From NCBI GenBank assembly GCA_017609285.1, contig JAFCEE010000003.1, positions 75,529 to 139,528 on the forward strand: a stretch of DNA of 64,000 bases, written 5' to 3'. Within the stretch, counting starts at the first letter, position 1; each line of letters begins with the position of its first letter. A program made the position numbers and the translations under genes. The notes under the pieces were generated by a model that did no database searches, was not told the origin of the DNA, and saw only the letters and a program-made list of their open reading frames with translations. Positions 1 through 64,000 of the stretch are shown here, piece by piece. The stretch comes from Candidatus Pacearchaeota archaeon (GTDB lineage: Archaea > Nanobdellota > Nanobdellia > Pacearchaeales > GW2011-AR1).

Positions 1-948
1 AAATATTTTCAAATATTGAAAGCTTACATCAATATCTGGATTACCTCCTTTTTCTCTATGTTCTGTAATTGTTGATTGCCCTCCTGAAAAAGCATATTTT
101 TTTATTTTCCTTTCAACTTCTTTTTGAGAATCTGTTGTATAAATTACTGTTTCTTTATTACCAGAAGAAGACATTTTTCCTTTAATTCCAGTTAAAGGAG
201 GGATAAAAGAACACTGAATAGAAGCAGGTTTATAATATCCTAATTTTGGTAAAATATCTCTTGTCAACCTGAAATGAGGGTCTTGATCAATAGCATGAGG
301 AATTAAACAAGGAATATTTTTTTTCTTTAAAACAGACGGCAAAAATGCAGGAACTGCTTGAACAGAAGTATAAAAAATACTTCCAATATTATTGCTATCT
401 TTAAATCCAAAACTTGATTTAACCATGCTAAAAGTTATTTTTCTTGCCACTCTTGTTGCTTGTTTGTATATCAGCCCTGCATGTTTTGTATCAATTAAAA
501 AATAAGTTTTTTTAGGATTAAATCCCAAAGCAATCACATCTAACATGTTATCTTCCATTATTTTTTGTATTTCTTTATAAGATTTATTACTAAACAAATA
601 TTTTTCATCATCTGTAAATTGAAAATAAAGTTCTACATTAAATTTATCCTGAAGCCATTTTGTAAATATCCAAGGAATTAAATGTCCAATATGAACTTTT
701 CCAGAAGGCCCCCTTCCAGTATAAAGAAAAAATTTATTTCCTTTTTCATATTCATCTAAAATCCAGTTCAAATCCCGATGAGCAAAAAATAAACCTCTCT
801 TTAACATTGGATTAAGTTCTCCAGTATGCTTTTTAATTTTTTCAAGAAGTTTTTCACTAATTTTAGAAACCCCAAATTCCTTAATCAACCTCTCATAATC
901 TACTTCCCCCTTAACTTCCCAAGGAGTTACTTTAAACTCTTTTTTCAT
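1..948 (-). CDS. trpS: tryptophanyl-tRNA synthetase (archaeal/eukaryotic type); C-terminal part runs off the window
   Basis: Absent from the ORF track because no stop lies in the window. The reverse complement from the ATG at 948-946 reads MKKEFKVTPWEVKGEVDYERLIKEFGVSKI...FFLYTGRGPSGKVHIGHLIPWIFTKWLQDKFNVELYFQFTDDEKY. It has the TPW..G..DY..LI..FG N-terminus and the class I HIGH motif typical of TrpRS. Confidence 0.8.
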   Translation of the reverse strand, partial: MKKEFKVTPWEVKGEVDYERLIKEFGVSKISEKLLEKIKKHTGELNPMLKRGLFFAHRDLNWILDEYEKGNKFFLYTGRGPSGKVHIGHLIPWIFTKWLQDKFNVELYFQFTDDEKYLFSNKSYKEIQKIMEDNMLDVIALGFNPKKTYFLIDTKHAGLIYKQATRVARKITFSMVKSSFGFKDSNNIGSIFYTSVQAVPAFLPSVLKKKNIPCLIPHAIDQDPHFRLTRDILPKLGYYKPASIQCSFIPPLTGIKGKMSSSGNKETVIYTTDSQKEVERKIKKYAFSGGQSTITEHREKGGNPDIDVSFQYLKIF

Positions 949-1024
949 TTTTTAAATAAGAAAATTGGATTTAAAAATCCTTTGAAAAAGTTTAAATATT
1001 ACCTTATTTTAGGAATTTTATAAA

Positions 1025-3028
1025 ATGAGGCAGAAATTATTACCAATATGCTTAATACTTGTTCTCGTAACAATTCTATCTTTGAATATAATCTCAGCTG
1101 AGATTATGTTATCTCAACCTAGTTCGGTCTATAATCTTGGAGATTTGCTTGAAATGAAAGCTACAATAAAACCAACTCAAGATTCTTCAGATTTTTTTGA
1201 TTTAGATTTAGTTTGCAATGAGAGCAAAAATTTTTATAGAGAATATTTAGACCTTGAAGCAGATGAAGAGAAAATTGTTGGAGCTTCTTTAATATTAACT
1301 AGAAAATTTCTCGAAAATTTTACAGGAAATTGTTATGTTAAACAATTATTCAAGATTTCTGATAATATATATATTGGCTTAAATGTTGAAAATTTCAGTA
1401 TAGAGCCTGGGAAGAAAATGGAATTAAAGGGGGAAGCGATAAAAGAAAATGGCGAGAAAGTAGAAGGATTTTTAGAATTGAGTGTAGAGGATACAGAAAT
1501 TAAAATTTTAAATAATGTTAAGAATGGAAGTTTTATTTCTAACCTGGAAGTTCCTGAAAATATGACTTCTGGTTATTATACTTTAAAGGCAAGAGTATAT
1601 GAAAAAGCTGGAGAAGAGATAACTAATGAGGGCTTATTAAAAACAAGCTTATATGTAAAGCAAGTGCCAAAAAAAATTGATATTTCTTTAGAAAATGCAA
1701 GTGTGATTCCAGGCAAGAATATGAGTTTTAAAGTGACAATAAAGGATCAAGCAGGAGATGAAGTTGCGGGAAATATTGGGGTTAAGGTACATAATGTTAA
1801 TAACGAAATAGTTTTTCAAAAAATTTTAGAATCAGGAAAAGAAGAAACTTTACATTTTGAAAATAATGCAACTCCTGGTTATTGGAGAATTGAAGCTGAT
1901 GCATTTGGTTTAGCTAGCCAAAAACTTTTTTATGTAGAGGAATTAGCAAAAGCAAGATTTGAGATTGAGAATGAAACATTAATTATTACTAACATAGGGA
2001 ATATTGTCTACAGAAAGCCGATAGAGGTTTCTATAAATGACTTTAAAGAAATAAAAAACGTGGATATTGAATTAGGGGAGAGCATGAAGTTAAAACTCTC
2101 TGCACCTGAAGGCGAGTATGAAGTTAAAGTAAGTGATGGCGTATCTGAATTTGTCGCAAGCGGAGTTCCTTTAACTGGAAACATTGTGGGGGTTGCTGAA
2201 CTGAAAAGAGAATTTAATTTAGTTTCAAGATACCCTATTATCTTGTTATTTTTAATGTTAGTATTTGGTTTATTTATTTTTTTTATGGGAAGAAAAGTTT
2301 TTAGGAAAAAAGCTTATGCTTATCCAATTACAGCAACACCAACAAAAATTAAGGTAGAAGAAAAAAAGAAAACTGAAAAAGAAGAAAAAGAAGAATTAAA
2401 AGTACCTCTTCCCACTAAAATAGGAGAAGCAGAACATTCTTTAGTTTTGCATGGAAGAAAAGAAAAGACTGGAATTCTTACTGTTAGAATAAAAGACTTA
2501 AATGTTGTAAAGAAGACAGCTCAAGAGACAATAAATGATATTGTAAGAATAATTGTAGAGAATAATGGTGTGGTGTATGAAACATCTGACTATATTTTTG
2601 GAATATTTTCTTCTTTAACTACAAGAACCTTTAATAATGAGATGTTAACTATTAAGACCTCGAAACAAATAAATGATATTATAGGGGAGCGTAATAAAAA
2701 ATACAAAGAAAAGATTTTTTATGGAATATCTGTTAATTCGGGAGATCTTATATTGAAAAAAGAGGCTAATAAATTAAAATTCACAAGTGTAGGCAATACT
2801 ATAAACTTAGCTAAAAGAATAGCGTCTTTATCTAATGAAGAGATTTTGATGTCTGAGCCTCTCCATAACAAAGTCATGTCAGAGGTTAAAGCAGAAAAAG
2901 AAGTTAGAGATGGCATTAATGTTTATCACATTAAAAATATAATTGAAAGAGATAGATATAAAGAATTTATTTCAGATTTTTTACAAAGATTGGGTGAAGA
3001 AGGAAAGGGTTTAGAAGGAAAGAGATGA
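1025..3028 (+). CDS. single-pass surface receptor-like protein with a cytoplasmic class III nucleotidyl-cyclase-like domain
   Basis: 667-aa ORF. N-terminal signal/TM (LLPICLILVLVTILSLNIISA), long beta-rich ectodomain, one TM (IILLFLMLVFGLFIFFMG), a K/E-rich linker, and a ~200-aa C-terminal domain ending ...GISVNSGDLILKK..FTSVGNTINLAKRIASLSNEEILMSE. Confidence 0.6.
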   Translation: MRQKLLPICLILVLVTILSLNIISAEIMLSQPSSVYNLGDLLEMKATIKPTQDSSDFFDLDLVCNESKNFYREYLDLEADEEKIVGASLILTRKFLENFTGNCYVKQLFKISDNIYIGLNVENFSIEPGKKMELKGEAIKENGEKVEGFLELSVEDTEIKILNNVKNGSFISNLEVPENMTSGYYTLKARVYEKAGEEITNEGLLKTSLYVKQVPKKIDISLENASVIPGKNMSFKVTIKDQAGDEVAGNIGVKVHNVNNEIVFQKILESGKEETLHFENNATPGYWRIEADAFGLASQKLFYVEELAKARFEIENETLIITNIGNIVYRKPIEVSINDFKEIKNVDIELGESMKLKLSAPEGEYEVKVSDGVSEFVASGVPLTGNIVGVAELKREFNLVSRYPIILLFLMLVFGLFIFFMGRKVFRKKAYAYPITATPTKIKVEEKKKTEKEEKEELKVPLPTKIGEAEHSLVLHGRKEKTGILTVRIKDLNVVKKTAQETINDIVRIIVENNGVVYETSDYIFGIFSSLTTRTFNNEMLTIKTSKQINDIIGERNKKYKEKIFYGISVNSGDLILKKEANKLKFTSVGNTINLAKRIASLSNEEILMSEPLHNKVMSEVKAEKEVRDGINVYHIKNIIERDRYKEFISDFLQRLGEEGKGLEGKR

Positions 3029-3654
3029 ACTCGAAAATTTTGCTTTTTGATTTTGATGGCACAATAGTTGATTCTAAGCAAGTTTATTATAAAGCTATGA
3101 TTAAACATCTTAATCCTTTTGGTTTCAGCAAAAAGAGGATTGACAAAGAAATTAAGATTGGTTTAAGTGTTGCTAAAACACTAAAAAAATTAGGGTTTTC
3201 TTTTATTGAAAATTGGATTTTGAAAAGAAAGATTATGAAGGATGTTTTAAAGTATACAAAAGAAATAAAAAAATGCAAAGATGTTGACAGTATAAAAAAT
3301 TTGAAGATAAAAAAAGTTTTAATTTCAAATTCTACTTCTGATTTTGTTTTTCCTATTTTAAAACATTTAAAACTGAAAAAAGAATTTGAAGAGATTTATA
3401 CTGCTGATAATTTTAATGATAAAACTGAATTTATTAAAGAATATTTGAAAGATAAAAAAATTAAAAACAAAGATGCTTATTATATTGGTGATAGGGTTGC
3501 TGATGTTTTGCTTGCTAAAAATATTGGATGTAAAAGTATTATTGTAGTGGGAAAATGTTCGTGGGATTCAAGAAAAGAAATATTGAAAGCTGAGCCAGAT
3601 TTTGTTGTCAGTAGTTTATCTGATATTAAGAAGATTTTATCTCAAACTTCTTAA
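3025..3654 (+). CDS. HAD-superfamily hydrolase (phosphatase-like)
   Basis: LLFDFDGTIVDS (DxDGT motif I), ISNS (motif II) and GDRVADV (motif IV). Its start overlaps the upstream stop in an ATGA arrangement. Confidence 0.75.
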   Translation: MNSKILLFDFDGTIVDSKQVYYKAMIKHLNPFGFSKKRIDKEIKIGLSVAKTLKKLGFSFIENWILKRKIMKDVLKYTKEIKKCKDVDSIKNLKIKKVLISNSTSDFVFPILKHLKLKKEFEEIYTADNFNDKTEFIKEYLKDKKIKNKDAYYIGDRVADVLLAKNIGCKSIIVVGKCSWDSRKEILKAEPDFVVSSLSDIKKILSQTS

Positions 3655-4546
3655 TTTTATGTTTAGAATATTTTCTTATGAGTGTTTTTGCTTTTTTAAT
3701 TAATTTTTCTTTATTTTGCTTCTTTTCTAGCCTAATTAATGCAGTAGGGCCGGGTTGTTCTGGTATGATTTTAATCCCTTTTTCCTTCTCAAGTAATTTA
3801 TTCTCTTGTTCATTTTTTCCTAAAATAATTTGGCTGGCAAAAAAATGCCTTCCTATACTTAAAAGTTTTATATCTTGATAAGTTAGTTTTTTTTTCAGTA
3901 GGAATTTTAATTTTTTACAATACTCTTTTTCGCATAAGAGACAGCCGCCCCCAGGTGATGGAAAAGTTATATTATATTTTTTAGCAAGAAAAATCTGTTT
4001 TTTTCTTTGCCTTCCTTGAATATCGAGAAGTTTATTCCTTTCAATTAAACCTTTTTTTTCTGCTTCTGTTTCAGGCAAGAGTTTAGCTGATAATGGTCTT
4101 AACACCTTTTCTTTTAAGCCAGCTTCTTTTTCAATTAACAATAAGGCTTTTTTATTCTGAGAAAGAGGACGCTCGCCAAGAACTTCACCTGTTACTATAA
4201 TATCTACTTTTATTTTTTTAGCTAACTTTTTAGCTTTTTTCAGCATAAAAATATGACAATCTATACATGGATTTAAAGCGGTACCTCTAGAAAATTTAGG
4301 CTTTCTAATCATATCCATATACTCTTTAAACAATTTTCCTTTGGTGCAGTCAACAATGTGCAATTTTATTTTATTTTCTTTACAAAATTTCTTAATTTCC
4401 TTTGTCTTGTCTTTTGAAAAAGGAAGCTTTAGATATAAAGTTTCTATTTTTGCTTGTTCCTGAAGCAATTTACTTACCAATAATGAATCTAAACCTCCGG
4501 ATAGTAAGATTAGAGCTTTAACTTTTTTATCCTTATTTTTTATCAT
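3626..4546 (-). CDS. PP-loop ATP pyrophosphatase, ThiI/MnmA-like predicted tRNA thiolation enzyme
   Basis: ALILLSGGLDSLL (SGGxDS PP-loop), NPCIDCHIFMLKKA...IIVTGEVLGERPLSQ, C-terminal PSPGGGCLLCEKEY. Confidence 0.65.
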   Translation of the reverse strand: MIKNKDKKVKALILLSGGLDSLLVSKLLQEQAKIETLYLKLPFSKDKTKEIKKFCKENKIKLHIVDCTKGKLFKEYMDMIRKPKFSRGTALNPCIDCHIFMLKKAKKLAKKIKVDIIVTGEVLGERPLSQNKKALLLIEKEAGLKEKVLRPLSAKLLPETEAEKKGLIERNKLLDIQGRQRKKQIFLAKKYNITFPSPGGGCLLCEKEYCKKLKFLLKKKLTYQDIKLLSIGRHFFASQIILGKNEQENKLLEKEKGIKIIPEQPGPTALIRLEKKQNKEKLIKKAKTLIRKYSKHKIKKFEIKSS

Positions 4547-4550
4547 TAAG

Positions 4551-4886
4551 TTATAAAGAATTATCTTTTTTTAAGTTTTCTTCTAATTTTTTGTTTAAAA
4601 GGAAAAAACTCTCAAATTCTTCTATAACTTCCTCTTTAACTTTATTTTCTTTCAGTATTTCTAATATTCTTTCTGCAGTATCCATTGACACAAGTGTATT
4701 TTTACAGACTATACATTCTCCTGGTCTAAGTTTAATTGTTTTTAATTCCTCATTTATTTGTCTCTTTACTTCCTCGTCTAAATCTTTCCATTTTTCATTT
4801 GTCCAAGAGTTTATTTCATGTGAGAGACATCTAGAACATAGATGCAATGATTTTAATGGATTTTGGATAGATGTTAGTTTTGTCAT
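4551..4886 (-). CDS. hypothetical zinc-ribbon-like protein
   Basis: 111-aa ORF with CSRC...CIVC cysteine pairs, co-directional and adjacent to the PP-loop gene. No family recognised. Confidence 0.45.
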   Translation of the reverse strand: MTKLTSIQNPLKSLHLCSRCLSHEINSWTNEKWKDLDEEVKRQINEELKTIKLRPGECIVCKNTLVSMDTAERILEILKENKVKEEVIEEFESFFLLNKKLEENLKKDNSL

Positions 4887-5107
4887 TTTAGAAATGAATC
4901 CTGCTTAAGTTTCTTTATGGAAACTTAGCAGGAATAGGGTATGAATTTAATTCCTGTAAAGCAGACATAACCTAAAGTAGTTAAATGTTTAGAATTCTTA
5001 TTCCATCTTCCTAGATTTATGTCTACTTGCATGTTTTTTAAAGAAAGAATATATTTAAATAGGTTTCGTTTATATAATATATATTATTTTTGAAGAGAGA
5101 TATAAAA

Positions 5108-6058
5108 ATGGCAAAAAAAGAACGTCTTTATTCTGGTAATGAAAATATAGGGCATTATGATGTTTGTATACTCGGGGGAGGTCCTGCAGGTTTGACATCA
5201 TCTATTTATTCAGGAAGATATGGTTTACATACAGTTTTAATAAGCAAAGATATTGGTGGTATGGCTAATTTAGCTGAGAAAATAGAGAACTATCCTGGTT
5301 TTGAAGGCACTGGTCTTGAGTTAATGAAAAAGTTTTGGGAACAAGCTAAAAAATTTGGTGCAGAGTTTTTGAATTCAGAAGCAGTTAATTTACACAAAAA
5401 TAAGACAGGATTTATCATTGAATTAAAGGACAGAAGAGTTGTACATTCTAAATCTATTATATTAGCTTTAGGAACTAAAAAAAGAAAATTAAATATTCCT
5501 GGAGAGGAACAGTTTTTAGGAAAAGGAGTGAGTTATTGTGCAACTTGTGATGCTAATTTTTTTAAGGGGAAGGTGGTGGGAGTAATAGGAGGAAGTAATT
5601 CTGCAGCTAAATCAGCTTTAATATTGTCAAGAATTGCTAAAAAAGTTTATATTATTTATAGAAGGGGAGAGTTGAGATGTGATAAGGTAGAGAAAGAAAA
5701 GATTAAGAAAGCAGGAAATATAGAGGTAATTTATAATTCTGTTCCTTTAAAAATTAAAGGTAAAGATAAAGTGACAGGAATAGAGATTATTGATAAAGAT
5801 AAAGATAAAAGAGAGATAAAGCTGGATGGTGTTTTTGTTGAGATTGGTAGTATACCTTTAACAGCAATAGCAAAAAGATTAGGGGTTAAAACTAATAAAG
5901 AAGGATATATTATTGTTGATAATGATATGGCTACGAATGTAAGAGGAGTTTATGCAGCTGGTGATGTAGTAGAAAGTAAGCTGAAGCAGGTAATTGTTTC
6001 TGCAAGTCAAGGAGCTTTAGCTGCTCACTCAGTTAAAGATTATTTATCTCAGAAATAA
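5108..6058 (+). CDS. trxB: thioredoxin reductase (FAD pyridine-nucleotide disulfide oxidoreductase)
   Basis: YDVCILGGGPAGLTSSIY (FAD GxGxxG), redox CATCDANFF, second dinucleotide fold VGVIGGSNSAAKSA, AAGDV. The ORF track begins at TTG 5090; ATG 5108 (MAKKERLY) is the more likely start. Confidence 0.85.
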   Translation: MAKKERLYSGNENIGHYDVCILGGGPAGLTSSIYSGRYGLHTVLISKDIGGMANLAEKIENYPGFEGTGLELMKKFWEQAKKFGAEFLNSEAVNLHKNKTGFIIELKDRRVVHSKSIILALGTKKRKLNIPGEEQFLGKGVSYCATCDANFFKGKVVGVIGGSNSAAKSALILSRIAKKVYIIYRRGELRCDKVEKEKIKKAGNIEVIYNSVPLKIKGKDKVTGIEIIDKDKDKREIKLDGVFVEIGSIPLTAIAKRLGVKTNKEGYIIVDNDMATNVRGVYAAGDVVESKLKQVIVSASQGALAAHSVKDYLSQK

Positions 6059-6365
6059 TTGTTCCCTACTTATAGAAATTTTAGTTTTTCCTTTACTAAA
6101 CTTTGCTCTTTATTTTAAAGAAGTTCAGTAGAAAAGATTTGTTTCTTTATTTGGCCTTATTTCTGATATTATTTACTACTGACTTTACAATGAGATTAAC
6201 TTCTAGAAAAGAAATTATTGATCTTGTTTTTTCTTCACAGAAATCTCTGGCATATAGATTTCCATCGTATTTGTTTTAGTTTTATTGCTAGAACAGTTAA
6301 AATATTGGAAGAAGTAAAATTTATATATCCTTGAATTTTAAAATCATAATAATAAAGAGGTAAAA

Positions 6366-6542
6366 ATGAAAGTTAAAGTTGATAAAGAAAAATGCATTGG
6401 CTGTGGCGCCTGCGTTTCTGTATGTGGTGAGGTATTTGAGATGAAAGACGGAAAAGCAAATGTGAAGGAAAAAGAGACAGATAAGAAATGTGTAAAAGAA
6501 GCTGAAGAGAGCTGTCCTGTTCAGGCTATAAAAATTGAATAA
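6366..6542 (+). CDS. small 4Fe-4S ferredoxin (58 aa; below the ORF-track length cutoff)
   Basis: Hand translation: MKVKVDKEKCIGCGACVSVCGEVFEMKDGKANVKEKETDKKCVKEAEESCPVQAIKIE*. It has a CxxCxxCxxxC cluster motif plus a distal CP, and AAAGAGG lies 4 nt upstream of the ATG. Confidence 0.8.
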   Translation: MKVKVDKEKCIGCGACVSVCGEVFEMKDGKANVKEKETDKKCVKEAEESCPVQAIKIE

Positions 6543-6632
6543 TAAATTTAATAAAAAGCAGGGAAAATTCTGATTTTAAAACATATCCTTAATTACAATA
6601 ATATATTTAAATTAAGATCCTGTTGTTTTGTT

Positions 6633-7061
6633 ATGATTAGGAGAAAAATTCTGTTCGCAGTTATTTTAATATTTTTTGCTTTGTCTATTGTTGGAGTTTC
6701 TGCATTTTCCTTGAGTGAGGAGTATAAAGAATATCCAGGAAATTATGATATTTGGTATTATAAAGAGGATTTACATGGACATAACCAAGGATTTACATTA
6801 AGACATTATTACAGTTCGCCCTCTCATTCTTATAGTGTAAGTTATGATTCTAACGATGATGTGGAGTGGAATTATTATTCTCCTTATGGAAGGCGGGAAA
6901 ATTATTATAGTTACAGAAACAGAGATGAAAATGCTGTTTATGCTGCTTTTAGTGTTTATGGAGCGAGAAGATATAGGGGATATTATGGAAGTTATGGCTC
7001 TTATGGTAGAATATGGGGCAGTTATTATGGTTCTGGAGGTTATGTTAGGAATTATTGGTAA
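6633..7061 (+). CDS. secreted or membrane-anchored Tyr/Gly/Ser/Arg-rich low-complexity protein
   Basis: 142 aa. N-terminal hydrophobic signal (ILFAVILIFFALSIVGVSA) followed by an extremely Tyr-rich sequence (YYSSPSHSYSVSY...YRGYYGSYGSYGRIWGSYYGSGGYVRNYW). Confidence 0.55.
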   Translation: MIRRKILFAVILIFFALSIVGVSAFSLSEEYKEYPGNYDIWYYKEDLHGHNQGFTLRHYYSSPSHSYSVSYDSNDDVEWNYYSPYGRRENYYSYRNRDENAVYAAFSVYGARRYRGYYGSYGSYGRIWGSYYGSGGYVRNYW

Positions 7062-7134
7062 GTTTTGTGATTTGTTCTATTTAACTATTTTAAAAAACCG
7101 CAAGATTTATAAATGAGTTAACAATAGTAAACTT

Positions 7135-7506
7135 ATGTATAATCTTCCGCAAGAGATAGAGGTTTGGTATATAATTCCTGCTGTAAGAAAAGAATTTGCT
7201 AAAATTCTTACTCGAAAATATAAACTAACTTTTGAAAAAACAGGTAAGATTTTAGGAATCAGTAAATCTGCTATAAGCCAGTATTTAAAAAGAAAAAGGG
7301 CTGATAAAGTGAAATTTCCTGAAAAAATAAAAAAAGAAATTGAGAAATCAGCTGGTAGAGTTGTTAAAAATGAAAGTCTTGCTTTAAAGGAAATTATTAG
7401 GATATTAAATTTGATTAAAAAATCAGGTTGCAGTTGTCAGGCTTGTAGGAAATATAATAAAGGTATTTTGAAATTATGTAAAACAAAACCTATTACTGGA
7501 GAGTAA
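7135..7506 (+). CDS. HTH transcriptional regulator with C-terminal Cys cluster
   Basis: Helix-turn-helix FEKTGKILGISKSAISQYLKRKRA and C-terminal CSCQACRKYNKGILKLC. It is the first gene of the ISC block. Confidence 0.6.
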   Translation: MYNLPQEIEVWYIIPAVRKEFAKILTRKYKLTFEKTGKILGISKSAISQYLKRKRADKVKFPEKIKKEIEKSAGRVVKNESLALKEIIRILNLIKKSGCSCQACRKYNKGILKLCKTKPITGE

Positions 7507-7507
7507 G

Positions 7508-7663
7508 ATGAAAGTAAAATTTTGTCCAAAATGTAAAAGTGAAGTGGTTGAGATGGTGATTGGAGGAAAAATAGGTTTATGGGAATGTAAAAAATGTGGA
7601 TATAGAGGAAGCATTTTTCCTGAAAAAGAAATTAAAGTAAAAGAAAGGAGAAAAGAAAAATGA
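7508..7663 (+). CDS. small zinc-ribbon protein (51 aa; below the ORF-track cutoff)
   Basis: Hand translation: MKVKFCPKCKSEVVEMVIGGKIGLWECKKCGYRGSIFPEKEIKVKERRKEK*. It carries CPKC...CKKC, and its stop overlaps the iscS ATG (ATGA). Confidence 0.5.
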   Translation: MKVKFCPKCKSEVVEMVIGGKIGLWECKKCGYRGSIFPEKEIKVKERRKEK

Positions 7664-8832
7664 TATACTTAGATAATGCTGCCACTACGCCTTTAGACGA
7701 GAAAGTATTGAAAGTTATGTTGCCATATTTTACTCAGAAGTATGGAAATGCAAGCTCTTTACATTCTAAAGGCAGAGAGGCTAAACAAGCATTAGAAAAT
7801 GCGAGGAAAACAATAGCCAAAAGCATAAATGCTAAACCTTCTGAAATAGTATTTACTTCAGGAGGGACAGAAAGCAACAACTTAGCTATAAAAGGTATTG
7901 TTTTTGCTAATAAAGAAAATAAAGAAAAAAATAATATTATAACTACCAAGATTGAACATGATTGTGTTTTGAATGCTTGTAAATGGTTAGAAAAACAAGG
8001 TTGGAAAGTTACTTATTTGAATGTAGATAAAAAGGGGTTTATTTCTTTAGATGATTTAGAAAAAGCTATAACAAACAATACTTTGTTGGTTTCTATAATA
8101 CATGGAAATAATGAGATTGGAACAATACAAAACTTAGAGGAAATTGGAAAGATATGTAAAAATAAAGGAACACTTTTTCATACTGATGCTTGTCAGAGTT
8201 ACACTAAAACTTTACTTGATGTGAAAAAAATGAATTTAGATTTAGTAACCTTAAATGCTCATAAAATTCATGGTCCTAAAGGTGTTGGAGCTTTATATAT
8301 TCGGGAAGGAATAAAAATTACTCCACTTGCTCACGGAGGAGGTCATGAAAAAGGTTTAAGGTCAGGAACAGAGAATATACCTGGTATTGTAGGGTTTGCA
8401 GAAGCTGTTAAGCAAATGAAAAAATCCGACATAAAAAAAATGACTAAACTTAGAGACAAGCTTATTAAAGGAATTGAAGAGAAAATTCAAGAAGTTAGGT
8501 TAAATGGGCCTCTAGGAGACAGAAGATTATGCAATAATATTAATTTTTCTTTTGAGGGAGTTGAAGGAGAAGCAATAGGAATGATGTTAGATGCTAAGGG
8601 AATTTGCAGTTCAACAAGTTCTGCTTGTTCAAGCAAAAGTTTAGAACCTTCACATGTTTTGAAAGCTATTGGTTTAAGTGAAAAGGAAGCTCGTGGCTCT
8701 TTAAGGTTATCTCTTGGTAAGGAAAATACCGAAGAGGAAGTTGATAAAGTTCTTGAGATAATGCCAAAGATAATAGAAAGATTAAGGAAGATATCACCCT
8801 TTGACAAGTTAATAAATAAAGTTGTGAAATAG
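7660..8832 (+). CDS. iscS: cysteine desulfurase (IscS/NifS class)
   Basis: MIYLDNAATTPLD, TSGGTESNN, LNAHKIHGPKG (PLP lysine), catalytic-loop SSACSS. Confidence 0.9.
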   Translation: MIYLDNAATTPLDEKVLKVMLPYFTQKYGNASSLHSKGREAKQALENARKTIAKSINAKPSEIVFTSGGTESNNLAIKGIVFANKENKEKNNIITTKIEHDCVLNACKWLEKQGWKVTYLNVDKKGFISLDDLEKAITNNTLLVSIIHGNNEIGTIQNLEEIGKICKNKGTLFHTDACQSYTKTLLDVKKMNLDLVTLNAHKIHGPKGVGALYIREGIKITPLAHGGGHEKGLRSGTENIPGIVGFAEAVKQMKKSDIKKMTKLRDKLIKGIEEKIQEVRLNGPLGDRRLCNNINFSFEGVEGEAIGMMLDAKGICSSTSSACSSKSLEPSHVLKAIGLSEKEARGSLRLSLGKENTEEEVDKVLEIMPKIIERLRKISPFDKLINKVVK

Positions 8833-8853
8833 GAGGTTGAAAAGTTAAGGAAA

Positions 8854-9078
8854 ATGGGAACGAGGAAAAGACAAGAAAAAGGAAAAATAACAAAAAAAAT
8901 GACTTTTGCTTCTGTATTGAAAAAGTATCCAGAAACAGCTGACATATTTGTACAAGAGGGTTTGCATTGTATTGGCTGTCCTTTTGCTATGATGGAAACT
9001 ATTGAAGATGGATGTAAAGCTCATAACATTAATCCTGACAAGTTAGTTGAGAAGATAAATAAGGCAATAAAAAAGTAA
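8854..9078 (+). CDS. DUF1858-type redox-disulfide domain protein (hybrid-cluster-protein-associated family)
   Basis: MTFASVLKKYPETADIFVQEGLHCIGCPFAMMETIEDGCKAHNI. An alternative start is ATG 8899. Confidence 0.6.
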   Translation: MGTRKRQEKGKITKKMTFASVLKKYPETADIFVQEGLHCIGCPFAMMETIEDGCKAHNINPDKLVEKINKAIKK

Positions 9079-9091
9079 GAAGGATGCTAAA

Positions 9092-9502
9092 ATGTTCAAG
9101 TATAGTAAGAAGGTAATGGAACATTTTTTGAAACCAAAAAATGTTGGAGAAATTAAAAAAGCAGATGGTGTAGGGAAAGTTGGAAATCCAATATGTGGCG
9201 ATATTATGTACGTTTATATTAAGGTTGGCAAAAGAAAAGGGAAAGGAAAGGAAGAAGAGTATATAAAAAACATAAAATTTCAGACTTTGGGATGTCCAGC
9301 TGCCATAGCTTCTTCTGATGTTTTATGTGACTTGGTGAAGGGAAAAACCTTGAAGGAAGCAGAAAAAGTGAGGGGGAAGGAGATAGTTAAAAAATTGGGA
9401 AATCTGCCTGCAATAAAATTACATTGCTCTGTTTTAGGAGAAAAAACATTAAAGAAAGCAATAGAAAATTATAAGAAAAACAGAGAGAAAAAAGGAAATT
9501 AA
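9092..9502 (+). CDS. iscU: Fe-S cluster scaffold IscU/NifU-like
   Basis: GNPICGDIMYVYIKV, FQTLGCPAAIASS and LHCSVLGE give the three conserved scaffold cysteines. Confidence 0.85.
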   Translation: MFKYSKKVMEHFLKPKNVGEIKKADGVGKVGNPICGDIMYVYIKVGKRKGKGKEEEYIKNIKFQTLGCPAAIASSDVLCDLVKGKTLKEAEKVRGKEIVKKLGNLPAIKLHCSVLGEKTLKKAIENYKKNREKKGN

Positions 9503-9547
9503 AGATTGAAATTTTTTAATTTGATTGTATCATAATCTCAAAAAACT

Positions 9548-9790
9548 TCATTTCTTTCTCTTAACTTTCCCAGTTTTCTTTCCTAATTCAGAAAAAATAA
9601 AAATGTAGAGAATTTCTAAAATACCGAGAGTATTTATCACTAATAAAACAATGAACCATACTAATTGTCTTTTTCTTGCTGATTTCCACAAAGCAAGACC
9701 TTTCCATGTTAGAGACCAGATTAAAACTACTCCTAATAATAATGGAGATACATCTAATAAACTTGCAATGTTAACAATATCAAACACCAT
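9548..9790 (-). CDS. small two-TM membrane protein
   Basis: 80 aa, hydrophobic, with a WKGLALWKSARKRQLVWFIVLLVINTLGILEILYIF motif common in small-genome archaea and CPR bacteria. The family name is not certain. Confidence 0.45.
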   Translation of the reverse strand: MVFDIVNIASLLDVSPLLLGVVLIWSLTWKGLALWKSARKRQLVWFIVLLVINTLGILEILYIFIFSELGKKTGKVKRKK

Positions 9791-9840
9791 TTTTAATTGA
9801 AAAATAAAAACTTTTTAAATCTTCCTTTTTAGTAACAGAC

Positions 9841-10458
9841 ATGAGATTTAGCAAGATAGAGGTTAGGGAACTAATTAAAGCATGGTTTTTTATTTCTCTT
9901 GCCTTTGCCATTTTGTTTTCTGGAGGCATTAATGTTTTATTTTCTCTTTCTTTTTCTTTTCTTCTTGCTTTCATAATCTCTGGCTTTACTGTTGGTTTAG
10001 CTTTTCTTTTTCACGAACTTGCCCATAAATTCGTAGCTGAAAAATATGGTTATAAAACTGAATTCATAGCTTTTGACAAGATGTTATGGCTTGCCTTATT
10101 GTTTAGTTTTTTTGGTTTTATAATAGCTGCTCCTGGTGGCGTTATGATTAAAGCTTTTCATATCACTAAGGAAAGAAATGGAAAAATATCTTTAGCAGGA
10201 CCCTTAACTAATATTGTTCTAGCTTTCTTTTTTCTTATTCTCTATTTAGCTCTGATTCCTTCTGGGTTGCTTGAAACATTTTTTATTTTCGGATTCAGGA
10301 TAAATTCATTATTAGCTGTATTTAATTTAATTCCTGTTATGCCTTTTGACGGAAGAAAAGTTTTTGTGTGGAGCAGAAAAATTTGGGGTCTTGTCACAGG
10401 ACTAGCCGCAATTTTATTTATAACAAGTTTTTATCTAGTTTGGTTAGATATATTCTAA
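9841..10458 (+). CDS. M50-like (site-2 protease family) membrane metalloprotease
   Basis: HELAHKFVAEKYG (HExxH in a TM helix) and NLIPVMPFDGRKV (second metal-ligand motif). Polytopic. Confidence 0.7.
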   Translation: MRFSKIEVRELIKAWFFISLAFAILFSGGINVLFSLSFSFLLAFIISGFTVGLAFLFHELAHKFVAEKYGYKTEFIAFDKMLWLALLFSFFGFIIAAPGGVMIKAFHITKERNGKISLAGPLTNIVLAFFFLILYLALIPSGLLETFFIFGFRINSLLAVFNLIPVMPFDGRKVFVWSRKIWGLVTGLAAILFITSFYLVWLDIF

Positions 10459-10546
10459 AAAATATATTTTCTTTTATATATATTAAAACATACCTTTTTT
10501 CTTAACAAAATATTTATAAATAAATCATAATTAGATATTATTATAA

Positions 10547-10597
10547 ATACAATAAGTTGTGTTTATTTTTTAATATGATACAATATGTTGTGTTTAT
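10547..10597 (+). promoter_or_regulatory. tandem NrdR boxes upstream of nrdR-nrdD
   Basis: ATACAATAAGTTGTGTTTAT (10547-10566) and ATACAATATGTTGTGTTTAT (10578-10597) are a 19/20 direct repeat. Each contains the ACAAxxxxTTGTGT palindrome-like core and they are offset by 31 nt. They lie between a TATA-like TTTATAAATA (~10513) and the nrdR ATG at 10621. Confidence 0.6.
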
Positions 10598-10620
10598 GAT
10601 AAACATAAGATAAAGAAAAA

Positions 10621-11061
10621 ATGAGGTGTCCGTATTGCGGCAATGGAGAAACAAAAGTTACTGATAAAAGAGATTGTAAAGAAGAAGGAATCACAAGAAG
10701 AAGGAGAGAATGTTTGAAATGTAAGAGAAGATTTACAACTTATGAGAGGCCAGAGATTGAGATTGTAGTCATGAAAAAGGATGGCAGAAGAGAGCCATAC
10801 AATAGAGATAAATTATTGTTAGGTATGATAAAGGCTTGTGAGAAAAGGCCAATTTCAAGAGATAAATTAAATAAAGTTGTTGATGAAATTGAAGAAAAAC
10901 TAAGGAAGAAAGGCAAGGAAATAGAAAGCAAATATATTGGTAAGCAAGTAATGTCAAAGTTAAAGAAACTAGACAAGGTGGCTTATATTCGTTTTGCAAG
11001 TGTTTATAGAGATTTTAAAGATGTTAAAGATTTTAAAGAGGAAATTAAAAGTTTAAAATAA
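10621..11061 (+). CDS. nrdR: transcriptional repressor NrdR (zinc ribbon + ATP-cone)
   Basis: MRCPYCGNGETKVTDKRD...RRRRECLKCKRRFTTYER is the canonical NrdR N-terminus. The ATP-cone follows (VVMKKDGRREPYNRDKL...). Confidence 0.9.
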   Translation: MRCPYCGNGETKVTDKRDCKEEGITRRRRECLKCKRRFTTYERPEIEIVVMKKDGRREPYNRDKLLLGMIKACEKRPISRDKLNKVVDEIEEKLRKKGKEIESKYIGKQVMSKLKKLDKVAYIRFASVYRDFKDVKDFKEEIKSLK

Positions 11062-11114
11062 CAGGAGAATATAAAAAAGAGAAGAAGGAAAGAAAGTAGG
11101 GGAAAAAAGAGGAA

Positions 11115-13142
11115 ATGGTAAGCAAGATAAGAAAAAGAGATGGAAGAGTTGTAAAATTCAAAAAAGAAAAAATAGTTGAAGCTATCTGGAATGCTGCCAA
11201 AGCTGTTGGAGGAAAAGATAGAGAAAGAGCAGAGGAATTGGGGGAAAAAGTTGTTGAGGAGGTAGAAAAAAAATTTCATGAAAGAATTCCAAATGTAGAA
11301 GATGTTCAAGATATTGTTGAAAAAATTTTGATAGAAGAAGGGCATGCAAAAGTAGCTAAAGCTTATATTTTGTATAGAAAGAGTCATCAGGATTTAAGAG
11401 AGGCAAAGGCAATATTTGATACAATTAATGTTGTTGAGGACTATGTCGGAGAAAAGGATTGGTCAATAAAAGAAAATTCTAATATGGGATTCTCTTTACA
11501 AGGTTTAAATAATTATATAACTGAAAAAATAATTAAGAATTATTGGCTAAACAGGATATATCCAGAAGCGATAAGAAAAGCTCATCAACATGCTAAAATA
11601 CATATCCATGATTTAGGAGTTCTTGGTCCTTATTGTGTTGGTTGGGACTTAAAAGATTTATTATCATCTGGGTTTACAGGAGTTTCAGGAAAAATTCATT
11701 CAGCTCCTGCTAAGCATTTAAGAACTGCTTTGGGGCAGATGGTCAATTTTTTTTATACTTTACAAGGGGAGGCAGCTGGAGCACAAGCTTTCTCAAATTT
11801 TGATACTTTACTTGCTCCTTTTGTAAGATATGACAACCTCAATTACAAAGAAGTTAAGCAATGCTTACAAGAATTTTGTTTTAATATGGCTGTTCCTACT
11901 CGAGTAGGTTTCCAAACACCTTTTACCAATATAACTCTTGATTTGAAAGTGCCAGAATATATGAAAAATGAAGCAGTTATGATAGGAGGAAAACCGCAAA
12001 AAGAAACCTATTCAGAATTTGTTGAGGAGATGAAAATGATTAATCGCGCTTTTGCTGAAGTTATGACAGAAGGAGATGCTTCTGGTAGAGTTTTCACATT
12101 TCCTATACCAACTTACAACATAACAAAAGATTTTGACTGGGATAATCCTGATTATGATCCCATTTGGGAAATGACTGCTAAGTATGGAATACCATATTTT
12201 TCAAATTTCATAAATTCAGATATGAAACCTGAAGATGCGAGAAGTATGTGTTGCAGATTAAGGCTTGACCAAACAGAACTAAGAAAGAGAGGTGGCGGCT
12301 TATTTGGAGCTAATCCTTTAACAGGAAGTATAGGAGTGGTAACTATAAATATGCCTCGTTTAGGGTTCACTTCTGCTAATGAAAAAGAATTTTTTGAAAA
12401 ACTTGAAGAATTAATGGATTTAGCTAAGGAAAGTTTAGAGATTAAAAGAAAAGTTTTGGAAAACTTTACTGAAAAAGGCCTATATCCTTATTCAAAATTT
12501 TATTTAAGAAACATTAAAAAAAGATTTGGGAATTATTGGGAAAATCATTTCTCAACAATAGGCCTTTTAGGAATGAACGAGGCTATTATGAATTTTATGC
12601 CTGGAGAAAATATTGTGACCAAAGAAGGAAAAAAGTTTGCATTAAAAGTTTTAGATTTTATGAGGGAGAAAATTGGAGAATACCAAAATGAAACTAATCA
12701 TATTTATAATTTAGAAGCAACCCCTGCTGAAGGCACTACATACAGATTTGCAAGAGAGGACAAAAGGAGATTTGGTAAAATTAAAACAGCTAACGAGGAG
12801 GCTGTTAAAAATGGAGCAAAACCCTATTATACAAATTCTACCCAACTTCCTGTTAATTTCACAGATGACTTGTTTCTTGCCTTAGAATTACAAGATCCCT
12901 TACAAACAAAATATACTGGAGGAACTGTTTTCCATGCGTATGTTGGAGAAAGATTAGAAAAAGAAGGTGTTAAATTATTAGTAAAGAAAATAGCAGAAAA
13001 CTTTAAAATGCCTTATTTTACAATAACGCCAACTTTCTCTATTTGTCCAATACATGGCTATATTGAAGGTGAACATGAGTATTGTCCTATATGCGAATTA
13101 ATTCCTGAAGAAAAAATAAAAGAGGAGGTTAGAATAAAATGA
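11115..13142 (+). CDS. nrdD: anaerobic ribonucleoside-triphosphate reductase (class III) large chain, lacking its glycyl-radical tail
   Basis: N-terminal ATP-cone (IRKRDGRVVKFKKEKI), core TFPIPTYNIT...MCCRLRL, and C-terminal Zn site FSICPIHGYIEGEHEYCPIC. The ORF stops just before the expected glycyl-radical motif. Confidence 0.9.
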   Translation: MVSKIRKRDGRVVKFKKEKIVEAIWNAAKAVGGKDRERAEELGEKVVEEVEKKFHERIPNVEDVQDIVEKILIEEGHAKVAKAYILYRKSHQDLREAKAIFDTINVVEDYVGEKDWSIKENSNMGFSLQGLNNYITEKIIKNYWLNRIYPEAIRKAHQHAKIHIHDLGVLGPYCVGWDLKDLLSSGFTGVSGKIHSAPAKHLRTALGQMVNFFYTLQGEAAGAQAFSNFDTLLAPFVRYDNLNYKEVKQCLQEFCFNMAVPTRVGFQTPFTNITLDLKVPEYMKNEAVMIGGKPQKETYSEFVEEMKMINRAFAEVMTEGDASGRVFTFPIPTYNITKDFDWDNPDYDPIWEMTAKYGIPYFSNFINSDMKPEDARSMCCRLRLDQTELRKRGGGLFGANPLTGSIGVVTINMPRLGFTSANEKEFFEKLEELMDLAKESLEIKRKVLENFTEKGLYPYSKFYLRNIKKRFGNYWENHFSTIGLLGMNEAIMNFMPGENIVTKEGKKFALKVLDFMREKIGEYQNETNHIYNLEATPAEGTTYRFAREDKRRFGKIKTANEEAVKNGAKPYYTNSTQLPVNFTDDLFLALELQDPLQTKYTGGTVFHAYVGERLEKEGVKLLVKKIAENFKMPYFTITPTFSICPIHGYIEGEHEYCPICELIPEEKIKEEVRIK

Positions 13143-13354
13143 AAACAAAATGTGAAGTGTATAGTAGAGTTGTAGGATATTTAAGACCAGTTAGTCAGTG
13201 GAATGAAGGTAAGGCAGAAGAATTCAAAGATAGAAAACATTTTGAAATAGCAGAAAAAAGAGCAGAAGGAGAATCTATAAGTGAAGATAAAGAGATTAAA
13301 AAAACAATTCAAATACCCCCACAACAAGAACAGATAGGGCAGGTTATTTGGTAA
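13139..13354 (+). CDS. nrdD: class III RNR glycyl-radical domain encoded as a separate overlapping ORF
   Basis: MKTKCEVYSRVVGYLRPVSQWNEGKAEEFKDRKHF carries the RV.GY glycyl-radical motif and WN.GK..E...R. The ATG overlaps the nrdD stop (ATGA), and GGAGG at 13124-13128 lies 10 nt upstream. Confidence 0.75.
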   Translation: MKTKCEVYSRVVGYLRPVSQWNEGKAEEFKDRKHFEIAEKRAEGESISEDKEIKKTIQIPPQQEQIGQVIW

Positions 13355-13355
13355 G

Positions 13356-14069
13356 ATGCAGATAGCTGATTTACAAAAATTAAGCTTAATTGACTATCCT
13401 GGAAAAGTAGCTTGTACTATTTTTTTATTTGGCTGTAATTTTAGATGTGGTTTTTGTCATAATCCTGAATTGGTTTTACCTGAAAAGGCTATTACGGGTT
13501 ATAAAGAGGAAGAGGTCTTAGAATTTTTAAAAATAAGAAAGAAGTATTTGGATGGTGTATGTATTACAGGAGGCGAACCATTAATAAATTCCGATATTAT
13601 TGAATTTCTCGATAAAATTAAAAGATTGGGATATAATATAAAAATAGACACTAATGGCTCTAATCCTGAATTGCTTAAAAATATTATTGAAAAAAAATTA
13701 GTAGATTATATCGCCTTAGATGTTAAGGCAGACAAAAATAATTATGATTTAGTTATTGGAAAAAGTGTAGATTTAAAAAAAATCGAAGAGAGTGTTGGGT
13801 TAATTTTGGACTCTGGTTTAGATTATGAATTTAGGACTACTGTTGTTAGAGGATATCATAATCAAAAAAATCTGAAAGAGATTGGCGAGTGGTTATTTAA
13901 AATTAGAGAAAGTAAGCCTAGAAGATATGTAATACAAAATTTTATTCCAAGAGAGAGAAAGCTTATAGACGAGAAATTTGAGAAAATAAAATCTTTTGAA
14001 AATAAAGAGCTTGAGGAAATGAAGAATGCTGTTTCCAAATATTTTGAGGAGGTAATTGTTAGGAGCTAA
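13356..14069 (+). CDS. nrdG: anaerobic RNR activating enzyme (radical SAM)
   Basis: LIDYPGKVACTIFLFGCNFRCGFCHNPEL (CxxxCxxC) and GVCITGGEPL. It starts 1 nt after the upstream stop. Confidence 0.85.
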   Translation: MQIADLQKLSLIDYPGKVACTIFLFGCNFRCGFCHNPELVLPEKAITGYKEEEVLEFLKIRKKYLDGVCITGGEPLINSDIIEFLDKIKRLGYNIKIDTNGSNPELLKNIIEKKLVDYIALDVKADKNNYDLVIGKSVDLKKIEESVGLILDSGLDYEFRTTVVRGYHNQKNLKEIGEWLFKIRESKPRRYVIQNFIPRERKLIDEKFEKIKSFENKELEEMKNAVSKYFEEVIVRS

Positions 14070-14122
14070 AATATATTTTCTCTAACATATTTATTTTTAA
14101 ACCATAATTTTTACAAGTAAAT

Positions 14123-15148
14123 ATGATAATTGGATTGACTGGCACAAAAGCTGGTGGGAAAGGAGCAGTTGCTGAGATATTGAAAGAGAAAGGTTTCTTC
14201 TATACATCCCTTTCTGATAGAGTTAGAGAAGAAGCTGTTGAAAGAGGTTTAAATAATTATACTGTCAAAGATTTGCAGGATATAGGAAATGAGTTAAGAG
14301 AAAAATTTGGAAATAATGTTCTTGTTAAAAGAACTATTCAGATGATTGAAGGAAAAGAAAATGTTGTTATAGATGGGATAAGAAATGTTGGAGAAATTCA
14401 AGAACTCAAAAAAGATGGTGCTATAATAATTGCGGTTGATGCTCCTCTTAACATAAGATATGAAAGATTAATAAGAAGAGGCAGAGATTCTGATCCAAAA
14501 GACTGGAATTCTTTTATTGAAATGGATAGAAGAGATAAAGGGATAAATGAAGAAAATTCAGGACAGCAAGTAGAAAAATGTATAGAGTTAGCAGATTATA
14601 AAATTTATAATGATAGTAGTTTAGAAAATTTGAAAAGAAAGGTAGAGGGGATTTTAATGAATATTAATTTAGATAAAAAAAGGGCAAGCTGGGATGAATA
14701 TTTTATGAAAATGGCTGCATTAATTGCTGAACGTTCGACTTGTTTGAGGCATCATGTAGGGGCGGTAGTTGTAAAAGGAAAAAGAGTTTTGACTACCGGT
14801 TATAATGGGGCTGCAAGAGGGACAAAAGATTGTTTAGAATTGGGCTGTTTAAGGGACGATTTAGGAATTGAATCTGGGACAAGACACGAAATATGCAGGG
14901 CTATACATGCAGAACAGAACGCTATTATACAAGCAGGATTACATGGCATTAATATTGACGGAAGTGTAATGTATTGTACTCATACGCCCTGTATGATTTG
15001 TGCAAAAATGATTGTGAATGCAGGAATAAAAGAAGTTGTAAGTTATCATGATTATGCTGATGAAGAAGCTAGAAAATTTTTAGAGGGTGCAGGAGTTAAA
15101 TTGAGAAAAATTTCCAAACCTGATAATATTATAAAATTTAAAGATTAG
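14123..15148 (+). CDS. fusion of a P-loop nucleotide kinase-like domain and dCMP deaminase
   Basis: N-terminal MIIGLTGTKAGGKGAV (Walker A). The C-terminal half has HAEQNAI and THTPCMICAKMI (CMP/dCMP deaminase zinc motifs). Confidence 0.8.
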   Translation: MIIGLTGTKAGGKGAVAEILKEKGFFYTSLSDRVREEAVERGLNNYTVKDLQDIGNELREKFGNNVLVKRTIQMIEGKENVVIDGIRNVGEIQELKKDGAIIIAVDAPLNIRYERLIRRGRDSDPKDWNSFIEMDRRDKGINEENSGQQVEKCIELADYKIYNDSSLENLKRKVEGILMNINLDKKRASWDEYFMKMAALIAERSTCLRHHVGAVVVKGKRVLTTGYNGAARGTKDCLELGCLRDDLGIESGTRHEICRAIHAEQNAIIQAGLHGINIDGSVMYCTHTPCMICAKMIVNAGIKEVVSYHDYADEEARKFLEGAGVKLRKISKPDNIIKFKD

Positions 15149-15208
15149 AAAACTTTATTAATACTCATTTCTGAAATCTTGATTATAAGAAAGCGGGGAA
15201 AAATAAAA

Positions 15209-15541
15209 ATGGCAGAAGTTGAGAATGGAGTTGATGAAATTTCAGAAAAAGAATTTCAGGAGAAGATTAATGAGATGTTTGTAGTAGTAGATTTTTTTGC
15301 CGAGTGGTGTATGCCCTGTTTAATGATGTCTCCTATTATTGAGGAACTTGCTAAAAAATTTAAAGGCAAGATAGAATTTGTAAAAGTTAATGTAGATGAT
15401 AATTCTTCTCTTGCAAATAAATTAGGAATCATGAGTATACCAACCCTTGTTATTTTTAAAGAAGGAAAAGAGATAGAAAGATTAACAGGAGCTATATCAA
15501 GTGAACAATTAGAAGAGAAACTAAAAAGCTTGGTAAGATAA
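15209..15541 (+). CDS. trxA: thioredoxin
   Basis: VVDFFAEWCMPCLMMSP (CxxC active site, CMPC variant) and MSIPTLVIFKEGKE. The ORF track starts at 15179; ATG 15209 (MAEVENG) is more likely. Confidence 0.85.
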   Translation: MAEVENGVDEISEKEFQEKINEMFVVVDFFAEWCMPCLMMSPIIEELAKKFKGKIEFVKVNVDDNSSLANKLGIMSIPTLVIFKEGKEIERLTGAISSEQLEEKLKSLVR

Positions 15542-15581
15542 GTCTAAAGATTTTTAAATATAAAATTATTCTTAAACTCGC

Positions 15582-15687
15582 GGCTCCGTAGCTCAGCCTG
15601 GTTAGAGCACCGGCCTTTTAAACTGAACTATAACAGGAGATAAACAAAGAAAGCCGGGTGTCGAGGGTTCAAATCCCTCCGGGGCCA
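15582..15687 (+). tRNA. tRNA-Lys(UUU) with a 31-nt intron at the canonical 37/38 position
   Basis: Acceptor GGCUCCG/CGGGGCC; D arm GCUC-AGCCUGGUUA-GAGC; anticodon stem CCGGC/GCCGG with loop CU-UUU-A then intron 15621-15651 then A; variable GUGUC; T arm GAGGG-UUCAAAU-CCCUC; discriminator A. No CCA is encoded. An AT-rich TATA-like element lies ~25 nt upstream. Confidence 0.85.
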
Positions 15688-15804
15688 TAACCAAAAAGTT
15701 TAAAAAGGTAAAATTCTGACTTTTAGTATTGTTGAGTTGTAAAAGGTAATTATGCAACTTTCCTCAATAAATATAAATAAAATCCTCTTGTGCCTTACAA
15801 AAAG

Positions 15805-16011
15805 ATGCATATTCTTCAACCAAAACATTCTAAATTAAAATCTGATGAAGCTCAGAAGCTACTTTCAGATCTAAATATATCTCTGTCTCAACTTCCTAAA
15901 ATTAAATTAGAAGATCCTGCTCTACCCTCAGGTTGTAAGGTTGGAGATGTTATTAAAATAGAAAAAAAGGAGGAAGGCAAGACTATTGTTTTTTATAGGG
16001 TTGTTGTTTAA
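15805..16011 (+). CDS. rpoH: DNA-directed RNA polymerase subunit H (Rpb5 homolog)
   Basis: HILQPKHSKLKSDEAQKLLSDLNISLSQLPKIKLEDPA...GDVIKIEKK...VFYRVVV, immediately upstream of rpoB. The ORF track starts at GTG 15790. Confidence 0.85.
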   Translation: MHILQPKHSKLKSDEAQKLLSDLNISLSQLPKIKLEDPALPSGCKVGDVIKIEKKEEGKTIVFYRVVV

Positions 16012-19000
16012 ATGGACAAACATCTTATAGTTAAAAAATATTTGAAAGAACATAGTTTAGTAGAGTCAAACATACTCTCTTTTAATAATTTTATTGAAGA
16101 GAGGATGCAAGAGATTGTAAATGATTTAAATGAGAGTTTGTCTAATGAAGATATTGAAATTAAGTTGGGTAGGATAAGAGTAGAAAAGCCAAATATTATT
16201 GAGGCAGATGGCTCAGTTAGTATTTTAACTCCTACCGAGGCCCGGTTAAGAAATTTAACTTATTCTGCTCCTATATTTTTAGAAATAAGTGTAAAGCAAG
16301 CTGAACAGACAGAAAGTCGCGATGTAGAGATAGGAAGAATTCCTGTAATGGTAAGAAGTAAGATTTGTAATACATATGGAATGACAAAAGAGGAAATGGA
16401 GAAACATCATATAGATCCGTTAGATCCTGGTGGTTATTTTATAATCAATGGTAATGAAAAAGTTATGGTTTTAACTGAAGACCTAGCAGCTAATCAAACT
16501 TTCATTGAGAAATCTAAAAATAAATTGATGTTAAGACTTTTTTCTCAAAGAGGGGCTTATAGAATTCCTATATCAATCCAAGAAACTCCAGAGGGCATAA
16601 TAGAAGTCTCGTTTTCCAGATTTAAAAACATTCCTGCTATAATCTTATTAAAATCTTTAGGATTAACAAAAGAGGCTGATATCGCTAAATATATAGCAAA
16701 AGAAACTGATAGCTTAATAGTTAATTTGTATGAAGAAGAATTTACCAATATTTCAAATAGTGAAGAGGCAATGATGTTTATTGCAGAAAAGTCAGCATTA
16801 CAGGGAACAAAAAAAGAAATTCTGGATAGAGTAAAACAGAGAATAGATAATTATTTTATGCCACATATAGGAACAAAAAAAGAGAGCAGAACAGAAAAAG
16901 CCATAACTTTGTGTAAATTCATAAAGCAGTTTTTAGTAGCAAGAGAGAACCCAGAAATAGTTACTGATAAAGATCACTATGCTAATAAAAGAGTAAAATT
17001 ATCTGGTGATTTGTTGAGTGATTTGTTTAGAGTAAACTTAAATATTTTAGTTAGGGACATACAATATAGTCTTTCAAAAACAATAAAAAGAAGAAGATTT
17101 TATAGTTTAAAGACAATAGCTAAATCAACACTTTTTTCTAGAAGAATAGAATCAGCAATAGCAACTGGTTCTTGGATTGGTGAGAGAAAAGGAGTAACTC
17201 AAAATATGGATAAAACTAATTATTTATCTATACTTTCTCAGTTACAGAGGGTTTCTAGTATCTTACCAGGAGAACAGGAGAATTTTTTGGCAAGAACTTT
17301 GCATCCAACCCATTACGGAAGATTTTGTCCTATAGAAACACCAGAAGGAACAGAAATTGGTTTAAGAAAAAATCTAGCATTACTTGCTAGGATTTCTACT
17401 GCTATCTCGCTTGATGAGGCTGTTTTCTTAAATACTTTAGGAAAAATGGGGATGCAAAAACATATCAATACCGGCGAGGGATTTGATATTTTTTTCAATG
17501 GCAGGTTTATAGGAAGTGTAGAATCTGGAGAAGATTTTGTTACAAAATTAAGGGAGGAAAGAAGAAAAGGGGCCTTGCCAATAGAGATGAGTGTAAGATT
17601 GGATAAAACAGTTAAAATAGTATATATCTCAACCGAGGTAGGAAGAGTTTTAAGACCTTTAATTATTATTGATGATGGCAAGAGTAAATTAACGGAGGAG
17701 CATGAAAAATTATTGGGAGAAGGAAAGATAAGTTGGGACGATTTATTACAGCAAGGCATTATCGAGTATTTGGATGCGAGTGAGGAGGAAAATGCTTTGG
17801 TAGCTTTAAGAAAACAAGATTTAACAGAAGAACATACTCACTTAGAAATTGATGCTGTTGCTTGTCTTGGTATAATTACAAGTTTAGTTCCATATGCAAA
17901 TCATAATCAACCATCAAGGCTTTTAAGAGGAAGTAAAACATTAAAACAAGCATTAGGTATTTATGCAGCAAACTTTCCAGTAAGATTAGATACCGATATC
18001 TCCATATTGCATTATCCTCAAAAACCGATTGTAAAAAGTTTTGTTTATGATACTCTCAATATACATCCTGCTGGCCAAAATTTGGTTGTCGCAATAATGA
18101 CATATGAAGGCTATAATTTAGAAGATGCTATAGTTCTTAACAAAGGAAGTATAGATAGGGGAATGGGTAGAAGTACTTATTTTAGGCCTTACACCTCAGT
18201 AGAATTACATTATGCAGGTAATTTAAAAGACGAAATATGTATTCCAGAAAAAGATACATCTGGTTATAAAACCGAAGAATCTTATAGGTATTTGGAAGAT
18301 GATGGAATTGTTTACCCTGAAGCAAAATTAAATGAAGGAGAAGTTGTCATTGGTAAAACAAGCCCCCCAAAATTCTTGTCAGAGGCAAGAGATATAACTA
18401 TAAGGACAAGAAAAGAGGCTTCTTCAGTTATAAGACAAGAGGAAAAAGGCATAATAGATATGGTTTTTGTGACAATAGATAATGAAGGAAATAAAATAGT
18501 TCAGGTAAGGACAAGAGATGCAAGAAATCCGGAGTTAGGTGATAAATTCTCTACACCGCATGGACAGAAGGGGGTTGTTGGTGCGATAATTCCTGAAGAA
18601 GATATCCCCTTTACAGCTAGTGGCATAAAACCTGACATAATTTTCAATCCTCACGGTATTCCTAGTAGAATGTCTGTTGGTTATCTCCTAGAGTTGTTAG
18701 CTGGTAAGGTTGGTTGTATTTCTGGAAGGACCATAGATGGAACCTCATTTTCTGGCGAAAGTGTAGAGAGTTTAGAAAATGAATTAAAGAGATTGGGATT
18801 TAGATTTGATGGCAAAGAAGCAATGTATGACCCTATAACAGGGAGATTAATGAAAGCCAAGATTTTTATTGGAGATATGTACTATCTAAAGCTAAAATAT
18901 ATGGTAAGCAATAAGATGCATGTCAGAGCTTCTGGTAAAGTACAGCTTTTGACAAGACAACCTATAGAAGGAAGGGCAAAAGGAGGGGGGTTAAGATTAG

Positions 19001-19269
19001 GAGAAATGGAGCAACAAGCTTTAGTTGCTCATGGAGCTTCACTCTTATTAAAAGAGAGATATGATTCTGACAAGGTCGTAGTTTATATTTGTAATAAATG
19101 TGGGGGTATTGCAGTCAAAGACCATATTAAAAATAAGGTTAAATGTCCTGTCTGTGGCAGTGATGAAGCAGAAGGGATAGAAATCTCCTATGCTTTCAAA
19201 TTATTACTCGAAGAGTTACAAGGAATGCATATTGCTACTAAATTTGAATTGAAAAATAAATATGAATAA
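16012..19269 (+). CDS. rpoB: DNA-directed RNA polymerase subunit B (unsplit)
   Basis: 1085 aa. Contains GYFIINGNEKV, HPTHYGRFCPIETPEG, GDKFSTPHGQKGV, GGLRLGEMEQ, and the C-terminal Zn ribbon CNKCG...CPVCG. Confidence 0.95.
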   Translation: MDKHLIVKKYLKEHSLVESNILSFNNFIEERMQEIVNDLNESLSNEDIEIKLGRIRVEKPNIIEADGSVSILTPTEARLRNLTYSAPIFLEISVKQAEQTESRDVEIGRIPVMVRSKICNTYGMTKEEMEKHHIDPLDPGGYFIINGNEKVMVLTEDLAANQTFIEKSKNKLMLRLFSQRGAYRIPISIQETPEGIIEVSFSRFKNIPAIILLKSLGLTKEADIAKYIAKETDSLIVNLYEEEFTNISNSEEAMMFIAEKSALQGTKKEILDRVKQRIDNYFMPHIGTKKESRTEKAITLCKFIKQFLVARENPEIVTDKDHYANKRVKLSGDLLSDLFRVNLNILVRDIQYSLSKTIKRRRFYSLKTIAKSTLFSRRIESAIATGSWIGERKGVTQNMDKTNYLSILSQLQRVSSILPGEQENFLARTLHPTHYGRFCPIETPEGTEIGLRKNLALLARISTAISLDEAVFLNTLGKMGMQKHINTGEGFDIFFNGRFIGSVESGEDFVTKLREERRKGALPIEMSVRLDKTVKIVYISTEVGRVLRPLIIIDDGKSKLTEEHEKLLGEGKISWDDLLQQGIIEYLDASEEENALVALRKQDLTEEHTHLEIDAVACLGIITSLVPYANHNQPSRLLRGSKTLKQALGIYAANFPVRLDTDISILHYPQKPIVKSFVYDTLNIHPAGQNLVVAIMTYEGYNLEDAIVLNKGSIDRGMGRSTYFRPYTSVELHYAGNLKDEICIPEKDTSGYKTEESYRYLEDDGIVYPEAKLNEGEVVIGKTSPPKFLSEARDITIRTRKEASSVIRQEEKGIIDMVFVTIDNEGNKIVQVRTRDARNPELGDKFSTPHGQKGVVGAIIPEEDIPFTASGIKPDIIFNPHGIPSRMSVGYLLELLAGKVGCISGRTIDGTSFSGESVESLENELKRLGFRFDGKEAMYDPITGRLMKAKIFIGDMYYLKLKYMVSNKMHVRASGKVQLLTRQPIEGRAKGGGLRLGEMEQQALVAHGASLLLKERYDSDKVVVYICNKCGGIAVKDHIKNKVKCPVCGSDEAEGIEISYAFKLLLEELQGMHIATKFELKNKYE

Positions 19270-22200
19270 AATGATAAACATAATAAGGAAACAGGTCAAG
19301 GCATTATCATTTAGTTTACTTTCTCCAGAAGTAATAAAGAAATTGTCATCTACTAAAATAGTGACTCCTGAATTGTATGATGTTGATGGCTATCCTGTTG
19401 ATGGCGGCCTAATGGATTTGAGATTAGGGGCAATAGAGCCAGGTGTAAGGTGTAGGACTTGCGGCGGTACTCTAAAAGAATGTTTAGGACATGCTGGAAG
19501 TATTGATTTGGCTAGGCCAGTATTGCATGTTAAATATGTCCCTTTAATTGAACTCTTCTTAAGAAGATTTTGTGAAGCTTGTGGTAAAATACTTCTTAGC
19601 GAGGAAGAGATTAAAAAATATAATATAAGTCAAAGGATAAAGAAAGCAAAAGATGTAAAGAAATGCCCTCATTGTCAGGCTGTTCAAGAAAAAATAAAGC
19701 TAGAAAAGCCAACAACATTTTACGCAGGGAAAAGAAGGATTTTCCCTACAGAGATTAGAGAAAGACTTAGTAGAATTCCTGATGAGCATTTAAGATTTGT
19801 TGGAACAAATCCTGAAACATGCAGGCCAGAATGGGCAGTTCTTACTTTGTTGCTCGTTCCGCCAGTTACAGTAAGACCTTCTATTACCTTAGAAACAGGT
19901 GAGAGAAGTGAAGATGATTTAACCCATAAGCTAGGAGATATTATCAGAGCAAACCAAAGATTGTGGGAGAACTTAAATGCCGGAGCTCCAGAAGTTATTG
20001 TCGAAGATTTGTGGGATTTGTTGCAATATCATGTTACAACTTTTTTTGATAACAGTGTTACAAGAATTCCGCCAGCAAGGCATCGTTCAGGCCAGCCCCT
20101 TAAGACAATAACAGAAAGAATTAAAGGTAAGGAAGGGAGAATTAGACACAATCTTGCGGGTAAAAGAGTCAACTATTCTTCTAGGAGTGTCATAAGTCCT
20201 GACCCTTTCCTAGAACTTAATGAAATAGGAGTTCCTTTAGAAATTGCTAAAGTAATTACTGTAGCAGAAGGAGTGACTACATCAAATCTTGAGTTGATGA
20301 AAAAATTGATTTTATCTGAGGACTATCCTGGAGCAAATTATATAATCAGACCTGATGGTAAAAGAAAGAAAATAACTCCTGATTTAAAAGAGGAGATTTT
20401 AGAGGAGTTGCAACCAGGTTATATAGTAGAAAGACATTTGCAAGAGGGAGATATAGTATTATTCAATAGACATCCTTCTCTACATAAACAGAGTTTAATG
20501 GCTCATTATGTTAAGGTTCTTCCTTACAAAACTTTTAGGTTGCATCCTGCTGTAACTCACCCATATAATGCTGATTTTGATGGGGATGAAATGAATATTC
20601 ATTCTCCTCAGACCGAGGAAGCTAGAAGTGAAGCCAAAATTTTATTGAATGTGGACCAAAATCTTATAAGTTCTAAAAATAATACAAATCTTCTTGGATG
20701 TATAGCTGACGCAGTCACAGGAAATTATCTTTTGAGTATAGACAAGATAGATAGAGATGTAGCCTTACAAACATTATTTGAAGCTGGGATTGAAACTGAG
20801 ATAAGCAAGAAAAATATTGAAGGAAGAGAAATTTTCTCTAAATCGTTTCCAAAAATTAATTTCTCAACCAAAGCAAAAACCTGTCTTGGAAAAGATTGTG
20901 TTTGGTATAATAATTGTAAAAAAGAGAAATGTCCTTATAATGCCTATCTAAGCATAAAGGAAGGCAAATTATTGTCTGGAATAATTGATAAAAATGCTTT
21001 TGGTGTTGAAGATGGAACCCTAATCAAGTTCTTTGATAAAGAAGTTGGTAGGAGAAAAACTTTAGATATACTAAAGAGAGTGTTTGCTCTTGGTACAACT
21101 TATCTTTCACGACAGGGATTCAGTATTTCCCTTTCTGACTTAAAGGTAAATGAAAAAACAGTTCAGGAAACAGAAAAAATAATTTCTGGTGCTGAAGAGA
21201 AAACACAACAGATTATCAAATCTTATTATGATAATACTTTAGAATCTATTCCAGGTAAGACAAAAGAGGAAAGCAGGGAAATTAAAATTTTACAAACACT
21301 AAATGAGATAAGAACAAAGATAGGGAAAGTTATAAAAGAGGAATTTCCAAAAGATAATCCAGTTAATATAATGATAAGGTCAGGTGCCGGAGGTAATATT
21401 TTAAATGTTACTCAAATTGCCTGCTCTGTCGGGCAACAAGCTCTATGGGCTAAACGTATAAGTCTTGGATATACTAACAGAACACTTTCTTTTTTTAAAG
21501 AACATGATTTAAGTCCAAAAGCGAGAGGTTTTATATATTCTTCTTACTTAAAAGGTTTAGAACCTTATGAATTTTTCTTTGGAAGCATGACAGGGAGAGA
21601 TGCTTTAATGGACACGGCTTTAAGAACTCCGAAATCTGGATATCTCTATAGAAGACTTGCCAACGCATTACAAGATTTGAAATCAGAATATGATGAAACT
21701 GTAAGAGACGCTTCTGAGAATATAGTCCAGTTTAAATACGGAGATGATGGCTTAGATGTTTCTAATCTACACAAGAACAAAAAAATCCCTCCTGCAGAAG
21801 CTGTGGGTATTGTTACTGCTCAGTCTTTCGGCGAACCATCAACTCAAATGGCATTGAATGTGTTCCATTTTGCTGGAGTTCAGGAGATGCAAATAACTCT
21901 TGGTTTGCCAAGATTAATAGAAATATTTGACGCAAGAAAGCAACCCTCTACACCATTAATGGAAATTCATTTAGAGCAGAAATATAATAATGAAAAAGAT
22001 GCTCGTATGATAGCAGAAAAAATTAAAGAAGTGAGAATGCAAGAAATAATGTCTGAAATAAAAATTAATTTTTCAGATAAAAGAATAGAGGCTCTATTAG
22101 ATAATAATTTTGTTAAATCTATACATTTATCTATTAAAAAAATTGTAGAGAAACTTAATGAGAAAGGATTTAAAGTTAGGGTTAAAAATAACATAATTTA

Positions 22201-22858
22201 CATAGCTGACACAAAACTTGACTTCAAAGGACTTTACAAATTAAAAGAAAAATTGAAAGATACAATAATCTCTGGAATTAAAGGGATAAATCAGGTTTTG
22301 GTAGTTAAGAGAGAAAGAGATTATGTTATTTTAACTGCAGGTTCTAATTTAAAAGAAGTATTTAAAGTTAAAGGAGTTAATAAAGAAAGGACAGTTACTA
22401 ATAATATACATGAGATTGCAGAGGTTTTGGGAATAGAGGCAGCAAAACAAACAATTATAAATGAAATAAAGAAAGTTATAGATCAACAAGGTTTGGATGT
22501 TGACAAGAGGCATATTAAGTTAGTAGCAGATGCTATGACTTACAAAGGAGATGTTAAAGGAGTTACAAGGATGGGTATTATTTCTGAGAAAAGCAGTATT
22601 TTAGCGAGGGCAAGTTTTGAAACTCCAATTAAGCAGTTTGTTAATGCAAGTATTAAGGGAAGTAAAGATAGATTGGCGAGTGTTGTAGAGAATATAATCT
22701 TAAATCAACCTGTTCCTGTTGGCACTGGCTTGCCTGGTTTATTAGTTAAGGTTACAGGTCCTTTAGTAAAAAGAGTAGGTAAAGAAGGAACAGAAAAAGT
22801 TAAAAAGGGAAAAATCAAAAAAGAGAAAGAAAAAGTGAAAACAGAGAAGAAGAAATGA
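19262..22858 (+). CDS. rpoA: DNA-directed RNA polymerase subunit A, with A' and A'' regions in one continuous ORF
   Basis: 1198 aa. The A' hallmark YNADFDGDEMNIH and the A'' hallmark AEAVGIVTAQSFGEPSTQMALNVFHFAGV are in the same frame with no intervening stop. Confidence 0.9.
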   Translation: MNKMINIIRKQVKALSFSLLSPEVIKKLSSTKIVTPELYDVDGYPVDGGLMDLRLGAIEPGVRCRTCGGTLKECLGHAGSIDLARPVLHVKYVPLIELFLRRFCEACGKILLSEEEIKKYNISQRIKKAKDVKKCPHCQAVQEKIKLEKPTTFYAGKRRIFPTEIRERLSRIPDEHLRFVGTNPETCRPEWAVLTLLLVPPVTVRPSITLETGERSEDDLTHKLGDIIRANQRLWENLNAGAPEVIVEDLWDLLQYHVTTFFDNSVTRIPPARHRSGQPLKTITERIKGKEGRIRHNLAGKRVNYSSRSVISPDPFLELNEIGVPLEIAKVITVAEGVTTSNLELMKKLILSEDYPGANYIIRPDGKRKKITPDLKEEILEELQPGYIVERHLQEGDIVLFNRHPSLHKQSLMAHYVKVLPYKTFRLHPAVTHPYNADFDGDEMNIHSPQTEEARSEAKILLNVDQNLISSKNNTNLLGCIADAVTGNYLLSIDKIDRDVALQTLFEAGIETEISKKNIEGREIFSKSFPKINFSTKAKTCLGKDCVWYNNCKKEKCPYNAYLSIKEGKLLSGIIDKNAFGVEDGTLIKFFDKEVGRRKTLDILKRVFALGTTYLSRQGFSISLSDLKVNEKTVQETEKIISGAEEKTQQIIKSYYDNTLESIPGKTKEESREIKILQTLNEIRTKIGKVIKEEFPKDNPVNIMIRSGAGGNILNVTQIACSVGQQALWAKRISLGYTNRTLSFFKEHDLSPKARGFIYSSYLKGLEPYEFFFGSMTGRDALMDTALRTPKSGYLYRRLANALQDLKSEYDETVRDASENIVQFKYGDDGLDVSNLHKNKKIPPAEAVGIVTAQSFGEPSTQMALNVFHFAGVQEMQITLGLPRLIEIFDARKQPSTPLMEIHLEQKYNNEKDARMIAEKIKEVRMQEIMSEIKINFSDKRIEALLDNNFVKSIHLSIKKIVEKLNEKGFKVRVKNNIIYIADTKLDFKGLYKLKEKLKDTIISGIKGINQVLVVKRERDYVILTAGSNLKEVFKVKGVNKERTVTNNIHEIAEVLGIEAAKQTIINEIKKVIDQQGLDVDKRHIKLVADAMTYKGDVKGVTRMGIISEKSSILARASFETPIKQFVNASIKGSKDRLASVVENIILNQPVPVGTGLPGLLVKVTGPLVKRVGKEGTEKVKKGKIKKEKEKVKTEKKK

Positions 22859-23271
22859 AACAAACATTAGATATGAGATTTATTAGATACTTGAACTTGT
22901 TTGAAAGAGTTATGGGTGTCAGAAGTAAAAACTGTTTTTTCTATAATAATTATGTGATTTTCGCTGTTCCTAGCAGCCTGGTTTCCAAAGCTATAGGAGA
23001 AAAAGGTAAGAATGTTAAAAAACTTATGCCTATATTAGGAAAGAAAATAAAAATAGTTGCTTTACCCAAAAGTATTGAAGATACAGAGAGATTTATCTCT
23101 GAAATTGTAGGCCCTGTACAGTTCAAAAATCTTGAAATTACTCAAAAAGAAATAATAATTTCAGCAAGTAAGCAAAGTAAGGCTGCTTTAATAGGAAGGA
23201 ATAAAGTTAGATTTAATGAGCTAAAAAAAATTATTAACGAGTTTTTTGGTAAAGATTTGAAGATTATTTAA
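22855..23271 (+). CDS. nusA: archaeal NusA-like KH-domain transcription factor
   Basis: 138 aa with two KH-like segments (SKAIGEKGKNVKKL; ALIGRNKVRFNELKK), in the conserved position between rpoA and S12. ATGA overlap with rpoA. Confidence 0.75.
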   Translation: MKQTLDMRFIRYLNLFERVMGVRSKNCFFYNNYVIFAVPSSLVSKAIGEKGKNVKKLMPILGKKIKIVALPKSIEDTERFISEIVGPVQFKNLEITQKEIIISASKQSKAALIGRNKVRFNELKKIINEFFGKDLKII

Positions 23272-23325
23272 TCTACTCTGGGGGTTAAATTTAAAAATCA
23301 AGCTTTGATTTTTATAAAAGTTAAA

Positions 23326-23748
23326 ATGGGATTGAAAAGTGCGAAAAAATTATCGAAGACAAGAAAAAAATTTAGATGGAAGTCTAGAAAATATAAAATT
23401 AGAAAGTTGGGCTTGTATGCTAAATCTGATCCTCTGGAAGGGAAGCCACAAGCTAAAGGGATAGTGTTAGAAAAAGTACAAAAAGAAGCAAAACAGCCAA
23501 ATTCTGCTATGAGGAAGTGTTGTAGAGTTCAACTTATTAAAAATAGTAAGACAGTAACTGCTTTTATTCCAGGAAATCTTGCTCAAAAATTTATAGACGA
23601 GCATGATGAGGTATTGATAGAAAGAATAGGAGGAAAACAAGGAAGAAGCAAAGGAGATATTCCTGGTGTTAGGTTCCAAGTTATAAAAGTAAATGACCAG
23701 CCTTTATCAAGATTAGTTAAAGGTAAGATAGAAAAAGGTAGAAGATGA
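23326..23748 (+). CDS. rps12: 30S ribosomal protein uS12
   Basis: [33 protein letters not shown]...VTAFIPG...VLIERIGG...[13 protein letters not shown]. The ORF track starts at 23305; ATG 23326 is more likely. Confidence 0.9.
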
Positions 23749-23969
23749 GAACAAAAGTTTATGATAGAGAAGGGCATCCATTTTTATATAGATTTTTTTT
23801 TGGAATAGATAAAGATGGGAACGAATATAAAAGACAGACCTTTACTGATTATTTTAGATTAATTGTTGATTTGCCTTTGGTAGTTGTAGAACAGGGTCTG
23901 GAAAAAATGATTGAATTAATTAGTTGTGGAGGAGAAAAAGAAGAAAAGACAGATGGGGGGCTTATTTAA
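23745..23969 (+). CDS. hypothetical 74-aa protein inserted between uS12 and uS7
   Basis: The ORF has an ATGA overlap with the S12 stop and ends 1 nt before the S7 ATG. No recognisable motif. Confidence 0.4.
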
Positions 23970-23970
23970 G

Positions 23971-24558
23971 ATGAAAATTTTTGATTTATATGAGACTAAG
24001 AATGTGAAAGTAGAAGACCTTGGTTTAGCTAAGTATATCAACTTAGATGAGAAATTAGTTTTAAAAAGTCATGGAAGAAATACAGGAAAATTTGGGAAAG
24101 CTAATGTAAATATAATAGAAAGATTAGTTGGACTAATCGGCGTTCCTGGACATAGAGGCAAAAAGCATAAGATTCAGACTTCTTGGAGTAGTGGAAAATA
24201 TAGTAAAAATATGAAAACTGTTCTTAATTGTTTGAAAATTATAGAATCTAAAACTAAAAAAAATCCAATTCAGATTCTTGTGAAGGCTATAGAGAATTCA
24301 GCTCCAAAAGATGAAGTTACAACAATAGAATATGGAGGGGCAAGGTATCCGCAAGCTGTAGATGTAAGCCCTCTAAGAAGGCTTAATCTTGCTTTAAGAA
24401 ATTTAGTACATGGAGGGTATGATAAAAGCTTTAATAAAAAAACAAAGATAAGCGAGGGATTAGCTCAAGAAATTTTGTTGGCAAGTGAAAATTCTAATGA
24501 AAGTTTAGCTATACAAAAAAGGAATGAAAGTGAAAAGCAGGCAGATGCTGCAAGATAA
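23971..24558 (+). CDS. rps7: 30S ribosomal protein uS7
   Basis: MKIFDLYE...IIERLVGLIGVPGHRGKKHKI...ENSAPKDEVTTIEYGGARYPQAVDVSPLRRLNLALRNL. The ORF-track start at 23926 would overlap the upstream ORF; ATG 23971 is preferred. Confidence 0.9.
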   Translation: MKIFDLYETKNVKVEDLGLAKYINLDEKLVLKSHGRNTGKFGKANVNIIERLVGLIGVPGHRGKKHKIQTSWSSGKYSKNMKTVLNCLKIIESKTKKNPIQILVKAIENSAPKDEVTTIEYGGARYPQAVDVSPLRRLNLALRNLVHGGYDKSFNKKTKISEGLAQEILLASENSNESLAIQKRNESEKQADAAR

Positions 24559-24576
24559 GGATGTAGCTATGTAAAA

Positions 24577-26745
24577 ATGGCAGATGATAAAACAGAAAAA
24601 GTTAAGGAATTAATGCATCAGCTAGAGAAGATTAGAAATATAGCTATAGCTGCGCATATTGATCATGGCAAGACAACTTTCTCAGATAATTTGCTTGCTG
24701 GAGCTGGGATGATGTCTGAAGAATTAGCTGGCAAGCAACTTGTTCTTGATTTTCATGAAGATGAAAGAACGAGGGGAATAACTATAGATGCTGCTAATGT
24801 AAGTATGGTACATAATTTTGAGGGACAAGATTATTTAATCAACCTTATTGACACGCCCGGCCATGTAGATTTTGGTGGAGATGTTACAAGAGCTATGAGA
24901 GCTGTTGATGGTTGTATTGTTTTAGTTTGCGCAAGTGAAGGAGTAATGCCTCAAACAGAAACTGTAGTACGACAGGCATTAAGAGAAAGAGTAAAACCTG
25001 TTTTATTTATAAATAAAGTAGACAGGTTAATCAGAGAGGTGAAGTTAACTCCTGAGCAAATGCAAGAGAAATTTGTGAAAATAATAAACCAGGTAAATGA
25101 ATTAATAAAGCAATTAGCTCCTGAGGAATTTAAAGAAAAATGGCAAGTCAGTGTTCAAGATGGTTCTGTAGCGTTTGGCTCAGCTGTCCATAACTGGGCT
25201 TTGTCTTTTTCTTTTATGAAAAAACAAGGGATTAGTTTTAAAGATATTATTGAAGGGTATCAGGAAGGGGGAGAAAAATATAAAGAATTAGCTAAGAAAG
25301 CTCCTTTACATAGAGTTATTCTTGATATGGTAATAAAACATATTCCTAATCCTAAACAAGCTCAGAAATATAGGATTCCTAAAATATGGCACGGAGATGT
25401 TGAGAGTGAAGAAGGGAAGGCCTTAATTAATTGTGATGAAAAGGGTAAGATGGCATTTGTCTGTACAAAAATAGTTGTAGATAAACATGCAGGAGAAATA
25501 GCTGCAGGAAGATTATTTTCAGGAAAGTTAAAACAGGGGGATGAGGTTTATATGAATTTAGCAAAAAAAAGAGCAAGACTACAACAGGTTTTTATTTATA
25601 AGGGAGCAAAAAGAATACAAATAGATGAGGTTGTGGCTGGCAACATAATTGGTTTAGGTGGTTTGAAAGGGATATATGCCGGTGAAACTATAAGTTCTGA
25701 ACCTATAGAACCCTTTGAAGCGATAAAACATATTTTTGAGCCTGTTGTTACGAAGAGTATTGAAGCTAAGACACCTGCTGACTTACCAAAACTGATAGAG
25801 GTATTAAAACAGGTTGCCAAAGAGGATCCTAGCATTGTTGTCGAGATAAATGAAGAAACTGGTGAGAATTTAATTAGCGGTATGGGTGAATTACACTTAG
25901 AAATAATTGAAAATAGGATAAGAACAGAAAAGGGTTTAGATGTTACTACAAGTAGTCCAATAGTTGTTTATAATGAAACTGTTGTACAAGAGAGTAAGGC
26001 TTTCGAAGGTAGGAGTCCTAATAAACACAACCAATTTTTTATTAAAGTTGAGCCTTTAGAAGAAGAAGTTTATGAGGCAATCAAGGCAGGAGAAATAAAA
26101 GAAGGCAGGATTAAGAAGAAAGATGAAGCTCTCGCTACTAAATTGAGAGAATTAGGTATAGGGGGAGACGAAATAAGACAATATCGAGACGTCTACAAAG
26201 GAAATGTTTTCCTCGATAAAACAAGGGGAGAGGTTCATATTGGAGAGGTAATAGAATTAATATTAGATGCTTTTGAACAAGTATGTGATAGAGGTCCTTT
26301 AGCTCGAGAACCTTGTATGAAAATGAAAGTTTCTTTAGTAGATATAAAATTGCATGAAGATGCTATTCATAGAGGTCCAGCCCAAGTATATCCTGCTGTC
26401 AGAGATGCCTTATATGCTGCTATGAAGGATGGAAAAGCTTGTTTACTCGAACCTGTTCAAATACACCAAATTGAAGCTCCTCTTAAATTTATGTCAGAGT
26501 TAACTAAATTAATAACTAGCAAAAGAGGACAATTATTAGATGTTAAACAAGACGAAATAGTGACGATAAGAGCAAAAATTCCTGTAGCTGAAATGTTAGG
26601 ATGGAGCAATGATTTAAGGTCAGCGACTGAAGGTCGCGGCGTGAGTAGTCTTGTAGATCAAAAGTTTGAGAGAGTTCCAAGTGAGATGCAAGAAGAAATT
26701 ATTAAAAAGATTAGACAGAGAAAAGGTTTAGCTGAAAATCAGTAG
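24577..26745 (+). CDS. fusA: translation elongation factor 2 (aEF-2)
   Basis: IRNIAIAAHIDHGKTTFSDNLL, DTPGHVDFGG, NKVDRL, and the diphthamide-site loop HEDAIHRGPAQ. Confidence 0.95.
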   Translation: MADDKTEKVKELMHQLEKIRNIAIAAHIDHGKTTFSDNLLAGAGMMSEELAGKQLVLDFHEDERTRGITIDAANVSMVHNFEGQDYLINLIDTPGHVDFGGDVTRAMRAVDGCIVLVCASEGVMPQTETVVRQALRERVKPVLFINKVDRLIREVKLTPEQMQEKFVKIINQVNELIKQLAPEEFKEKWQVSVQDGSVAFGSAVHNWALSFSFMKKQGISFKDIIEGYQEGGEKYKELAKKAPLHRVILDMVIKHIPNPKQAQKYRIPKIWHGDVESEEGKALINCDEKGKMAFVCTKIVVDKHAGEIAAGRLFSGKLKQGDEVYMNLAKKRARLQQVFIYKGAKRIQIDEVVAGNIIGLGGLKGIYAGETISSEPIEPFEAIKHIFEPVVTKSIEAKTPADLPKLIEVLKQVAKEDPSIVVEINEETGENLISGMGELHLEIIENRIRTEKGLDVTTSSPIVVYNETVVQESKAFEGRSPNKHNQFFIKVEPLEEEVYEAIKAGEIKEGRIKKKDEALATKLRELGIGGDEIRQYRDVYKGNVFLDKTRGEVHIGEVIELILDAFEQVCDRGPLAREPCMKMKVSLVDIKLHEDAIHRGPAQVYPAVRDALYAAMKDGKACLLEPVQIHQIEAPLKFMSELTKLITSKRGQLLDVKQDEIVTIRAKIPVAEMLGWSNDLRSATEGRGVSSLVDQKFERVPSEMQEEIIKKIRQRKGLAENQ

Positions 26746-26840
26746 GGAGCGGCGTGTATTGTTAAGTTAAGGGTTGCTTATTATCTTCTAGAAAAATTTG
26801 TCTTTGCTAGAACAAATTCAACCAATATGGAGAATAACCT

Positions 26841-27746
26841 CTATATTTTGGAGCCATCTTCAAAAGTATCATAATGGCCTCGATGTAAATTTCTATTAAG
26901 TCTAAATAATCTTTTTTTAAACTTTTTATCCCTTAAGATCACATAAAGGTCTGTAAACTGTTGGCCTGTTAGGCTGCTTCCCCTCCTGTTAAATAAACCT
27001 GACATAGATGACACAGATGCAGATTCTAAAAACCTCAAAAAAGCCTCCTTGGTTATATAAGTTTCTTGAGAATTATGATGAATTAAATTTCTGAACCCAT
27101 TAAAGAGCGAGTCTCCAACAGATCTCGTCCTCTGGTCCCACACCGCCCTCACTAGATACAAAGCAGGATCTCTACCTAAATCTTTTTTGTCTCTTGGTCT
27201 TAAAGTGATAATTGCTCCATTAACAGAAGGTTCTGGATCAAATCTATCTGAAGGCACTTCCCTCTCATAGGATGTATGAAAATAAGCGTTTGTTAATAGA
27301 GGAAGTCTTCTGGATGTTATTTCCTCAAGCTCTCCTAATTTGTACATCTCTATTAATTTAGCCATATTATCTCCAATTAAAAGAGAGGCTAATTCAAACT
27401 TAGTGCCATACAACCTTTCAAATAAAGGCTCTGTGATATTAAAGGGAATATTTGAAACAATTTTATCAATTTTTCTTGGCCATGGGCAAGTAAGAGCATT
27501 TCCAACAACCACCTCTAAACTAGGATGTCGAGAAAATTGTCTTCTTAAATCATTCGCAAGATTTGGATCAGATTCAATTGCAATAACTCTCTTTGCCCTT
27601 CCGATTAGTTCCTTAGTTATAAAACCGTCTCCGGGCCCTATCTCCAAAACACAATCACTAGCATTAATTTCTGCCAAAGAGACCATGTATTGGCTTACTT
27701 GGGGATCTCTTAAAAAATGCTGATTTGTATAGTTTAATCTTGACAT
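26841..27746 (-). CDS. rRNA adenine N6-methyltransferase family protein (KsgA/Erm-like), compositionally atypical
   Basis: NQHFLRDPQV...VLEIGPGDGFITKEL...VIAIESDPNL...IVSNIPFNITEPL. The protein is Arg-rich and Lys-poor. Two hand-counted 60-nt lines gave 42% and 52% GC, against ~35% in rpoB. Confidence 0.75.
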   Translation of the reverse strand: MSRLNYTNQHFLRDPQVSQYMVSLAEINASDCVLEIGPGDGFITKELIGRAKRVIAIESDPNLANDLRRQFSRHPSLEVVVGNALTCPWPRKIDKIVSNIPFNITEPLFERLYGTKFELASLLIGDNMAKLIEMYKLGELEEITSRRLPLLTNAYFHTSYEREVPSDRFDPEPSVNGAIITLRPRDKKDLGRDPALYLVRAVWDQRTRSVGDSLFNGFRNLIHHNSQETYITKEAFLRFLESASVSSMSGLFNRRGSSLTGQQFTDLYVILRDKKFKKRLFRLNRNLHRGHYDTFEDGSKI

Positions 27747-27805
27747 GATAAACTATATTTTTTATGACTATTTAAATTCTATTATTATAAAGTGAAAAAC
27801 TAATT

Positions 27806-28774
27806 TTAAAACAAATAAGAGGGTTTTTTCGGAAGAAAATTTGAGTTTTTTTCCATACTGATAATTAGAGTATTCTCGATTGATTTAATATACTCTTGAA
27901 AATTACTTCTAATAGAATTCAAACAATCTCGCAATTCTTCGGGACTTCTTACTAAAATATCAAAATTAACGATATTTGAGATTCCGGGTGTTATAAAAGT
28001 TACACTTGAGCAATTTTTAAGATATTCAATAAATTTTTTGTCTTTATATTTTTTTGTTTCAACCAAAACACTGTTCCAAATAAAACCAAGCTTGCCAAAG
28101 TTGATAATTGGGCTAAATCCGATTATTACCTTCTTGTTAAGAAGATTTTTAATATGGTCTTTAGCGGTAGGAATACTTATTTTGACTTCTTCTGCGACAT
28201 CTAATATATTAATTCTACAATCTCTAGACAAAATCTTAAGTATTTTAAAATCAATTAATGAAATGTGATTCTTAGAACCTTCACCAGAGATAAAACAAGG
28301 GAAATCCTTTTTATCCTGGAAAATATTTTTTAAAGGAAGGCTGTAATTTTTAAGATTATGTAAAAGTAAACTTTCGATTATCCTTCCTTTTAGGATACAA
28401 AAAATTTTCTCTATAACTTGATTTAATTCAGAGAAATCTTCATAAAAAAGAGTAATAATCAAATCCCATTTGCCACAGCATCTCGCAAGCCACCCAATAT
28501 TTTTTATACGACATAGTTGATTAACTTTATTTTCAAGGTTTTGTTGGTCTAATTTTAGTTTTAAGAAAAAAGTTGAACATTCAAAGCCTATTTTGTGATA
28601 ATCTATGACTGCCCAAAATCCCATAAGAATTTTTTTCTTCATAAGGTTATGAATTCTTTTGCTAACTAATTGTTTTGATGTTCCTAATTTTTTAGCAATT
28701 CTAGAATAAGTTTGCCTAGCATTTAATATTAGCTCGTATAAAATATTTTTATCTATTAAATCCAGTTCGAACAT
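27806..28774 (-). CDS. tandem-duplicated Lrp/AsnC-type transcriptional regulator
   Basis: Two HTH modules, LDLIDKNILYELILNARQTYSRIAKKLGTSKQLVSKRIHNLMKKKIL and SLIDFKILKILSRDCRINILDVAEEVKISIPTAKDHIKNLLNKKVI. Each is followed by an effector-like domain. The gene is divergent from queD. Confidence 0.7.
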   Translation of the reverse strand: MFELDLIDKNILYELILNARQTYSRIAKKLGTSKQLVSKRIHNLMKKKILMGFWAVIDYHKIGFECSTFFLKLKLDQQNLENKVNQLCRIKNIGWLARCCGKWDLIITLFYEDFSELNQVIEKIFCILKGRIIESLLLHNLKNYSLPLKNIFQDKKDFPCFISGEGSKNHISLIDFKILKILSRDCRINILDVAEEVKISIPTAKDHIKNLLNKKVIIGFSPIINFGKLGFIWNSVLVETKKYKDKKFIEYLKNCSSVTFITPGISNIVNFDILVRSPEELRDCLNSIRSNFQEYIKSIENTLIISMEKNSNFLPKKPSYLF

Positions 28775-28796
28775 TAGTTTACAGAAGTAAATATCC

Positions 28797-28829
28797 TTTA
28801 TAAATTTTTTTTATTTGTCAATTTATAAA
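28797..28829. promoter_or_regulatory. bidirectional promoter with inverted TATA-like repeat between the regulator and queD
   Basis: TTTATAAATT (28797-28806) and its exact reverse complement AATTTATAAA (28820-28829) are 13 nt apart. The palindromic TTTATAAA cores lie ~23-30 nt from the regulator ATG (28774) and ~33-40 nt from the queD start. Confidence 0.5.
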
Positions 28830-28861
28830 ATGAAAAGTTTAATATAGAGTAATGAAGTTTA

Positions 28862-29227
28862 TTGAATATGATTATAGGCAGAGAATTTATATTTGACTCC
28901 GCCCATAAATTAGATTGGCATAAAGGTGACTGTAAAAATCTACATGGGCATACATATAAACTCCAAATTTTGATTAAAGGAAAAATTTCTTCTGACGGGA
29001 TTATTATAGATTTTGGAGATTTGGATAAAATTGTAAAGGGGGAGATACTATCAAAATTAGATCATCAACTGCTAAATGATATAATAGAAAACCCAACAGC
29101 AGAAAAGATCTCAATTTGGATTTGGGAAAAATTAAGTAAGAAAGTAAAAGGATTATATGAAGTTAGAGTATGGGAAACACCCAAATCTTTTGCTATTTAT
29201 AGAGGTGAAGACAATGAAGATAAATGA
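28862..29227 (+). CDS. queD: 6-carboxy-5,6,7,8-tetrahydropterin synthase (QueD/PTPS family)
   Basis: REFIFDSAHKLDWHKGDCKNLHGHTYKLQILIKG...LDHQLLND; 121 aa. TTG 28862 or ATG 28868 are both possible starts. Confidence 0.85.
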   Translation: MNMIIGREFIFDSAHKLDWHKGDCKNLHGHTYKLQILIKGKISSDGIIIDFGDLDKIVKGEILSKLDHQLLNDIIENPTAEKISIWIWEKLSKKVKGLYEVRVWETPKSFAIYRGEDNEDK

Positions 29228-29843
29228 GATATTTTTAAGTATTCAGGGAGAAGGGATATTAAGTGGATTGCCAACAATATTTGTCCGAACAACAGGATGC
29301 AATTTAAGGTGTGTTTGGTGTGACACGAAATTTTCTCGTAGTAAAGGGCAAGAAAAATCTGTCGGGGAGGTTCTCAAACAGATCAAAAGATTAAAGTTCA
29401 AAAGAGTCTGTCTAACAGGGGGTGAACCACTAATACAAGAAGAACTTCCTTTACTGATTGAACAGCTATTAAAAAGAAAGTATCAATTATCTATTGAAAC
29501 AAATGGTTCTAAAGACATTTCAATGTTGCCCAAAGAGGTAGTAATTTCTCTAGATATTAAATGCCCTTCTTCAAATGAGAGTCAGAATATTCTTTTTACG
29601 AATCTAAATTTTTTATCAAAAAAAGACCAATGTAAATTTGTAATTAGAAATAAAAAAGATTATGAATATGCAAAAAGAATCATTAGAGAGTATAATTTAA
29701 ACAAAAAAACTAACGTTATACTTACCCCTGTAGGAGGAATAAAGGCTGAAAAAATTGTTGAGAGAATTTTAAGAGATAAACTGGATGTAAGAATAGGCTT
29801 ACAGTTACATAAAATTATATGGGGGAGAAAGAGGGGTGTGTAA
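29214..29843 (+). CDS. queE: 7-carboxy-7-deazaguanine synthase (radical SAM QueE)
   Basis: MKINEIFLSIQGEGILSGLPTIFVRTTGCNLRCVWCDTKF...VCLTGGEPL. Overlaps queD by 14 nt. The ORF track extends to 29157. Confidence 0.85.
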   Translation: MKINEIFLSIQGEGILSGLPTIFVRTTGCNLRCVWCDTKFSRSKGQEKSVGEVLKQIKRLKFKRVCLTGGEPLIQEELPLLIEQLLKRKYQLSIETNGSKDISMLPKEVVISLDIKCPSSNESQNILFTNLNFLSKKDQCKFVIRNKKDYEYAKRIIREYNLNKKTNVILTPVGGIKAEKIVERILRDKLDVRIGLQLHKIIWGRKRGV

Positions 29844-29844
29844 A

Positions 29845-30636
29845 ATGAAAGATGTGCAAAAAATGAAAGATAATCGGAACTTACAAATTGATAGGGTGGG
29901 GATAAAAGATTTTAGATTTCCTATAAAGATAATGGGAAAAGTTAAGGAACAATCTACAATAGCAAAAATAAATATGTATGTAACCTTACCACATTATTTC
30001 AAAGGCACACACATGAGTAGATTTGTGGAAGTTTTAAGTAAATATCAAAATAAAAAAATAGATCTAAAAATTTTGGATAATGTTATTGAAGAAATAAATA
30101 AAAAATTGAAATCAAGATTTGCTGAGATAACTTTGGGATTCCCTTACTTTGTTGAAAAAATCTCGCCGATATCTAAGAAAAAAAGCCTTCTGTGTTATGA
30201 ATGTAAATTTATTTGTTCTGGAAATAAAAAAAAAGAAAGAGTATTGGAAGTTAATGTACCAGTAACTACACTATGTCCTTGTAGTAAGGAGATAAGTAGG
30301 AATAATGCACATAATCAAAGGGGATTTGTAAGAGTGAGAATAAGTTCGTCTGAGCCACTATTTATTGAAGATATAATCCGAATTGTAGAAGATGAAGCTA
30401 GCTGTGAAATATTTTCATTATTAAAAAGAGAAGATGAAAAATATGTTACCGAAAGAGCATACAATAATCCTAAATTCGTAGAAGATATGACCAGGGCCGT
30501 AGTAAAAAGATTAAAGGAGGATAAAAGAATTAATTGGTTTAGTGTAGGGACTGAAAATGAAGAGAGTATTCATAACCACAATGTCTTTGCATACATAGAA
30601 GGAGGTAAAAAAACAAAATGTATGTTCTTGGATTAA
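29845..30636 (+). CDS. folE2: GTP cyclohydrolase FolE2/MptA family (GCYH-IB type)
   Basis: DVQKMKDNRNLQIDRVGIKDFRFPIKI...YVTLPHYFKGTHMSRFVE...TLCPCSKEISRNNAHNQRG. The ATG lies 2 nt after the queE stop. Confidence 0.8.
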   Translation: MKDVQKMKDNRNLQIDRVGIKDFRFPIKIMGKVKEQSTIAKINMYVTLPHYFKGTHMSRFVEVLSKYQNKKIDLKILDNVIEEINKKLKSRFAEITLGFPYFVEKISPISKKKSLLCYECKFICSGNKKKERVLEVNVPVTTLCPCSKEISRNNAHNQRGFVRVRISSSEPLFIEDIIRIVEDEASCEIFSLLKREDEKYVTERAYNNPKFVEDMTRAVVKRLKEDKRINWFSVGTENEESIHNHNVFAYIEGGKKTKCMFLD

Positions 30637-32294
30637 ATGGGTTTGGTAAGAGAACACATGATGCTTCTGCATGTATTTTTAAGGATGGTATTTTAATAGC
30701 TTTTGCTGAAGAAGAAAGATTCACAAGGAAAAAACATGCATATGATTCTTTTCCATATAATTCAATTAAGTTTTGTCTTCAAGAAGCAAAAATAACTGAA
30801 AAAGAGATAGATATAGTAGCTCTATCCTGGGATTATAAGAAACTTTATCAGATAGCAAATAAACCTTTCTATAATAAAAAAGAAGTGATTGAATTATTAT
30901 TTCCAAAAAAATATTTTCAAGAAATAAATCCTAAAATCGTATTTGTTAACCACCATTTATCTCATGCATCTTCAGCCTATAGGTGTTCTGGGTTTAAAGA
31001 TGCTGCAATTCTTGTTGTAGATGGACAGGGAGAAGATGTCTCAACAACATTATGGAAAGCAAAAGATGGGAAAATTTCCTTGCTCAAAAAATTTCCTGTA
31101 AAAGATTCTATAGGGTATTTCTATGAAGCCGCAACCTCTTTTTTGGGCTTTAAAATTGACGATGCTGGAAAAACTATGGGATTGACATCATATGGAAGAT
31201 CAAACGAAAATTTTAGAGATATAATAAAACTATCTAGTGACGGGTACTCTTTTAAAATAAAACAAAAAAAAGGGGATGGGTTAGACAAACAGGAAGAAAT
31301 AATTGGAGAATGGATGAAATATTTTGAAAAAAAAATAGGAACAAGAAATAAACCTAAAACAAGTTTTGATTTTAAAAATGCAGGGATAAGACAGGATTTA
31401 GAATTTAATAAAAAATACAAAGATTTTTCTGCATCTGTTCAAGAAATAGTAAATAAGTTAATGGTCCATTTATCTAAAATTGCTTTGAAGTTAGCAGAAT
31501 CAGACAATTTATGTATTTCTGGGGGGGTTGGATTAAATTGTGTAGCTAATGGAAAAATATTAGAAAGTAAAATATGTAAAAAATTTTTTGTTCAGCCCAT
31601 ATGTAATGATGCGGGAACAAGTATTGGGGCAGCAATGCAAGTTCTTTCTGATATAGGGATAAATCCAGAATTTGAGATGAAACATGTCTACTTTGGTCCA
31701 GAGTTTAGTAATGATACAATCAAAAAAATTTTGGATGAAAGAAAATTAAGATATAATTTCATCCAAAATCCTGCTGAAGTTGCCGCAAAATTAATTGCCG
31801 AAGGTAAAATAGTTGGATGGTTCCAAGGAAAAATGGAGGGTGGGCCAAGGGCATTAGGAAATAGAAGTATTTTAGCAAATCCTACTATTCCTAAGATGAA
31901 AGATCTTGTGAATATTGTAAAATCTAGAGAGTTGTGGAGGCCTTTATGTCCTAGTATAATAGAAGATTCAAAAGAAGAATATCTAGAGAACCCCGCGAGA
32001 TCGAGATTTATGATTTTAAACTTTAAAGTCAGGAAGGATAAATTGGATAAGATTTCCTCAGTAGTGCATATAGATGGTACTGCCAGGGTTCAAACAATTG
32101 AAAAAGAGATAAACCCACTATATTGGGAATTAATAAATAAAGTAGGGGAGTTGTCGGGGGAGCCGGTTGTATTAAATACTTCTTTAAATGGGAAGGGGGA
32201 ACCAATTGCCTGCAGTCCGAAAGACGCCCTAAATAATTTTTTTTCTTCCGCAATGGATGTTTTGATAATAGGGAATTACATTATCGAAAAATGA
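30618..32294 (+). CDS. carbamoyltransferase (NodU/CmcH/TobZ family)
   Basis: MYVLGLNGFGKRTHDASACIFKDGILIAFAEEERFTRKKH...VNHHLSHASSAY...ISGGVGLNCVANG...GPRALGNRSILANP...VHIDGTARVQT. Overlaps folE2 by 19 nt. Confidence 0.85.
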   Translation: MYVLGLNGFGKRTHDASACIFKDGILIAFAEEERFTRKKHAYDSFPYNSIKFCLQEAKITEKEIDIVALSWDYKKLYQIANKPFYNKKEVIELLFPKKYFQEINPKIVFVNHHLSHASSAYRCSGFKDAAILVVDGQGEDVSTTLWKAKDGKISLLKKFPVKDSIGYFYEAATSFLGFKIDDAGKTMGLTSYGRSNENFRDIIKLSSDGYSFKIKQKKGDGLDKQEEIIGEWMKYFEKKIGTRNKPKTSFDFKNAGIRQDLEFNKKYKDFSASVQEIVNKLMVHLSKIALKLAESDNLCISGGVGLNCVANGKILESKICKKFFVQPICNDAGTSIGAAMQVLSDIGINPEFEMKHVYFGPEFSNDTIKKILDERKLRYNFIQNPAEVAAKLIAEGKIVGWFQGKMEGGPRALGNRSILANPTIPKMKDLVNIVKSRELWRPLCPSIIEDSKEEYLENPARSRFMILNFKVRKDKLDKISSVVHIDGTARVQTIEKEINPLYWELINKVGELSGEPVVLNTSLNGKGEPIACSPKDALNNFFSSAMDVLIIGNYIIEK

Positions 32295-33409
32295 ACCTTA
32301 AAAAAATAAAAGAAAAAAATAAAAAGGATGTCTTAGAATCGGAGAAGAAGAGAGAGGCCATAAATAGAGGTTTTCCATTAAGGATTAATATCTCAACAAC
32401 CAATAGATGTAACTTAAACTGTGTTATGTGTAAATACCACGGACAGACCAAGATTCGAAGAGAGGATCTTCCACTTAAAAAATTTAGAGAGATTGCAGAA
32501 GAATTTTTTCCATATTGTGAGGAAGTACATCCAGTAATCGATGGGGAGCCTTTTTTATCTCCTTATTTTTATGAAATTGTTAGTTTATCTAAGAAATACC
32601 AAGTGAGATTAAATATAGCTACAAATGGGATGTTATTAAACGATAAGATATCGAAATCTATATTGCCTATTCTAAGGGATATAAAATTTTCATTCGATGG
32701 TGCAAGAAAAAAAAGCTTAGAAAGTATTAGGAGGGGGGTTAAATATAAAATTCTAATAGAGAAAATAGAAAACTTTGTGAAGCTGAGAAATAAATATGTA
32801 AAAGAAAATAAAAAAGATTTAGTTTATCCCACTATAACTCTCCAAACTGTTTTAATGAACAGAAACATAAAAGAGCTCCCCCAGATAGTTAGATTAGGAA
32901 AGAAAATGGGGATCGATAGGGTTAAGGGTTTAAATCTGGTAGTAACTAATATAAGATGCCTCAAAGAATCTACTCTAATAAACAAAAAGCAAGCTAATAA
33001 ATATCTAAAAAAAGCAAAAGAATTGGCGAAGAGATATGGATTAATAGAGGATTATCCAAGTTTATTTGATTTGAAAATAAATCTCAAAGAAGGGGATAAG
33101 AATTTTAGAGAAAGATTAAATCCTCCACGATGTTGCGATTTTTTATGGAGGCAGATCTGTATTGAACCAAATGGGAATGTTAGAGCATGTTGTCATATAA
33201 ACAGCCCTGTGATGGGGAATATTTTTAAACAAAAAGTAAGTGAAATATGGAACAACCAAAAATACCAGGATATGAGGAAAAGATTAGATTCCGAAGAACC
33301 ATATATCTGTTGTAAACACTGTCCTATGATGTCAGAAAATGTGGTAGATTTTAAGGCATATATCAATTTACCTCAAAAACAAATAAGAAAATTTAAGTTT
33401 TTGATATAA
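32291..33409 (+). CDS. radical SAM enzyme with C-terminal SPASM/twitch-type Cys-rich domain
   Basis: INISTTNRCNLNCVMCKY (CxxxCxxC). The C-terminus has CCDFLWRQICIEPNGNVRACCH...PYICCKHCPM. ATGA overlap with the carbamoyltransferase gene. Confidence 0.8.
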   Translation: MNLKKIKEKNKKDVLESEKKREAINRGFPLRINISTTNRCNLNCVMCKYHGQTKIRREDLPLKKFREIAEEFFPYCEEVHPVIDGEPFLSPYFYEIVSLSKKYQVRLNIATNGMLLNDKISKSILPILRDIKFSFDGARKKSLESIRRGVKYKILIEKIENFVKLRNKYVKENKKDLVYPTITLQTVLMNRNIKELPQIVRLGKKMGIDRVKGLNLVVTNIRCLKESTLINKKQANKYLKKAKELAKRYGLIEDYPSLFDLKINLKEGDKNFRERLNPPRCCDFLWRQICIEPNGNVRACCHINSPVMGNIFKQKVSEIWNNQKYQDMRKRLDSEEPYICCKHCPMMSENVVDFKAYINLPQKQIRKFKFLI

Positions 33410-34046
33410 CATAAATTCCTTTCTTCCTTTTACATTTTGGACAAATAATGTTTATTATTTTCTTTTTTTTGAGATTATTTTTTTTCAAATATTTGTAAAA
33501 TTTTGATAAGTCATAGTTATAATTTTCATCTCTTAAATTTATTTCAAAAACTGCAATTCCTGTTGATTTCAAAATATAGTAAATATTTTTTAAAAAGGGG
33601 CCAAGATTTAGATAATAAATTGTTTCGTTACATAATATTATATCAAAAAAATGATTTTGGAATGGAGGTTTTTTATTAGCATCCCAAGTAATAAATTTTC
33701 CAAATCCTATGTTTTTTCTTGCTTCTTTTAGAGCATTCTTACTTATGTCTATAAAATAAAAATTTCCTCCGGATGAAAATTCTTGGATTATTTTTTTATC
33801 CTTTAATCCATTCCCCACACCAATATCCAAAACATTAAATTTTTCCATCCCGGTGTTTTCTTTTATAATTTTTTTAATCTCATTTATACTCTTGATCTCC
33901 CATCTATTTAGTTTTTTATGCATCCAGGGATCTTTTGATATCTTAAATAGTTTTTCAAAATCTTTTTTATGTTTTAGTGGCCCAGAAAATTTTTCAAAAT
34001 CTACTTTAGGGTTGTTGCACATACCACAGATATAATATTTATTCAT
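33393..34046 (-). CDS. class I SAM-dependent methyltransferase flanked by zinc-ribbon-like CxxC pairs
   Basis: FNVLDIGVGNGL (motif I), FDIILCNETIYY, N-terminal CGMC and C-terminal CPKCKRK. Its 3' end overlaps the convergent radical SAM gene by 17 nt. Confidence 0.7.
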   Translation of the reverse strand: MNKYYICGMCNNPKVDFEKFSGPLKHKKDFEKLFKISKDPWMHKKLNRWEIKSINEIKKIIKENTGMEKFNVLDIGVGNGLKDKKIIQEFSSGGNFYFIDISKNALKEARKNIGFGKFITWDANKKPPFQNHFFDIILCNETIYYLNLGPFLKNIYYILKSTGIAVFEINLRDENYNYDLSKFYKYLKKNNLKKKKIINIICPKCKRKKGIYVISKT

Positions 34047-35247
34047 GTTGTTTTTTATAAAATTCTAAGTTTTTTTCTATTCTTTGTTTAGAAATTTTTA
34101 TTTTATTTAATTGTTTCTTTCTATCTCTAATTTTTTTCTTAAAAAAAGTTTTTTTCTGATTATAAAAATCTAGAATTTCTTTTGGTAACATAGACTTATA
34201 TTTTGATAATGCTATTAAAAAATCAACTTTTCTTATATTATCCCATTCATTAAAGTTGGGGAGATAGTAGTCTCTTATTATTCTTCCTTCATCCTTTAGA
34301 GGCTCCTTTAAAAATTTATTATCTTCTACACCCGCAACTATCCCATTTATTCTACGATAATAGCAACTGGAACACTCGCCACAATTATTTCCGGTATAAC
34401 AGGTCATAGTGTCTTTAACGGAAATACCAAATTTCTTTTTCCATTTCTTTTCCCAGTAATATAAGATTTCAGATTTATTGAAATTATAAAAGGGAGTTGT
34501 TACTCTTATCTTCCTTCCTGTAAAAGAGGAGAAAAGATTTGATATATCCTTATAAAATTTCGGGCTTTTATCATTGTGCTGTTCAGTTATTTCTCCTCTG
34601 GCGGCACAAAGATATACATCTACCTTTTCTTTTTTTGTATTAGAAATAAAAAGTTCAGCAAAGGACAGCAACATAAAATTTCTCGCAGGAATTATCCCAA
34701 ATTTCCAAACATCCCATCCTTTGTCAATATATTTCTTTAAATTAATTTTAACTTTTAATATGTCTATATTAAGCTTTTTTTTGAGATTATTAATTACTGT
34801 CTTTTCGGCAGCTATATTTTTCTGACCAAAATCTATCCACATGGGTAAAACTTTGATTTTATTATCCAAACAGTAAAGCAAGGCAGCTACACTGTCTATC
34901 CCGCCACTGAGCATTAAAATAACATCAAAATCAGAATCCTGTAAGATTTTCTTACCCAATTGTCTTTTTAAAGGAGAGTATTTTATCCTAATATCAAAAT
35001 TTTTTGAAACAGCTTTCTTAAAATTTAAATTAAGATCAGCAAATTCTTTAATATTGATTAGCTTAGATATGTCTTTATCATAAACATTAATGTAATTTTC
35101 AAATTTATATCCGGCTAAAACTAAGAGGATAGAAGTTTTTGTAATAGAATCTAGTTTATTTACTTTATAATTAGTTTCTATTCCTATTTTTTTTGTGTTA
35201 AAAACTTCCTTTCCAACTTCTCCAAGAGTATCATTTATCTTATACAT
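34039..35247 (-). CDS. QueC-family PP-loop ATPase (7-cyano-7-deazaguanine synthase-like) with N- and C-terminal extensions
   Basis: Core VILMLSGGIDSVAALLYC...WIDFGQKN...IIPARNFMLLSFA...CYTGNNCGECSSCYYRR matches the QueC order SGGxDS / YGQ / PARN / C..C..C..R. It is 402 aa, against ~220-230 aa as I recall for typical QueC. Confidence 0.7.
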   Translation of the reverse strand: MYKINDTLGEVGKEVFNTKKIGIETNYKVNKLDSITKTSILLVLAGYKFENYINVYDKDISKLINIKEFADLNLNFKKAVSKNFDIRIKYSPLKRQLGKKILQDSDFDVILMLSGGIDSVAALLYCLDNKIKVLPMWIDFGQKNIAAEKTVINNLKKKLNIDILKVKINLKKYIDKGWDVWKFGIIPARNFMLLSFAELFISNTKKEKVDVYLCAARGEITEQHNDKSPKFYKDISNLFSSFTGRKIRVTTPFYNFNKSEILYYWEKKWKKKFGISVKDTMTCYTGNNCGECSSCYYRRINGIVAGVEDNKFLKEPLKDEGRIIRDYYLPNFNEWDNIRKVDFLIALSKYKSMLPKEILDFYNQKKTFFKKKIRDRKKQLNKIKISKQRIEKNLEFYKKQHE

Positions 35248-35812
35248 TTTCTAATATTTCTCTAACTTGCTTAACTATGTCTTGTTTATTACCATTATTA
35301 TAGATGATATATTTTTTAACCCTAGTTCCTGTCTTTCTAAAGTTTTCAAAAATTAAATTAAACTTATCAAAAGTTATATTTTTAATCGAGTCAATATTAT
35401 TTTTATACTCTTTACTTATTTTTTTGCTCTTTTTTATTCTGTTTAGTAAAATTTTTGTATCTGTATCTATTAGTATAAAAATAAATTTAATATCTTTTGA
35501 AACCATATTTTTTATCATATTTGGGGTTATTGCTTCTTCATAATTTTTAGAAAAATCTCTTCTAATGCCATGTAGAATGTCCTCCCCCATATCTTCTGAA
35601 GGGACAGCATAATGTAAGTCTAAAACAATCTTGTGGAATTTATATGCTTCGTTTTTAATAAATTTTCCGGTTTCAAGTTCGGTTTCAGGCCAAGGTTTAT
35701 TAATTTTATTTATTATATTATAAAGTTTATATTTCTTTATGCTTTTGATATTTCTTAATATTAAACTCTTTCCTACACCCCTAACTCCCCCCAAAAAGAT
35801 TATTGTGCTCAT
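35240..35812 (-). CDS. P-loop NTPase / small-molecule kinase-like protein
   Basis: MSTIIFLGGVRGVGKSLILRNI (Walker A at the extreme N-terminus); 190 aa, the size of a nucleoside- or sugar-kinase-like fold. Overlaps its neighbours by 8 and 4 nt. Confidence 0.55.
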   Translation of the reverse strand: MSTIIFLGGVRGVGKSLILRNIKSIKKYKLYNIINKINKPWPETELETGKFIKNEAYKFHKIVLDLHYAVPSEDMGEDILHGIRRDFSKNYEEAITPNMIKNMVSKDIKFIFILIDTDTKILLNRIKKSKKISKEYKNNIDSIKNITFDKFNLIFENFRKTGTRVKKYIIYNNGNKQDIVKQVREILENV

Positions 35813-36591
35813 TTTTGTTTTATTGATTTATAACCTAAGAAGAAGAATAAATACCAAATGCTAAGATATATCCCTACAATTAATCCTTTCCTTCTGGTTC
35901 CTTCAATCAAGTATTTTAAAAATCCTCTCAAAAAATTAGGGTTTTTTTCTTTTTTTTGGAATAGGTGTTTTTGTTTTCTACCAGAACCATAGTTAAATGC
36001 ACTCCTCAGATCATCTTTAATATTTAGAGGTGCATGGATAATTTTTGCATTGGGGAGATACCCCCACGAAATCTTCTCCCTTTCAATTCTATCAGCCATT
36101 TCTGCATCGGCTGCATGGTCTATTTCTGTATTGAACAACCCTATTTTTTCAAAAACTTTTTTTTTGAAGATAACTCCAGGGATATATAGATTTGGGAAAT
36201 CAGAAGTTGTAAACTCTCTTGCTTTAGCTATTATTTTAGAAATTAATGAGTCAAAAGAAAAGATGACTTTTCCTTTTACTATATCATATTTTTTTGTTTT
36301 TTTATATAATTTAAACAAAGTATGTTTTTCAAAGATGCAATCTGCGTCCATAAAAAAAATAAGATTATACGAAGAATTCCTTATCCCTAAATTATAGAAT
36401 CTCGAAAAAGAAAATTTTTTCATTTTAAGAATTTTTATTTTTCTTTTTTTTAATTCACTTTCTATTTTCTTATCATATTCCCCATTTAAAACAACTATAA
36501 TTTCTAAGTTAGCATCTATAGAATCTATACAATCGAGTACCCTAAAGTCATCACAAACGGGAATTATTACACTTATAGGGAGTCTGACCAT
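35809..36591 (-). CDS. family 2 glycosyltransferase
   Basis: ISVIIPVCDD...IVVLNG...LIFFMDADCIFE (DxD-type) and a C-terminal hydrophobic helix. Confidence 0.75.
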   Translation of the reverse strand: MVRLPISVIIPVCDDFRVLDCIDSIDANLEIIVVLNGEYDKKIESELKKRKIKILKMKKFSFSRFYNLGIRNSSYNLIFFMDADCIFEKHTLFKLYKKTKKYDIVKGKVIFSFDSLISKIIAKAREFTTSDFPNLYIPGVIFKKKVFEKIGLFNTEIDHAADAEMADRIEREKISWGYLPNAKIIHAPLNIKDDLRSAFNYGSGRKQKHLFQKKEKNPNFLRGFLKYLIEGTRRKGLIVGIYLSIWYLFFFLGYKSIKQK

Positions 36592-37190
36592 TTTTTTATT
36601 TTAAATGCTTCGGCATAATTGGTATTACCCCCCATGATTCCTCTAAAAGAGTTTAAAGACTTAACTGCTTTGTCATACCTTCTATGATTTAGTTGAGACT
36701 TATAGATCCTCAACAAATCTATTTTCTTATTTATAAAATTTGAAATGTCTTCGTAATAATTTACTCCGTACATCGGGGTATGAACTTCATATAATAAGAT
36801 ACCGAGAGGATTTAATTTTCCCTTTGAGTTAATTTTAGACATCCAAATTGCTTCTCTAGCTATCTCATAAGTTTTTTTATGGTCCCTATCTCCATCATTT
36901 TCATGGGGAAGGAAGATTATTGAGGGGTTGATCTCTCTTATTATTTTTTTTAATTTGTTTAAATTTTCAGAATTAAACTCTAAAGGTTCTTTTAGTTTAA
37001 GAAAAAAAATTTCCTTGATTCCTGCTTTAATTCTTACTTTTTCGGCTTCCTTTTCTCTAACAGAATCTCCTAAATAAGTCATGAAAACAACATAGACCTC
37101 ATTCCCTTTTTCTATATTCTTCAATAAAGTTCCTCCACAACCGATTATCTCATCATCCGGATGGGGAGCAATAACTAATATTTTTCTCAT
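36573..37190 (-). CDS. PIG-L/LmbE-family N-acetylglucosaminyl deacetylase
   Basis: ILVIAPHPDDEIIGCGGTLLK and HENDGDRDHKKT (zinc-ligand motifs). Confidence 0.8.
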   Translation of the reverse strand: MRKILVIAPHPDDEIIGCGGTLLKNIEKGNEVYVVFMTYLGDSVREKEAEKVRIKAGIKEIFFLKLKEPLEFNSENLNKLKKIIREINPSIIFLPHENDGDRDHKKTYEIAREAIWMSKINSKGKLNPLGILLYEVHTPMYGVNYYEDISNFINKKIDLLRIYKSQLNHRRYDKAVKSLNSFRGIMGGNTNYAEAFKIKKWSDSL

Positions 37191-37258
37191 AATTCTTATA
37201 ATCAGGAGGGATATAAAAGGTTACCTGTTTAATTTAGTTACAAAAGATAAAAATACTA

Positions 37259-38014
37259 TTAAAAAATTGTATTTCGTAAATGTTCTCTTAGCCTTATCAA
37301 AAATTTTCCAGTAATTCTCTTAACAGACTTTTCTAGAATCTTCTCGTTTAGATTCATATTAGCTAAAATCTCTCTTGACATTCTTTTAGTTTTTCCTTCT
37401 TCAACTAAAGAATAAATTATTGCATTTTTGATTTTTCCATTTTTACATAATATTCTTTTTAGTACGTTATCTACCATATTTAGTTTTTTTTTCTTTGTAA
37501 GTTTAATAATCCATGAATTTACTTTTGGTGGAGGCATAAAACTTTTTTTCTTGACTTCACAAATATAATTTATATTAAAAAATAAATTTGCGATTATCCC
37601 GATTTTTCCTTCTCTCTTCTCTAGAATATTCTTAAATTTCTCTCCTGCAATAACTACAATTTCTTCAATGTTATCTCTTATTGCTTTTAGAACTAAATCC
37701 CCTGAAATAAAATAAGGAATATTTGAAACAATTTTATTATACCCTCGCCAGTCGCTTTTTAAAGCATCCGAGTACATAATTTTTAAATTGTTATATTTTT
37801 TGGATATCCTGTCTAAATCTTTTTTAAATTTTTTATCTATCTCAAAAGCTAAGACTGTTTTAGCTTTTTTAGTTAACTCTTGTGTGAGAATTCCTTTTCC
37901 TGCCCCAATTTCTATTATTTTATCTTTATTAGATATTTCTGCTTCTTTAATTTCTCTTTCAATTATTTTTTTATCTATTAAAAAGTGCTGGCCCTTATTA
38001 AAATCTATATCCAT
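37259..38014 (-). CDS. ksgA: 16S rRNA dimethyladenosine transferase (KsgA/Dim1), host-like composition
   Basis: GQHFLIDKKIIEREI...IIEIGAGKGILTQEL...VLAFEIDKKF...IVSNIPYFISGDLV. Lys-rich and AT-rich like the core genes. Confidence 0.8.
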   Translation of the reverse strand: MDIDFNKGQHFLIDKKIIEREIKEAEISNKDKIIEIGAGKGILTQELTKKAKTVLAFEIDKKFKKDLDRISKKYNNLKIMYSDALKSDWRGYNKIVSNIPYFISGDLVLKAIRDNIEEIVVIAGEKFKNILEKREGKIGIIANLFFNINYICEVKKKSFMPPPKVNSWIIKLTKKKKLNMVDNVLKRILCKNGKIKNAIIYSLVEEGKTKRMSREILANMNLNEKILEKSVKRITGKFLIRLREHLRNTIF

Positions 38015-38371
38015 ATAAAGAGGTAAGAATAAGGATTTTAAAAATTGTTCTGTTTCATTTTTTTCTTAATTGTATCATCTTCAACCATTCATTATTAGAG
38101 TTTAGTTTCAATTTCCATAATGGCAATTTTATAAGTAAATAAAATTTTTATAAGAAAGTTTACAATTATTTTAGGGCTAGTTAGTATTATTGGATTTGTT
38201 TGTGGTAATTATTAATGGTATTTTTATTAGAATACAAAGTTTCTCTTTGTAGATAGACCATTAAAAATTATTAGGATAACTAACTCTCTATAACTTAACA
38301 ATGCAAATCAAACGAAAGATTTAAAAACCTAAAATTTCATTAAATTTTGCATTAAAAAGAAATGTTAAAAA

Positions 38372-39652
38372 ATGGCAAAAGAAAAACCAAATATGAATGT
38401 TGTGTTTGTAGGTCATGTTGACCATGGTAAGTCAACATGTATAGGTAGACTTATGTTTGAGTCTGGAGCAATACCAGAACAGCAGATGAAAAAATTAAAA
38501 GAAGAGGCAGAAAAGCATGGAAAAGTAGGTTTTGAATTTGCTTTTGTTATGGACAAGTATAAAGAAGAAAGAGAAAGAGGAGTTACAATTGATTTAGCTT
38601 ATCAAAAATTAATGACTGATAAGTTCCAAATTACTGTTATAGATGCTCCTGGACATAAAGACTTTGTTAAGAATATGATTACTGGTGCAAGTCAAGCAGA
38701 TGCTGCTTTTCTTGTTGTTGCTGCTGATGCAGGAGTACAGCCACAAACAAAAGAACATCTTTGGCTTTTAAGAACGATGGGTGTTGAACAATTAGCTGTT
38801 TTAATAAACAAGATGGATGTTGTTAATTATGACGAAGCCAAGTTTAATAAAGTTAAAGAAGACATAACTTCTTTGCTTAGAACAGTAGGCATAAATCCTG
38901 AAAAAGTTCCTTTCTTAGCTGTTTCTGGCTTAAAGGGAGATAATATTGTGAATAAAAGCGAAAATATGTCTTGGTACAAAGGTCCTACTTTAAAAGAACA
39001 GTTTGATAATTTTGAAGAACCTAAAAAACCTATTGATTTACCATTGAGGATGCCTGTACAAGATGTTTATGAGATTACTGGTATTGGTACTGTCCCTGTA
39101 GGAAAAATAGAAACAGGGATAATGAAGCCAGGACAAAAAGTTGTAATATTGCCAGGAAGGACTGGTAAAGGTATTGAAGGAGAAATAAAAAGTATAGAGA
39201 TGCACCACGAACAATTACCTCAGGCAGAAGCAGGAGATAATGTTGGTATCAATATTAGGGGAGTTGGAAAGAAAGACATTGCAAGAGGCGATGTTATATG
39301 TCAGGCAGACAAACCAGCTACAGTTGTAAGCGAGTTTACTGCTCAAATAGCTGTTATAAATCACCCCACTGTTATTGCTAAGGGTTATACACCTGTTTTC
39401 CATGTACATACTGCTCAGGTGCCATGCCAATTTATTGAGTTACAAAAAAAATTAGACCCAAAAAGTGGACAGGTGGCTGAAGAGAACCCTGATTTCTTAA
39501 AGAATGGCGATGTTGCTATAGTAAAGATAAAGCCAATGGGAAATCTCGTTTTAGAAAAGCAGTCTGATAATCCTCATATGGCAAGATTTGCTATAAGAGA
39601 CGCTGGAGCAACAGTAGCAGCTGGAGTTTGTATAGATTTAGTTGCCAAATAA
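38372..39652 (+). CDS. tuf: translation elongation factor 1-alpha (aEF-1alpha)
   Basis: [26 protein letters not shown], and a typical EF-Tu/EF-1A domain 2/3 sequence. Confidence 0.95.
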
Positions 39653-39857
39653 GATTTCTTATTCTGTTAAGTCGAATGAAAACCACTTTTATCAATAGCT
39701 TTATCAATAATAGATATAATATATCTTGGTAAAATGAGTTATTTTTTGGCATACTATCGCTTTTAACTAACAACATCTCTTATTAAAATTTTAATTATTC
39801 AGTATTTTTACTAACAAAATTAAAAAAATAAAGAAAAAGAAATTTTGTTTTGAGAAG

Positions 39858-39950
39858 TTATTCGTCATCAAGCTCTAAATCAGCTAAATCTTCTTCGTCT
39901 TCTTCTACATCTAAATTATCTTCGACATCAAACCCAAATTCATTATCCAT
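39858..39950 (-). CDS. possible 30-aa highly acidic micro-protein
   Basis: Hand translation: MDNEFGFDVEDNLDVEEDEEDLADLELDDE*. A TTTATAAA element lies ~45 nt upstream on the same strand. Below the ORF-track cutoff and could be fortuitous. Confidence 0.25.
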   Translation of the reverse strand: MDNEFGFDVEDNLDVEEDEEDLADLELDDE

Positions 39951-40230
39951 TTTTCTCACTCTTTTTTATTTGTTTTTTTCTGCATATTTTAATTTATAAA
40001 CTTTTCTATGAACAAGGAGAGCAGAGAAAGATTTATAAATATTCTAATATGTGTTTATAGAAGAAAGATATCATAAGATAAGAATCATTAATCACAATCA
40101 ACTTTCATTTATCATTCAGCTCATACTAATTTTTGAGAGCTTTAAATGTGGGAGTGAATTGTAAAGTGTAAAGTAGTAAGGAGATATCTTTCTTTATATA
40201 AATTTAAACTAAATTCAATTAGGAGGTAAA

Positions 40231-41382
40231 ATGGCAAAAATTAGTCCAATAGCAATCAAATATATGATTCATGCTAATCTTGTTGCAGATAGTTTAGTAG
40301 AAAAGCCAGATGTAATTGGAGCTATATTTGGTCAGACAGAGGGTTTGCTAGGAAGTGATTTGGAAATGAGAGATTTGCAAAAAGAAGGAAAAATAGGAAG
40401 AATAGAAGTTTTCTTAAAAACTGAAGATGGCAAAACTACTGGAAAAATTGAAATTCCTTCTGCATTGGATAAAGCTGAAACAACATTAATAGCTGCAGCA
40501 ATAGAAACAATAGAGAGAGTAGGGCCGAGTAATGCTAAGATACAAATAGAGAGAATAGAAGATGTAAGAGGGAGTAAAAGAGAGTATATTTTAGAGAGGG
40601 CAAAGAGCTTACTTAAAAGTATAGAGGAAGGGATGCCAAAAACAAGAGAAATAGCAGAGAATTTAAAAGTTGGGGCAAGAATCAGAAAGCTAAGAGAGTA
40701 TGGGGAGGAGAAATTACCTGCAGGTAACTTGGAATCTGATGACATAATAGTGGTAGAAGGAAGAGCAGACGTCATCAACTTGTTGAGAAATGGTATAGAG
40801 AATGTTATAGGGATGGACGGCACTAAATTGCCTGAAGCAATTAAAGAACTAAGTTATGACAAAGAGGTAACTTTATTTGTAGATGGTGACAGGGGTGGAA
40901 AACTGATAGCCAAGAATGTTATAGATAATGCAAGGATAGATTATATAGCATTTGCTCCAGACGGCAAGGAAGTAGAAGAGCTAACAGAAAAAGAAATCTT
41001 AACTAGTTTAAGGAAAAAAATTCCAGTTCAGGAATTTTTGAAGAATTCAGGCAAGAGAAGAAGACAATATTTTAAGAAAAGGGTAGTAAGGGACACTGAA
41101 GAAAAAGTGGACTTGGACAGTAAGAAATTAAAAAAATTTTTAGAAGATGTAGAAAATAGCCGGTTAGCAATACTTCTCGATAAAAATTTAAAAGTTATAA
41201 GCAAAACATCTACCAAATCTCTTTTTTCTACCTTAAACAGAATGAGAAGAAAAACATATGTTATTATTGTAGATAAAGCTACTCCTAGTGTGATAAAAGC
41301 AGCAGAAGAGAACAATGTGGAAAATATTGTTGCAAAAAATTTTACTTCAAGTAGCAAGAGAATTAATTTGATAAGTTTATAA
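40231..41382 (+). CDS. dnaG: archaeal DnaG-type primase / exosome-associated Toprim protein
   Basis: IKYMIHANLVADSLVEKPDVIGAIFGQTEGLLG...IIVVEGRADVINLLRNGIENVIGMDGT...LFVDGDRGG (Toprim). AGGAGG SD before the ATG. Confidence 0.85.
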   Translation: MAKISPIAIKYMIHANLVADSLVEKPDVIGAIFGQTEGLLGSDLEMRDLQKEGKIGRIEVFLKTEDGKTTGKIEIPSALDKAETTLIAAAIETIERVGPSNAKIQIERIEDVRGSKREYILERAKSLLKSIEEGMPKTREIAENLKVGARIRKLREYGEEKLPAGNLESDDIIVVEGRADVINLLRNGIENVIGMDGTKLPEAIKELSYDKEVTLFVDGDRGGKLIAKNVIDNARIDYIAFAPDGKEVEELTEKEILTSLRKKIPVQEFLKNSGKRRRQYFKKRVVRDTEEKVDLDSKKLKKFLEDVENSRLAILLDKNLKVISKTSTKSLFSTLNRMRRKTYVIIVDKATPSVIKAAEENNVENIVAKNFTSSSKRINLISL

Positions 41383-41407
41383 GAAAATTTAAAAAGGCTA
41401 AAAAACT

Positions 41408-41860
41408 ATGGGTAGTATGGAAAAGAGGGGTATAATTGTAGTCAGTCTAATAATTATAGTAGTGATAATAGCAAGTTATTTTACTTTTTTCTATTCAAAG
41501 AGGTGTAGAGATTCTAGCTGTTTTAATGCTGCTTTATTGAAATGTAGGAAAGCAAGTTATATGAATGATGCTAAAGATGCGACTTGGTTTTATAAAATAA
41601 AGGGAAAGAGTAAAGGAGAATGTAAAATAAGGGTAGAGATCTTGCAAGTGAAAGAAGGAACTACTGACATGGCTTCTTTAGAAGGTAAAGCTATGTACTG
41701 TTATTTGCCTTTAGGAGTTGTTTCAAATCCTCAAGAGAATTTAGAGAGATGTCACGGCTTACTTAAGGAAGAGATGCAAAAATTAATTATAAGCAGATTG
41801 CATAATTATATTATGAGCAATTTAGGAGAGATTTCTGAAGAACTAGAAAAGCCGTTGTAA
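41408..41860 (+). CDS. hypothetical N-terminally anchored Cys-containing protein
   Basis: 150 aa; one N-terminal TM (IIVVSLIIIVVIIASYFTFFY) followed by a soluble Cys-containing domain. No family recognised. Confidence 0.5.
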   Translation: MGSMEKRGIIVVSLIIIVVIIASYFTFFYSKRCRDSSCFNAALLKCRKASYMNDAKDATWFYKIKGKSKGECKIRVEILQVKEGTTDMASLEGKAMYCYLPLGVVSNPQENLERCHGLLKEEMQKLIISRLHNYIMSNLGEISEELEKPL

Positions 41861-41861
41861 A

Positions 41862-42644
41862 ATGATGAGATTTGGGCCAGCAGGGCTTGGTGGAGTAAAA
41901 GAAGCGATTTCTAATCTGAAAAAATATTCTGAATTAGGATTAAAAGCTTGTGAGATTGCTTTTACTTATGGAGTTTATATTAAGGAAAAGCAGAAGAAAG
42001 AGATTAAGGAAATTAAAGAACAGGCAAAAAAACTAGATATAAAATTAAGCATACATGCTCCTTACTGGCTAAACTTAAATAGTAAAGAAAAGAAAAAGAT
42101 AGAAGAAAGCAAAAAAAGAATTTTGCAGTGTTGTAAAATAGGAGAAATGTTGGGATCTTACCTTGTAGTTTTTCATCCCGGATATTATGGTAAGATGAAT
42201 GAAAAAGATACCTACAATAACATAAAAAAAGCTATAATTGAGATTCAGAAACAAATTAAAAAAAATAGATGGAAAATTAAACTTGCTCCAGAAACTACAG
42301 GAAAAATAAATGTTTTTGGTAAAGAAGACGAAATTTTAAATCTTGTGAAAGAAACTAAATGTAGTTTTTGTTTGGACTTTGCACATCTCCTCGCTCGTTC
42401 AGGAGGAAAGGAGAGTTATAAAGAGATGTATGGTAAGTTTAAAAAATTCAAAAGCTTGCATGCGCATTTTTCTGGTATTGTTTGGGGTGAAAAAGGAGAA
42501 AGGAGACATAAAATTACGCCAACCAATGAATTAAAGAAATTGCTGAAAATTTTGCCAAAAAATAAAGACATCACGCTCATAAATGAAAGTCCAAACCCTG
42601 TTGCTGATTCTGTTAAAGCGCTAAAAATTTGGAATCAACTATAA
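41862..42644 (+). CDS. AP endonuclease family 2 / endonuclease IV-like TIM-barrel protein
   Basis: MRFGPAG...ACEIAFTYG...LSIHAPYWLNLNS...VVFHPGYY...PETTG...LDFAHL, a pattern typical of the Endo IV / xylose-isomerase-like fold. Confidence 0.6.
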   Translation: MMRFGPAGLGGVKEAISNLKKYSELGLKACEIAFTYGVYIKEKQKKEIKEIKEQAKKLDIKLSIHAPYWLNLNSKEKKKIEESKKRILQCCKIGEMLGSYLVVFHPGYYGKMNEKDTYNNIKKAIIEIQKQIKKNRWKIKLAPETTGKINVFGKEDEILNLVKETKCSFCLDFAHLLARSGGKESYKEMYGKFKKFKSLHAHFSGIVWGEKGERRHKITPTNELKKLLKILPKNKDITLINESPNPVADSVKALKIWNQL

Positions 42645-43024
42645 CTTCTAATCTGTTTTTTCAATTCAAAAAGAAGAGATTTATTTAAAATTGATTCAGC
42701 TCTAATTAGTTTAGCTTTTAATTTTGGTTTTGTCTTAATATCCCTTTTAATTACAGAAATAGGTATTATGCTTATTTTTAATTTTCCATTCATGATTATT
42801 TTTCTTAGGTTAGTTGATATAGCTAGAACTTCTATTGGTTTTTTATTTAAAATATATATGCCAATCAGATCTATAAAATATTGTTCCAGAAGCTTAATGA
42901 CTTCTTTTCTTATGTTGATAGGTCTATTTATAACAGTAATTTTAACTTCACTTCCAAGCAATTTCTTCGGCAACAATACTCCTGCACTATTCCCTACTTT
43001 AATTGCTTTTTTCAAAAATTCCAT
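42635..43024 (-). CDS. AbrB/MazE/SpoVT-type DNA-binding domain protein
   Basis: N-terminal KAIKVGNSAGVLLPKKLLGSEVKITV (swapped-hairpin motif) plus an uncharacterised ~90-aa C-terminal part. Confidence 0.5.
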   Translation of the reverse strand: MEFLKKAIKVGNSAGVLLPKKLLGSEVKITVINRPINIRKEVIKLLEQYFIDLIGIYILNKKPIEVLAISTNLRKIIMNGKLKISIIPISVIKRDIKTKPKLKAKLIRAESILNKSLLFELKKQIRSYS

Positions 43025-43167
43025 GTTATAACAATGTTATAACTCCTTTTAATACTTTTCGGCAATTTTTCACTATAAAATGGTAGTGAATTTGTAGTCA
43101 CCACAAAGTTTATAAAGCATATAAAACTATTTCTCTCAACTAAATTAAATTTGACTAAGGGAGGAAA

Positions 43168-44391
43168 ATGAATACTAAAATTTTGGTTTCCTTGATGACA
43201 ATTTTAGCATTACTTACAGTCATGCCTTTAGTTGCAGCAACTGGTGTTGTAACTACTAATTCAGTTGAAGTAGATGGCATGTATGTTGGGAGTGAAGGAA
43301 ATACCTGGCATAATGTATCAGTTGAAGCTGGTCAAGTGGTTCCTTTAAGAGTAGAGTTTACAGCAAATACTAATGCAAGTGATGTAGAGATTTCTGCTTG
43401 GATTAGAGGACATAGAAGTGATTCTGTTAGTAAAGATCTTCCAGACTTACTTGAGGGAAGTAACTACAATGCAAAAAAACTTTCTTTGAGAATTCCATCA
43501 GACCTTGATGAAACTGAAGAAGATTTGGTTTTAGTTATTGAAATTGAAACAGACGAAGGTAGTATAAAAGAAGAGTATACTTTAAAGGCACAAAGAGAAC
43601 CTTACAAAGCAAACATCTTATTTGTTGAAGCTGACAAGACAGTAGTAGCAGGTTCGTCTCTTCCTGTAGATGTTGTTGTCAAGAACTTAGGAAGGCATGA
43701 ACTTGAAGACCTTGTTGTATCTGTAGGAATTCCAGAATTGGGCTTAGAAAAAAGAGCTTATTTTGGTGACTTAACACCTCTTGACGACTGGCAAGATGAT
43801 GACGAAAACGAAGATGCAGTTGAAAGAAGAATCTATTTGAAAGTACCTGTAAGTGTTAATGCTGGTGACTATGAGTTAGTTGTAGAAGTGTATAATGAAG
43901 AGTCAAATGATATTGTAAAGAGAGATATAGCAGTGGTAGGTACTGAAGAAGCAACTCAAGTTGTTGTTCCTGTATCAAGTAAAGAGTTGTCTACTGGAGA
44001 AACAAAGACTTACACTTTAGTGATTGTAAACGCTGGGAAGAATATAGGTGTATATGAGATAATACCAGAAACAGCAGAAGGAGTAATTGTTTCTGTATCT
44101 AATCCGGTAGTTACAATACCAGCAGGTTCAAGTAAAGCAGTAGAAGTTGAAGTTAAAGCAGGAAGCAGGGAAGGAACATATAATTTTGCTGTTGGCGTAA
44201 CATCTCAAGGGAAACTTGTTAAGAGAGTTGTTATGAATGCAAATGTTGTTAAGGGAAAAGTAGTTAGAGGAGATTTGACAATCTTAACTATAATCTTGGC
44301 AATAATTTTTGTTGTCTTGCTTATAGTGTTAATAGTATTGTTAACAAGGAAGCCTACAAAAGCAGAAGAGCTTGAAGAAAGCTACTACTAA
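43168..44391 (+). CDS. candidate S-layer / major surface protein with C-terminal membrane anchor
   Basis: Signal peptide (ILVSLMTILALLTVMPLVAATG), acidic V/E/T-rich beta-type repeats, C-terminal TM (LTILTIILAIIFVVLLIVLIVLLT) then RKPTK. Strong SD (AGGGAGG) and T-rich terminator tracts downstream. Confidence 0.6.
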   Translation: MNTKILVSLMTILALLTVMPLVAATGVVTTNSVEVDGMYVGSEGNTWHNVSVEAGQVVPLRVEFTANTNASDVEISAWIRGHRSDSVSKDLPDLLEGSNYNAKKLSLRIPSDLDETEEDLVLVIEIETDEGSIKEEYTLKAQREPYKANILFVEADKTVVAGSSLPVDVVVKNLGRHELEDLVVSVGIPELGLEKRAYFGDLTPLDDWQDDDENEDAVERRIYLKVPVSVNAGDYELVVEVYNEESNDIVKRDIAVVGTEEATQVVVPVSSKELSTGETKTYTLVIVNAGKNIGVYEIIPETAEGVIVSVSNPVVTIPAGSSKAVEVEVKAGSREGTYNFAVGVTSQGKLVKRVVMNANVVKGKVVRGDLTILTIILAIIFVVLLIVLIVLLTRKPTKAEELEESYY

Positions 44392-44448
44392 ATTTTTTAG
44401 TTTTTTAATTTTTATTTATTTTTTTATTTTTTATTTTTGTTCAAGGTA
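44392..44448 (+). terminator. oligo-T tract cluster after the surface-protein gene
   Basis: Five runs of five or more T directly after the stop codon (TTTTTTAGTTTTTTAATTTTTATTTATTTTTTTATTTTTTATTTTT), resembling archaeal oligo-T termination signals. Confidence 0.5.
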
Positions 44449-44458
44449 ATAAGAAAAA

Positions 44459-44668
44459 ATGAAAGAATGCGCAGACGAGAGAATAAGAGTTTTAAAGGCT
44501 GCAAAAAAAGAGGCAGAACAAGCTTTAGCATTATTAAACAGTTCTTATGAAAAATTAAAAAAAGATTATGTGATGGAGTTTGGATTAATGTACATGCAAT
44601 GCCGTGACATTTTAAATACTTACATAAGAAGAACAGAGGAAATTTCTAATGGAATTACAAGAGAATAA
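44459..44668 (+). CDS. hypothetical small coiled-coil protein
   Basis: 69-aa ORF, helical and K/E-rich. Its stop abuts the convergent SMC-like gene stop. Confidence 0.35.
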   Translation: MKECADERIRVLKAAKKEAEQALALLNSSYEKLKKDYVMEFGLMYMQCRDILNTYIRRTEEISNGITRE

Positions 44669-47533
44669 CTAAACTTCTAAACTTACAATTTTGCTTATGC
44701 CTTCTTGCATGCTTATCCCATACAAAACTGTAGATTCAGTAATAATTGCATCATTGTGAGTTATAATGATATACTGACCTGTTTTCATATATTTTTTGAT
44801 TAGTGCTGCTAATCTTTCTGAATTTCTTTTATCTAAGGCAGCATCTACTTCATCAAAGATGTAAAAGCAGTATGGCTTATATTCTTGTATAGCAAATATG
44901 AGAGATAAAGCCACGAGAGTCTGTTCTCCTCCGCTTAAAGAAGTAACATCAAAATATTTCCCTTTTCCTATTTTAATAACTATATCCAAACCTCCAGAAA
45001 ATATGTCTTCTTTATTTTCCAGTTCAAGAAAAACCTGTCCTTTTGTTGAAAGTTGTATGAAGTTTCTGTTAAATAATTCATTGATTGCTTTTAATGTCCT
45101 AAGAAAAGTTCTTTTCTTTTTTTTGTCAATTTCTTCAATAATTTTCAGGATTTCCTGTTTTTCTTTTTCCAAAACAGAAGCTTTATCAGCTATAACATCA
45201 TATTGTTTTTTTATTGAGTCGTAAACTTCTAGAGCTTTTAGATTCACATTTCCAATATTGTCAAGAGCTGTCTGAGTTTTATTAAGCCTTTCTTCTAAAA
45301 TATATGGTGGCAGGTTGAATATTTTAATATTTTTGTAAGGTTCAAAATCTATCCCTAAATTCTCTTGTTCTGCCTTCAATCTTGCTATTTCTATTTTTAG
45401 ATTATTTATTTTTTCATCAATAAGAGATATTCTATTTTGGCTCTCTAATAAAGAAGAGTTATTTTTATGAATCTCTTTTTCGAATAACCTTCTTTTTTCA
45501 ATTAATTTCTGGAATTTGGCTTCTAGTCTTCTGTTCTCTTCTTCTTTTTCAGATAATTGTTGTTGTTTCTCTGTTATTTCTCCATTTATTTCTTCTATTT
45601 CCTGTTTTAAATCCTGTTCTTGCCTATTTAACTGTTTTAAAGTAAGTTTGAAATTTTCAAAATTTTTTTCTTTAAATTGTAACTCTGTGTTTATGTTCTC
45701 TTTAGTTCTTGAAGAAATTTCTTGTATATCTAAAATAATTGTATCATATCTTTCTTCTACATCGTTGTATTGTAGAATTTTTTTCTGTAAAGTTCCTTTC
45801 TCTTTTTCTAAAAGTTTTATTTCTTTTTGTAAGTCTTCTTGTTCTTCAGAAAGGGTTTTTATCTGTTGTTTTTTATCTTCTATGTTCTCTAATTTTATAA
45901 GGTCTGTTTCTGCTTTTAGTATGTTAGATTGCAAGGAAGTAAGTTGTGATTTTGTCTGTTGGATTTCTTTTTCTATTTGTTTTAATGATTTCTGTTTTGT
46001 TTGTATTTTCTGTTCAAAGTCAGATATTTTTTCATTTGACTCTCTGAAAACCTGCTTAATGTGTTCTTTAGTAATTTTACTCTTGCAAAGAGGACAGATA
46101 TCTAGTTTGCTTACTTGGGTTTTTATTTTTTCTAAATTAGAGATTTCTGTTTTATAAGAGAAAATTAGGTTTTCTTCTTGTTTTGCTTGTTTCTGTAATT
46201 TCTCAAAGTCAGTTTCTGCTTCTTCTTTTTGTTTCTTTAATTTTTGGATTTCTTCTTTACAGTTTTCTTTTTGAAAAAAAGAAAGATGTTGGGAAATTTT
46301 GTCTGATTCTTTAATTAAGAAAAAGATGTTATTTTTATTTTTTTGTAATTGTTGTTGTTTGTCTTTTAATTTTTCTTTTACAGTATTGAGTTTTTCTTTT
46401 ATAGTATAATAGGTTTCCCGCTCTTTTTCTATTTGCTCTAACTGCTCTTTTTTTTCTTCAAGTTCTTTCTGTTTCTTTGCTTGTGTCGGAAACTCTTTTC
46501 TTAATTTTTCTATATCCTGTTTTAGAGTTTCTAGATTTGATTTAATTTTATCTTTTCTGGATAAAAGTTCCTCCAGCCTATTTTCATTATTCTCTTTTCT
46601 TACATCTAAACCTGCAAGTTCTGCTCTTAAATCTGAAATTTCCCTGTTAAGTTCATCCTGCTCTTTGCCAGATGATGTTTGTATTTGAGAGTTTATTTTT
46701 TCTATCTCTCCTTCTAACTCATGTATTTTTTTTGTAATTCTTGCTTCATTCCCTTTTTCATCTTCCTTTTTTTTCTCTTTATCTTCTAATTGTTTTGTAA
46801 AATTTGAAAGCTCTTTTTCTTTTTCTTTTAATCTCCTCTTTATTATACTTGCTTTATATCTCTCTATATCTTCCTTTAATTTTTTATATTTTAGAGCTTG
46901 TTTTCTTTCTTCTTCCAAATTTCGTAAATATGTAGCTCTCTCCCTTAATGTTACTCCTACTTGTTTTAATTTCTCTTCTGTTTTTTCCAATTCTCTTAAA
47001 CTTTTTTCTTTCCTTACTTCATATACAGAAATACCAGCAACTTCTTCTATAACTTTTCTTCTTTCTTCCCCAGACATTCTTATTATATTGTTTATTTCTC
47101 CTTGGAGGACTATATTAAAACCATAAGGATCTATTCCTGCTTGTCCTAAAAGCTCGAGAACTTCTTGTCTTGTTTTAGTTTTATTATTTATTTTGTATAT
47201 GCTTTGTCCACTACTCCTTACTATTCTCTCTATTATTATTTCTTTCTCCTCCAAAGAAAATTTTTTATCTGTGTTGTCTAGAATTAATTTAACAGATGCT
47301 TCCATCGCGGGCCTATGTTGTTTAGTTCCTGCAAAAATTAAGTTTGCTGATTTTGCTGCTCTTAAACTTTTTATGCTCATTCTTCCTAAAACAAAGCAAA
47401 TTGCATCTGTGATATTGGACTTGCCAGAACCATTAGGCCCGACTATCACATTCATACTATTTACAAAAGAAATTTCTGTTTCTTTTGGAAAACTTTTGAA
47501 ACCTTTTAACACCAATTTTTTTATATAAACCAT
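44669..47533 (-). CDS. SMC-family ATPase with a central CxxC hook-like motif and no recognisable hinge domain
   Basis: N-terminus MVYIKKLVLKGFKSFPKETEISF...VGPNGSGKSNITDAICFVLG (SMC-type Walker A). C-terminus LSGGEQTLVALSLIFAIQEYKPYCFYIFDEVDAALD (signature + Walker B). About 700 aa of K/E-rich coiled coil lies between them, with LDICPLCKSK at the midpoint (codons at 46086-46097). Confidence 0.8.
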   Translation of the reverse strand: MVYIKKLVLKGFKSFPKETEISFVNSMNVIVGPNGSGKSNITDAICFVLGRMSIKSLRAAKSANLIFAGTKQHRPAMEASVKLILDNTDKKFSLEEKEIIIERIVRSSGQSIYKINNKTKTRQEVLELLGQAGIDPYGFNIVLQGEINNIIRMSGEERRKVIEEVAGISVYEVRKEKSLRELEKTEEKLKQVGVTLRERATYLRNLEEERKQALKYKKLKEDIERYKASIIKRRLKEKEKELSNFTKQLEDKEKKKEDEKGNEARITKKIHELEGEIEKINSQIQTSSGKEQDELNREISDLRAELAGLDVRKENNENRLEELLSRKDKIKSNLETLKQDIEKLRKEFPTQAKKQKELEEKKEQLEQIEKERETYYTIKEKLNTVKEKLKDKQQQLQKNKNNIFFLIKESDKISQHLSFFQKENCKEEIQKLKKQKEEAETDFEKLQKQAKQEENLIFSYKTEISNLEKIKTQVSKLDICPLCKSKITKEHIKQVFRESNEKISDFEQKIQTKQKSLKQIEKEIQQTKSQLTSLQSNILKAETDLIKLENIEDKKQQIKTLSEEQEDLQKEIKLLEKEKGTLQKKILQYNDVEERYDTIILDIQEISSRTKENINTELQFKEKNFENFKLTLKQLNRQEQDLKQEIEEINGEITEKQQQLSEKEEENRRLEAKFQKLIEKRRLFEKEIHKNNSSLLESQNRISLIDEKINNLKIEIARLKAEQENLGIDFEPYKNIKIFNLPPYILEERLNKTQTALDNIGNVNLKALEVYDSIKKQYDVIADKASVLEKEKQEILKIIEEIDKKKKRTFLRTLKAINELFNRNFIQLSTKGQVFLELENKEDIFSGGLDIVIKIGKGKYFDVTSLSGGEQTLVALSLIFAIQEYKPYCFYIFDEVDAALDKRNSERLAALIKKYMKTGQYIIITHNDAIITESTVLYGISMQEGISKIVSLEV

Positions 47534-47602
47534 GAAGACAATAAAGGAAGAGTATATTTAAAGTTTTATTTTAAGTTTTTGAAAAAAGGACAAACCGAAA
47601 GA

Positions 47603-47610
47603 TTTATAAA
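47603..47610 (+). promoter_or_regulatory. TATA-like box upstream of the structured RNA
   Basis: TTTATAAA lies 23-30 nt upstream of the first paired nucleotide of the RNA (47633). Confidence 0.4.
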
Positions 47611-47632
47611 CACTAAAAACCTTTAAAAATTA

Positions 47633-47758
47633 ATGATGGAGCTGGTGGAGTAATCAAGTTTGGATCTTCGGATTTAAACTTGGCTTCGGACATCAGCAGG
47701 CGGAAGAAACAAGTGGAGTCTTCGGACAATACTTGTCTTCGGTCGCCTTTTCCATCAT
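47633..47758 (+). ncRNA. unclassified ~126-nt structured RNA (three-way junction, four cUUCGg motifs)
   Basis: Closing helix ATGATGGA (47633-40) / TCCATCAT (47751-58). Arm 1: GCTGGTG (47641-47) / CATCAGC (47691-97) encloses an 11-bp hairpin AAGTTTGGATC-TTCG-GATTTAAACTT (47656-81, two G-U pairs). Arm 2: GGCG..AAGA (47699-707) / TCTT..CGCC (47736-47) encloses ACAAGT-GGA-GTC-TTCG-GAC-AAT-ACTTGT (47709-36). The G-U pairs and UUCG loops only work on the + strand. A T5 run follows at 47774-78. Confidence 0.6.
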
Positions 47759-47901
47759 ATGTGTTTCTCTAGATTTTTAGGATTTTGTTAAGTTAATAAT
47801 ATTAGAATTTAATAAACTATGAAATAGTTCTAATATCCTCGACATTTATATCCTGGGGCTAAATGGTTATTTAGAATAGGAGCATTTTTTTTCTTTTTTT
47901 T

Positions 47902-48336
47902 TTGGCTATATTTTTATCTGTTTTTCTTGGTTTTGTGGCCTTGTCTCTTATGGGCGGTACAGGAATCTTGATATTAATAATTTTCATAATAATATTTACA
48001 ATTGTTGCGTCTGAGATATATGCTAGACTAGCTTATAAAAACTGGAAGTATGAATTTACTCCTACTAATCTAAAAATAGAAAGAGGTATTATATGGAAAA
48101 GATACTCTAACATTCCTTATGAGAGAGTTCAGAACGTTGATATTTATAGAGGTATTTTAGCTCGAATTTTAAGATTTTCTAGTGTAATGATTCAAACTGC
48201 GGGCTATTCGGTAGGTTATGGAAGACATGGAAGAGTAAGGCCAGAAGGTTATCTTCCTGCTGTAGGTATGGAGGAAGCTGAAAAAATTAGAAATTTTTTA
48301 ATAAAAAAGATTGTAAAATCGAAAGGTGGGCTCTAA
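47902..48336 (+). CDS. membrane protein with bacterial PH-like (YdbS/DUF304-type) domain
   Basis: Two N-terminal TM helices, then YEFTPTNLKIERGIIWKRYSNIPYERVQNVDIYRGILARILRFSSVMIQTAG. TTG start in the ORF track. Confidence 0.6.
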   Translation: MAIFLSVFLGFVALSLMGGTGILILIIFIIIFTIVASEIYARLAYKNWKYEFTPTNLKIERGIIWKRYSNIPYERVQNVDIYRGILARILRFSSVMIQTAGYSVGYGRHGRVRPEGYLPAVGMEEAEKIRNFLIKKIVKSKGGL

Positions 48337-48337
48337 T

Positions 48338-49009
48338 TTAAAAACTAGATAATTTTTTCTGTTTTTTTTCTCCATTAACTTTTCTCCACGTAACCCAGGT
48401 TTCTCTGAAAATGCCGTCTTTTTTAAATTTTGAAGAATGGTTTTTGAGGAATTCCTTTGTTCTAGGATCTGAAGGATAACCAGAACCGAAATCTAATCCC
48501 AATTTTCTTTTTATTTTCCCTACTTCTTTTTCGCGAGTTGACTTAGCAAGGATAGATGCAGCTGCAACTGCGATATGATTAGAGTCTGCTTTATGTTCGC
48601 AATAAAGTTCAAGATTTTCAGTGTTAGTGATATGACTCATTAGAATAGCACGCCATTTTCTTGCATTAGGGGAAGGACAGTCTACTATTACTATTATCTT
48701 ATCCAGACCTTTATTCATCTTATTTATTATCTCTCCTGCTTTAATTGCTTCTATTCTATTTAGATTTATTCCTGCGTTAGTTTTTCCGTCTATTTCTTTT
48801 GGCGAGATAATTGAAATATGGTAAGAGAAAGCTTTTTTTCTTATTATTTCAGCTAGAATTTCTCTTCTTCTTGGAGTTAATTTTTTACTGTCTTTAACTC
48901 CTAACTGTCTTAATTCTTTTTCAAGTTCAGAGTCGATTAAAACTCCAACTAGAATCATTGGACCTATTACAGGGCCTCTTCCACTGTCATCTATTCCTAA
49001 AATCAGCAT
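48338..49009 (-). CDS. rnhB: ribonuclease HII
   Basis: MLILGIDDSGRGPVIGPMILVGV...VDCPSPN...EHKADSNHIAVAAASILAK...GSGYPSD. Confidence 0.9.
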   Translation of the reverse strand: MLILGIDDSGRGPVIGPMILVGVLIDSELEKELRQLGVKDSKKLTPRRREILAEIIRKKAFSYHISIISPKEIDGKTNAGINLNRIEAIKAGEIINKMNKGLDKIIVIVDCPSPNARKWRAILMSHITNTENLELYCEHKADSNHIAVAAASILAKSTREKEVGKIKRKLGLDFGSGYPSDPRTKEFLKNHSSKFKKDGIFRETWVTWRKVNGEKKQKKLSSF

Positions 49010-49070
49010 AATGTTTATTGTGATTTTAGATTATTAAATGTTTTCATAATTTGCTCTCTATGAATAAGAA

Positions 49071-49201
49071 TAGCGGGGGCGGGAATTTCATGCGCTCCTT
49101 TTGAGGAACCCAATTTGAACCACGCGACCTCGAGGTTATGGGCCTCGCGAGCACTCCAGGTTGAGCTATGCATCAAAAATACATATCTGCTCCACCCCGC
49201 T
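49071..49201 (-). tRNA. tRNA-Met(CAU), A1:U72 initiator-like, with at least two non-canonical insertions (introns)
   Basis: The minus strand reads AGCGGGG-UG-GAGC-AG[~26 nt]CCUGGAGU-GCUC-G-CGAGG-CCCAUAA-CCUCG-AGGUC-GCGUGG-UUCAAAU[~29 nt]CCCGC-CCCCGCU-A. Acceptor, D-stem, anticodon arm and T-loop are recognisable, but the locus is 131 nt. Exact splice sites were not resolved by eye. Confidence 0.7.
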
Positions 49202-49253
49202 ATAATTATTCTCATATCAACAAGCTTTTAAACCTTTTTGTCTCCTTATTCTT

Positions 49254-49496
49254 ATGACAGGTGAAGGTGAAGGAAAAATCAAGTTAGGTAAGGCAAATGT
49301 ATATATACATTTGAAAGGTAAAAGTAGGGCAAGAATTACTCATATAGATGTAGAGTTAGATGAGATAAACAAGGTAATAGAGCCAGGAGAATCTACATAT
49401 TGTCAAGGAAAAGAAGGAGGAGTTTTTCTTGGTTTAAAAAAAGAGGCGATTAAAAGAGCTGAAAAATTAGCTAGAAAAAAAAGTAAGAAAGAGTAG
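49254..49496 (+). CDS. hypothetical protein
   Basis: 80-aa ORF with a basic C-terminus. No family recognised. Confidence 0.4.
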   Translation: MTGEGEGKIKLGKANVYIHLKGKSRARITHIDVELDEINKVIEPGESTYCQGKEGGVFLGLKKEAIKRAEKLARKKSKKE

Positions 49497-49623
49497 AATG
49501 GGAAAAGTGAGATGTTTTTATATGCGACAATTGCTTCCTTTTTTCAAATATCGTTGTTATATCTCTGATTCTAGAAAAGGCAAGAGGTAAAATTTAAAAG
49601 TTCCTGATTCTCTACAATTCCAA

Positions 49624-49707
49624 GCCCGGATGGCCCAGTGGTTACGGCGCGAGGTTGCTAACCTCGTTTCCCTTGTGGATTCCCAGGTTCGAATCCTGGT
49701 CCGGGCG
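49624..49707 (+). tRNA. tRNA-Ser(GCU), type II with long variable arm
   Basis: Acceptor GCCCGGA/UCCGGGC, 3-bp D stem, anticodon arm CGAGG-UU-GCU-AA-CCUCG, long variable arm UUUCCCUUGUGGAUU, T arm CCCAG-GUUCGAAU-CCUGG, discriminator G. Confidence 0.9.
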
Positions 49708-49801
49708 TTCTTCTGACTGAACAAGTACAGAAATTTTGAAGAAAATTTGGGCAAGGTTTATAAATCTCTTTTGTTTCAACTGAGAAGAAAAGGAGTGAAA
49801 A

Positions 49802-50071
49802 ATGGCAGAAAAGTTAAATGCTGTAAAATTTGGTTTGGCAGGAGGTGTTGTAACAGCAATATGTGTAGCTTTAACTACTATAATGGGTATATTCGGATTT
49901 TTCCCTGAGTATACTGCTTTGTCTTTTGAGTGGCTTGAGAGTATCTATGGATTTTTAGGTTATTCTGGAGCTAACTGGTTATCAGTTATATTGGGAGCAT
50001 TATACAGTTTTGTAGACGGATTTATATTTGTGTGGATATTTGCTTTGATTTATAATAAACTTGTTAGCTAA
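49802..50071 (+). CDS. small membrane protein
   Basis: 89 aa with three hydrophobic segments. GGAGTG SD-like sequence upstream. Confidence 0.5.
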   Translation: MAEKLNAVKFGLAGGVVTAICVALTTIMGIFGFFPEYTALSFEWLESIYGFLGYSGANWLSVILGALYSFVDGFIFVWIFALIYNKLVS

Positions 50072-50072
50072 G

Positions 50073-50450
50073 ATGAGGGTAAAAGAAATTATGAAGAGAG
50101 CAATAGTTATAGAGCAGGATGTAAAAGTTAGAGAGGCAGCTGGAATAATGTCTGAAAAAAGGATAGGAAGTTTGATAGTTTTAAAAGGGAAAAAAATTGT
50201 TGGAATAATTACAGAAAGAGATATAATGAGAAATGTCAATAAGTTAAATAGAAAGGTCTCTGACATAATGTCAAAAAATGTTATAACTATAGATAAAGAA
50301 GATAGTATAGATGATGCTGCCTCTTTAATGGCAAATCATAAAATTAAAAAACTTCCTGTTTTAGAAAATAGGAGATTGGTCGGAATTATAACAGCAACAG
50401 ATTTGATTGCAAATTCTGATGAGTTAAATGAAGAGTTTTTTTTTGATTAA
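50073..50450 (+). CDS. CBS-domain pair protein
   Basis: Two CBS repeats (VKEIMKRAIVIEQD...IGSLIVLKGKKIVGIITERDI; VSDIMSKNVITIDKE...KIKKLPVLENRRLVGIITATDL). The ORF track starts at TTG 50061. Confidence 0.8.
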   Translation: MRVKEIMKRAIVIEQDVKVREAAGIMSEKRIGSLIVLKGKKIVGIITERDIMRNVNKLNRKVSDIMSKNVITIDKEDSIDDAASLMANHKIKKLPVLENRRLVGIITATDLIANSDELNEEFFFD

Positions 50451-50451
50451 G

Positions 50452-51006
50452 CTATAATACAATAATTTTATTCTTTGTTTCCTTAGCTTTGTATAAAGCT
50501 TTATCAGCTCTTTTTTTAAAACTTGTTTCGCTGTCTCTTTTCTTATATTCTGTTAAGCCGGCAGAAATAGTAATATGAAAAGATTTTAATTTTTCTTCAA
50601 CAGATTTTCTTATTCTTTCTGCCACCTTTTTTGCTTTAATTGATGTGGTATTTGGTAACAAAACTATAAACTCTTCTCCTCCGAACCTTGCCACTATATC
50701 GGATTTTCTTACACAACTTTCAATTATTTTCGCTATTTTTATCAAGAATTTATCAGCTTTTATGTGGCCAAATTTTGTATTTATTTGTTTAAAATTATCT
50801 ACATCAAATATAGCTAAACTTAAATTTTCACCTCGTTTAGCTTTTTCAAATTCTATATTTAGGATTTCTTGAAAAAATTTATAATTATATAATCCTGTTT
50901 TTTCATCTTTTGTTGCTATCTCATATAAAGCATTTATATTTTTGTCAATATTTTCAATAAGTGATTTTAAATTTTCTCTTAAATGTTTTAAATTTTTAAC
51001 TTCCAT
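50452..51006 (-). CDS. GGDEF-domain diguanylate cyclase (stand-alone, short coiled-coil N-terminus)
   Basis: KDEKTGLYNYKFFQEIL...SLAIFDVDNFKQINTKFGH..ADKFL...RKSDIVARFGGEEFIVLLPNT...ITISAGL...ADKALYKAK. GGEEF active site, with RxxD exactly 5 residues upstream. Confidence 0.85.
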   Translation of the reverse strand: MEVKNLKHLRENLKSLIENIDKNINALYEIATKDEKTGLYNYKFFQEILNIEFEKAKRGENLSLAIFDVDNFKQINTKFGHIKADKFLIKIAKIIESCVRKSDIVARFGGEEFIVLLPNTTSIKAKKVAERIRKSVEEKLKSFHITISAGLTEYKKRDSETSFKKRADKALYKAKETKNKIIVL

Positions 51007-51008
51007 GT

Positions 51009-51800
51009 TTACTGCTTCTTTACATCGCTTGTTCTTTTATACCTTACGTTGAGATGATTTAATAATTTTATTGTTTCTTGTCTTTCTCTACTCTTTAAAC
51101 CTTTCCAGTCCATCAAAGCAAGAGGGTCTTGTTCTTCTGTCTTATTAACTGCCTCTTTCAACATTTCTTCTGTAATTGGAAAAGCATATTGTGGAATAAT
51201 GTGTCCTAAAGCATATTCGCTATTTAACTGAATTTTGTTAAAATTAGGACAGTAGTGAGGTCCTCCTATCCCTATTGCCACTTTCCATTTTCCTAATTTT
51301 TCCCTATTAAAAGTTTCAATTGATTTTTTTATTGTTTCTGCTATTACCTTACCTGCTTGTTTATCTTGCCATTCTTCCTCGCTACTACCTATTTCAATAA
51401 AACAGCAAGGCTTTTCTATATAAGGGCCATGATGAGTTACTTCAAGAGTAACTTCATATCCAGAATTTTTTGCTTGCTCGTTGAGAGTTTGAAATAAGTG
51501 CTTGAGAAAAAAAGCTGATGTTCCGCAAACTTGCCCTTCCCTACCACCAAGCTCAGCTTTTTTCCAGTTGCCAGGTGCATGTATGCTTAAAGTTTTTCTC
51601 TGTTGTTGAGAGGCATGTTTACTTGCAAAGATTACAAAGTCTGCTTCTATCTGCTCTTTTTCTATTTCTTCATCTATATTCTCTGCATAAATTATTTCTT
51701 TTTCTGTTAAGTATATTGGCAAGCTGTTTAATTTTTCCAACTCCCCTACTATGTTCATTCCTGCTTTATCTTTTTTACTTGCTATTATTGCTGGTTTCAT
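51009..51800 (-). CDS. dtdA: D-aminoacyl-tRNA deacylase, archaeal DTD2 type
   Basis: MKPAIIASKKDKAGMNI...FASKHASQQQRKTLSIHAPGNW....GG...VTLEVTHHGP...GGPHY. Confidence 0.75.
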   Translation of the reverse strand: MKPAIIASKKDKAGMNIVGELEKLNSLPIYLTEKEIIYAENIDEEIEKEQIEADFVIFASKHASQQQRKTLSIHAPGNWKKAELGGREGQVCGTSAFFLKHLFQTLNEQAKNSGYEVTLEVTHHGPYIEKPCCFIEIGSSEEEWQDKQAGKVIAETIKKSIETFNREKLGKWKVAIGIGGPHYCPNFNKIQLNSEYALGHIIPQYAFPITEEMLKEAVNKTEEQDPLALMDWKGLKSRERQETIKLLNHLNVRYKRTSDVKKQ

Positions 51801-51944
51801 AAATGAGAATATATTATTAGTTATATAAAAGTTTATATGTCAGTTATTTAATCAGATATCGGTATACTGAATTTATTATAAAGAAGTTTTTTCCTAGCCT
51901 AATTGTTTAGATAATTATAAAAACCGAGGAATTTTAGATAAGTT

Positions 51945-52196
51945 ATGATACAAATAATTTTAATCATAGTGATATTGTTGCTCGCTTTTCCTCTTGGTTA
52001 CTTATTAGCTTATCTTGCGAGAGATGAATTAGTGGAGGGAAGAAAATGGTTTAAATTACTAGCTTTTGTTTCTGGAATTTTTGCCATAATTTTTTTGTTT
52101 TTTTCTCTTGCTACAAGTTTAACTTTAGTGTTCATATCAATTGTAAGTTTAATAAGTTTGATTAAAAGTTATGATAAGAAATTTGTTAAGGGTTAA
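51945..52196 (+). CDS. small two/three-TM membrane protein
   Basis: 83 aa, hydrophobic. No family recognised. Confidence 0.4.
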   Translation: MIQIILIIVILLLAFPLGYLLAYLARDELVEGRKWFKLLAFVSGIFAIIFLFFSLATSLTLVFISIVSLISLIKSYDKKFVKG

Positions 52197-52199
52197 TGA

Positions 52200-52334
52200 T
52201 TAAAAAGGCAAGGAATTTTTTACTCTTTCTATAATTGGCAGTAGGGGAGATAAATTAAAACCTAAAACTCCGAGCATAGTTACAGGAAACATTATTGCTA
52301 AGATTATGTAAATTAATAAATTCCTCTTTTTCAT
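52200..52334 (-). CDS. possible 44-aa membrane micro-protein
   Basis: Hand translation: MKKRNLLIYIILAIMFPVTMLGVLGFNLSPLLPIIERVKNSLPF*. Below the ORF-track cutoff and weakly supported. Confidence 0.25.
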   Translation of the reverse strand: MKKRNLLIYIILAIMFPVTMLGVLGFNLSPLLPIIERVKNSLPF

Positions 52335-52444
52335 TTTTTCTCTTTAAGAAAAAGAGATTCTTAAATTTTTTTGATTTAGAAACAATTAAAAATATTGGAA
52401 TTTTAATTTGATAAAAGAGGTAAGAGAGGCGGAGAGATAGAAAA

Positions 52445-53164
52445 ATGTTTTATTTAATTGGTTTGGGTTTGAGTTTAGAGAGCATAAGTAAAGAAGCTCT
52501 TGATGTTTGTAAGAAAGCTGATAAAATTTATTTAGAAAATTATACTGTGGAATTTCCTTATAAACCTGAAAAATTAGAAGAAGTTGTGGGGAAGAGAGTA
52601 TTCCCTTTAACAAGAATTATGGTGGAAGATGAGAAATTTTTAGAAGAGGCAAAGAAAAAAAATATTGTTTTATTAGTTTATGGCTCCCCTCTTATTGCAA
52701 CTACTCATGTATCTTTAATTTTAAAATGTTTAAATGAGGACATAAATTATAAAATTTTGCATAATTCCTCTATTTTAGATGCTATAACTGAAACAGGTTT
52801 ACAGATTTATAAATTTGGCAAGATAGCAAGTATGCCAAAATTTGATGAAAATTATAAGCCAAAAAGTTTTGTAAATATTATAAAACAAAACAAAAAAATT
52901 TCTGCACATACATTAATCTTAGTTGATATTGGTTTGACTTTTCCAAATGCTTTAAAACAACTTATAGATGTATGTAAAAGAAAAGTCAAAATTGATAAAT
53001 TGATAGTGTGTAGTCAATTAGGGACTAATGAAAGTAGAATTTATTATGCCAATCCTGATTCATTATATGGGGCTGAGATATATCATCCTTTTTGTTTTAT
53101 TATTCCTTCTGATTTACATTTTCTTGAAGAAGAATTTTTAGAGAGAGTTAAAGAAAAAATTTAA
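52445..53164 (+). CDS. dph5: diphthine synthase (Dph5)
   Basis: MFYLIGLGLSLESISKEALDVCKKADKIYLENYT...VLLVYGSPLIATTH...(tetrapyrrole-methylase fold). The diphthamide target loop is present in aEF-2 in this window. Confidence 0.85.
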   Translation: MFYLIGLGLSLESISKEALDVCKKADKIYLENYTVEFPYKPEKLEEVVGKRVFPLTRIMVEDEKFLEEAKKKNIVLLVYGSPLIATTHVSLILKCLNEDINYKILHNSSILDAITETGLQIYKFGKIASMPKFDENYKPKSFVNIIKQNKKISAHTLILVDIGLTFPNALKQLIDVCKRKVKIDKLIVCSQLGTNESRIYYANPDSLYGAEIYHPFCFIIPSDLHFLEEEFLERVKEKI

Positions 53165-53264
53165 AAACTTTTTATTTTTAAATTAAGCATGGCTAAAGAT
53201 AACAGTTTTTATTTTAGAACTTCTTCAATCTTAGCCATAGCTTCTATTATAATTATTATTTAGA

Positions 53265-53516
53265 TTGCAGTCTCGTTTTTCTGGGGCTGCAAAAGTTAAG
53301 ATGTCAGTTGAAAATATAGAACAGCTCGTGAATTCCAATAAAAAATTCGAAGAAGTGTTGAATGAGTTTAATGAGCTAGTAATACAGGGAAGGTTTTCAA
53401 AAAAAGAAAGAGAAAAAGCTTGGGCTTATTTTAGACAACTACCTGAAAAAATACAAAGGGATGTTCAAAAAAATTCGAGAAGCTGGTATAATACCTTACG
53501 ATTTTATAGTATGTAA
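53265..53516 (+). CDS. hypothetical protein
   Basis: 83-aa ORF (TTG start in the track; ATG at 53301 is an alternative). No family recognised. Confidence 0.35.
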   Translation: MQSRFSGAAKVKMSVENIEQLVNSNKKFEEVLNEFNELVIQGRFSKKEREKAWAYFRQLPEKIQRDVQKNSRSWYNTLRFYSM

Positions 53517-53550
53517 ATAAATTTATAAATCAAAATTGATTAAAAAGAAA

Positions 53551-56367
53551 ATGTATAATTTTAAAGAAGTAGAAAAAGAAATTTTAAAATTCTGGAAGGA
53601 AAAGAAGATTTACGATAAAGTTAAATCTAAAAATAAAAAAGGGAAAAAATTCTATTTGATGGACGGACCTCCATATGCTACAGGGAATATACATATGGGA
53701 ACTGCCTTAAATAAGGTTTTAAAGGACATAGCAATGAGAAGCCAAAGATTGCAAGGAAAAGATGTTTTTGATAGAGCAGGTTATGATACCCATGGTTTGC
53801 CTATAGAATATCAAGTTGAAAAAGAATTGGGGTTTAAAACAAAAAAAGACATAGAAAAGCATGGTGTTAAGAAATTTATCAAGAAATGTAAAGATTTTGC
53901 TACAAGATATATAAATGTGATGAATTCTGAATTTGAAAATCTTGGTGTGTGGATGGACTTTGAAAATTCTTATTTAACTTTAAATCCAGGGTATGTCGAA
54001 ATAATATGGGACGTTTTCAAGCAGGCTAATAAGAAGAATTTACTTTATTTAGGGAAATATCCTATTCATATTTGCCCAAGATGTGAAACAGCTGTTTCTT
54101 ATAACGAGATTGAGTATGCAAGAATAGAAGATACGAGCATTTATGTAAAATTTAAATTAAGAGACAGGCAAGTTTATCTTTTAATTTGGACAACTACACC
54201 ATGGACATTACCAGGAAATACAGGGGTTATGGTAAATCCTGATTTTGATTATGCTGAAGTAGAAGTAGATTTTAGAGATGGAAAAAAAGAAGTTTGGATT
54301 ATGGCTAAAGAGTTAGTAGAAAAAATAATGTCTCAATTCGGTTATAAATATCAAATCAAGAAAATATACAAAGGGGAAAAGATGGAGGGTTGGAGATATC
54401 ATAATCCTTTAATTGAGCATTTAAAATTAAACTTAGATAAAGAAAAAAATTATAGGGTTGTTTTAAGTAGGAGATATGTTAATTTAGAAGAGGGAACAGG
54501 GTTAGTTCATTCTGCTCCAGGACACGGAAGGGAAGATTATGAAGTTGGGAAAGAGTATAGTTTAGATATGCCTTCTCCAGTAGCATTAAATGGATTAATG
54601 ACAGAAGAAGCTGGGAAATATGCGGGGAAAAAAGCAAGAGTTGTAGACAAAGAAATTATAAAAGATTTGGATGAAGAGGGGATGTTAGCAAGAATAGAGC
54701 CTTATGTCCATGATTATCCTCTATGTTGGAGATGTAAAGAGCCATTATTAATGATTTCGCAGCCACAATGGTTTTTGAAAATTTCAAGTATACAAAAAAA
54801 ACTATTGGAAGAAAACGAGAAAACTAAGTGGATTCCTTCTTGGATGGAGTTGAGAATGAAAGCCTGGCTAGAAGGCTTAGGTGATTGGCCTGTTTCGAGG
54901 AAAAGATACTGGGGCACTCCTCTTCCTATTTGGACTTGTGAAAAATGTGAGAAAAAAATAGTTATTGGTAGTATAAATGAGTTAGAGAAATTATCTAGTA
55001 GGAGTATTAGGGAAGTTCACAAACCTGAAATTGATTCTGTAACTATTAAATGTAAATGTGGTGGTTTAATGAAAAGAGTAGAAGACGTATTAGATGTTTG
55101 GTTTGATTCTGGTGTAAGTAGTTGGGCTGCTTTAAATTATTTTAAAGATAAGAAATTGTTCAAAAAATTTTGGCCTGCTGATTTGAATGTAGAGGGGAAA
55201 GACCAAATAAGAGGATGGTGGAATTCTCAGCTTATACTTTCAGAAATAAAATTTGAAAAAAAACCTTTTGAAAATATAATGGTTCATGGTTTAGTTCTAG
55301 ATTTAGGTAAGAGAAAAATGTCAAAGAGTTTGGGAAATATTATAACTCCCAAAGAGATTATAGAAAAATTTGGAAGAGATTATATAAGATATTATTTTGC
55401 AAAAGTGTCAAAGGGAGAAGATTTTGCTTTTGACGAGAAAGAATTTTTATCCATTAAAGAATTTTTTAGGGTTTTAGTTAATGTTAATAATTTTATTAAT
55501 CAGTTAGAAAATAAAAAATCTAAGATAAGAGTAGAGGACACTTGGATATTAAGCAAGTTTAATTCGCTTGTTAAAAAAGTTGAAGAGAGTTATAATAAAT
55601 TTAGATTTCCTGAAGTTATTCTTGCTTTAGAAAATTTTTTAATTTTTGATTTGAGTAAGAGCTATATTCAAATGATAAGAGAAAGGCAAAACGAGGTTTG
55701 TAATATTTTAGATAGTATAAGATTAGGATTATTAAAATTATTAGCTCCTATCTGTCCTTTTGTAACAGAAAAAATATGGCAAGACTTAAGGAAGCAAGGA
55801 ATAGTTAAGGAAGAATCAATTCATTTATCCTCGTGGCCAAAATATGATAATAAAAAAATTAATAAAAATTTAGAAGAGAAATTTGAATTAGCAAAAAGAA
55901 TAATAGAGGCAGGTTTAAGAGAGAGGGATAAAGCTAAAATAGGATTGAAGTGGCCTTTAAGCAAGGCTATAGTTATAACTGAGAAAAAATTGAGTGGGAG
56001 TTTAAAAGAAATCTTGAAGAGGCAGTTGAATGTTAAAGAAATTGAAGTGAAGAAAGGAAAATTAAATGTTAAATTAGATACTAAATTAACAAGAGAGTTA
56101 GAAGCTGAAGGTTATGCTAGGGTTTTGACTAGAAAAATACAGGAGGAAAGAAAGAAAGTAGGATTAGTGAAAAAAGAGAAAATTGATTTAATAATTATCG
56201 TCGGAGAAAATTTATTAGAAATGTTAAGAGAACAAAAAGAGTTTATTAAAGAAAGAGTAAATGCTGAGAAAGTTTTATTGCTATCTGAGAGTAAGGAAAA
56301 ATTTAAATACTCTTCTGAATTTAAAATTAAAGAAAAAAAAGTGGGTGTTACCTTTAAGAAAGCATAA
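53551..56367 (+). CDS. ileS: isoleucyl-tRNA synthetase
   Basis: FYLMDGPPYATGNIHMGTALNKVLKD, GYDTHGLPIE, TTPWTLPGN, KMSKSLGN, and zinc-type CPRC/CWRC/CEKC pairs. The ORF track starts at TTG 53536. Confidence 0.9.
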   Translation: MYNFKEVEKEILKFWKEKKIYDKVKSKNKKGKKFYLMDGPPYATGNIHMGTALNKVLKDIAMRSQRLQGKDVFDRAGYDTHGLPIEYQVEKELGFKTKKDIEKHGVKKFIKKCKDFATRYINVMNSEFENLGVWMDFENSYLTLNPGYVEIIWDVFKQANKKNLLYLGKYPIHICPRCETAVSYNEIEYARIEDTSIYVKFKLRDRQVYLLIWTTTPWTLPGNTGVMVNPDFDYAEVEVDFRDGKKEVWIMAKELVEKIMSQFGYKYQIKKIYKGEKMEGWRYHNPLIEHLKLNLDKEKNYRVVLSRRYVNLEEGTGLVHSAPGHGREDYEVGKEYSLDMPSPVALNGLMTEEAGKYAGKKARVVDKEIIKDLDEEGMLARIEPYVHDYPLCWRCKEPLLMISQPQWFLKISSIQKKLLEENEKTKWIPSWMELRMKAWLEGLGDWPVSRKRYWGTPLPIWTCEKCEKKIVIGSINELEKLSSRSIREVHKPEIDSVTIKCKCGGLMKRVEDVLDVWFDSGVSSWAALNYFKDKKLFKKFWPADLNVEGKDQIRGWWNSQLILSEIKFEKKPFENIMVHGLVLDLGKRKMSKSLGNIITPKEIIEKFGRDYIRYYFAKVSKGEDFAFDEKEFLSIKEFFRVLVNVNNFINQLENKKSKIRVEDTWILSKFNSLVKKVEESYNKFRFPEVILALENFLIFDLSKSYIQMIRERQNEVCNILDSIRLGLLKLLAPICPFVTEKIWQDLRKQGIVKEESIHLSSWPKYDNKKINKNLEEKFELAKRIIEAGLRERDKAKIGLKWPLSKAIVITEKKLSGSLKEILKRQLNVKEIEVKKGKLNVKLDTKLTRELEAEGYARVLTRKIQEERKKVGLVKKEKIDLIIIVGENLLEMLREQKEFIKERVNAEKVLLLSESKEKFKYSSEFKIKEKKVGVTFKKA

Positions 56368-56408
56368 AAACATTTAAAAATAATCAAATCTTAAAGAAAT
56401 AATAAAAA

Positions 56409-57215
56409 ATGATTGTAAAAGACGAGTTTTTATCAAGATTAAGAAAAATTTTTGACTTGAACTTATATGAGGTTAAGGTATGGACTGCCTTATTGTCTCG
56501 TGGCGTGAGTACTGCCGGAGAATTAAGCAGTATTGGCGATGTTCCAAGGAGCAGAACTTATGATATTTTAGAAAGTTTGGAGAAAAAAGGATTTATTTTA
56601 ATGAAGTTAGGAAAGCCAATTAAATTCGTTGCCTTAAAACCGGAAGAGGTTGTAGAGAGGGTAAAAAGAAATTTAATAAAAGAGGCGCGAGAAAAATCAA
56701 AAAGATTAGAGCAGTTGAAAGGAGATGAAGTTTTGAAAGAATTAACAACATTATTTGCACAAGGTATTAAATTTGTACAGCCATCTGACCTAAGTGGGAG
56801 TTTAAGAGGTAGACAAAACATTTACAATCATTTAGATATGATGGTTAGAGATGCTGAAAAAACAATTACTTTAGTTACTAGTGCTGATGGATTAAATAGG
56901 AAGTTAGAGGCATTGATGCCAAGTTTAGAAAAAGCAAAAAAAAGAAAAGTTAATATAAGAATTGCTGCTCCAATTACTAAAGAAAACGAAAAGGTGGCAA
57001 AAGAGTTGAGTAAAGTAGCTGAAGTAAGAAGCATACCGGATTTGAAAGCTAGATTTAGTATAGTTGATGGAAATCAAGTGATGTTTATGTTGATGGATGA
57101 TGATAAGATACACCCTAACTATGATGTAGGAGTCTGGATAAATACAGATTTCTTCGCAAAATCCTTAGAGCAAATGTTTGAGAATGCTTGGAAAAAAGGA
57201 AAGCCTATTAAGTAA
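56409..57215 (+). CDS. TrmB-family transcriptional regulator
   Basis: LNLYEVKVWTALLSRGVSTAGELSSIGDVPRSRTYDILESLEKKGF (winged helix) plus a C-terminal TrmB-like effector domain. Confidence 0.75.
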   Translation: MIVKDEFLSRLRKIFDLNLYEVKVWTALLSRGVSTAGELSSIGDVPRSRTYDILESLEKKGFILMKLGKPIKFVALKPEEVVERVKRNLIKEAREKSKRLEQLKGDEVLKELTTLFAQGIKFVQPSDLSGSLRGRQNIYNHLDMMVRDAEKTITLVTSADGLNRKLEALMPSLEKAKKRKVNIRIAAPITKENEKVAKELSKVAEVRSIPDLKARFSIVDGNQVMFMLMDDDKIHPNYDVGVWINTDFFAKSLEQMFENAWKKGKPIK

Positions 57216-57286
57216 GTTTGCGTGAAAAGGGAAGGGGATTTCGCGAAACTATTTTGACTAAAGAATAAAAAGAAAGGTTAAATTTT

Positions 57287-58390
57287 CTATTTTTGTTTAT
57301 ATTGTTTATAAATCTGCACTAATTTCTTTATTCTCTCTTTTACTAAATTAACTGGCAATTGTTTTAATTTTGCTGCTTGTGTTCCTTTCATAGCCCAATA
57401 TCTTGAAAGATTAAGTTGTTGCGGCTTGATTTTTTTTATGATTTTAAGAGTCTCTTGAAAATCTTTTTCAGTTTCAGATGGAAATCCCACTATGATGTCT
57501 GTAGATAAAAATAAATCTGGAATTTCTTTTCTAAATTTCTTTACTATTTTCAGAAAATCAGAAACAGAATATTTTCTATTCATTGCTTTCAAAATTTTAT
57601 CTGAACCAGATTGTAAAGGTAAATGGAGAAAGGGTTTCATCTTCTCGTGTTTGTAAATTTTAATCAAATCAGAAAGAATAGGCAAAACATTTTCAGGATT
57701 CATCATTCCTATTCTGACTTTAAATTTTCCTTTTAAACCCAGAATTTTTTTTAATAATTTTGGAAGCTCTCTTTTTTCTCTATCTAAACCATAAGAGGCA
57801 TTATCCTGGCTTGTGAGCCAGATTTCTTTTGCTCCTGCTTTTACGTCTCTCTCGACGTTTTCTATTATTTTTTCTTTTGAATAAGAAAATAAAGAATGTT
57901 TAGCTAGTCTTACTATACAAAAACTGCAATTTCCGAGACAGCCTTCAGAAATTTGAGTTATACCTACTTCTTTTTTTATAGAAATTTTCGGAAGGCATAG
58001 TTTTTCTTCATATCTCAAAGATAAAAATTCCTCTTCTTTGTACTTGTTTTCGTAAATCTTCCTAATTAGTTTAGGCAAATCTTTAACATGATGTGTTCCA
58101 AGTAAGTACAAATTATTATATCTTAATCTATCTGCTCTAACTTCTGGCATACAACCAGCGATTATAATTGGCTTTTCTGGACATTTTTTTCTTAAATCTT
58201 GTAACCTTCTTTCTATTTTTTTCTCAGTTGGCTCTTTAACTACGCAAGTATTTATAATAAGAATGTCAGCGATGTCTGGATTTGAAGTTATTTCTAATCC
58301 TGCCTGCCTAACCAAACCTTTCATAATTTCTGTATTATTCTGATTGGCTACACAACCATAAGTTTCAAAGTAAATATACAATTGTTCCAT
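57287..58390 (-). CDS. MiaB/MtaB-family radical SAM methylthiotransferase (apparently without a TRAM domain)
   Basis: YFETYGCVANQNNTEIM (UPF0004 N-domain) and SEGCLGNCSFCIV (CxxxCxxC). At 367 aa it ends soon after the radical SAM core. Confidence 0.75.
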   Translation of the reverse strand: MEQLYIYFETYGCVANQNNTEIMKGLVRQAGLEITSNPDIADILIINTCVVKEPTEKKIERRLQDLRKKCPEKPIIIAGCMPEVRADRLRYNNLYLLGTHHVKDLPKLIRKIYENKYKEEEFLSLRYEEKLCLPKISIKKEVGITQISEGCLGNCSFCIVRLAKHSLFSYSKEKIIENVERDVKAGAKEIWLTSQDNASYGLDREKRELPKLLKKILGLKGKFKVRIGMMNPENVLPILSDLIKIYKHEKMKPFLHLPLQSGSDKILKAMNRKYSVSDFLKIVKKFRKEIPDLFLSTDIIVGFPSETEKDFQETLKIIKKIKPQQLNLSRYWAMKGTQAAKLKQLPVNLVKERIKKLVQIYKQYKQK

Positions 58391-58425
58391 ATTATCATTT
58401 AAACCACAAAGTTTTTAAATCTTAA

Positions 58426-59067
58426 ATGGATATCATAAATATGAAAAAAGTTTTGGTGTCTTTAATTTTAGCATTGTTTTTAATTAGTTCCTTAGCCCTT
58501 GTATATGCAGCTGGGAATGGACAGGGAAATCAAGGACTGGTGCAAGAGCAGGGACAAAGACAAGTAAATGAAAGCCAGGGATTAGGACAAATAATAAGAA
58601 ATCAGGTTAGGGCAGGAGTTTATACTTCTCCAAATGGAGAACAGATAAGAGTTTCCGAGATGGCAAGAAATAAGATAAGATTAAAAGTTAGAAATGTTTC
58701 TGCAGATTGTGAATTAAATATTACCCAAGAACGAGTTCAGAACAGGACAAGATTAAAAGTTATGTTGAGTAATGGCAGAAATACAGAAATTAAAATAATG
58801 CCAGATGTAGCAGCAGAGAGAGCTTTGGAAAGATTGAGGTTGAGAGTGTGTGGTGGGGAAAATAATTGTAGTTTGCAATTAAAAGAGGTTAGAAAAGGTA
58901 ATGAAACAAAACTTGCTTATGAAGTTCAGGTAGAAAGACATATGAGGATTTTAGGTTTATTTAGAACTAAGGCGAGGGTTAAAGCTGAGGTAGATGCTGA
59001 GAATGGCGAGATAATAAGAGTTAAGAAACCTTGGTGGGCTTTTTTGGCAAGTGAGCCAGAAGAATAA
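58426..59067 (+). CDS. secreted hypothetical protein
   Basis: Signal peptide (VLVSLILALFLISSLALVYA), Q/G/N-rich linker, then a basic beta-rich domain. No family recognised. Confidence 0.5.
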   Translation: MDIINMKKVLVSLILALFLISSLALVYAAGNGQGNQGLVQEQGQRQVNESQGLGQIIRNQVRAGVYTSPNGEQIRVSEMARNKIRLKVRNVSADCELNITQERVQNRTRLKVMLSNGRNTEIKIMPDVAAERALERLRLRVCGGENNCSLQLKEVRKGNETKLAYEVQVERHMRILGLFRTKARVKAEVDAENGEIIRVKKPWWAFLASEPEE

Positions 59068-59089
59068 TTAGAAAAAATTTAAACAGAAT

Positions 59090-59989
59090 TTAAACAGGCA
59101 CTGCTTCTGGTATTTGTTCTGATTCAGGAATATTATCATATAAATTTTGGATTTCACTAAAAACCTCTTTTGTTTTTTTAAGTTGTTTTTTATCCCTTGC
59201 ATAAGCAACCGGATCAAATGCTTTTTTGTATTCTGGAATTGTTTTTCTTATTGTATTCCTTATGTATTTTTCTAAAGTTAGCAATTGTTTTCTTAACAAA
59301 GAATATCTAGACCCTTCGTTTGTAGAATCATATTTTCTTGTCGTAGCAATAAATTGGTCAGAATATTTTTCTATTTTTTCTAAAACCCAGATTAAGTCTC
59401 CTCTGTAGTTTCCTGATTTTATTGCTTTATAAATTTCTGAGACTAATTGGGGTTGGGATTTTTGGGTTTCTAGTTCTGTAAGTTCTAATGCCAAAAATGC
59501 TACATCTATTGTAGGACTTTTAGTTGTTTTTCTTAAACTTAATTTTTTGGCTAAACCATTAACGGATTTTTTTATTTTTGAAATAGAATCAAAAAAATAA
59601 CTTCTTTGATTAGCGTTATTTGAGTATGAAGAATTTCCTTTAATTTCAGGATTATTTGCTACTCTGGCCTCTAATGTTTTTGGAGATTGCATTATTCTCT
59701 GTGCTTTGAAATCTTCTCCAAAGCCATAGAAATCTTTTCCTGTTGCTTTCTCATAAGTTTCTTCTATTCCTAACATTTCATCTAAATTAGCTCTCCATTG
59801 AAGATACTCTTCAGTTCCTTTTTTAGGGATGTGCCCAACTTTTCTACATATATCTCCATTTTGCCTTGCAAGTTGAAAATATTTTTCTGCTAAAGCCAAA
59901 AAATAATTTTCTCTTCGTTTTTTAATTGTATAAGCCAATCTAGAAAATAACTTGCTATGTTTCTTTCCCAAAATATCACCTATTCTCAT
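59090..59989 (-). CDS. hypothetical protein
   Basis: 299-aa ORF, helical. No recognisable motif. Confidence 0.5.
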   Translation of the reverse strand: MRIGDILGKKHSKLFSRLAYTIKKRRENYFLALAEKYFQLARQNGDICRKVGHIPKKGTEEYLQWRANLDEMLGIEETYEKATGKDFYGFGEDFKAQRIMQSPKTLEARVANNPEIKGNSSYSNNANQRSYFFDSISKIKKSVNGLAKKLSLRKTTKSPTIDVAFLALELTELETQKSQPQLVSEIYKAIKSGNYRGDLIWVLEKIEKYSDQFIATTRKYDSTNEGSRYSLLRKQLLTLEKYIRNTIRKTIPEYKKAFDPVAYARDKKQLKKTKEVFSEIQNLYDNIPESEQIPEAVPV

Positions 59990-60148
59990 GGAAATAATAA
60001 AAAAAGGGGGTTTTTAAACTTTACTATTGTGACTATTTAAGAGTTACATCATTTCTAAAACTTGATTCCAAAAGCAGGTAAAGAGCTTTTTAGCTTTAGA
60101 ACTAAAAGAACAATTCTTTATTTTTCTGTTTTTAATTTGCTCTTATTT

Positions 60149-60622
60149 TTAAGTTATTTTTGATAGTAAATCTCCAACAAAATGAGTTATAATTATAACT
60201 ATGACTGCTATAATTAAATGTTCTGCTACTATTTTTTCTGGTTTTTTATGCTGTTGTTTAGCTATATGAAAACTGAAAATTGTAATAAGAGAAAGGCCAT
60301 AAATTATGCTTACAATTATTGCAGTAGAAAGTTTAAATAACAAGACAGGGATTACAAAAGATAATGCAAAGATGAATTTAAAAAAGAAAGTTGAAAAAGT
60401 TGCTCTCCAAATAGTCCTTGCCTGATGTTTATTTTCAGATTCCTCTGACATATGTATTCCTAAAGCGTCAGAGCAAGCATCTGCTATTGCTATAGTTAAT
60501 ATTCCTGCTAAAACAACAAGTTTTGAATGAGTCCCTGAATATAGGCCGACCATTAAACCTAACGTTGTAGTTACCCCTGAAGTTAATCCAAAACTGAAAC
60601 CAACTTTTGTTGAGTGTCTCAT
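60149..60622 (-). CDS. VIT1/CCC1-like membrane protein (tentative)
   Basis: GFSFGLTSGVTTTLGLMVGL...LAGILTIAIADACSDALGIHMSEESE plus C-terminal TM helices. The resemblance to the VIT family was judged by eye only. Confidence 0.45.
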   Translation of the reverse strand: MRHSTKVGFSFGLTSGVTTTLGLMVGLYSGTHSKLVVLAGILTIAIADACSDALGIHMSEESENKHQARTIWRATFSTFFFKFIFALSFVIPVLLFKLSTAIIVSIIYGLSLITIFSFHIAKQQHKKPEKIVAEHLIIAVIVIIITHFVGDLLSKIT

Positions 60623-60623
60623 T

Positions 60624-62318
60624 TTACATCTCCTCTAAAACTTCAATTCCTAATAACTCCAAACTTTTTTTCATTACAATTCTAAACGCTTCTACTAATG
60701 CTAACCTAAAATTCCCCTCTATACTCCCTAAAACCTGGCAATTATGGTAGAATTCATTAAATATTTGAGCAAGTTGAAAAGAATAATTAGCTATTATGCC
60801 AGGATTTAATTGCTGTCTTGCTTTTTTGATAATTTCTGGAAATTCTGCTAATTTTTTTACCAGTTCAATTTCCTGTTCTTTTAAGTCAACAACTTTAATT
60901 TGTAGTTTTTTTGTCTTATTAAATTTCTCGGCTTTTCTTAAAATTGAAGAGGCACGGGCATATGAATATTGTAAGTATGGACCAGTATTGCCTTCAAAAT
61001 CTATGGCTTTGTCAGGATTAAAAATTATACCTTTTTTAGATTCAATTTTTAAAAAGAAATATTTTATAGCAGAAAGGGCAATTGCTAAACTCCTCTTTTT
61101 TAATTCTTGTTTTTTTAACTTATATCTCTTTTTTAATTCTTTTTCTGCCAACTTTAGCATTTCCTCAATTAAATCATCAGCATCAACTACTTTTCCTTCT
61201 CTACTTTTCATTTTACCTTCTGGTAAGAAAACCATCCCATAAGACAAATGATGTAGAGACTCTGCAAAAGGATATTTTAAAAGCTTAAGAATTTTAAATA
61301 AAACTTTAAAATGATAATCTTGTTCATTAGCGACAACATAAATCATATCATCAAATTTATATTCTTGATATCTTAATTTTGCAAGATAAAGGTCTTGAGT
61401 TATATATACAGAAGTACCATCTGATCTTAACAAAACTTTTTCTCCTAACTCTTTTCCTAAATTTATGATAACTGCATTATCATCTCTTTTCTTAAATAAA
61501 CCTTTCTTTAAACCTTCTTCAATAATTTCTTTCCCTTTTTTATATATCTTACTTTCATAATAATGCTTGTCAAACTTAACCCCTAAAATTTTATAAGTAT
61601 TTTCTATTCCTTTTATCGCCCAACTATTCATTTTTCTCCATAATTCTCTTACATTTTTATCCCCAGATTCCCATTTCCTCAACATTTCTCTTGCTTCCTC
61701 TTCAAGTTTTTTGTTTGTTTTTGCTTTTTCGTTAAATAAAACATAAAAATTTCCTACAAACTTGTCTGATTTTTCTTTTGTTTTTTCAGGAGTCTTGTTT
61801 TTTCCGTATTTTTGATAAGCTAACATCGACTTAACTATATGAATGCCTCTGTCATTGTAAAGGTTAACTCTTTTTATATTATTTCCTGAAAATTCCAAAA
61901 TTCTTGCTATGCTCTCACCAACCAACATATTTCTTAGATGTCCTAAATGTAAGGGTTTGTTTGTGTTTGGAGAAAGAAATTCTATTACTACTTTTTCATT
62001 TTCTTTTCTTTTTCCATATTTTTCTCCACTAGTTAATATTTTCTTAATTAAATTTTCAGCTAAAATTTTTTTATTGATAAAGAAATTTAGGTATGGGCCA
62101 GAAGCTTTAACTTGCGAGATCTCTTTTGTAAGTTTAATTTTTTTTGTAAGTTCTTCTGCAATTTTATTTGGATTTTTTTTCAATTTTTTTGTTAAAACAA
62201 AACAAGGAAAAGCATAATCTCCTAATTCTGGAGATGGTGGCACCTCCACCAAATTCCAAAGTTCTTTTTTATCCAGCTTTACTTCTTTTGATAATAATTT
62301 AACAATGAGTTCTTTCAT
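60624..62318 (-). CDS. argS: arginyl-tRNA synthetase
   Basis: EFLSPNTNKPLHLGHLRNMLVGESI, the SREG segment in the class I KMSKS-loop position, an anticodon-binding domain, and the characteristic terminal ...LEEM. Confidence 0.9.
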   Translation of the reverse strand: MKELIVKLLSKEVKLDKKELWNLVEVPPSPELGDYAFPCFVLTKKLKKNPNKIAEELTKKIKLTKEISQVKASGPYLNFFINKKILAENLIKKILTSGEKYGKRKENEKVVIEFLSPNTNKPLHLGHLRNMLVGESIARILEFSGNNIKRVNLYNDRGIHIVKSMLAYQKYGKNKTPEKTKEKSDKFVGNFYVLFNEKAKTNKKLEEEAREMLRKWESGDKNVRELWRKMNSWAIKGIENTYKILGVKFDKHYYESKIYKKGKEIIEEGLKKGLFKKRDDNAVIINLGKELGEKVLLRSDGTSVYITQDLYLAKLRYQEYKFDDMIYVVANEQDYHFKVLFKILKLLKYPFAESLHHLSYGMVFLPEGKMKSREGKVVDADDLIEEMLKLAEKELKKRYKLKKQELKKRSLAIALSAIKYFFLKIESKKGIIFNPDKAIDFEGNTGPYLQYSYARASSILRKAEKFNKTKKLQIKVVDLKEQEIELVKKLAEFPEIIKKARQQLNPGIIANYSFQLAQIFNEFYHNCQVLGSIEGNFRLALVEAFRIVMKKSLELLGIEVLEEM

Positions 62319-62578
62319 AATGAAAAGAGGAAATATGAATTAATAAAGTTTATCTTTCAGATTAATTTTATCCTAATTTGGTAAGTAATTAGCGATAAGG
62401 TTCTTGGAATTCAGAATAGTTTACGTAAGTGGAAAGTAGGCATGATTATTTAAATCAGATTTTTTATACCAAAAATATTGATAAAGAAAAAAGACAAATT
62501 AATCCTAGAACTAAAAACCAAACCTATTTTTTTTCATATTTTAATTAAAAAGAATAAGTATAAAAATATTTGTATCCT

Positions 62579-62902
62579 TTAAGGGCTTGGAGGCATTGGT
62601 CCTGGTCCTGCTGGAGCTTCATGATGATGCCCTCCACCACCTCCTCCACTAGATACAATAATTCCAACAGTTGCAGCAAGAGTTGCAGCATCAACTGCAA
62701 AATAAGCTTTTTCCTCTTTTGTAGCTTCTCCTTTAAGAACTTTATTAAGGTCATACTTATGCATTGCACACATACATCCTGAAGAAAAAGTTAACATTCC
62801 TGCTAATCCAACTCCAGTTATTATTCTTCTTAATCTTGAAGAAGAACTATAAATTCTTTCTCCATCTTCCCTATTCTGAACAGAGTATATTCTTTCTCCC
62901 AT
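62579..62902 (-). CDS. hypothetical small membrane/lipoprotein-like protein with a Gly/His/Pro tail
   Basis: 107 aa. Duplicated GERIYS motif at the N-terminus, one TM (IITGVGLAGMLTFSSGC), and a C-terminal SSGGGGGGHHHEAPAGPGPMPPSP. Two overlapping alternative-frame ORFs were judged less likely. Confidence 0.45.
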   Translation of the reverse strand: MGERIYSVQNREDGERIYSSSSRLRRIITGVGLAGMLTFSSGCMCAMHKYDLNKVLKGEATKEEKAYFAVDAATLAATVGIIVSSGGGGGGHHHEAPAGPGPMPPSP

Positions 62903-62936
62903 TCTGTCTTAATTTTTTAGTAGTTTATAAAGATTG

Positions 62937-64000
62937 TTATATTAAAGAACAATCATTTTTAGTTCTTATCCAGTAACCTAATCCCGGCTCTAAAACATCA
63001 ACACTACATCCGCATCTCCAAACTCCATACTCTTCCCTGCAATCTTCGTATTTTCCATTATAATTTTCAACTCCCTTACAAGTATTAACACCATAAACAT
63101 ATTTTATTGCTCCAATTCTGTTATAAAGATTACATGTTCCTTGATTAAATAATTCTTTTTGTGAAGTTGCTCCCATTAAATTCCAACCTGTCTTCAATTT
63201 TCCAGTTCCCAAATAACCAATTTTTTCTTGTCCAAATAATCCACCTTTAAAAACAATATAACAGTCATTTTGAACATTAATAAAATAACCTTGTCCAGGA
63301 TATAATGTATCATTAACATCCAAACAAACATAATTTGAAATATCTAAATCATCTGTTGGTTCATAATAAGCAAAAGGCTTTGAACATATATTTAAATCTT
63401 TTAACTCACAGTTTGTATAAAATTTATCAAAACTTTTTTCTTCAACTTCTCTCGGTAACGAAAAAATACTTTGCCCTGAAGGTATATTAATTCTAATATT
63501 ACATATACCTTTATCACATCCATAAGCACATTCTTCTACTAATTCTTCATCTATATAAACATTATCAAAACAACTAGCTCCATCTAAATCTGAACATCCT
63601 ATACTATGACAAGTCCTTGAATGATAAACATCATCATTTTTACAATAATTTTCTCCCCAATTTTCACAATAACTCTCCCCGCAATCCTCGATCAATACTT
63701 GCACATTTTCATAATTACATTCACAGTCATCACAACTATAACTTCTGTTATCTTGATAAAGATCATTATTAGAACAATAAGGCTCTCCTGCTAAACCATC
63801 ATCTCCACAATCCTCTTTAACTTCACATTCAGCATTACACTCCTCTATACTGCACACATGAGTTATACTTTCATCTCCTATTGTACAAGAATCTGTTTCT
63901 TCATCACAAGTTGAAGTAAAAGCTAGCCTGAAATCAAAAGTGAAAGGATTATTATCAGGATCATTTGTACAAGTTGCTATGCCAGGGATATTGAAGAGAG
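62937..64000 (-). CDS. Cys-rich extracellular protein; N-terminus beyond the window
   Basis: The reading frame stays open upstream of the first Met (63857) to the window edge. Dense Cys/Asp/Tyr/Asn pattern (CGDDG..YCSNNDLY...CDDCEC...YCENWGENYCKNDDVY..C). Confidence 0.6.
   Translation of the reverse strand, partial: LFNIPGIATCTNDPDNNPFTFDFRLAFTSTCDEETDSCTIGDESITHVCSIEECNAECEVKEDCGDDGLAGEPYCSNNDLYQDNRSYSCDDCECNYENVQVLIEDCGESYCENWGENYCKNDDVYHSRTCHSIGCSDLDGASCFDNVYIDEELVEECAYGCDKGICNIRINIPSGQSIFSLPREVEEKSFDKFYTNCELKDLNICSKPFAYYEPTDDLDISNYVCLDVNDTLYPGQGYFINVQNDCYIVFKGGLFGQEKIGYLGTGKLKTGWNLMGATSQKELFNQGTCNLYNRIGAIKYVYGVNTCKGVENYNGKYEDCREEYGVWRCGCSVDVLEPGLGYWIRTKNDCSLI

What the first reader, a model, noticed from the sequence alone, without database searches (positions are those of the whole stretch)
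50452..51006. Apparently active GGDEF diguanylate cyclase in an archaeal genome
The 184-aa protein is a short coiled coil plus a complete GGDEF domain. It has the catalytic GGEEF, the upstream D.DNFK metal/substrate segment, and an RxxD inhibitory site (RKSD) exactly five residues before GGEEF, the same spacing as in PleD-type enzymes. c-di-GMP signalling is generally regarded as a bacterial trait that is essentially absent from archaea. No EAL, HD-GYP or PilZ partner is visible in this window. The enzyme may reflect transfer from a bacterium, possibly interference with a host or neighbour, or synthesis of another cyclic dinucleotide.
Basis: partly seen in the sequence, partly recalled or inferred. 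Interest (0 to 1): 0.6.

Follow-up and report, generated by a model that had tools for sequence, protein, structure and literature searches.

The report
Conserved diguanylate cyclase in DPANN archaea
A tiny symbiotic-type archaeon (Pacearchaeota) carries a minimal but almost fully intact enzyme for making cyclic di-GMP, a signal considered bacterial, and the gene is an old, conserved resident of that archaeal lineage, not contamination, which makes c-di-GMP signalling in archaea directly testable.

Summary
The ORF at 50452..51006 (-) encodes a 184-aa protein made of a 30-residue leucine-zipper helix and a full GGDEF domain (Pfam 5e-41; AF2 pLDDT 93.7). It has GGEEF, the metal, phosphate and guanine residues, and an RxxD I-site with PleD spacing. 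The window has no EAL, HD-GYP, PilZ or c-di-GMP riboswitch.

The contig is archaeal throughout (RpoA/B, aEF-2, dph5, archaeal DtdA) and Pacearchaeota-like by EF-2.

The gene is not a one-off transfer. It belongs to a family of about 190-aa proteins. In 77 non-redundant loci from independent assemblies the gene sits in the same archaeal block (ArgRS-TrmB-IleRS-dph5-DtdA→GGDEF…RNase HII-SMC). It is usually co-oriented directly behind dtdA. It diverges at the same rate as its housekeeping neighbours.

All catalytic and I-site residues are invariant in 131 members. Guanine-specific N76 and D85 argue for c-di-GMP and against another dinucleotide.

One caveat: the trans-acting Arg (PleD R300) is never present. 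Its loss co-varies perfectly with a Lys in the DxLT turn, so the swap may be compensatory.

Most likely this is a zipper-dimerised, product-inhibited diguanylate cyclase with no sensor domain. Its receptor is unknown. It is a new member of a known enzyme kind, in an unexpected domain of life.

The parts
50452..51006 (-). Gene for the 184-aa stand-alone diguanylate cyclase (leucine zipper + GGDEF domain)
   Evidence: ORF. Pfam PF00990 5e-41. AF2 pLDDT 93.7. Foldseek TM 0.78-0.90 to SiaD, WspR, DgcR, PadC and DgcB.
50911..51000 (-). N-terminal helix, residues 3-32: predicted parallel leucine zipper (a/d = L6 L9 L13 L16 I20 N23 L27 I30), the likely dimerisation device
   Evidence: DSSP helix 3-32. 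Heptad register 7 of 8 hydrophobic plus a core Asn. Family-wide, a positions are 100% hydrophobic and b, c, f, g about 0%. PDB phmmer aligns it from residue 4 to the GCN4-WspR fusion 3i5c.
50878..50907 (-). Turn after the zipper, D34-E-K36-T-G-L-Y-N41-Y42-K43: family-specific variant of the canonical DxLTGLxNRR segment (Leu to Lys36; PleD R300 to Tyr42)
   Evidence: PleD mapping. The family has DxKT plus non-Arg in 127 of 131 members. Other GG[DE]EF domains have DLT+R in 196 of 224. All 7 others with Lys lack the Arg.
50779..50805 (-). DVDNFKQIN, residues 68-76: metal-binding D68 (PleD D327), phosphate-binding K73 (K332), guanine-binding N76 (N335). D85 (D344) lies 9 residues further on.
   Evidence: Invariant in 43 of 43 and 131 of 131. 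Mapping.
50698..50709 (-). RKSD, residues 100-103: primary inhibitory (I) site RxxD, five residues before GGEEF
   Evidence: R and D are invariant in 131 of 131 family members, against 146 of 224 (65%) of other GG[DE]EF domains. The partner R131 (PleD R390) is present in 128 of 131.
50668..50682 (-). GGEEF, residues 109-113: catalytic hairpin (PleD 368-372), preceded by R107 (PleD R366)
   Evidence: Read directly from the sequence. G109, G110, E111, E112 are invariant.
51009..51800 (-). dtdA (archaeal-type D-aminoacyl-tRNA deacylase, PF04414). Its stop codon is 2 nt before the GGDEF start, so it is the probable operon partner.
   Evidence: Pfam 3e-63. DtdA lies directly upstream on the same strand in 50 (+2 miscalled) of 59 evaluable non-redundant family loci, with a median gap of 40 nt.
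50061..50450 (+). Stand-alone CBS-pair protein, convergent on the GGDEF gene with one base between the two stop codons. It is a neighbour, and its functional link is unproven.
   Evidence: Pfam CBS 2.4e-29. It is a neighbour in only 7 non-redundant loci, all in the closest subclade. PDB hits are generic archaeal CBS pairs.
52445..56367 (+). dph5 (diphthine synthase) and IleRS: upstream part of the conserved archaeal synteny block that anchors the GGDEF gene
   Evidence: TIGR00522 1.6e-53. The block recurs. 35 of 38 loci of at least 5 kb carry at least 2 block markers.
44669..49009 (-). SMC and RNase HII: downstream part of the same conserved block

Best explanation
The gene encodes a functional, minimal diguanylate cyclase of a Pacearchaeota-type DPANN archaeon. 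It is transcribed behind the housekeeping gene dtdA. The 30-residue N-terminal amphipathic helix forms a parallel leucine zipper. The zipper holds two GGDEF domains together and runs straight into the DxKT turn, so it sets their mutual orientation. Each domain binds GTP-Mg2+: D68 and E111 bind metal, K73, K175 and K178 bind phosphates, and N76 and D85 bind guanine. The dimer condenses two GTP into c-di-GMP. The product then binds the RxxD I-site (R100, D103, R131) and shuts the enzyme off, so the cell holds a capped basal c-di-GMP level with no sensory input domain. Shown here: the domain, fold, residues, zipper periodicity, archaeal provenance, vertical inheritance and purifying selection. 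Inferred: dimerisation, catalysis, the product, feedback inhibition and co-transcription. Unknown: the receptor and the degradation route.
For: The domain is full-length by Pfam and TIGRFAM. A confident AF2 model gives a helix plus the GGDEF fold. The best structural matches are active coiled-coil or stalk plus GGDEF enzymes: SiaD, WspR, GCN4-WspR, DgcR, PadC with GTP (TM 0.90, rmsd 1.5) and DgcB coiled-coil+GGDEF. Every PleD catalytic and I-site residue except R300 maps to a column that is invariant in 131 family members: D327, K332, N335, D344, R359, D362, R366, GGEE and K442. The I-site is kept in 100% of members against 65% of other GG[DE]EF domains, which only makes sense if c-di-GMP is present. 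The heptad stripe is conserved family-wide. The gene sits in the same archaeal block in 77 non-redundant loci from independent assemblies. It diverges like its housekeeping neighbours and has native codon usage. Retention of the gene across this lineage, in contigs dense with housekeeping genes, argues for function. Lys36 co-varies perfectly with loss of R300, also in bacterial GGDEF-EAL proteins with intact GGEEF and RxxD. That suggests a compensated active site, not a decayed one.
Against: PleD R300 acts in trans on the alpha-phosphate, and R300A and R300K reduce activity (bioRxiv 10.1101/2025.08.22.671821). In this protein the position is Tyr42, and it is never Arg in the family (0 of 131), against 92% Arg elsewhere. 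PleD R446 is Lys178 here, next to a one-residue deletion; it is Arg in 117 of 131 family members. No EAL, HD-GYP, PilZ or riboswitch was found in the 64-kb window or in the flanks of related loci. A complete signalling circuit is therefore not demonstrated. c-di-GMP has never been detected in any archaeon (PMC10249747). No biochemical evidence exists.
Confidence: 0.7

Rival explanations
1. The protein binds nucleotides but is a poor or inactive cyclase. It would act as a c-di-GMP or GTP sensor through its I-site and A-site, for example sensing c-di-GMP that comes from bacterial neighbours or hosts.
For: The trans-acting Arg (PleD R300) is lost in the whole family, and R446 is Lys in this protein. 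R300A and R300K lower PleD activity. The I-site is conserved in 100% of members. No partner PDE or effector was seen in the window.
Against: Known GGDEF-type receptors let the A-site decay (own knowledge of PelD and similar proteins). Here GGEE, both metal ligands, K332/K442 and the guanine pair are invariant in 131 of 131. Lys36 co-varies with the missing Arg, also in bacterial proteins that keep GGEEF. A conserved dimerising zipper is what a cyclase needs, not what an I-site receptor needs.
Confidence: 0.13
2. The enzyme makes a different product: 3'3'-cGAMP, c-di-AMP, or a linear pppGpG-type dinucleotide.
For: The altered trans residue (Tyr, Asn, Ser or His instead of Arg) sits where the second substrate is contacted, so it could change the chemistry or release an intermediate (inference). 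No canonical c-di-GMP partners were seen. In some relatives a DAC-domain gene is adjacent.
Against: The guanine-specific pair N76/D85 is invariant. Hypr GGDEF enzymes replace that Asp with Ser (own knowledge of Hallberg et al. 2016, which is cited). The I-site that binds intercalated c-di-GMP is fully kept. The DAC neighbour implies that c-di-AMP already has its own cyclase.
Confidence: 0.07
3. The gene is bacterial DNA: an assembly chimera, a binning artefact, or a very recent horizontal passenger with no role in the archaeon.
For: Reviews warn that archaeal GGDEF and HD-GYP hits in MAGs may be contamination. Two family members are labelled Flavobacterium and Bacillota in NCBI.
Against: The gene lies 2 nt after archaeal dtdA, between dph5-IleRS and RNase HII-SMC. 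The same arrangement occurs in dozens of independent assemblies. The 'Bacillota' contig carries the whole archaeal block (ArgRS, TrmB, IleRS, dph5, PF04414 DtdA, RNase HII, SMC). The 7.9-kb 'Flavobacterium' contig shares the TatD-GGDEF-CBS-dUTPase arrangement with family loci on long contigs. GC is 24.7% and GC3 14%, at or below the window mean, and codon usage is typical. None of 80 bacterial GTDB loci carries the family signature.
Confidence: 0.01

Closest known systems
PleD / WspR / DgcR-type diguanylate cyclases with an RxxD I-site (bacteria)
   Same: Same GGDEF fold (TM 0.78-0.88). Same GGEEF, metal, phosphate and guanine residues. RxxD lies five residues upstream with the R390 partner. 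A helical stalk precedes the DxLT turn.
   Different: There is no receiver or other sensory domain. The whole input is a 30-residue zipper. The DxLT Leu is Lys, and the trans-acting R300 is replaced (Tyr here). The host is an archaeon.
Coiled-coil + GGDEF units: Caulobacter DgcB CC-GGDEF (6ttr), P. aeruginosa SiaD (7e6g), engineered GCN4-WspR (3i5c)
   Same: The architecture is the same: a parallel coiled coil directly fused to a GGDEF domain. These are full-length structural matches (TMq 0.87 / TMt 0.84 for 6ttr). Sequence aligns to 3i5c from residue 4.
   Different: In those bacterial enzymes the coiled coil links to further domains or partners (SiaC; the N-terminal part of DgcB). Here nothing precedes it. 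The engineered GCN4-WspR fusion is the closest analogue of the natural protein.
Methanocella arvoryzae RCIX2274 (CAJ37382), REC-PAS-PocR-GGDEF-HD-GYP
   Same: It is a GGDEF domain encoded in an archaeal genome. It was long cited as the only accepted case.
   Different: It is a single multi-domain, bacterial-looking ORF in one genome. The present protein is a stand-alone enzyme that belongs to a lineage-wide, syntenic family.
Hypr GGDEF cGAMP synthases (Geobacter GacA, Bdellovibrio Bd0367)
   Same: GGDEF fold with an altered substrate contact. They are a precedent for GGDEF enzymes with non-canonical products.
   Different: Hypr enzymes change the guanine-reading Asp (PleD D344). Here that Asp (D85) is invariant, so the Hypr signature is absent.
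Bacterial TM-GGDEF-GGDEF-EAL proteins with a DxKT / no-R300 first GGDEF (e.g. P0180)
   Same: They share the Lys-for-Leu and non-Arg combination, together with intact GGEEF and RxxD.
   Different: They are 900-1100-aa membrane proteins with EAL domains in bacterial gene contexts. Per-domain scores to the family profile are at most 161 bits, against at least 214 bits for family members.

Membership tests
GGDEF-domain diguanylate cyclase (PF00990 / TIGR00254) | Full-length match to the GGDEF profile and the GGDEF (palm-like) fold | tested here: met
   PF00990 gives 140.6 bits against a cut-off of 23.8, covering 2-159 of 161. TIGR00254 gives 139.5 bits against 37.4. AF2 pLDDT is 93.7. Foldseek prob is 1.00 with TM up to 0.90 to solved DGCs.
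GGDEF-domain diguanylate cyclase (PF00990 / TIGR00254) | Intact GG[D/E]EF catalytic hairpin | tested here: met
   GGEEF is at residues 109-113. GGEE is invariant in the family.
GGDEF-domain diguanylate cyclase (PF00990 / TIGR00254) | Metal ligands (PleD D327, E370) and phosphate-binding lysines (K332, K442) | tested here: met
   D68, E111 and K73 are invariant in 43 of 43 aligned members. K175 (PleD K442) is Lys in 129 of 131.
GGDEF-domain diguanylate cyclase (PF00990 / TIGR00254) | Guanine-specific pair (PleD N335, D344) | tested here: met
   N76 and D85 are present in 131 of 131.
GGDEF-domain diguanylate cyclase (PF00990 / TIGR00254) | Gamma-phosphate Arg (PleD R446) | tested here: inconclusive
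   It is Lys178 in the window protein, next to a one-residue deletion. In the family it is Arg in 117 of 131 and Lys in 10 of 131. Among other GG[DE]EF domains Lys occurs in 11 of 224.
GGDEF-domain diguanylate cyclase (PF00990 / TIGR00254) | Trans-acting Arg of the DxLTGLxNRR segment (PleD R300). It is highly conserved and important for rate, but it is not part of the classical definition of the family. | tested here: not met
   It is Tyr42 here. The family has 0 of 131 Arg (Asn 50, Ser 26, His 25, Tyr 23, Phe 3). Other GG[DE]EF domains have 205 of 224 Arg. The loss co-varies with Lys36. PleD R300A and R300K reduce activity.
GGDEF-domain diguanylate cyclase (PF00990 / TIGR00254) | Means of homodimerisation, since catalysis needs two GGDEF domains | tested here: met
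   The evidence is in silico only. A 30-residue helix carries a conserved a/d(/e) hydrophobic stripe and a core Asn/Ser. No multimer model or experiment was possible.
GGDEF-domain diguanylate cyclase (PF00990 / TIGR00254) | Synthesis of c-di-GMP from 2 GTP | not testable with these tools
   This needs an enzyme assay.
I-site (product-inhibited) subclass of DGCs (PleD/WspR type) | RxxD five residues upstream of GG[D/E]EF, plus the second Arg (PleD R390) | tested here: met
   R100-K-S-D103, then five residues, then G109. R131 is present. RxxD occurs in 131 of 131 and R390 in 128 of 131 family members.
Complete c-di-GMP signalling module (cyclase + phosphodiesterase + effector) | An EAL or HD-GYP phosphodiesterase in the same genome | tested here: inconclusive
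   None was found in the 64-kb window. None was found among recurrent neighbours in 77 loci. The HD protein near the gene in L081 is a plain HD, not HD-GYP. Whole genomes could not be searched.
Complete c-di-GMP signalling module (cyclase + phosphodiesterase + effector) | A PilZ, MshEN or other known receptor, or a GEMM riboswitch | tested here: inconclusive
   The window has no PilZ. No c-di-GMP riboswitch was found in the window or in 110 kb of related loci. Whole genomes were not searchable.
Hypr GGDEF (cGAMP synthase) | Replacement of the guanine-reading Asp (PleD D344) by Ser | tested here: not met
   D85 is invariant.
Degenerate GGDEF receptors / GdpP-type or Cas10-palm GGDEF relatives | A decayed A-site, or a better match to PF24898 or PF22335 | tested here: not met
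   PF24898 gives 18 bits and PF22335 gives 20.4 bits. Both are below their cut-offs of 30 and 27 and far below the PF00990 score. The A-site is intact. PADLOC gave no hit.

The most novel reading that the evidence does not exclude
Pacearchaeota (DPANN) have inherited vertically, since before the lineage diversified, a one-enzyme c-di-GMP system: a constitutive, zipper-dimerised, product-capped cyclase with a re-wired trans contact (Lys36 instead of R300). The system would have none of the bacterial partners (EAL, HD-GYP, PilZ, riboswitch). Either the receptors and the degradation route are of a kind not yet described, or the nucleotide is aimed at the host or partner cell that these ultra-small archaea depend on.
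Probability: 0.3. Interest if true: 0.8.

Novelty: new member of a known kind. Interest (0 to 1): 0.55.

Why it matters
Reviews up to 2023 state that diguanylate cyclases are almost exclusively bacterial and that c-di-GMP has never been detected in an archaeon. The census papers explicitly leave open whether GGDEF and HD-GYP hits in archaeal MAGs are contamination. This window and its relatives answer that question for one lineage. The gene is embedded in a conserved archaeal gene block, is co-oriented with dtdA, and is as conserved as the translation and replication genes around it. This gives the field a concrete, small (184 aa), easily expressed candidate to test whether archaea make c-di-GMP. 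It also gives a defined set of small genomes in which to look for non-canonical receptors. In addition it is a natural version of the engineered GCN4-GGDEF fusion, and it shows a natural Lys-for-Arg re-wiring of the trans contact in the active site, which is of interest for the catalytic mechanism of GGDEF enzymes.

Tried and rejected
It gave no taxonomic census of the family. It was reused only as a bacterial control.

(2) Exact look-up of the window protein and of P0001 returned 'not on record', so the source contig (154,199 nt) could not be extended.

(3) The exhaustive representatives search ranks multi-GGDEF proteins by summed score. The top-150 list is cut at about 210 bits, so it cannot prove a score gap between the family and single-domain bacterial GGDEFs.

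(4) Candidate partners were checked and dropped. The HD protein near the gene in L081 is a plain HD. The CBS neighbour resembles generic archaeal CBS pairs and is adjacent in only 7 loci. The downstream genes are otherwise variable. PADLOC gave no defence-system hit. Rfam found no riboswitch.

(5) Supplementary tables of the HD-GYP census, which list archaeal HD-GYP ORFs, are not held.

(6) A genome-wide search for EAL, HD-GYP, PilZ or MshEN in the same MAGs was not possible with the tools.

(7) dN/dS was not attempted because all relatives with DNA in hand are at most 66% identical and therefore saturated.

(8) A functional link between DtdA and the cyclase was considered. No mechanistic basis was found. 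In a subclade TatD replaces DtdA upstream, so the association is best read as operon 'hitch-hiking' within a conserved block.
Full report
OBSERVATION. The ORF 50452..51006 on the minus strand (ATG start, 184 aa) exists as described. Pfam gives GGDEF PF00990 at E=5e-41 over residues 32-179, covering profile positions 2-159 of 161. NCBIfam TIGR00254 gives 8e-41. The equivalog models (SiaD, PleD, DgcA) score below their cut-offs, so it is a GGDEF enzyme but not an orthologue of any named bacterial one. GGEEF is at residues 109-113. D68-V-D70-N-F72-K73 is the 'D.DNFK' segment. R100-K-S-D103 lies exactly five residues before G109. Pfam scans of all 69 non-overlapping ORFs of at least 60 aa found no EAL, HD-GYP or PilZ domain in the window. 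Rfam found only two tRNAs.

PROVENANCE. The window is archaeal on both sides of the gene. It carries unsplit RpoB, RpoA'/A'', archaeal NusA, S12, S7, aEF-2, aEF-1alpha, RpoH, a DnaG-type Toprim protein, SMC, RNase HII, archaeal-type DtdA (PF04414), diphthine synthase, TrmB and aminoacyl-tRNA synthetases. GC is 27-36% throughout. The GGDEF gene has 24.7% GC and 14% GC3, at or below the window mean, and its codon usage is typical for genes of its size, ranking 9 of 21. The nearest named relatives of EF-2 are 'Candidatus Pacearchaeota archaeon' MAGs at 72-74% identity. The organism is therefore a Pacearchaeota-type DPANN archaeon.

A FAMILY, NOT A ONE-OFF. A word-indexed search of 5.8 billion proteins returned 1410 hits. 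The best 120 are all stand-alone GGDEF proteins of 165-231 aa at 50-100% identity. Where a name is given it is Nanoarchaeota, Pacearchaeota, Nanoarchaeia or 'archaeon'. Two exceptions are labelled Flavobacterium and Bacillota. The 'Bacillota' contig carries the whole archaeal block: ArgRS, TrmB, IleRS, dph5, PF04414 DtdA, RNase HII and SMC. The 7.9-kb 'Flavobacterium' contig shares the TatD-GGDEF-CBS-dUTPase arrangement with family loci on long contigs. Both are therefore probably misbinned. An exhaustive HMMER search of 1.84 billion cluster representatives put at least 12 further 50%-identity clusters of the same short architecture in the top 150. A metagenome scan with the family-specific peptide DEKTGLYN found 391 stretches, 282 of them confirmed, and 80 loci were fetched. 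Together with eight loci fetched by exact look-up, this gives 77 non-redundant loci. In 35 of the 38 loci of at least 5 kb, at least two markers of the window's own gene block are present in the same order: ArgRS-TrmB-IleRS-dph5-small ORF-DtdA→GGDEF ... RNase HII-SMC. DtdA lies directly upstream on the same strand in 50 of 59 evaluable loci. Two more (L087, L139) were miscalled by my start-codon rule. TatD takes that place in 4. The median DtdA-stop to GGDEF-start gap is 40 nt, and it is 2 nt in the window. Identity to the window protein is 48-66% for GGDEF, compared with 45-55% for DtdA, 47-61% for dph5, 45-51% for SMC and 49-64% for RNase HII. The cyclase gene has therefore evolved like its housekeeping neighbours. 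That is the signature of vertical inheritance under purifying selection, and it excludes chimerism and recent transfer. None of 80 bacterial GTDB loci fetched has the block or the family signature.

ANATOMY AND LIKELY MECHANISM. AlphaFold2 with the family alignment gives pLDDT 93.7. The model has one helix over residues 3-32 followed by the GGDEF alpha/beta fold. Foldseek against the PDB returns only diguanylate cyclases. The best full-length matches are stalk or coiled-coil plus GGDEF structures: SiaD, WspR, GCN4-WspR, DgcR, PadC with GTP (TM 0.90, rmsd 1.5 Å) and the DgcB coiled-coil+GGDEF construct (TMq 0.87 / TMt 0.84). The helix is a textbook leucine zipper. In one register the a/d positions are L6 L9 L13 L16 I20 N23 L27 I30. 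Across the family the a positions are 100% hydrophobic, the d positions are hydrophobic apart from a conserved Ser/Asn at position 23 and Ala/Ile/Leu at position 30, and b, c, f and g are about 0% hydrophobic. I mapped the protein to PleD. The mapping gives D327=D68, K332=K73, N335=N76, D344=D85, R359=R100, D362=D103, R366=R107, GGEEF=109-113, R390=R131, Y439=Y172 and K442=K175. All of these are invariant or nearly so in 131 family domains. The RxxD I-site is present in 131 of 131 family members, against 65% of 224 other GG[DE]EF domains. The most economical reading is a zipper-held homodimer that converts 2 GTP to c-di-GMP and is switched off by its product at the I-site. With no sensory domain it would set a capped basal level of the nucleotide, and its expression would be tied to a housekeeping operon. 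The fold, the residues, the periodicity and the conservation are shown. Dimerisation, catalysis and feedback are inferred from the named bacterial homologues.

DEVIATIONS. Two conserved positions differ. PleD R300 contacts the alpha-phosphate of the substrate in the other subunit, and its R300A and R300K mutants have reduced activity (bioRxiv 10.1101/2025.08.22.671821). In this protein the position is Tyr42, and it is never Arg in the family (Asn 50, Ser 26, His 25, Tyr 23, Phe 3 of 131). It is Arg in 205 of 224 other GG[DE]EF domains. PleD R446, a gamma-phosphate contact, is Lys178 in the window protein next to a one-residue deletion. It is Arg in 117 of 131 family members. The first change is coupled to another. 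The Leu of the canonical DxLT turn is Lys36 in the family (DxKT plus non-Arg in 127 of 131). Among the 224 other domains, 7 have Lys there and all 7 lack R300, while 205 of the 217 without Lys keep R300. Those seven include bacterial TM-GGDEF-GGDEF-EAL proteins with intact GGEEF and RxxD. I read this as a compensatory relocation of the positive charge and not as decay, but only an assay can tell. It is the main reason the confidence is 0.7 and not higher.

PARTNERS AND CONTEXT. Unbiased clustering of 651 flanking ORFs found only housekeeping genes recurring: DtdA in 55 loci, dph5 in 31, an 80-aa membrane ORF in 28, IleRS in 22, RNase HII in 20, dUTPase in 11, MFS in 9 and CBS in 7. The region downstream of the gene is variable. 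The window's convergent CBS-pair gene has its stop codon one base from the GGDEF stop. It is adjacent only in the closest subclade and resembles generic archaeal CBS pairs. No phosphodiesterase, receptor or riboswitch was seen anywhere that could be examined. Whole genomes could not be searched, so the circuit downstream of the cyclase is unknown.

COMPARISON WITH THE LITERATURE. Galperin et al. 2018 knew one archaeal GGDEF, from Methanocella arvoryzae, and suspected contamination for the rest. Braun et al. 2021 noted more than 300 BLAST hits in Asgard and DPANN MAGs without follow-up. Römling 2022 wrote that their presence 'needs to be confirmed in archaeal contigs'. Galperin and Chou made the same reservation for HD-GYP. 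The 2023 review states that c-di-GMP has not been detected in archaea. Searches for GGDEF or c-di-GMP together with DPANN, Pacearchaeota, Woesearchaeota or Asgard, and for 'archaeal diguanylate cyclase', found no dedicated study. The searchable library is incomplete. The enzyme kind is well known, and NCBI already labels relatives 'GGDEF domain-containing protein'. What appears to be new is the following: the proteins form a vertically inherited, syntenic, strongly constrained family of one DPANN lineage, with a zipper-only architecture and a distinctive DxKT/no-R300 active-site variant.

RIVALS. A sensor-only role (0.13) is favoured by the missing R300 but contradicted by the invariant A-site and the zipper. 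Another product (0.07) is contradicted by the invariant N76/D85 pair and the I-site. Contamination or a recent passenger gene (0.01) is excluded by synteny, composition and conservation. Export of the nucleotide towards a host cannot be addressed with sequence data.

VERDICT. The protein is a new member of a known enzyme kind in an unexpected domain of life. It is moderately interesting because it converts a long-standing doubt (is c-di-GMP ever archaeal?) into a simple experiment.

Noticed in passing
window 1025..3028 (+), C-terminal ~210 residues (about nt 2390..3028): A 667-aa membrane protein (N-terminal extracellular region, one TM segment) ends in a domain that Pfam does not recognise but that folds as a class III nucleotidyl cyclase. 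The evidence is weak hits to PDB 3mr7 and 8jsz and to PADLOC PycC, an AF2 model at pLDDT 67, and Foldseek, where all top-50 hits are adenylyl or guanylyl cyclases (E 1.6e-9, TM ~0.6). Only 4 homologues exist among 5.8 billion proteins, and the Asn/Arg transition-state pair is not conserved among them. It may be a pseudo-cyclase. It is a second cyclase-like signalling protein in the same window.
   Followed up: yes
L093 2028..2621, L097 11016..11606, L108 1718..2317, L121 10502..11074 (also fragments in L092 and L102): In several related Pacearchaeota loci a ~196-aa DAC-domain protein lies within about 0.5 kb downstream of the GGDEF gene. It is a putative diadenylate cyclase (PF02457 1.9e-17) with DGA and GTRHSAG motifs and C-terminal TM helices. 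Putative c-di-AMP and c-di-GMP cyclase genes are therefore neighbours there. This is not the case in the window.
   Followed up: partly
L085 (ENA k141_2482894; protein HUW44138.1 'Bacillota bacterium') and L086 (JAQTPQ010000163.1; MDD5151258.1 / WP_300100938.1 'Flavobacterium sp.'): Two family members are filed under bacterial names in NCBI, one with a RefSeq WP_ accession. L085 carries the whole archaeal block (PF04414 DtdA, dph5, IleRS, TrmB, RNase HII, SMC). The short L086 shares only the TatD-GGDEF-CBS-dUTPase arrangement with family loci. These are probably misbinned archaeal contigs.
   Followed up: yes
window 53536..56367 (IleRS) compared with related loci: IleRS identity to the window protein is bimodal among syntenic relatives: 35-42% in 20 loci and 63-72% in 5 loci, with nothing between. 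TrmB, dph5 and DtdA at the same loci are unimodal. This suggests two deeply divergent IleRS types that replace each other at the same chromosomal position. ArgRS shows a similar hint (38-45% versus 59%).
   Followed up: partly
window 19262..22858 (+): RNA polymerase subunits A' and A'' are encoded as one continuous 1198-aa ORF (A' model over residues 8-842, A'' model over 832-1157). In most archaea they are two genes. RpoB is also unsplit (1085 aa).
   Followed up: no
window 15582..15687 (+): Rfam finds a tRNA (59.4 bits) spanning 106 nt that ARAGORN misses. It may be an intron-containing archaeal tRNA.
   Followed up: no
window 10621..11061 (+) and 11115..13142 (+): An NrdR-like protein (NrdR zinc ribbon + ATP-cone) lies directly upstream of the anaerobic ribonucleotide reductase NrdD. 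NrdR is regarded mainly as a bacterial regulator (own knowledge).
   Followed up: no
window 50450..50454: The CBS-pair gene (+) and the GGDEF gene (-) converge with a single base between their stop codons. Their transcripts must therefore overlap or terminate within each other. A 2026 preprint notes that bacterial CBS-tetrad-GGDEF fusion proteins exist, so a regulatory link is conceivable but untested.
   Followed up: partly
window 26841..27746 (-) and 37259..38014 (-): There are two separate KsgA/RrnaAD-type rRNA adenine dimethylase paralogues in one 64-kb stretch of a reduced genome. The second sits next to a glycosyltransferase, PIG-L, QueC-like and methyltransferase cluster (33393..37190).
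   Followed up: no
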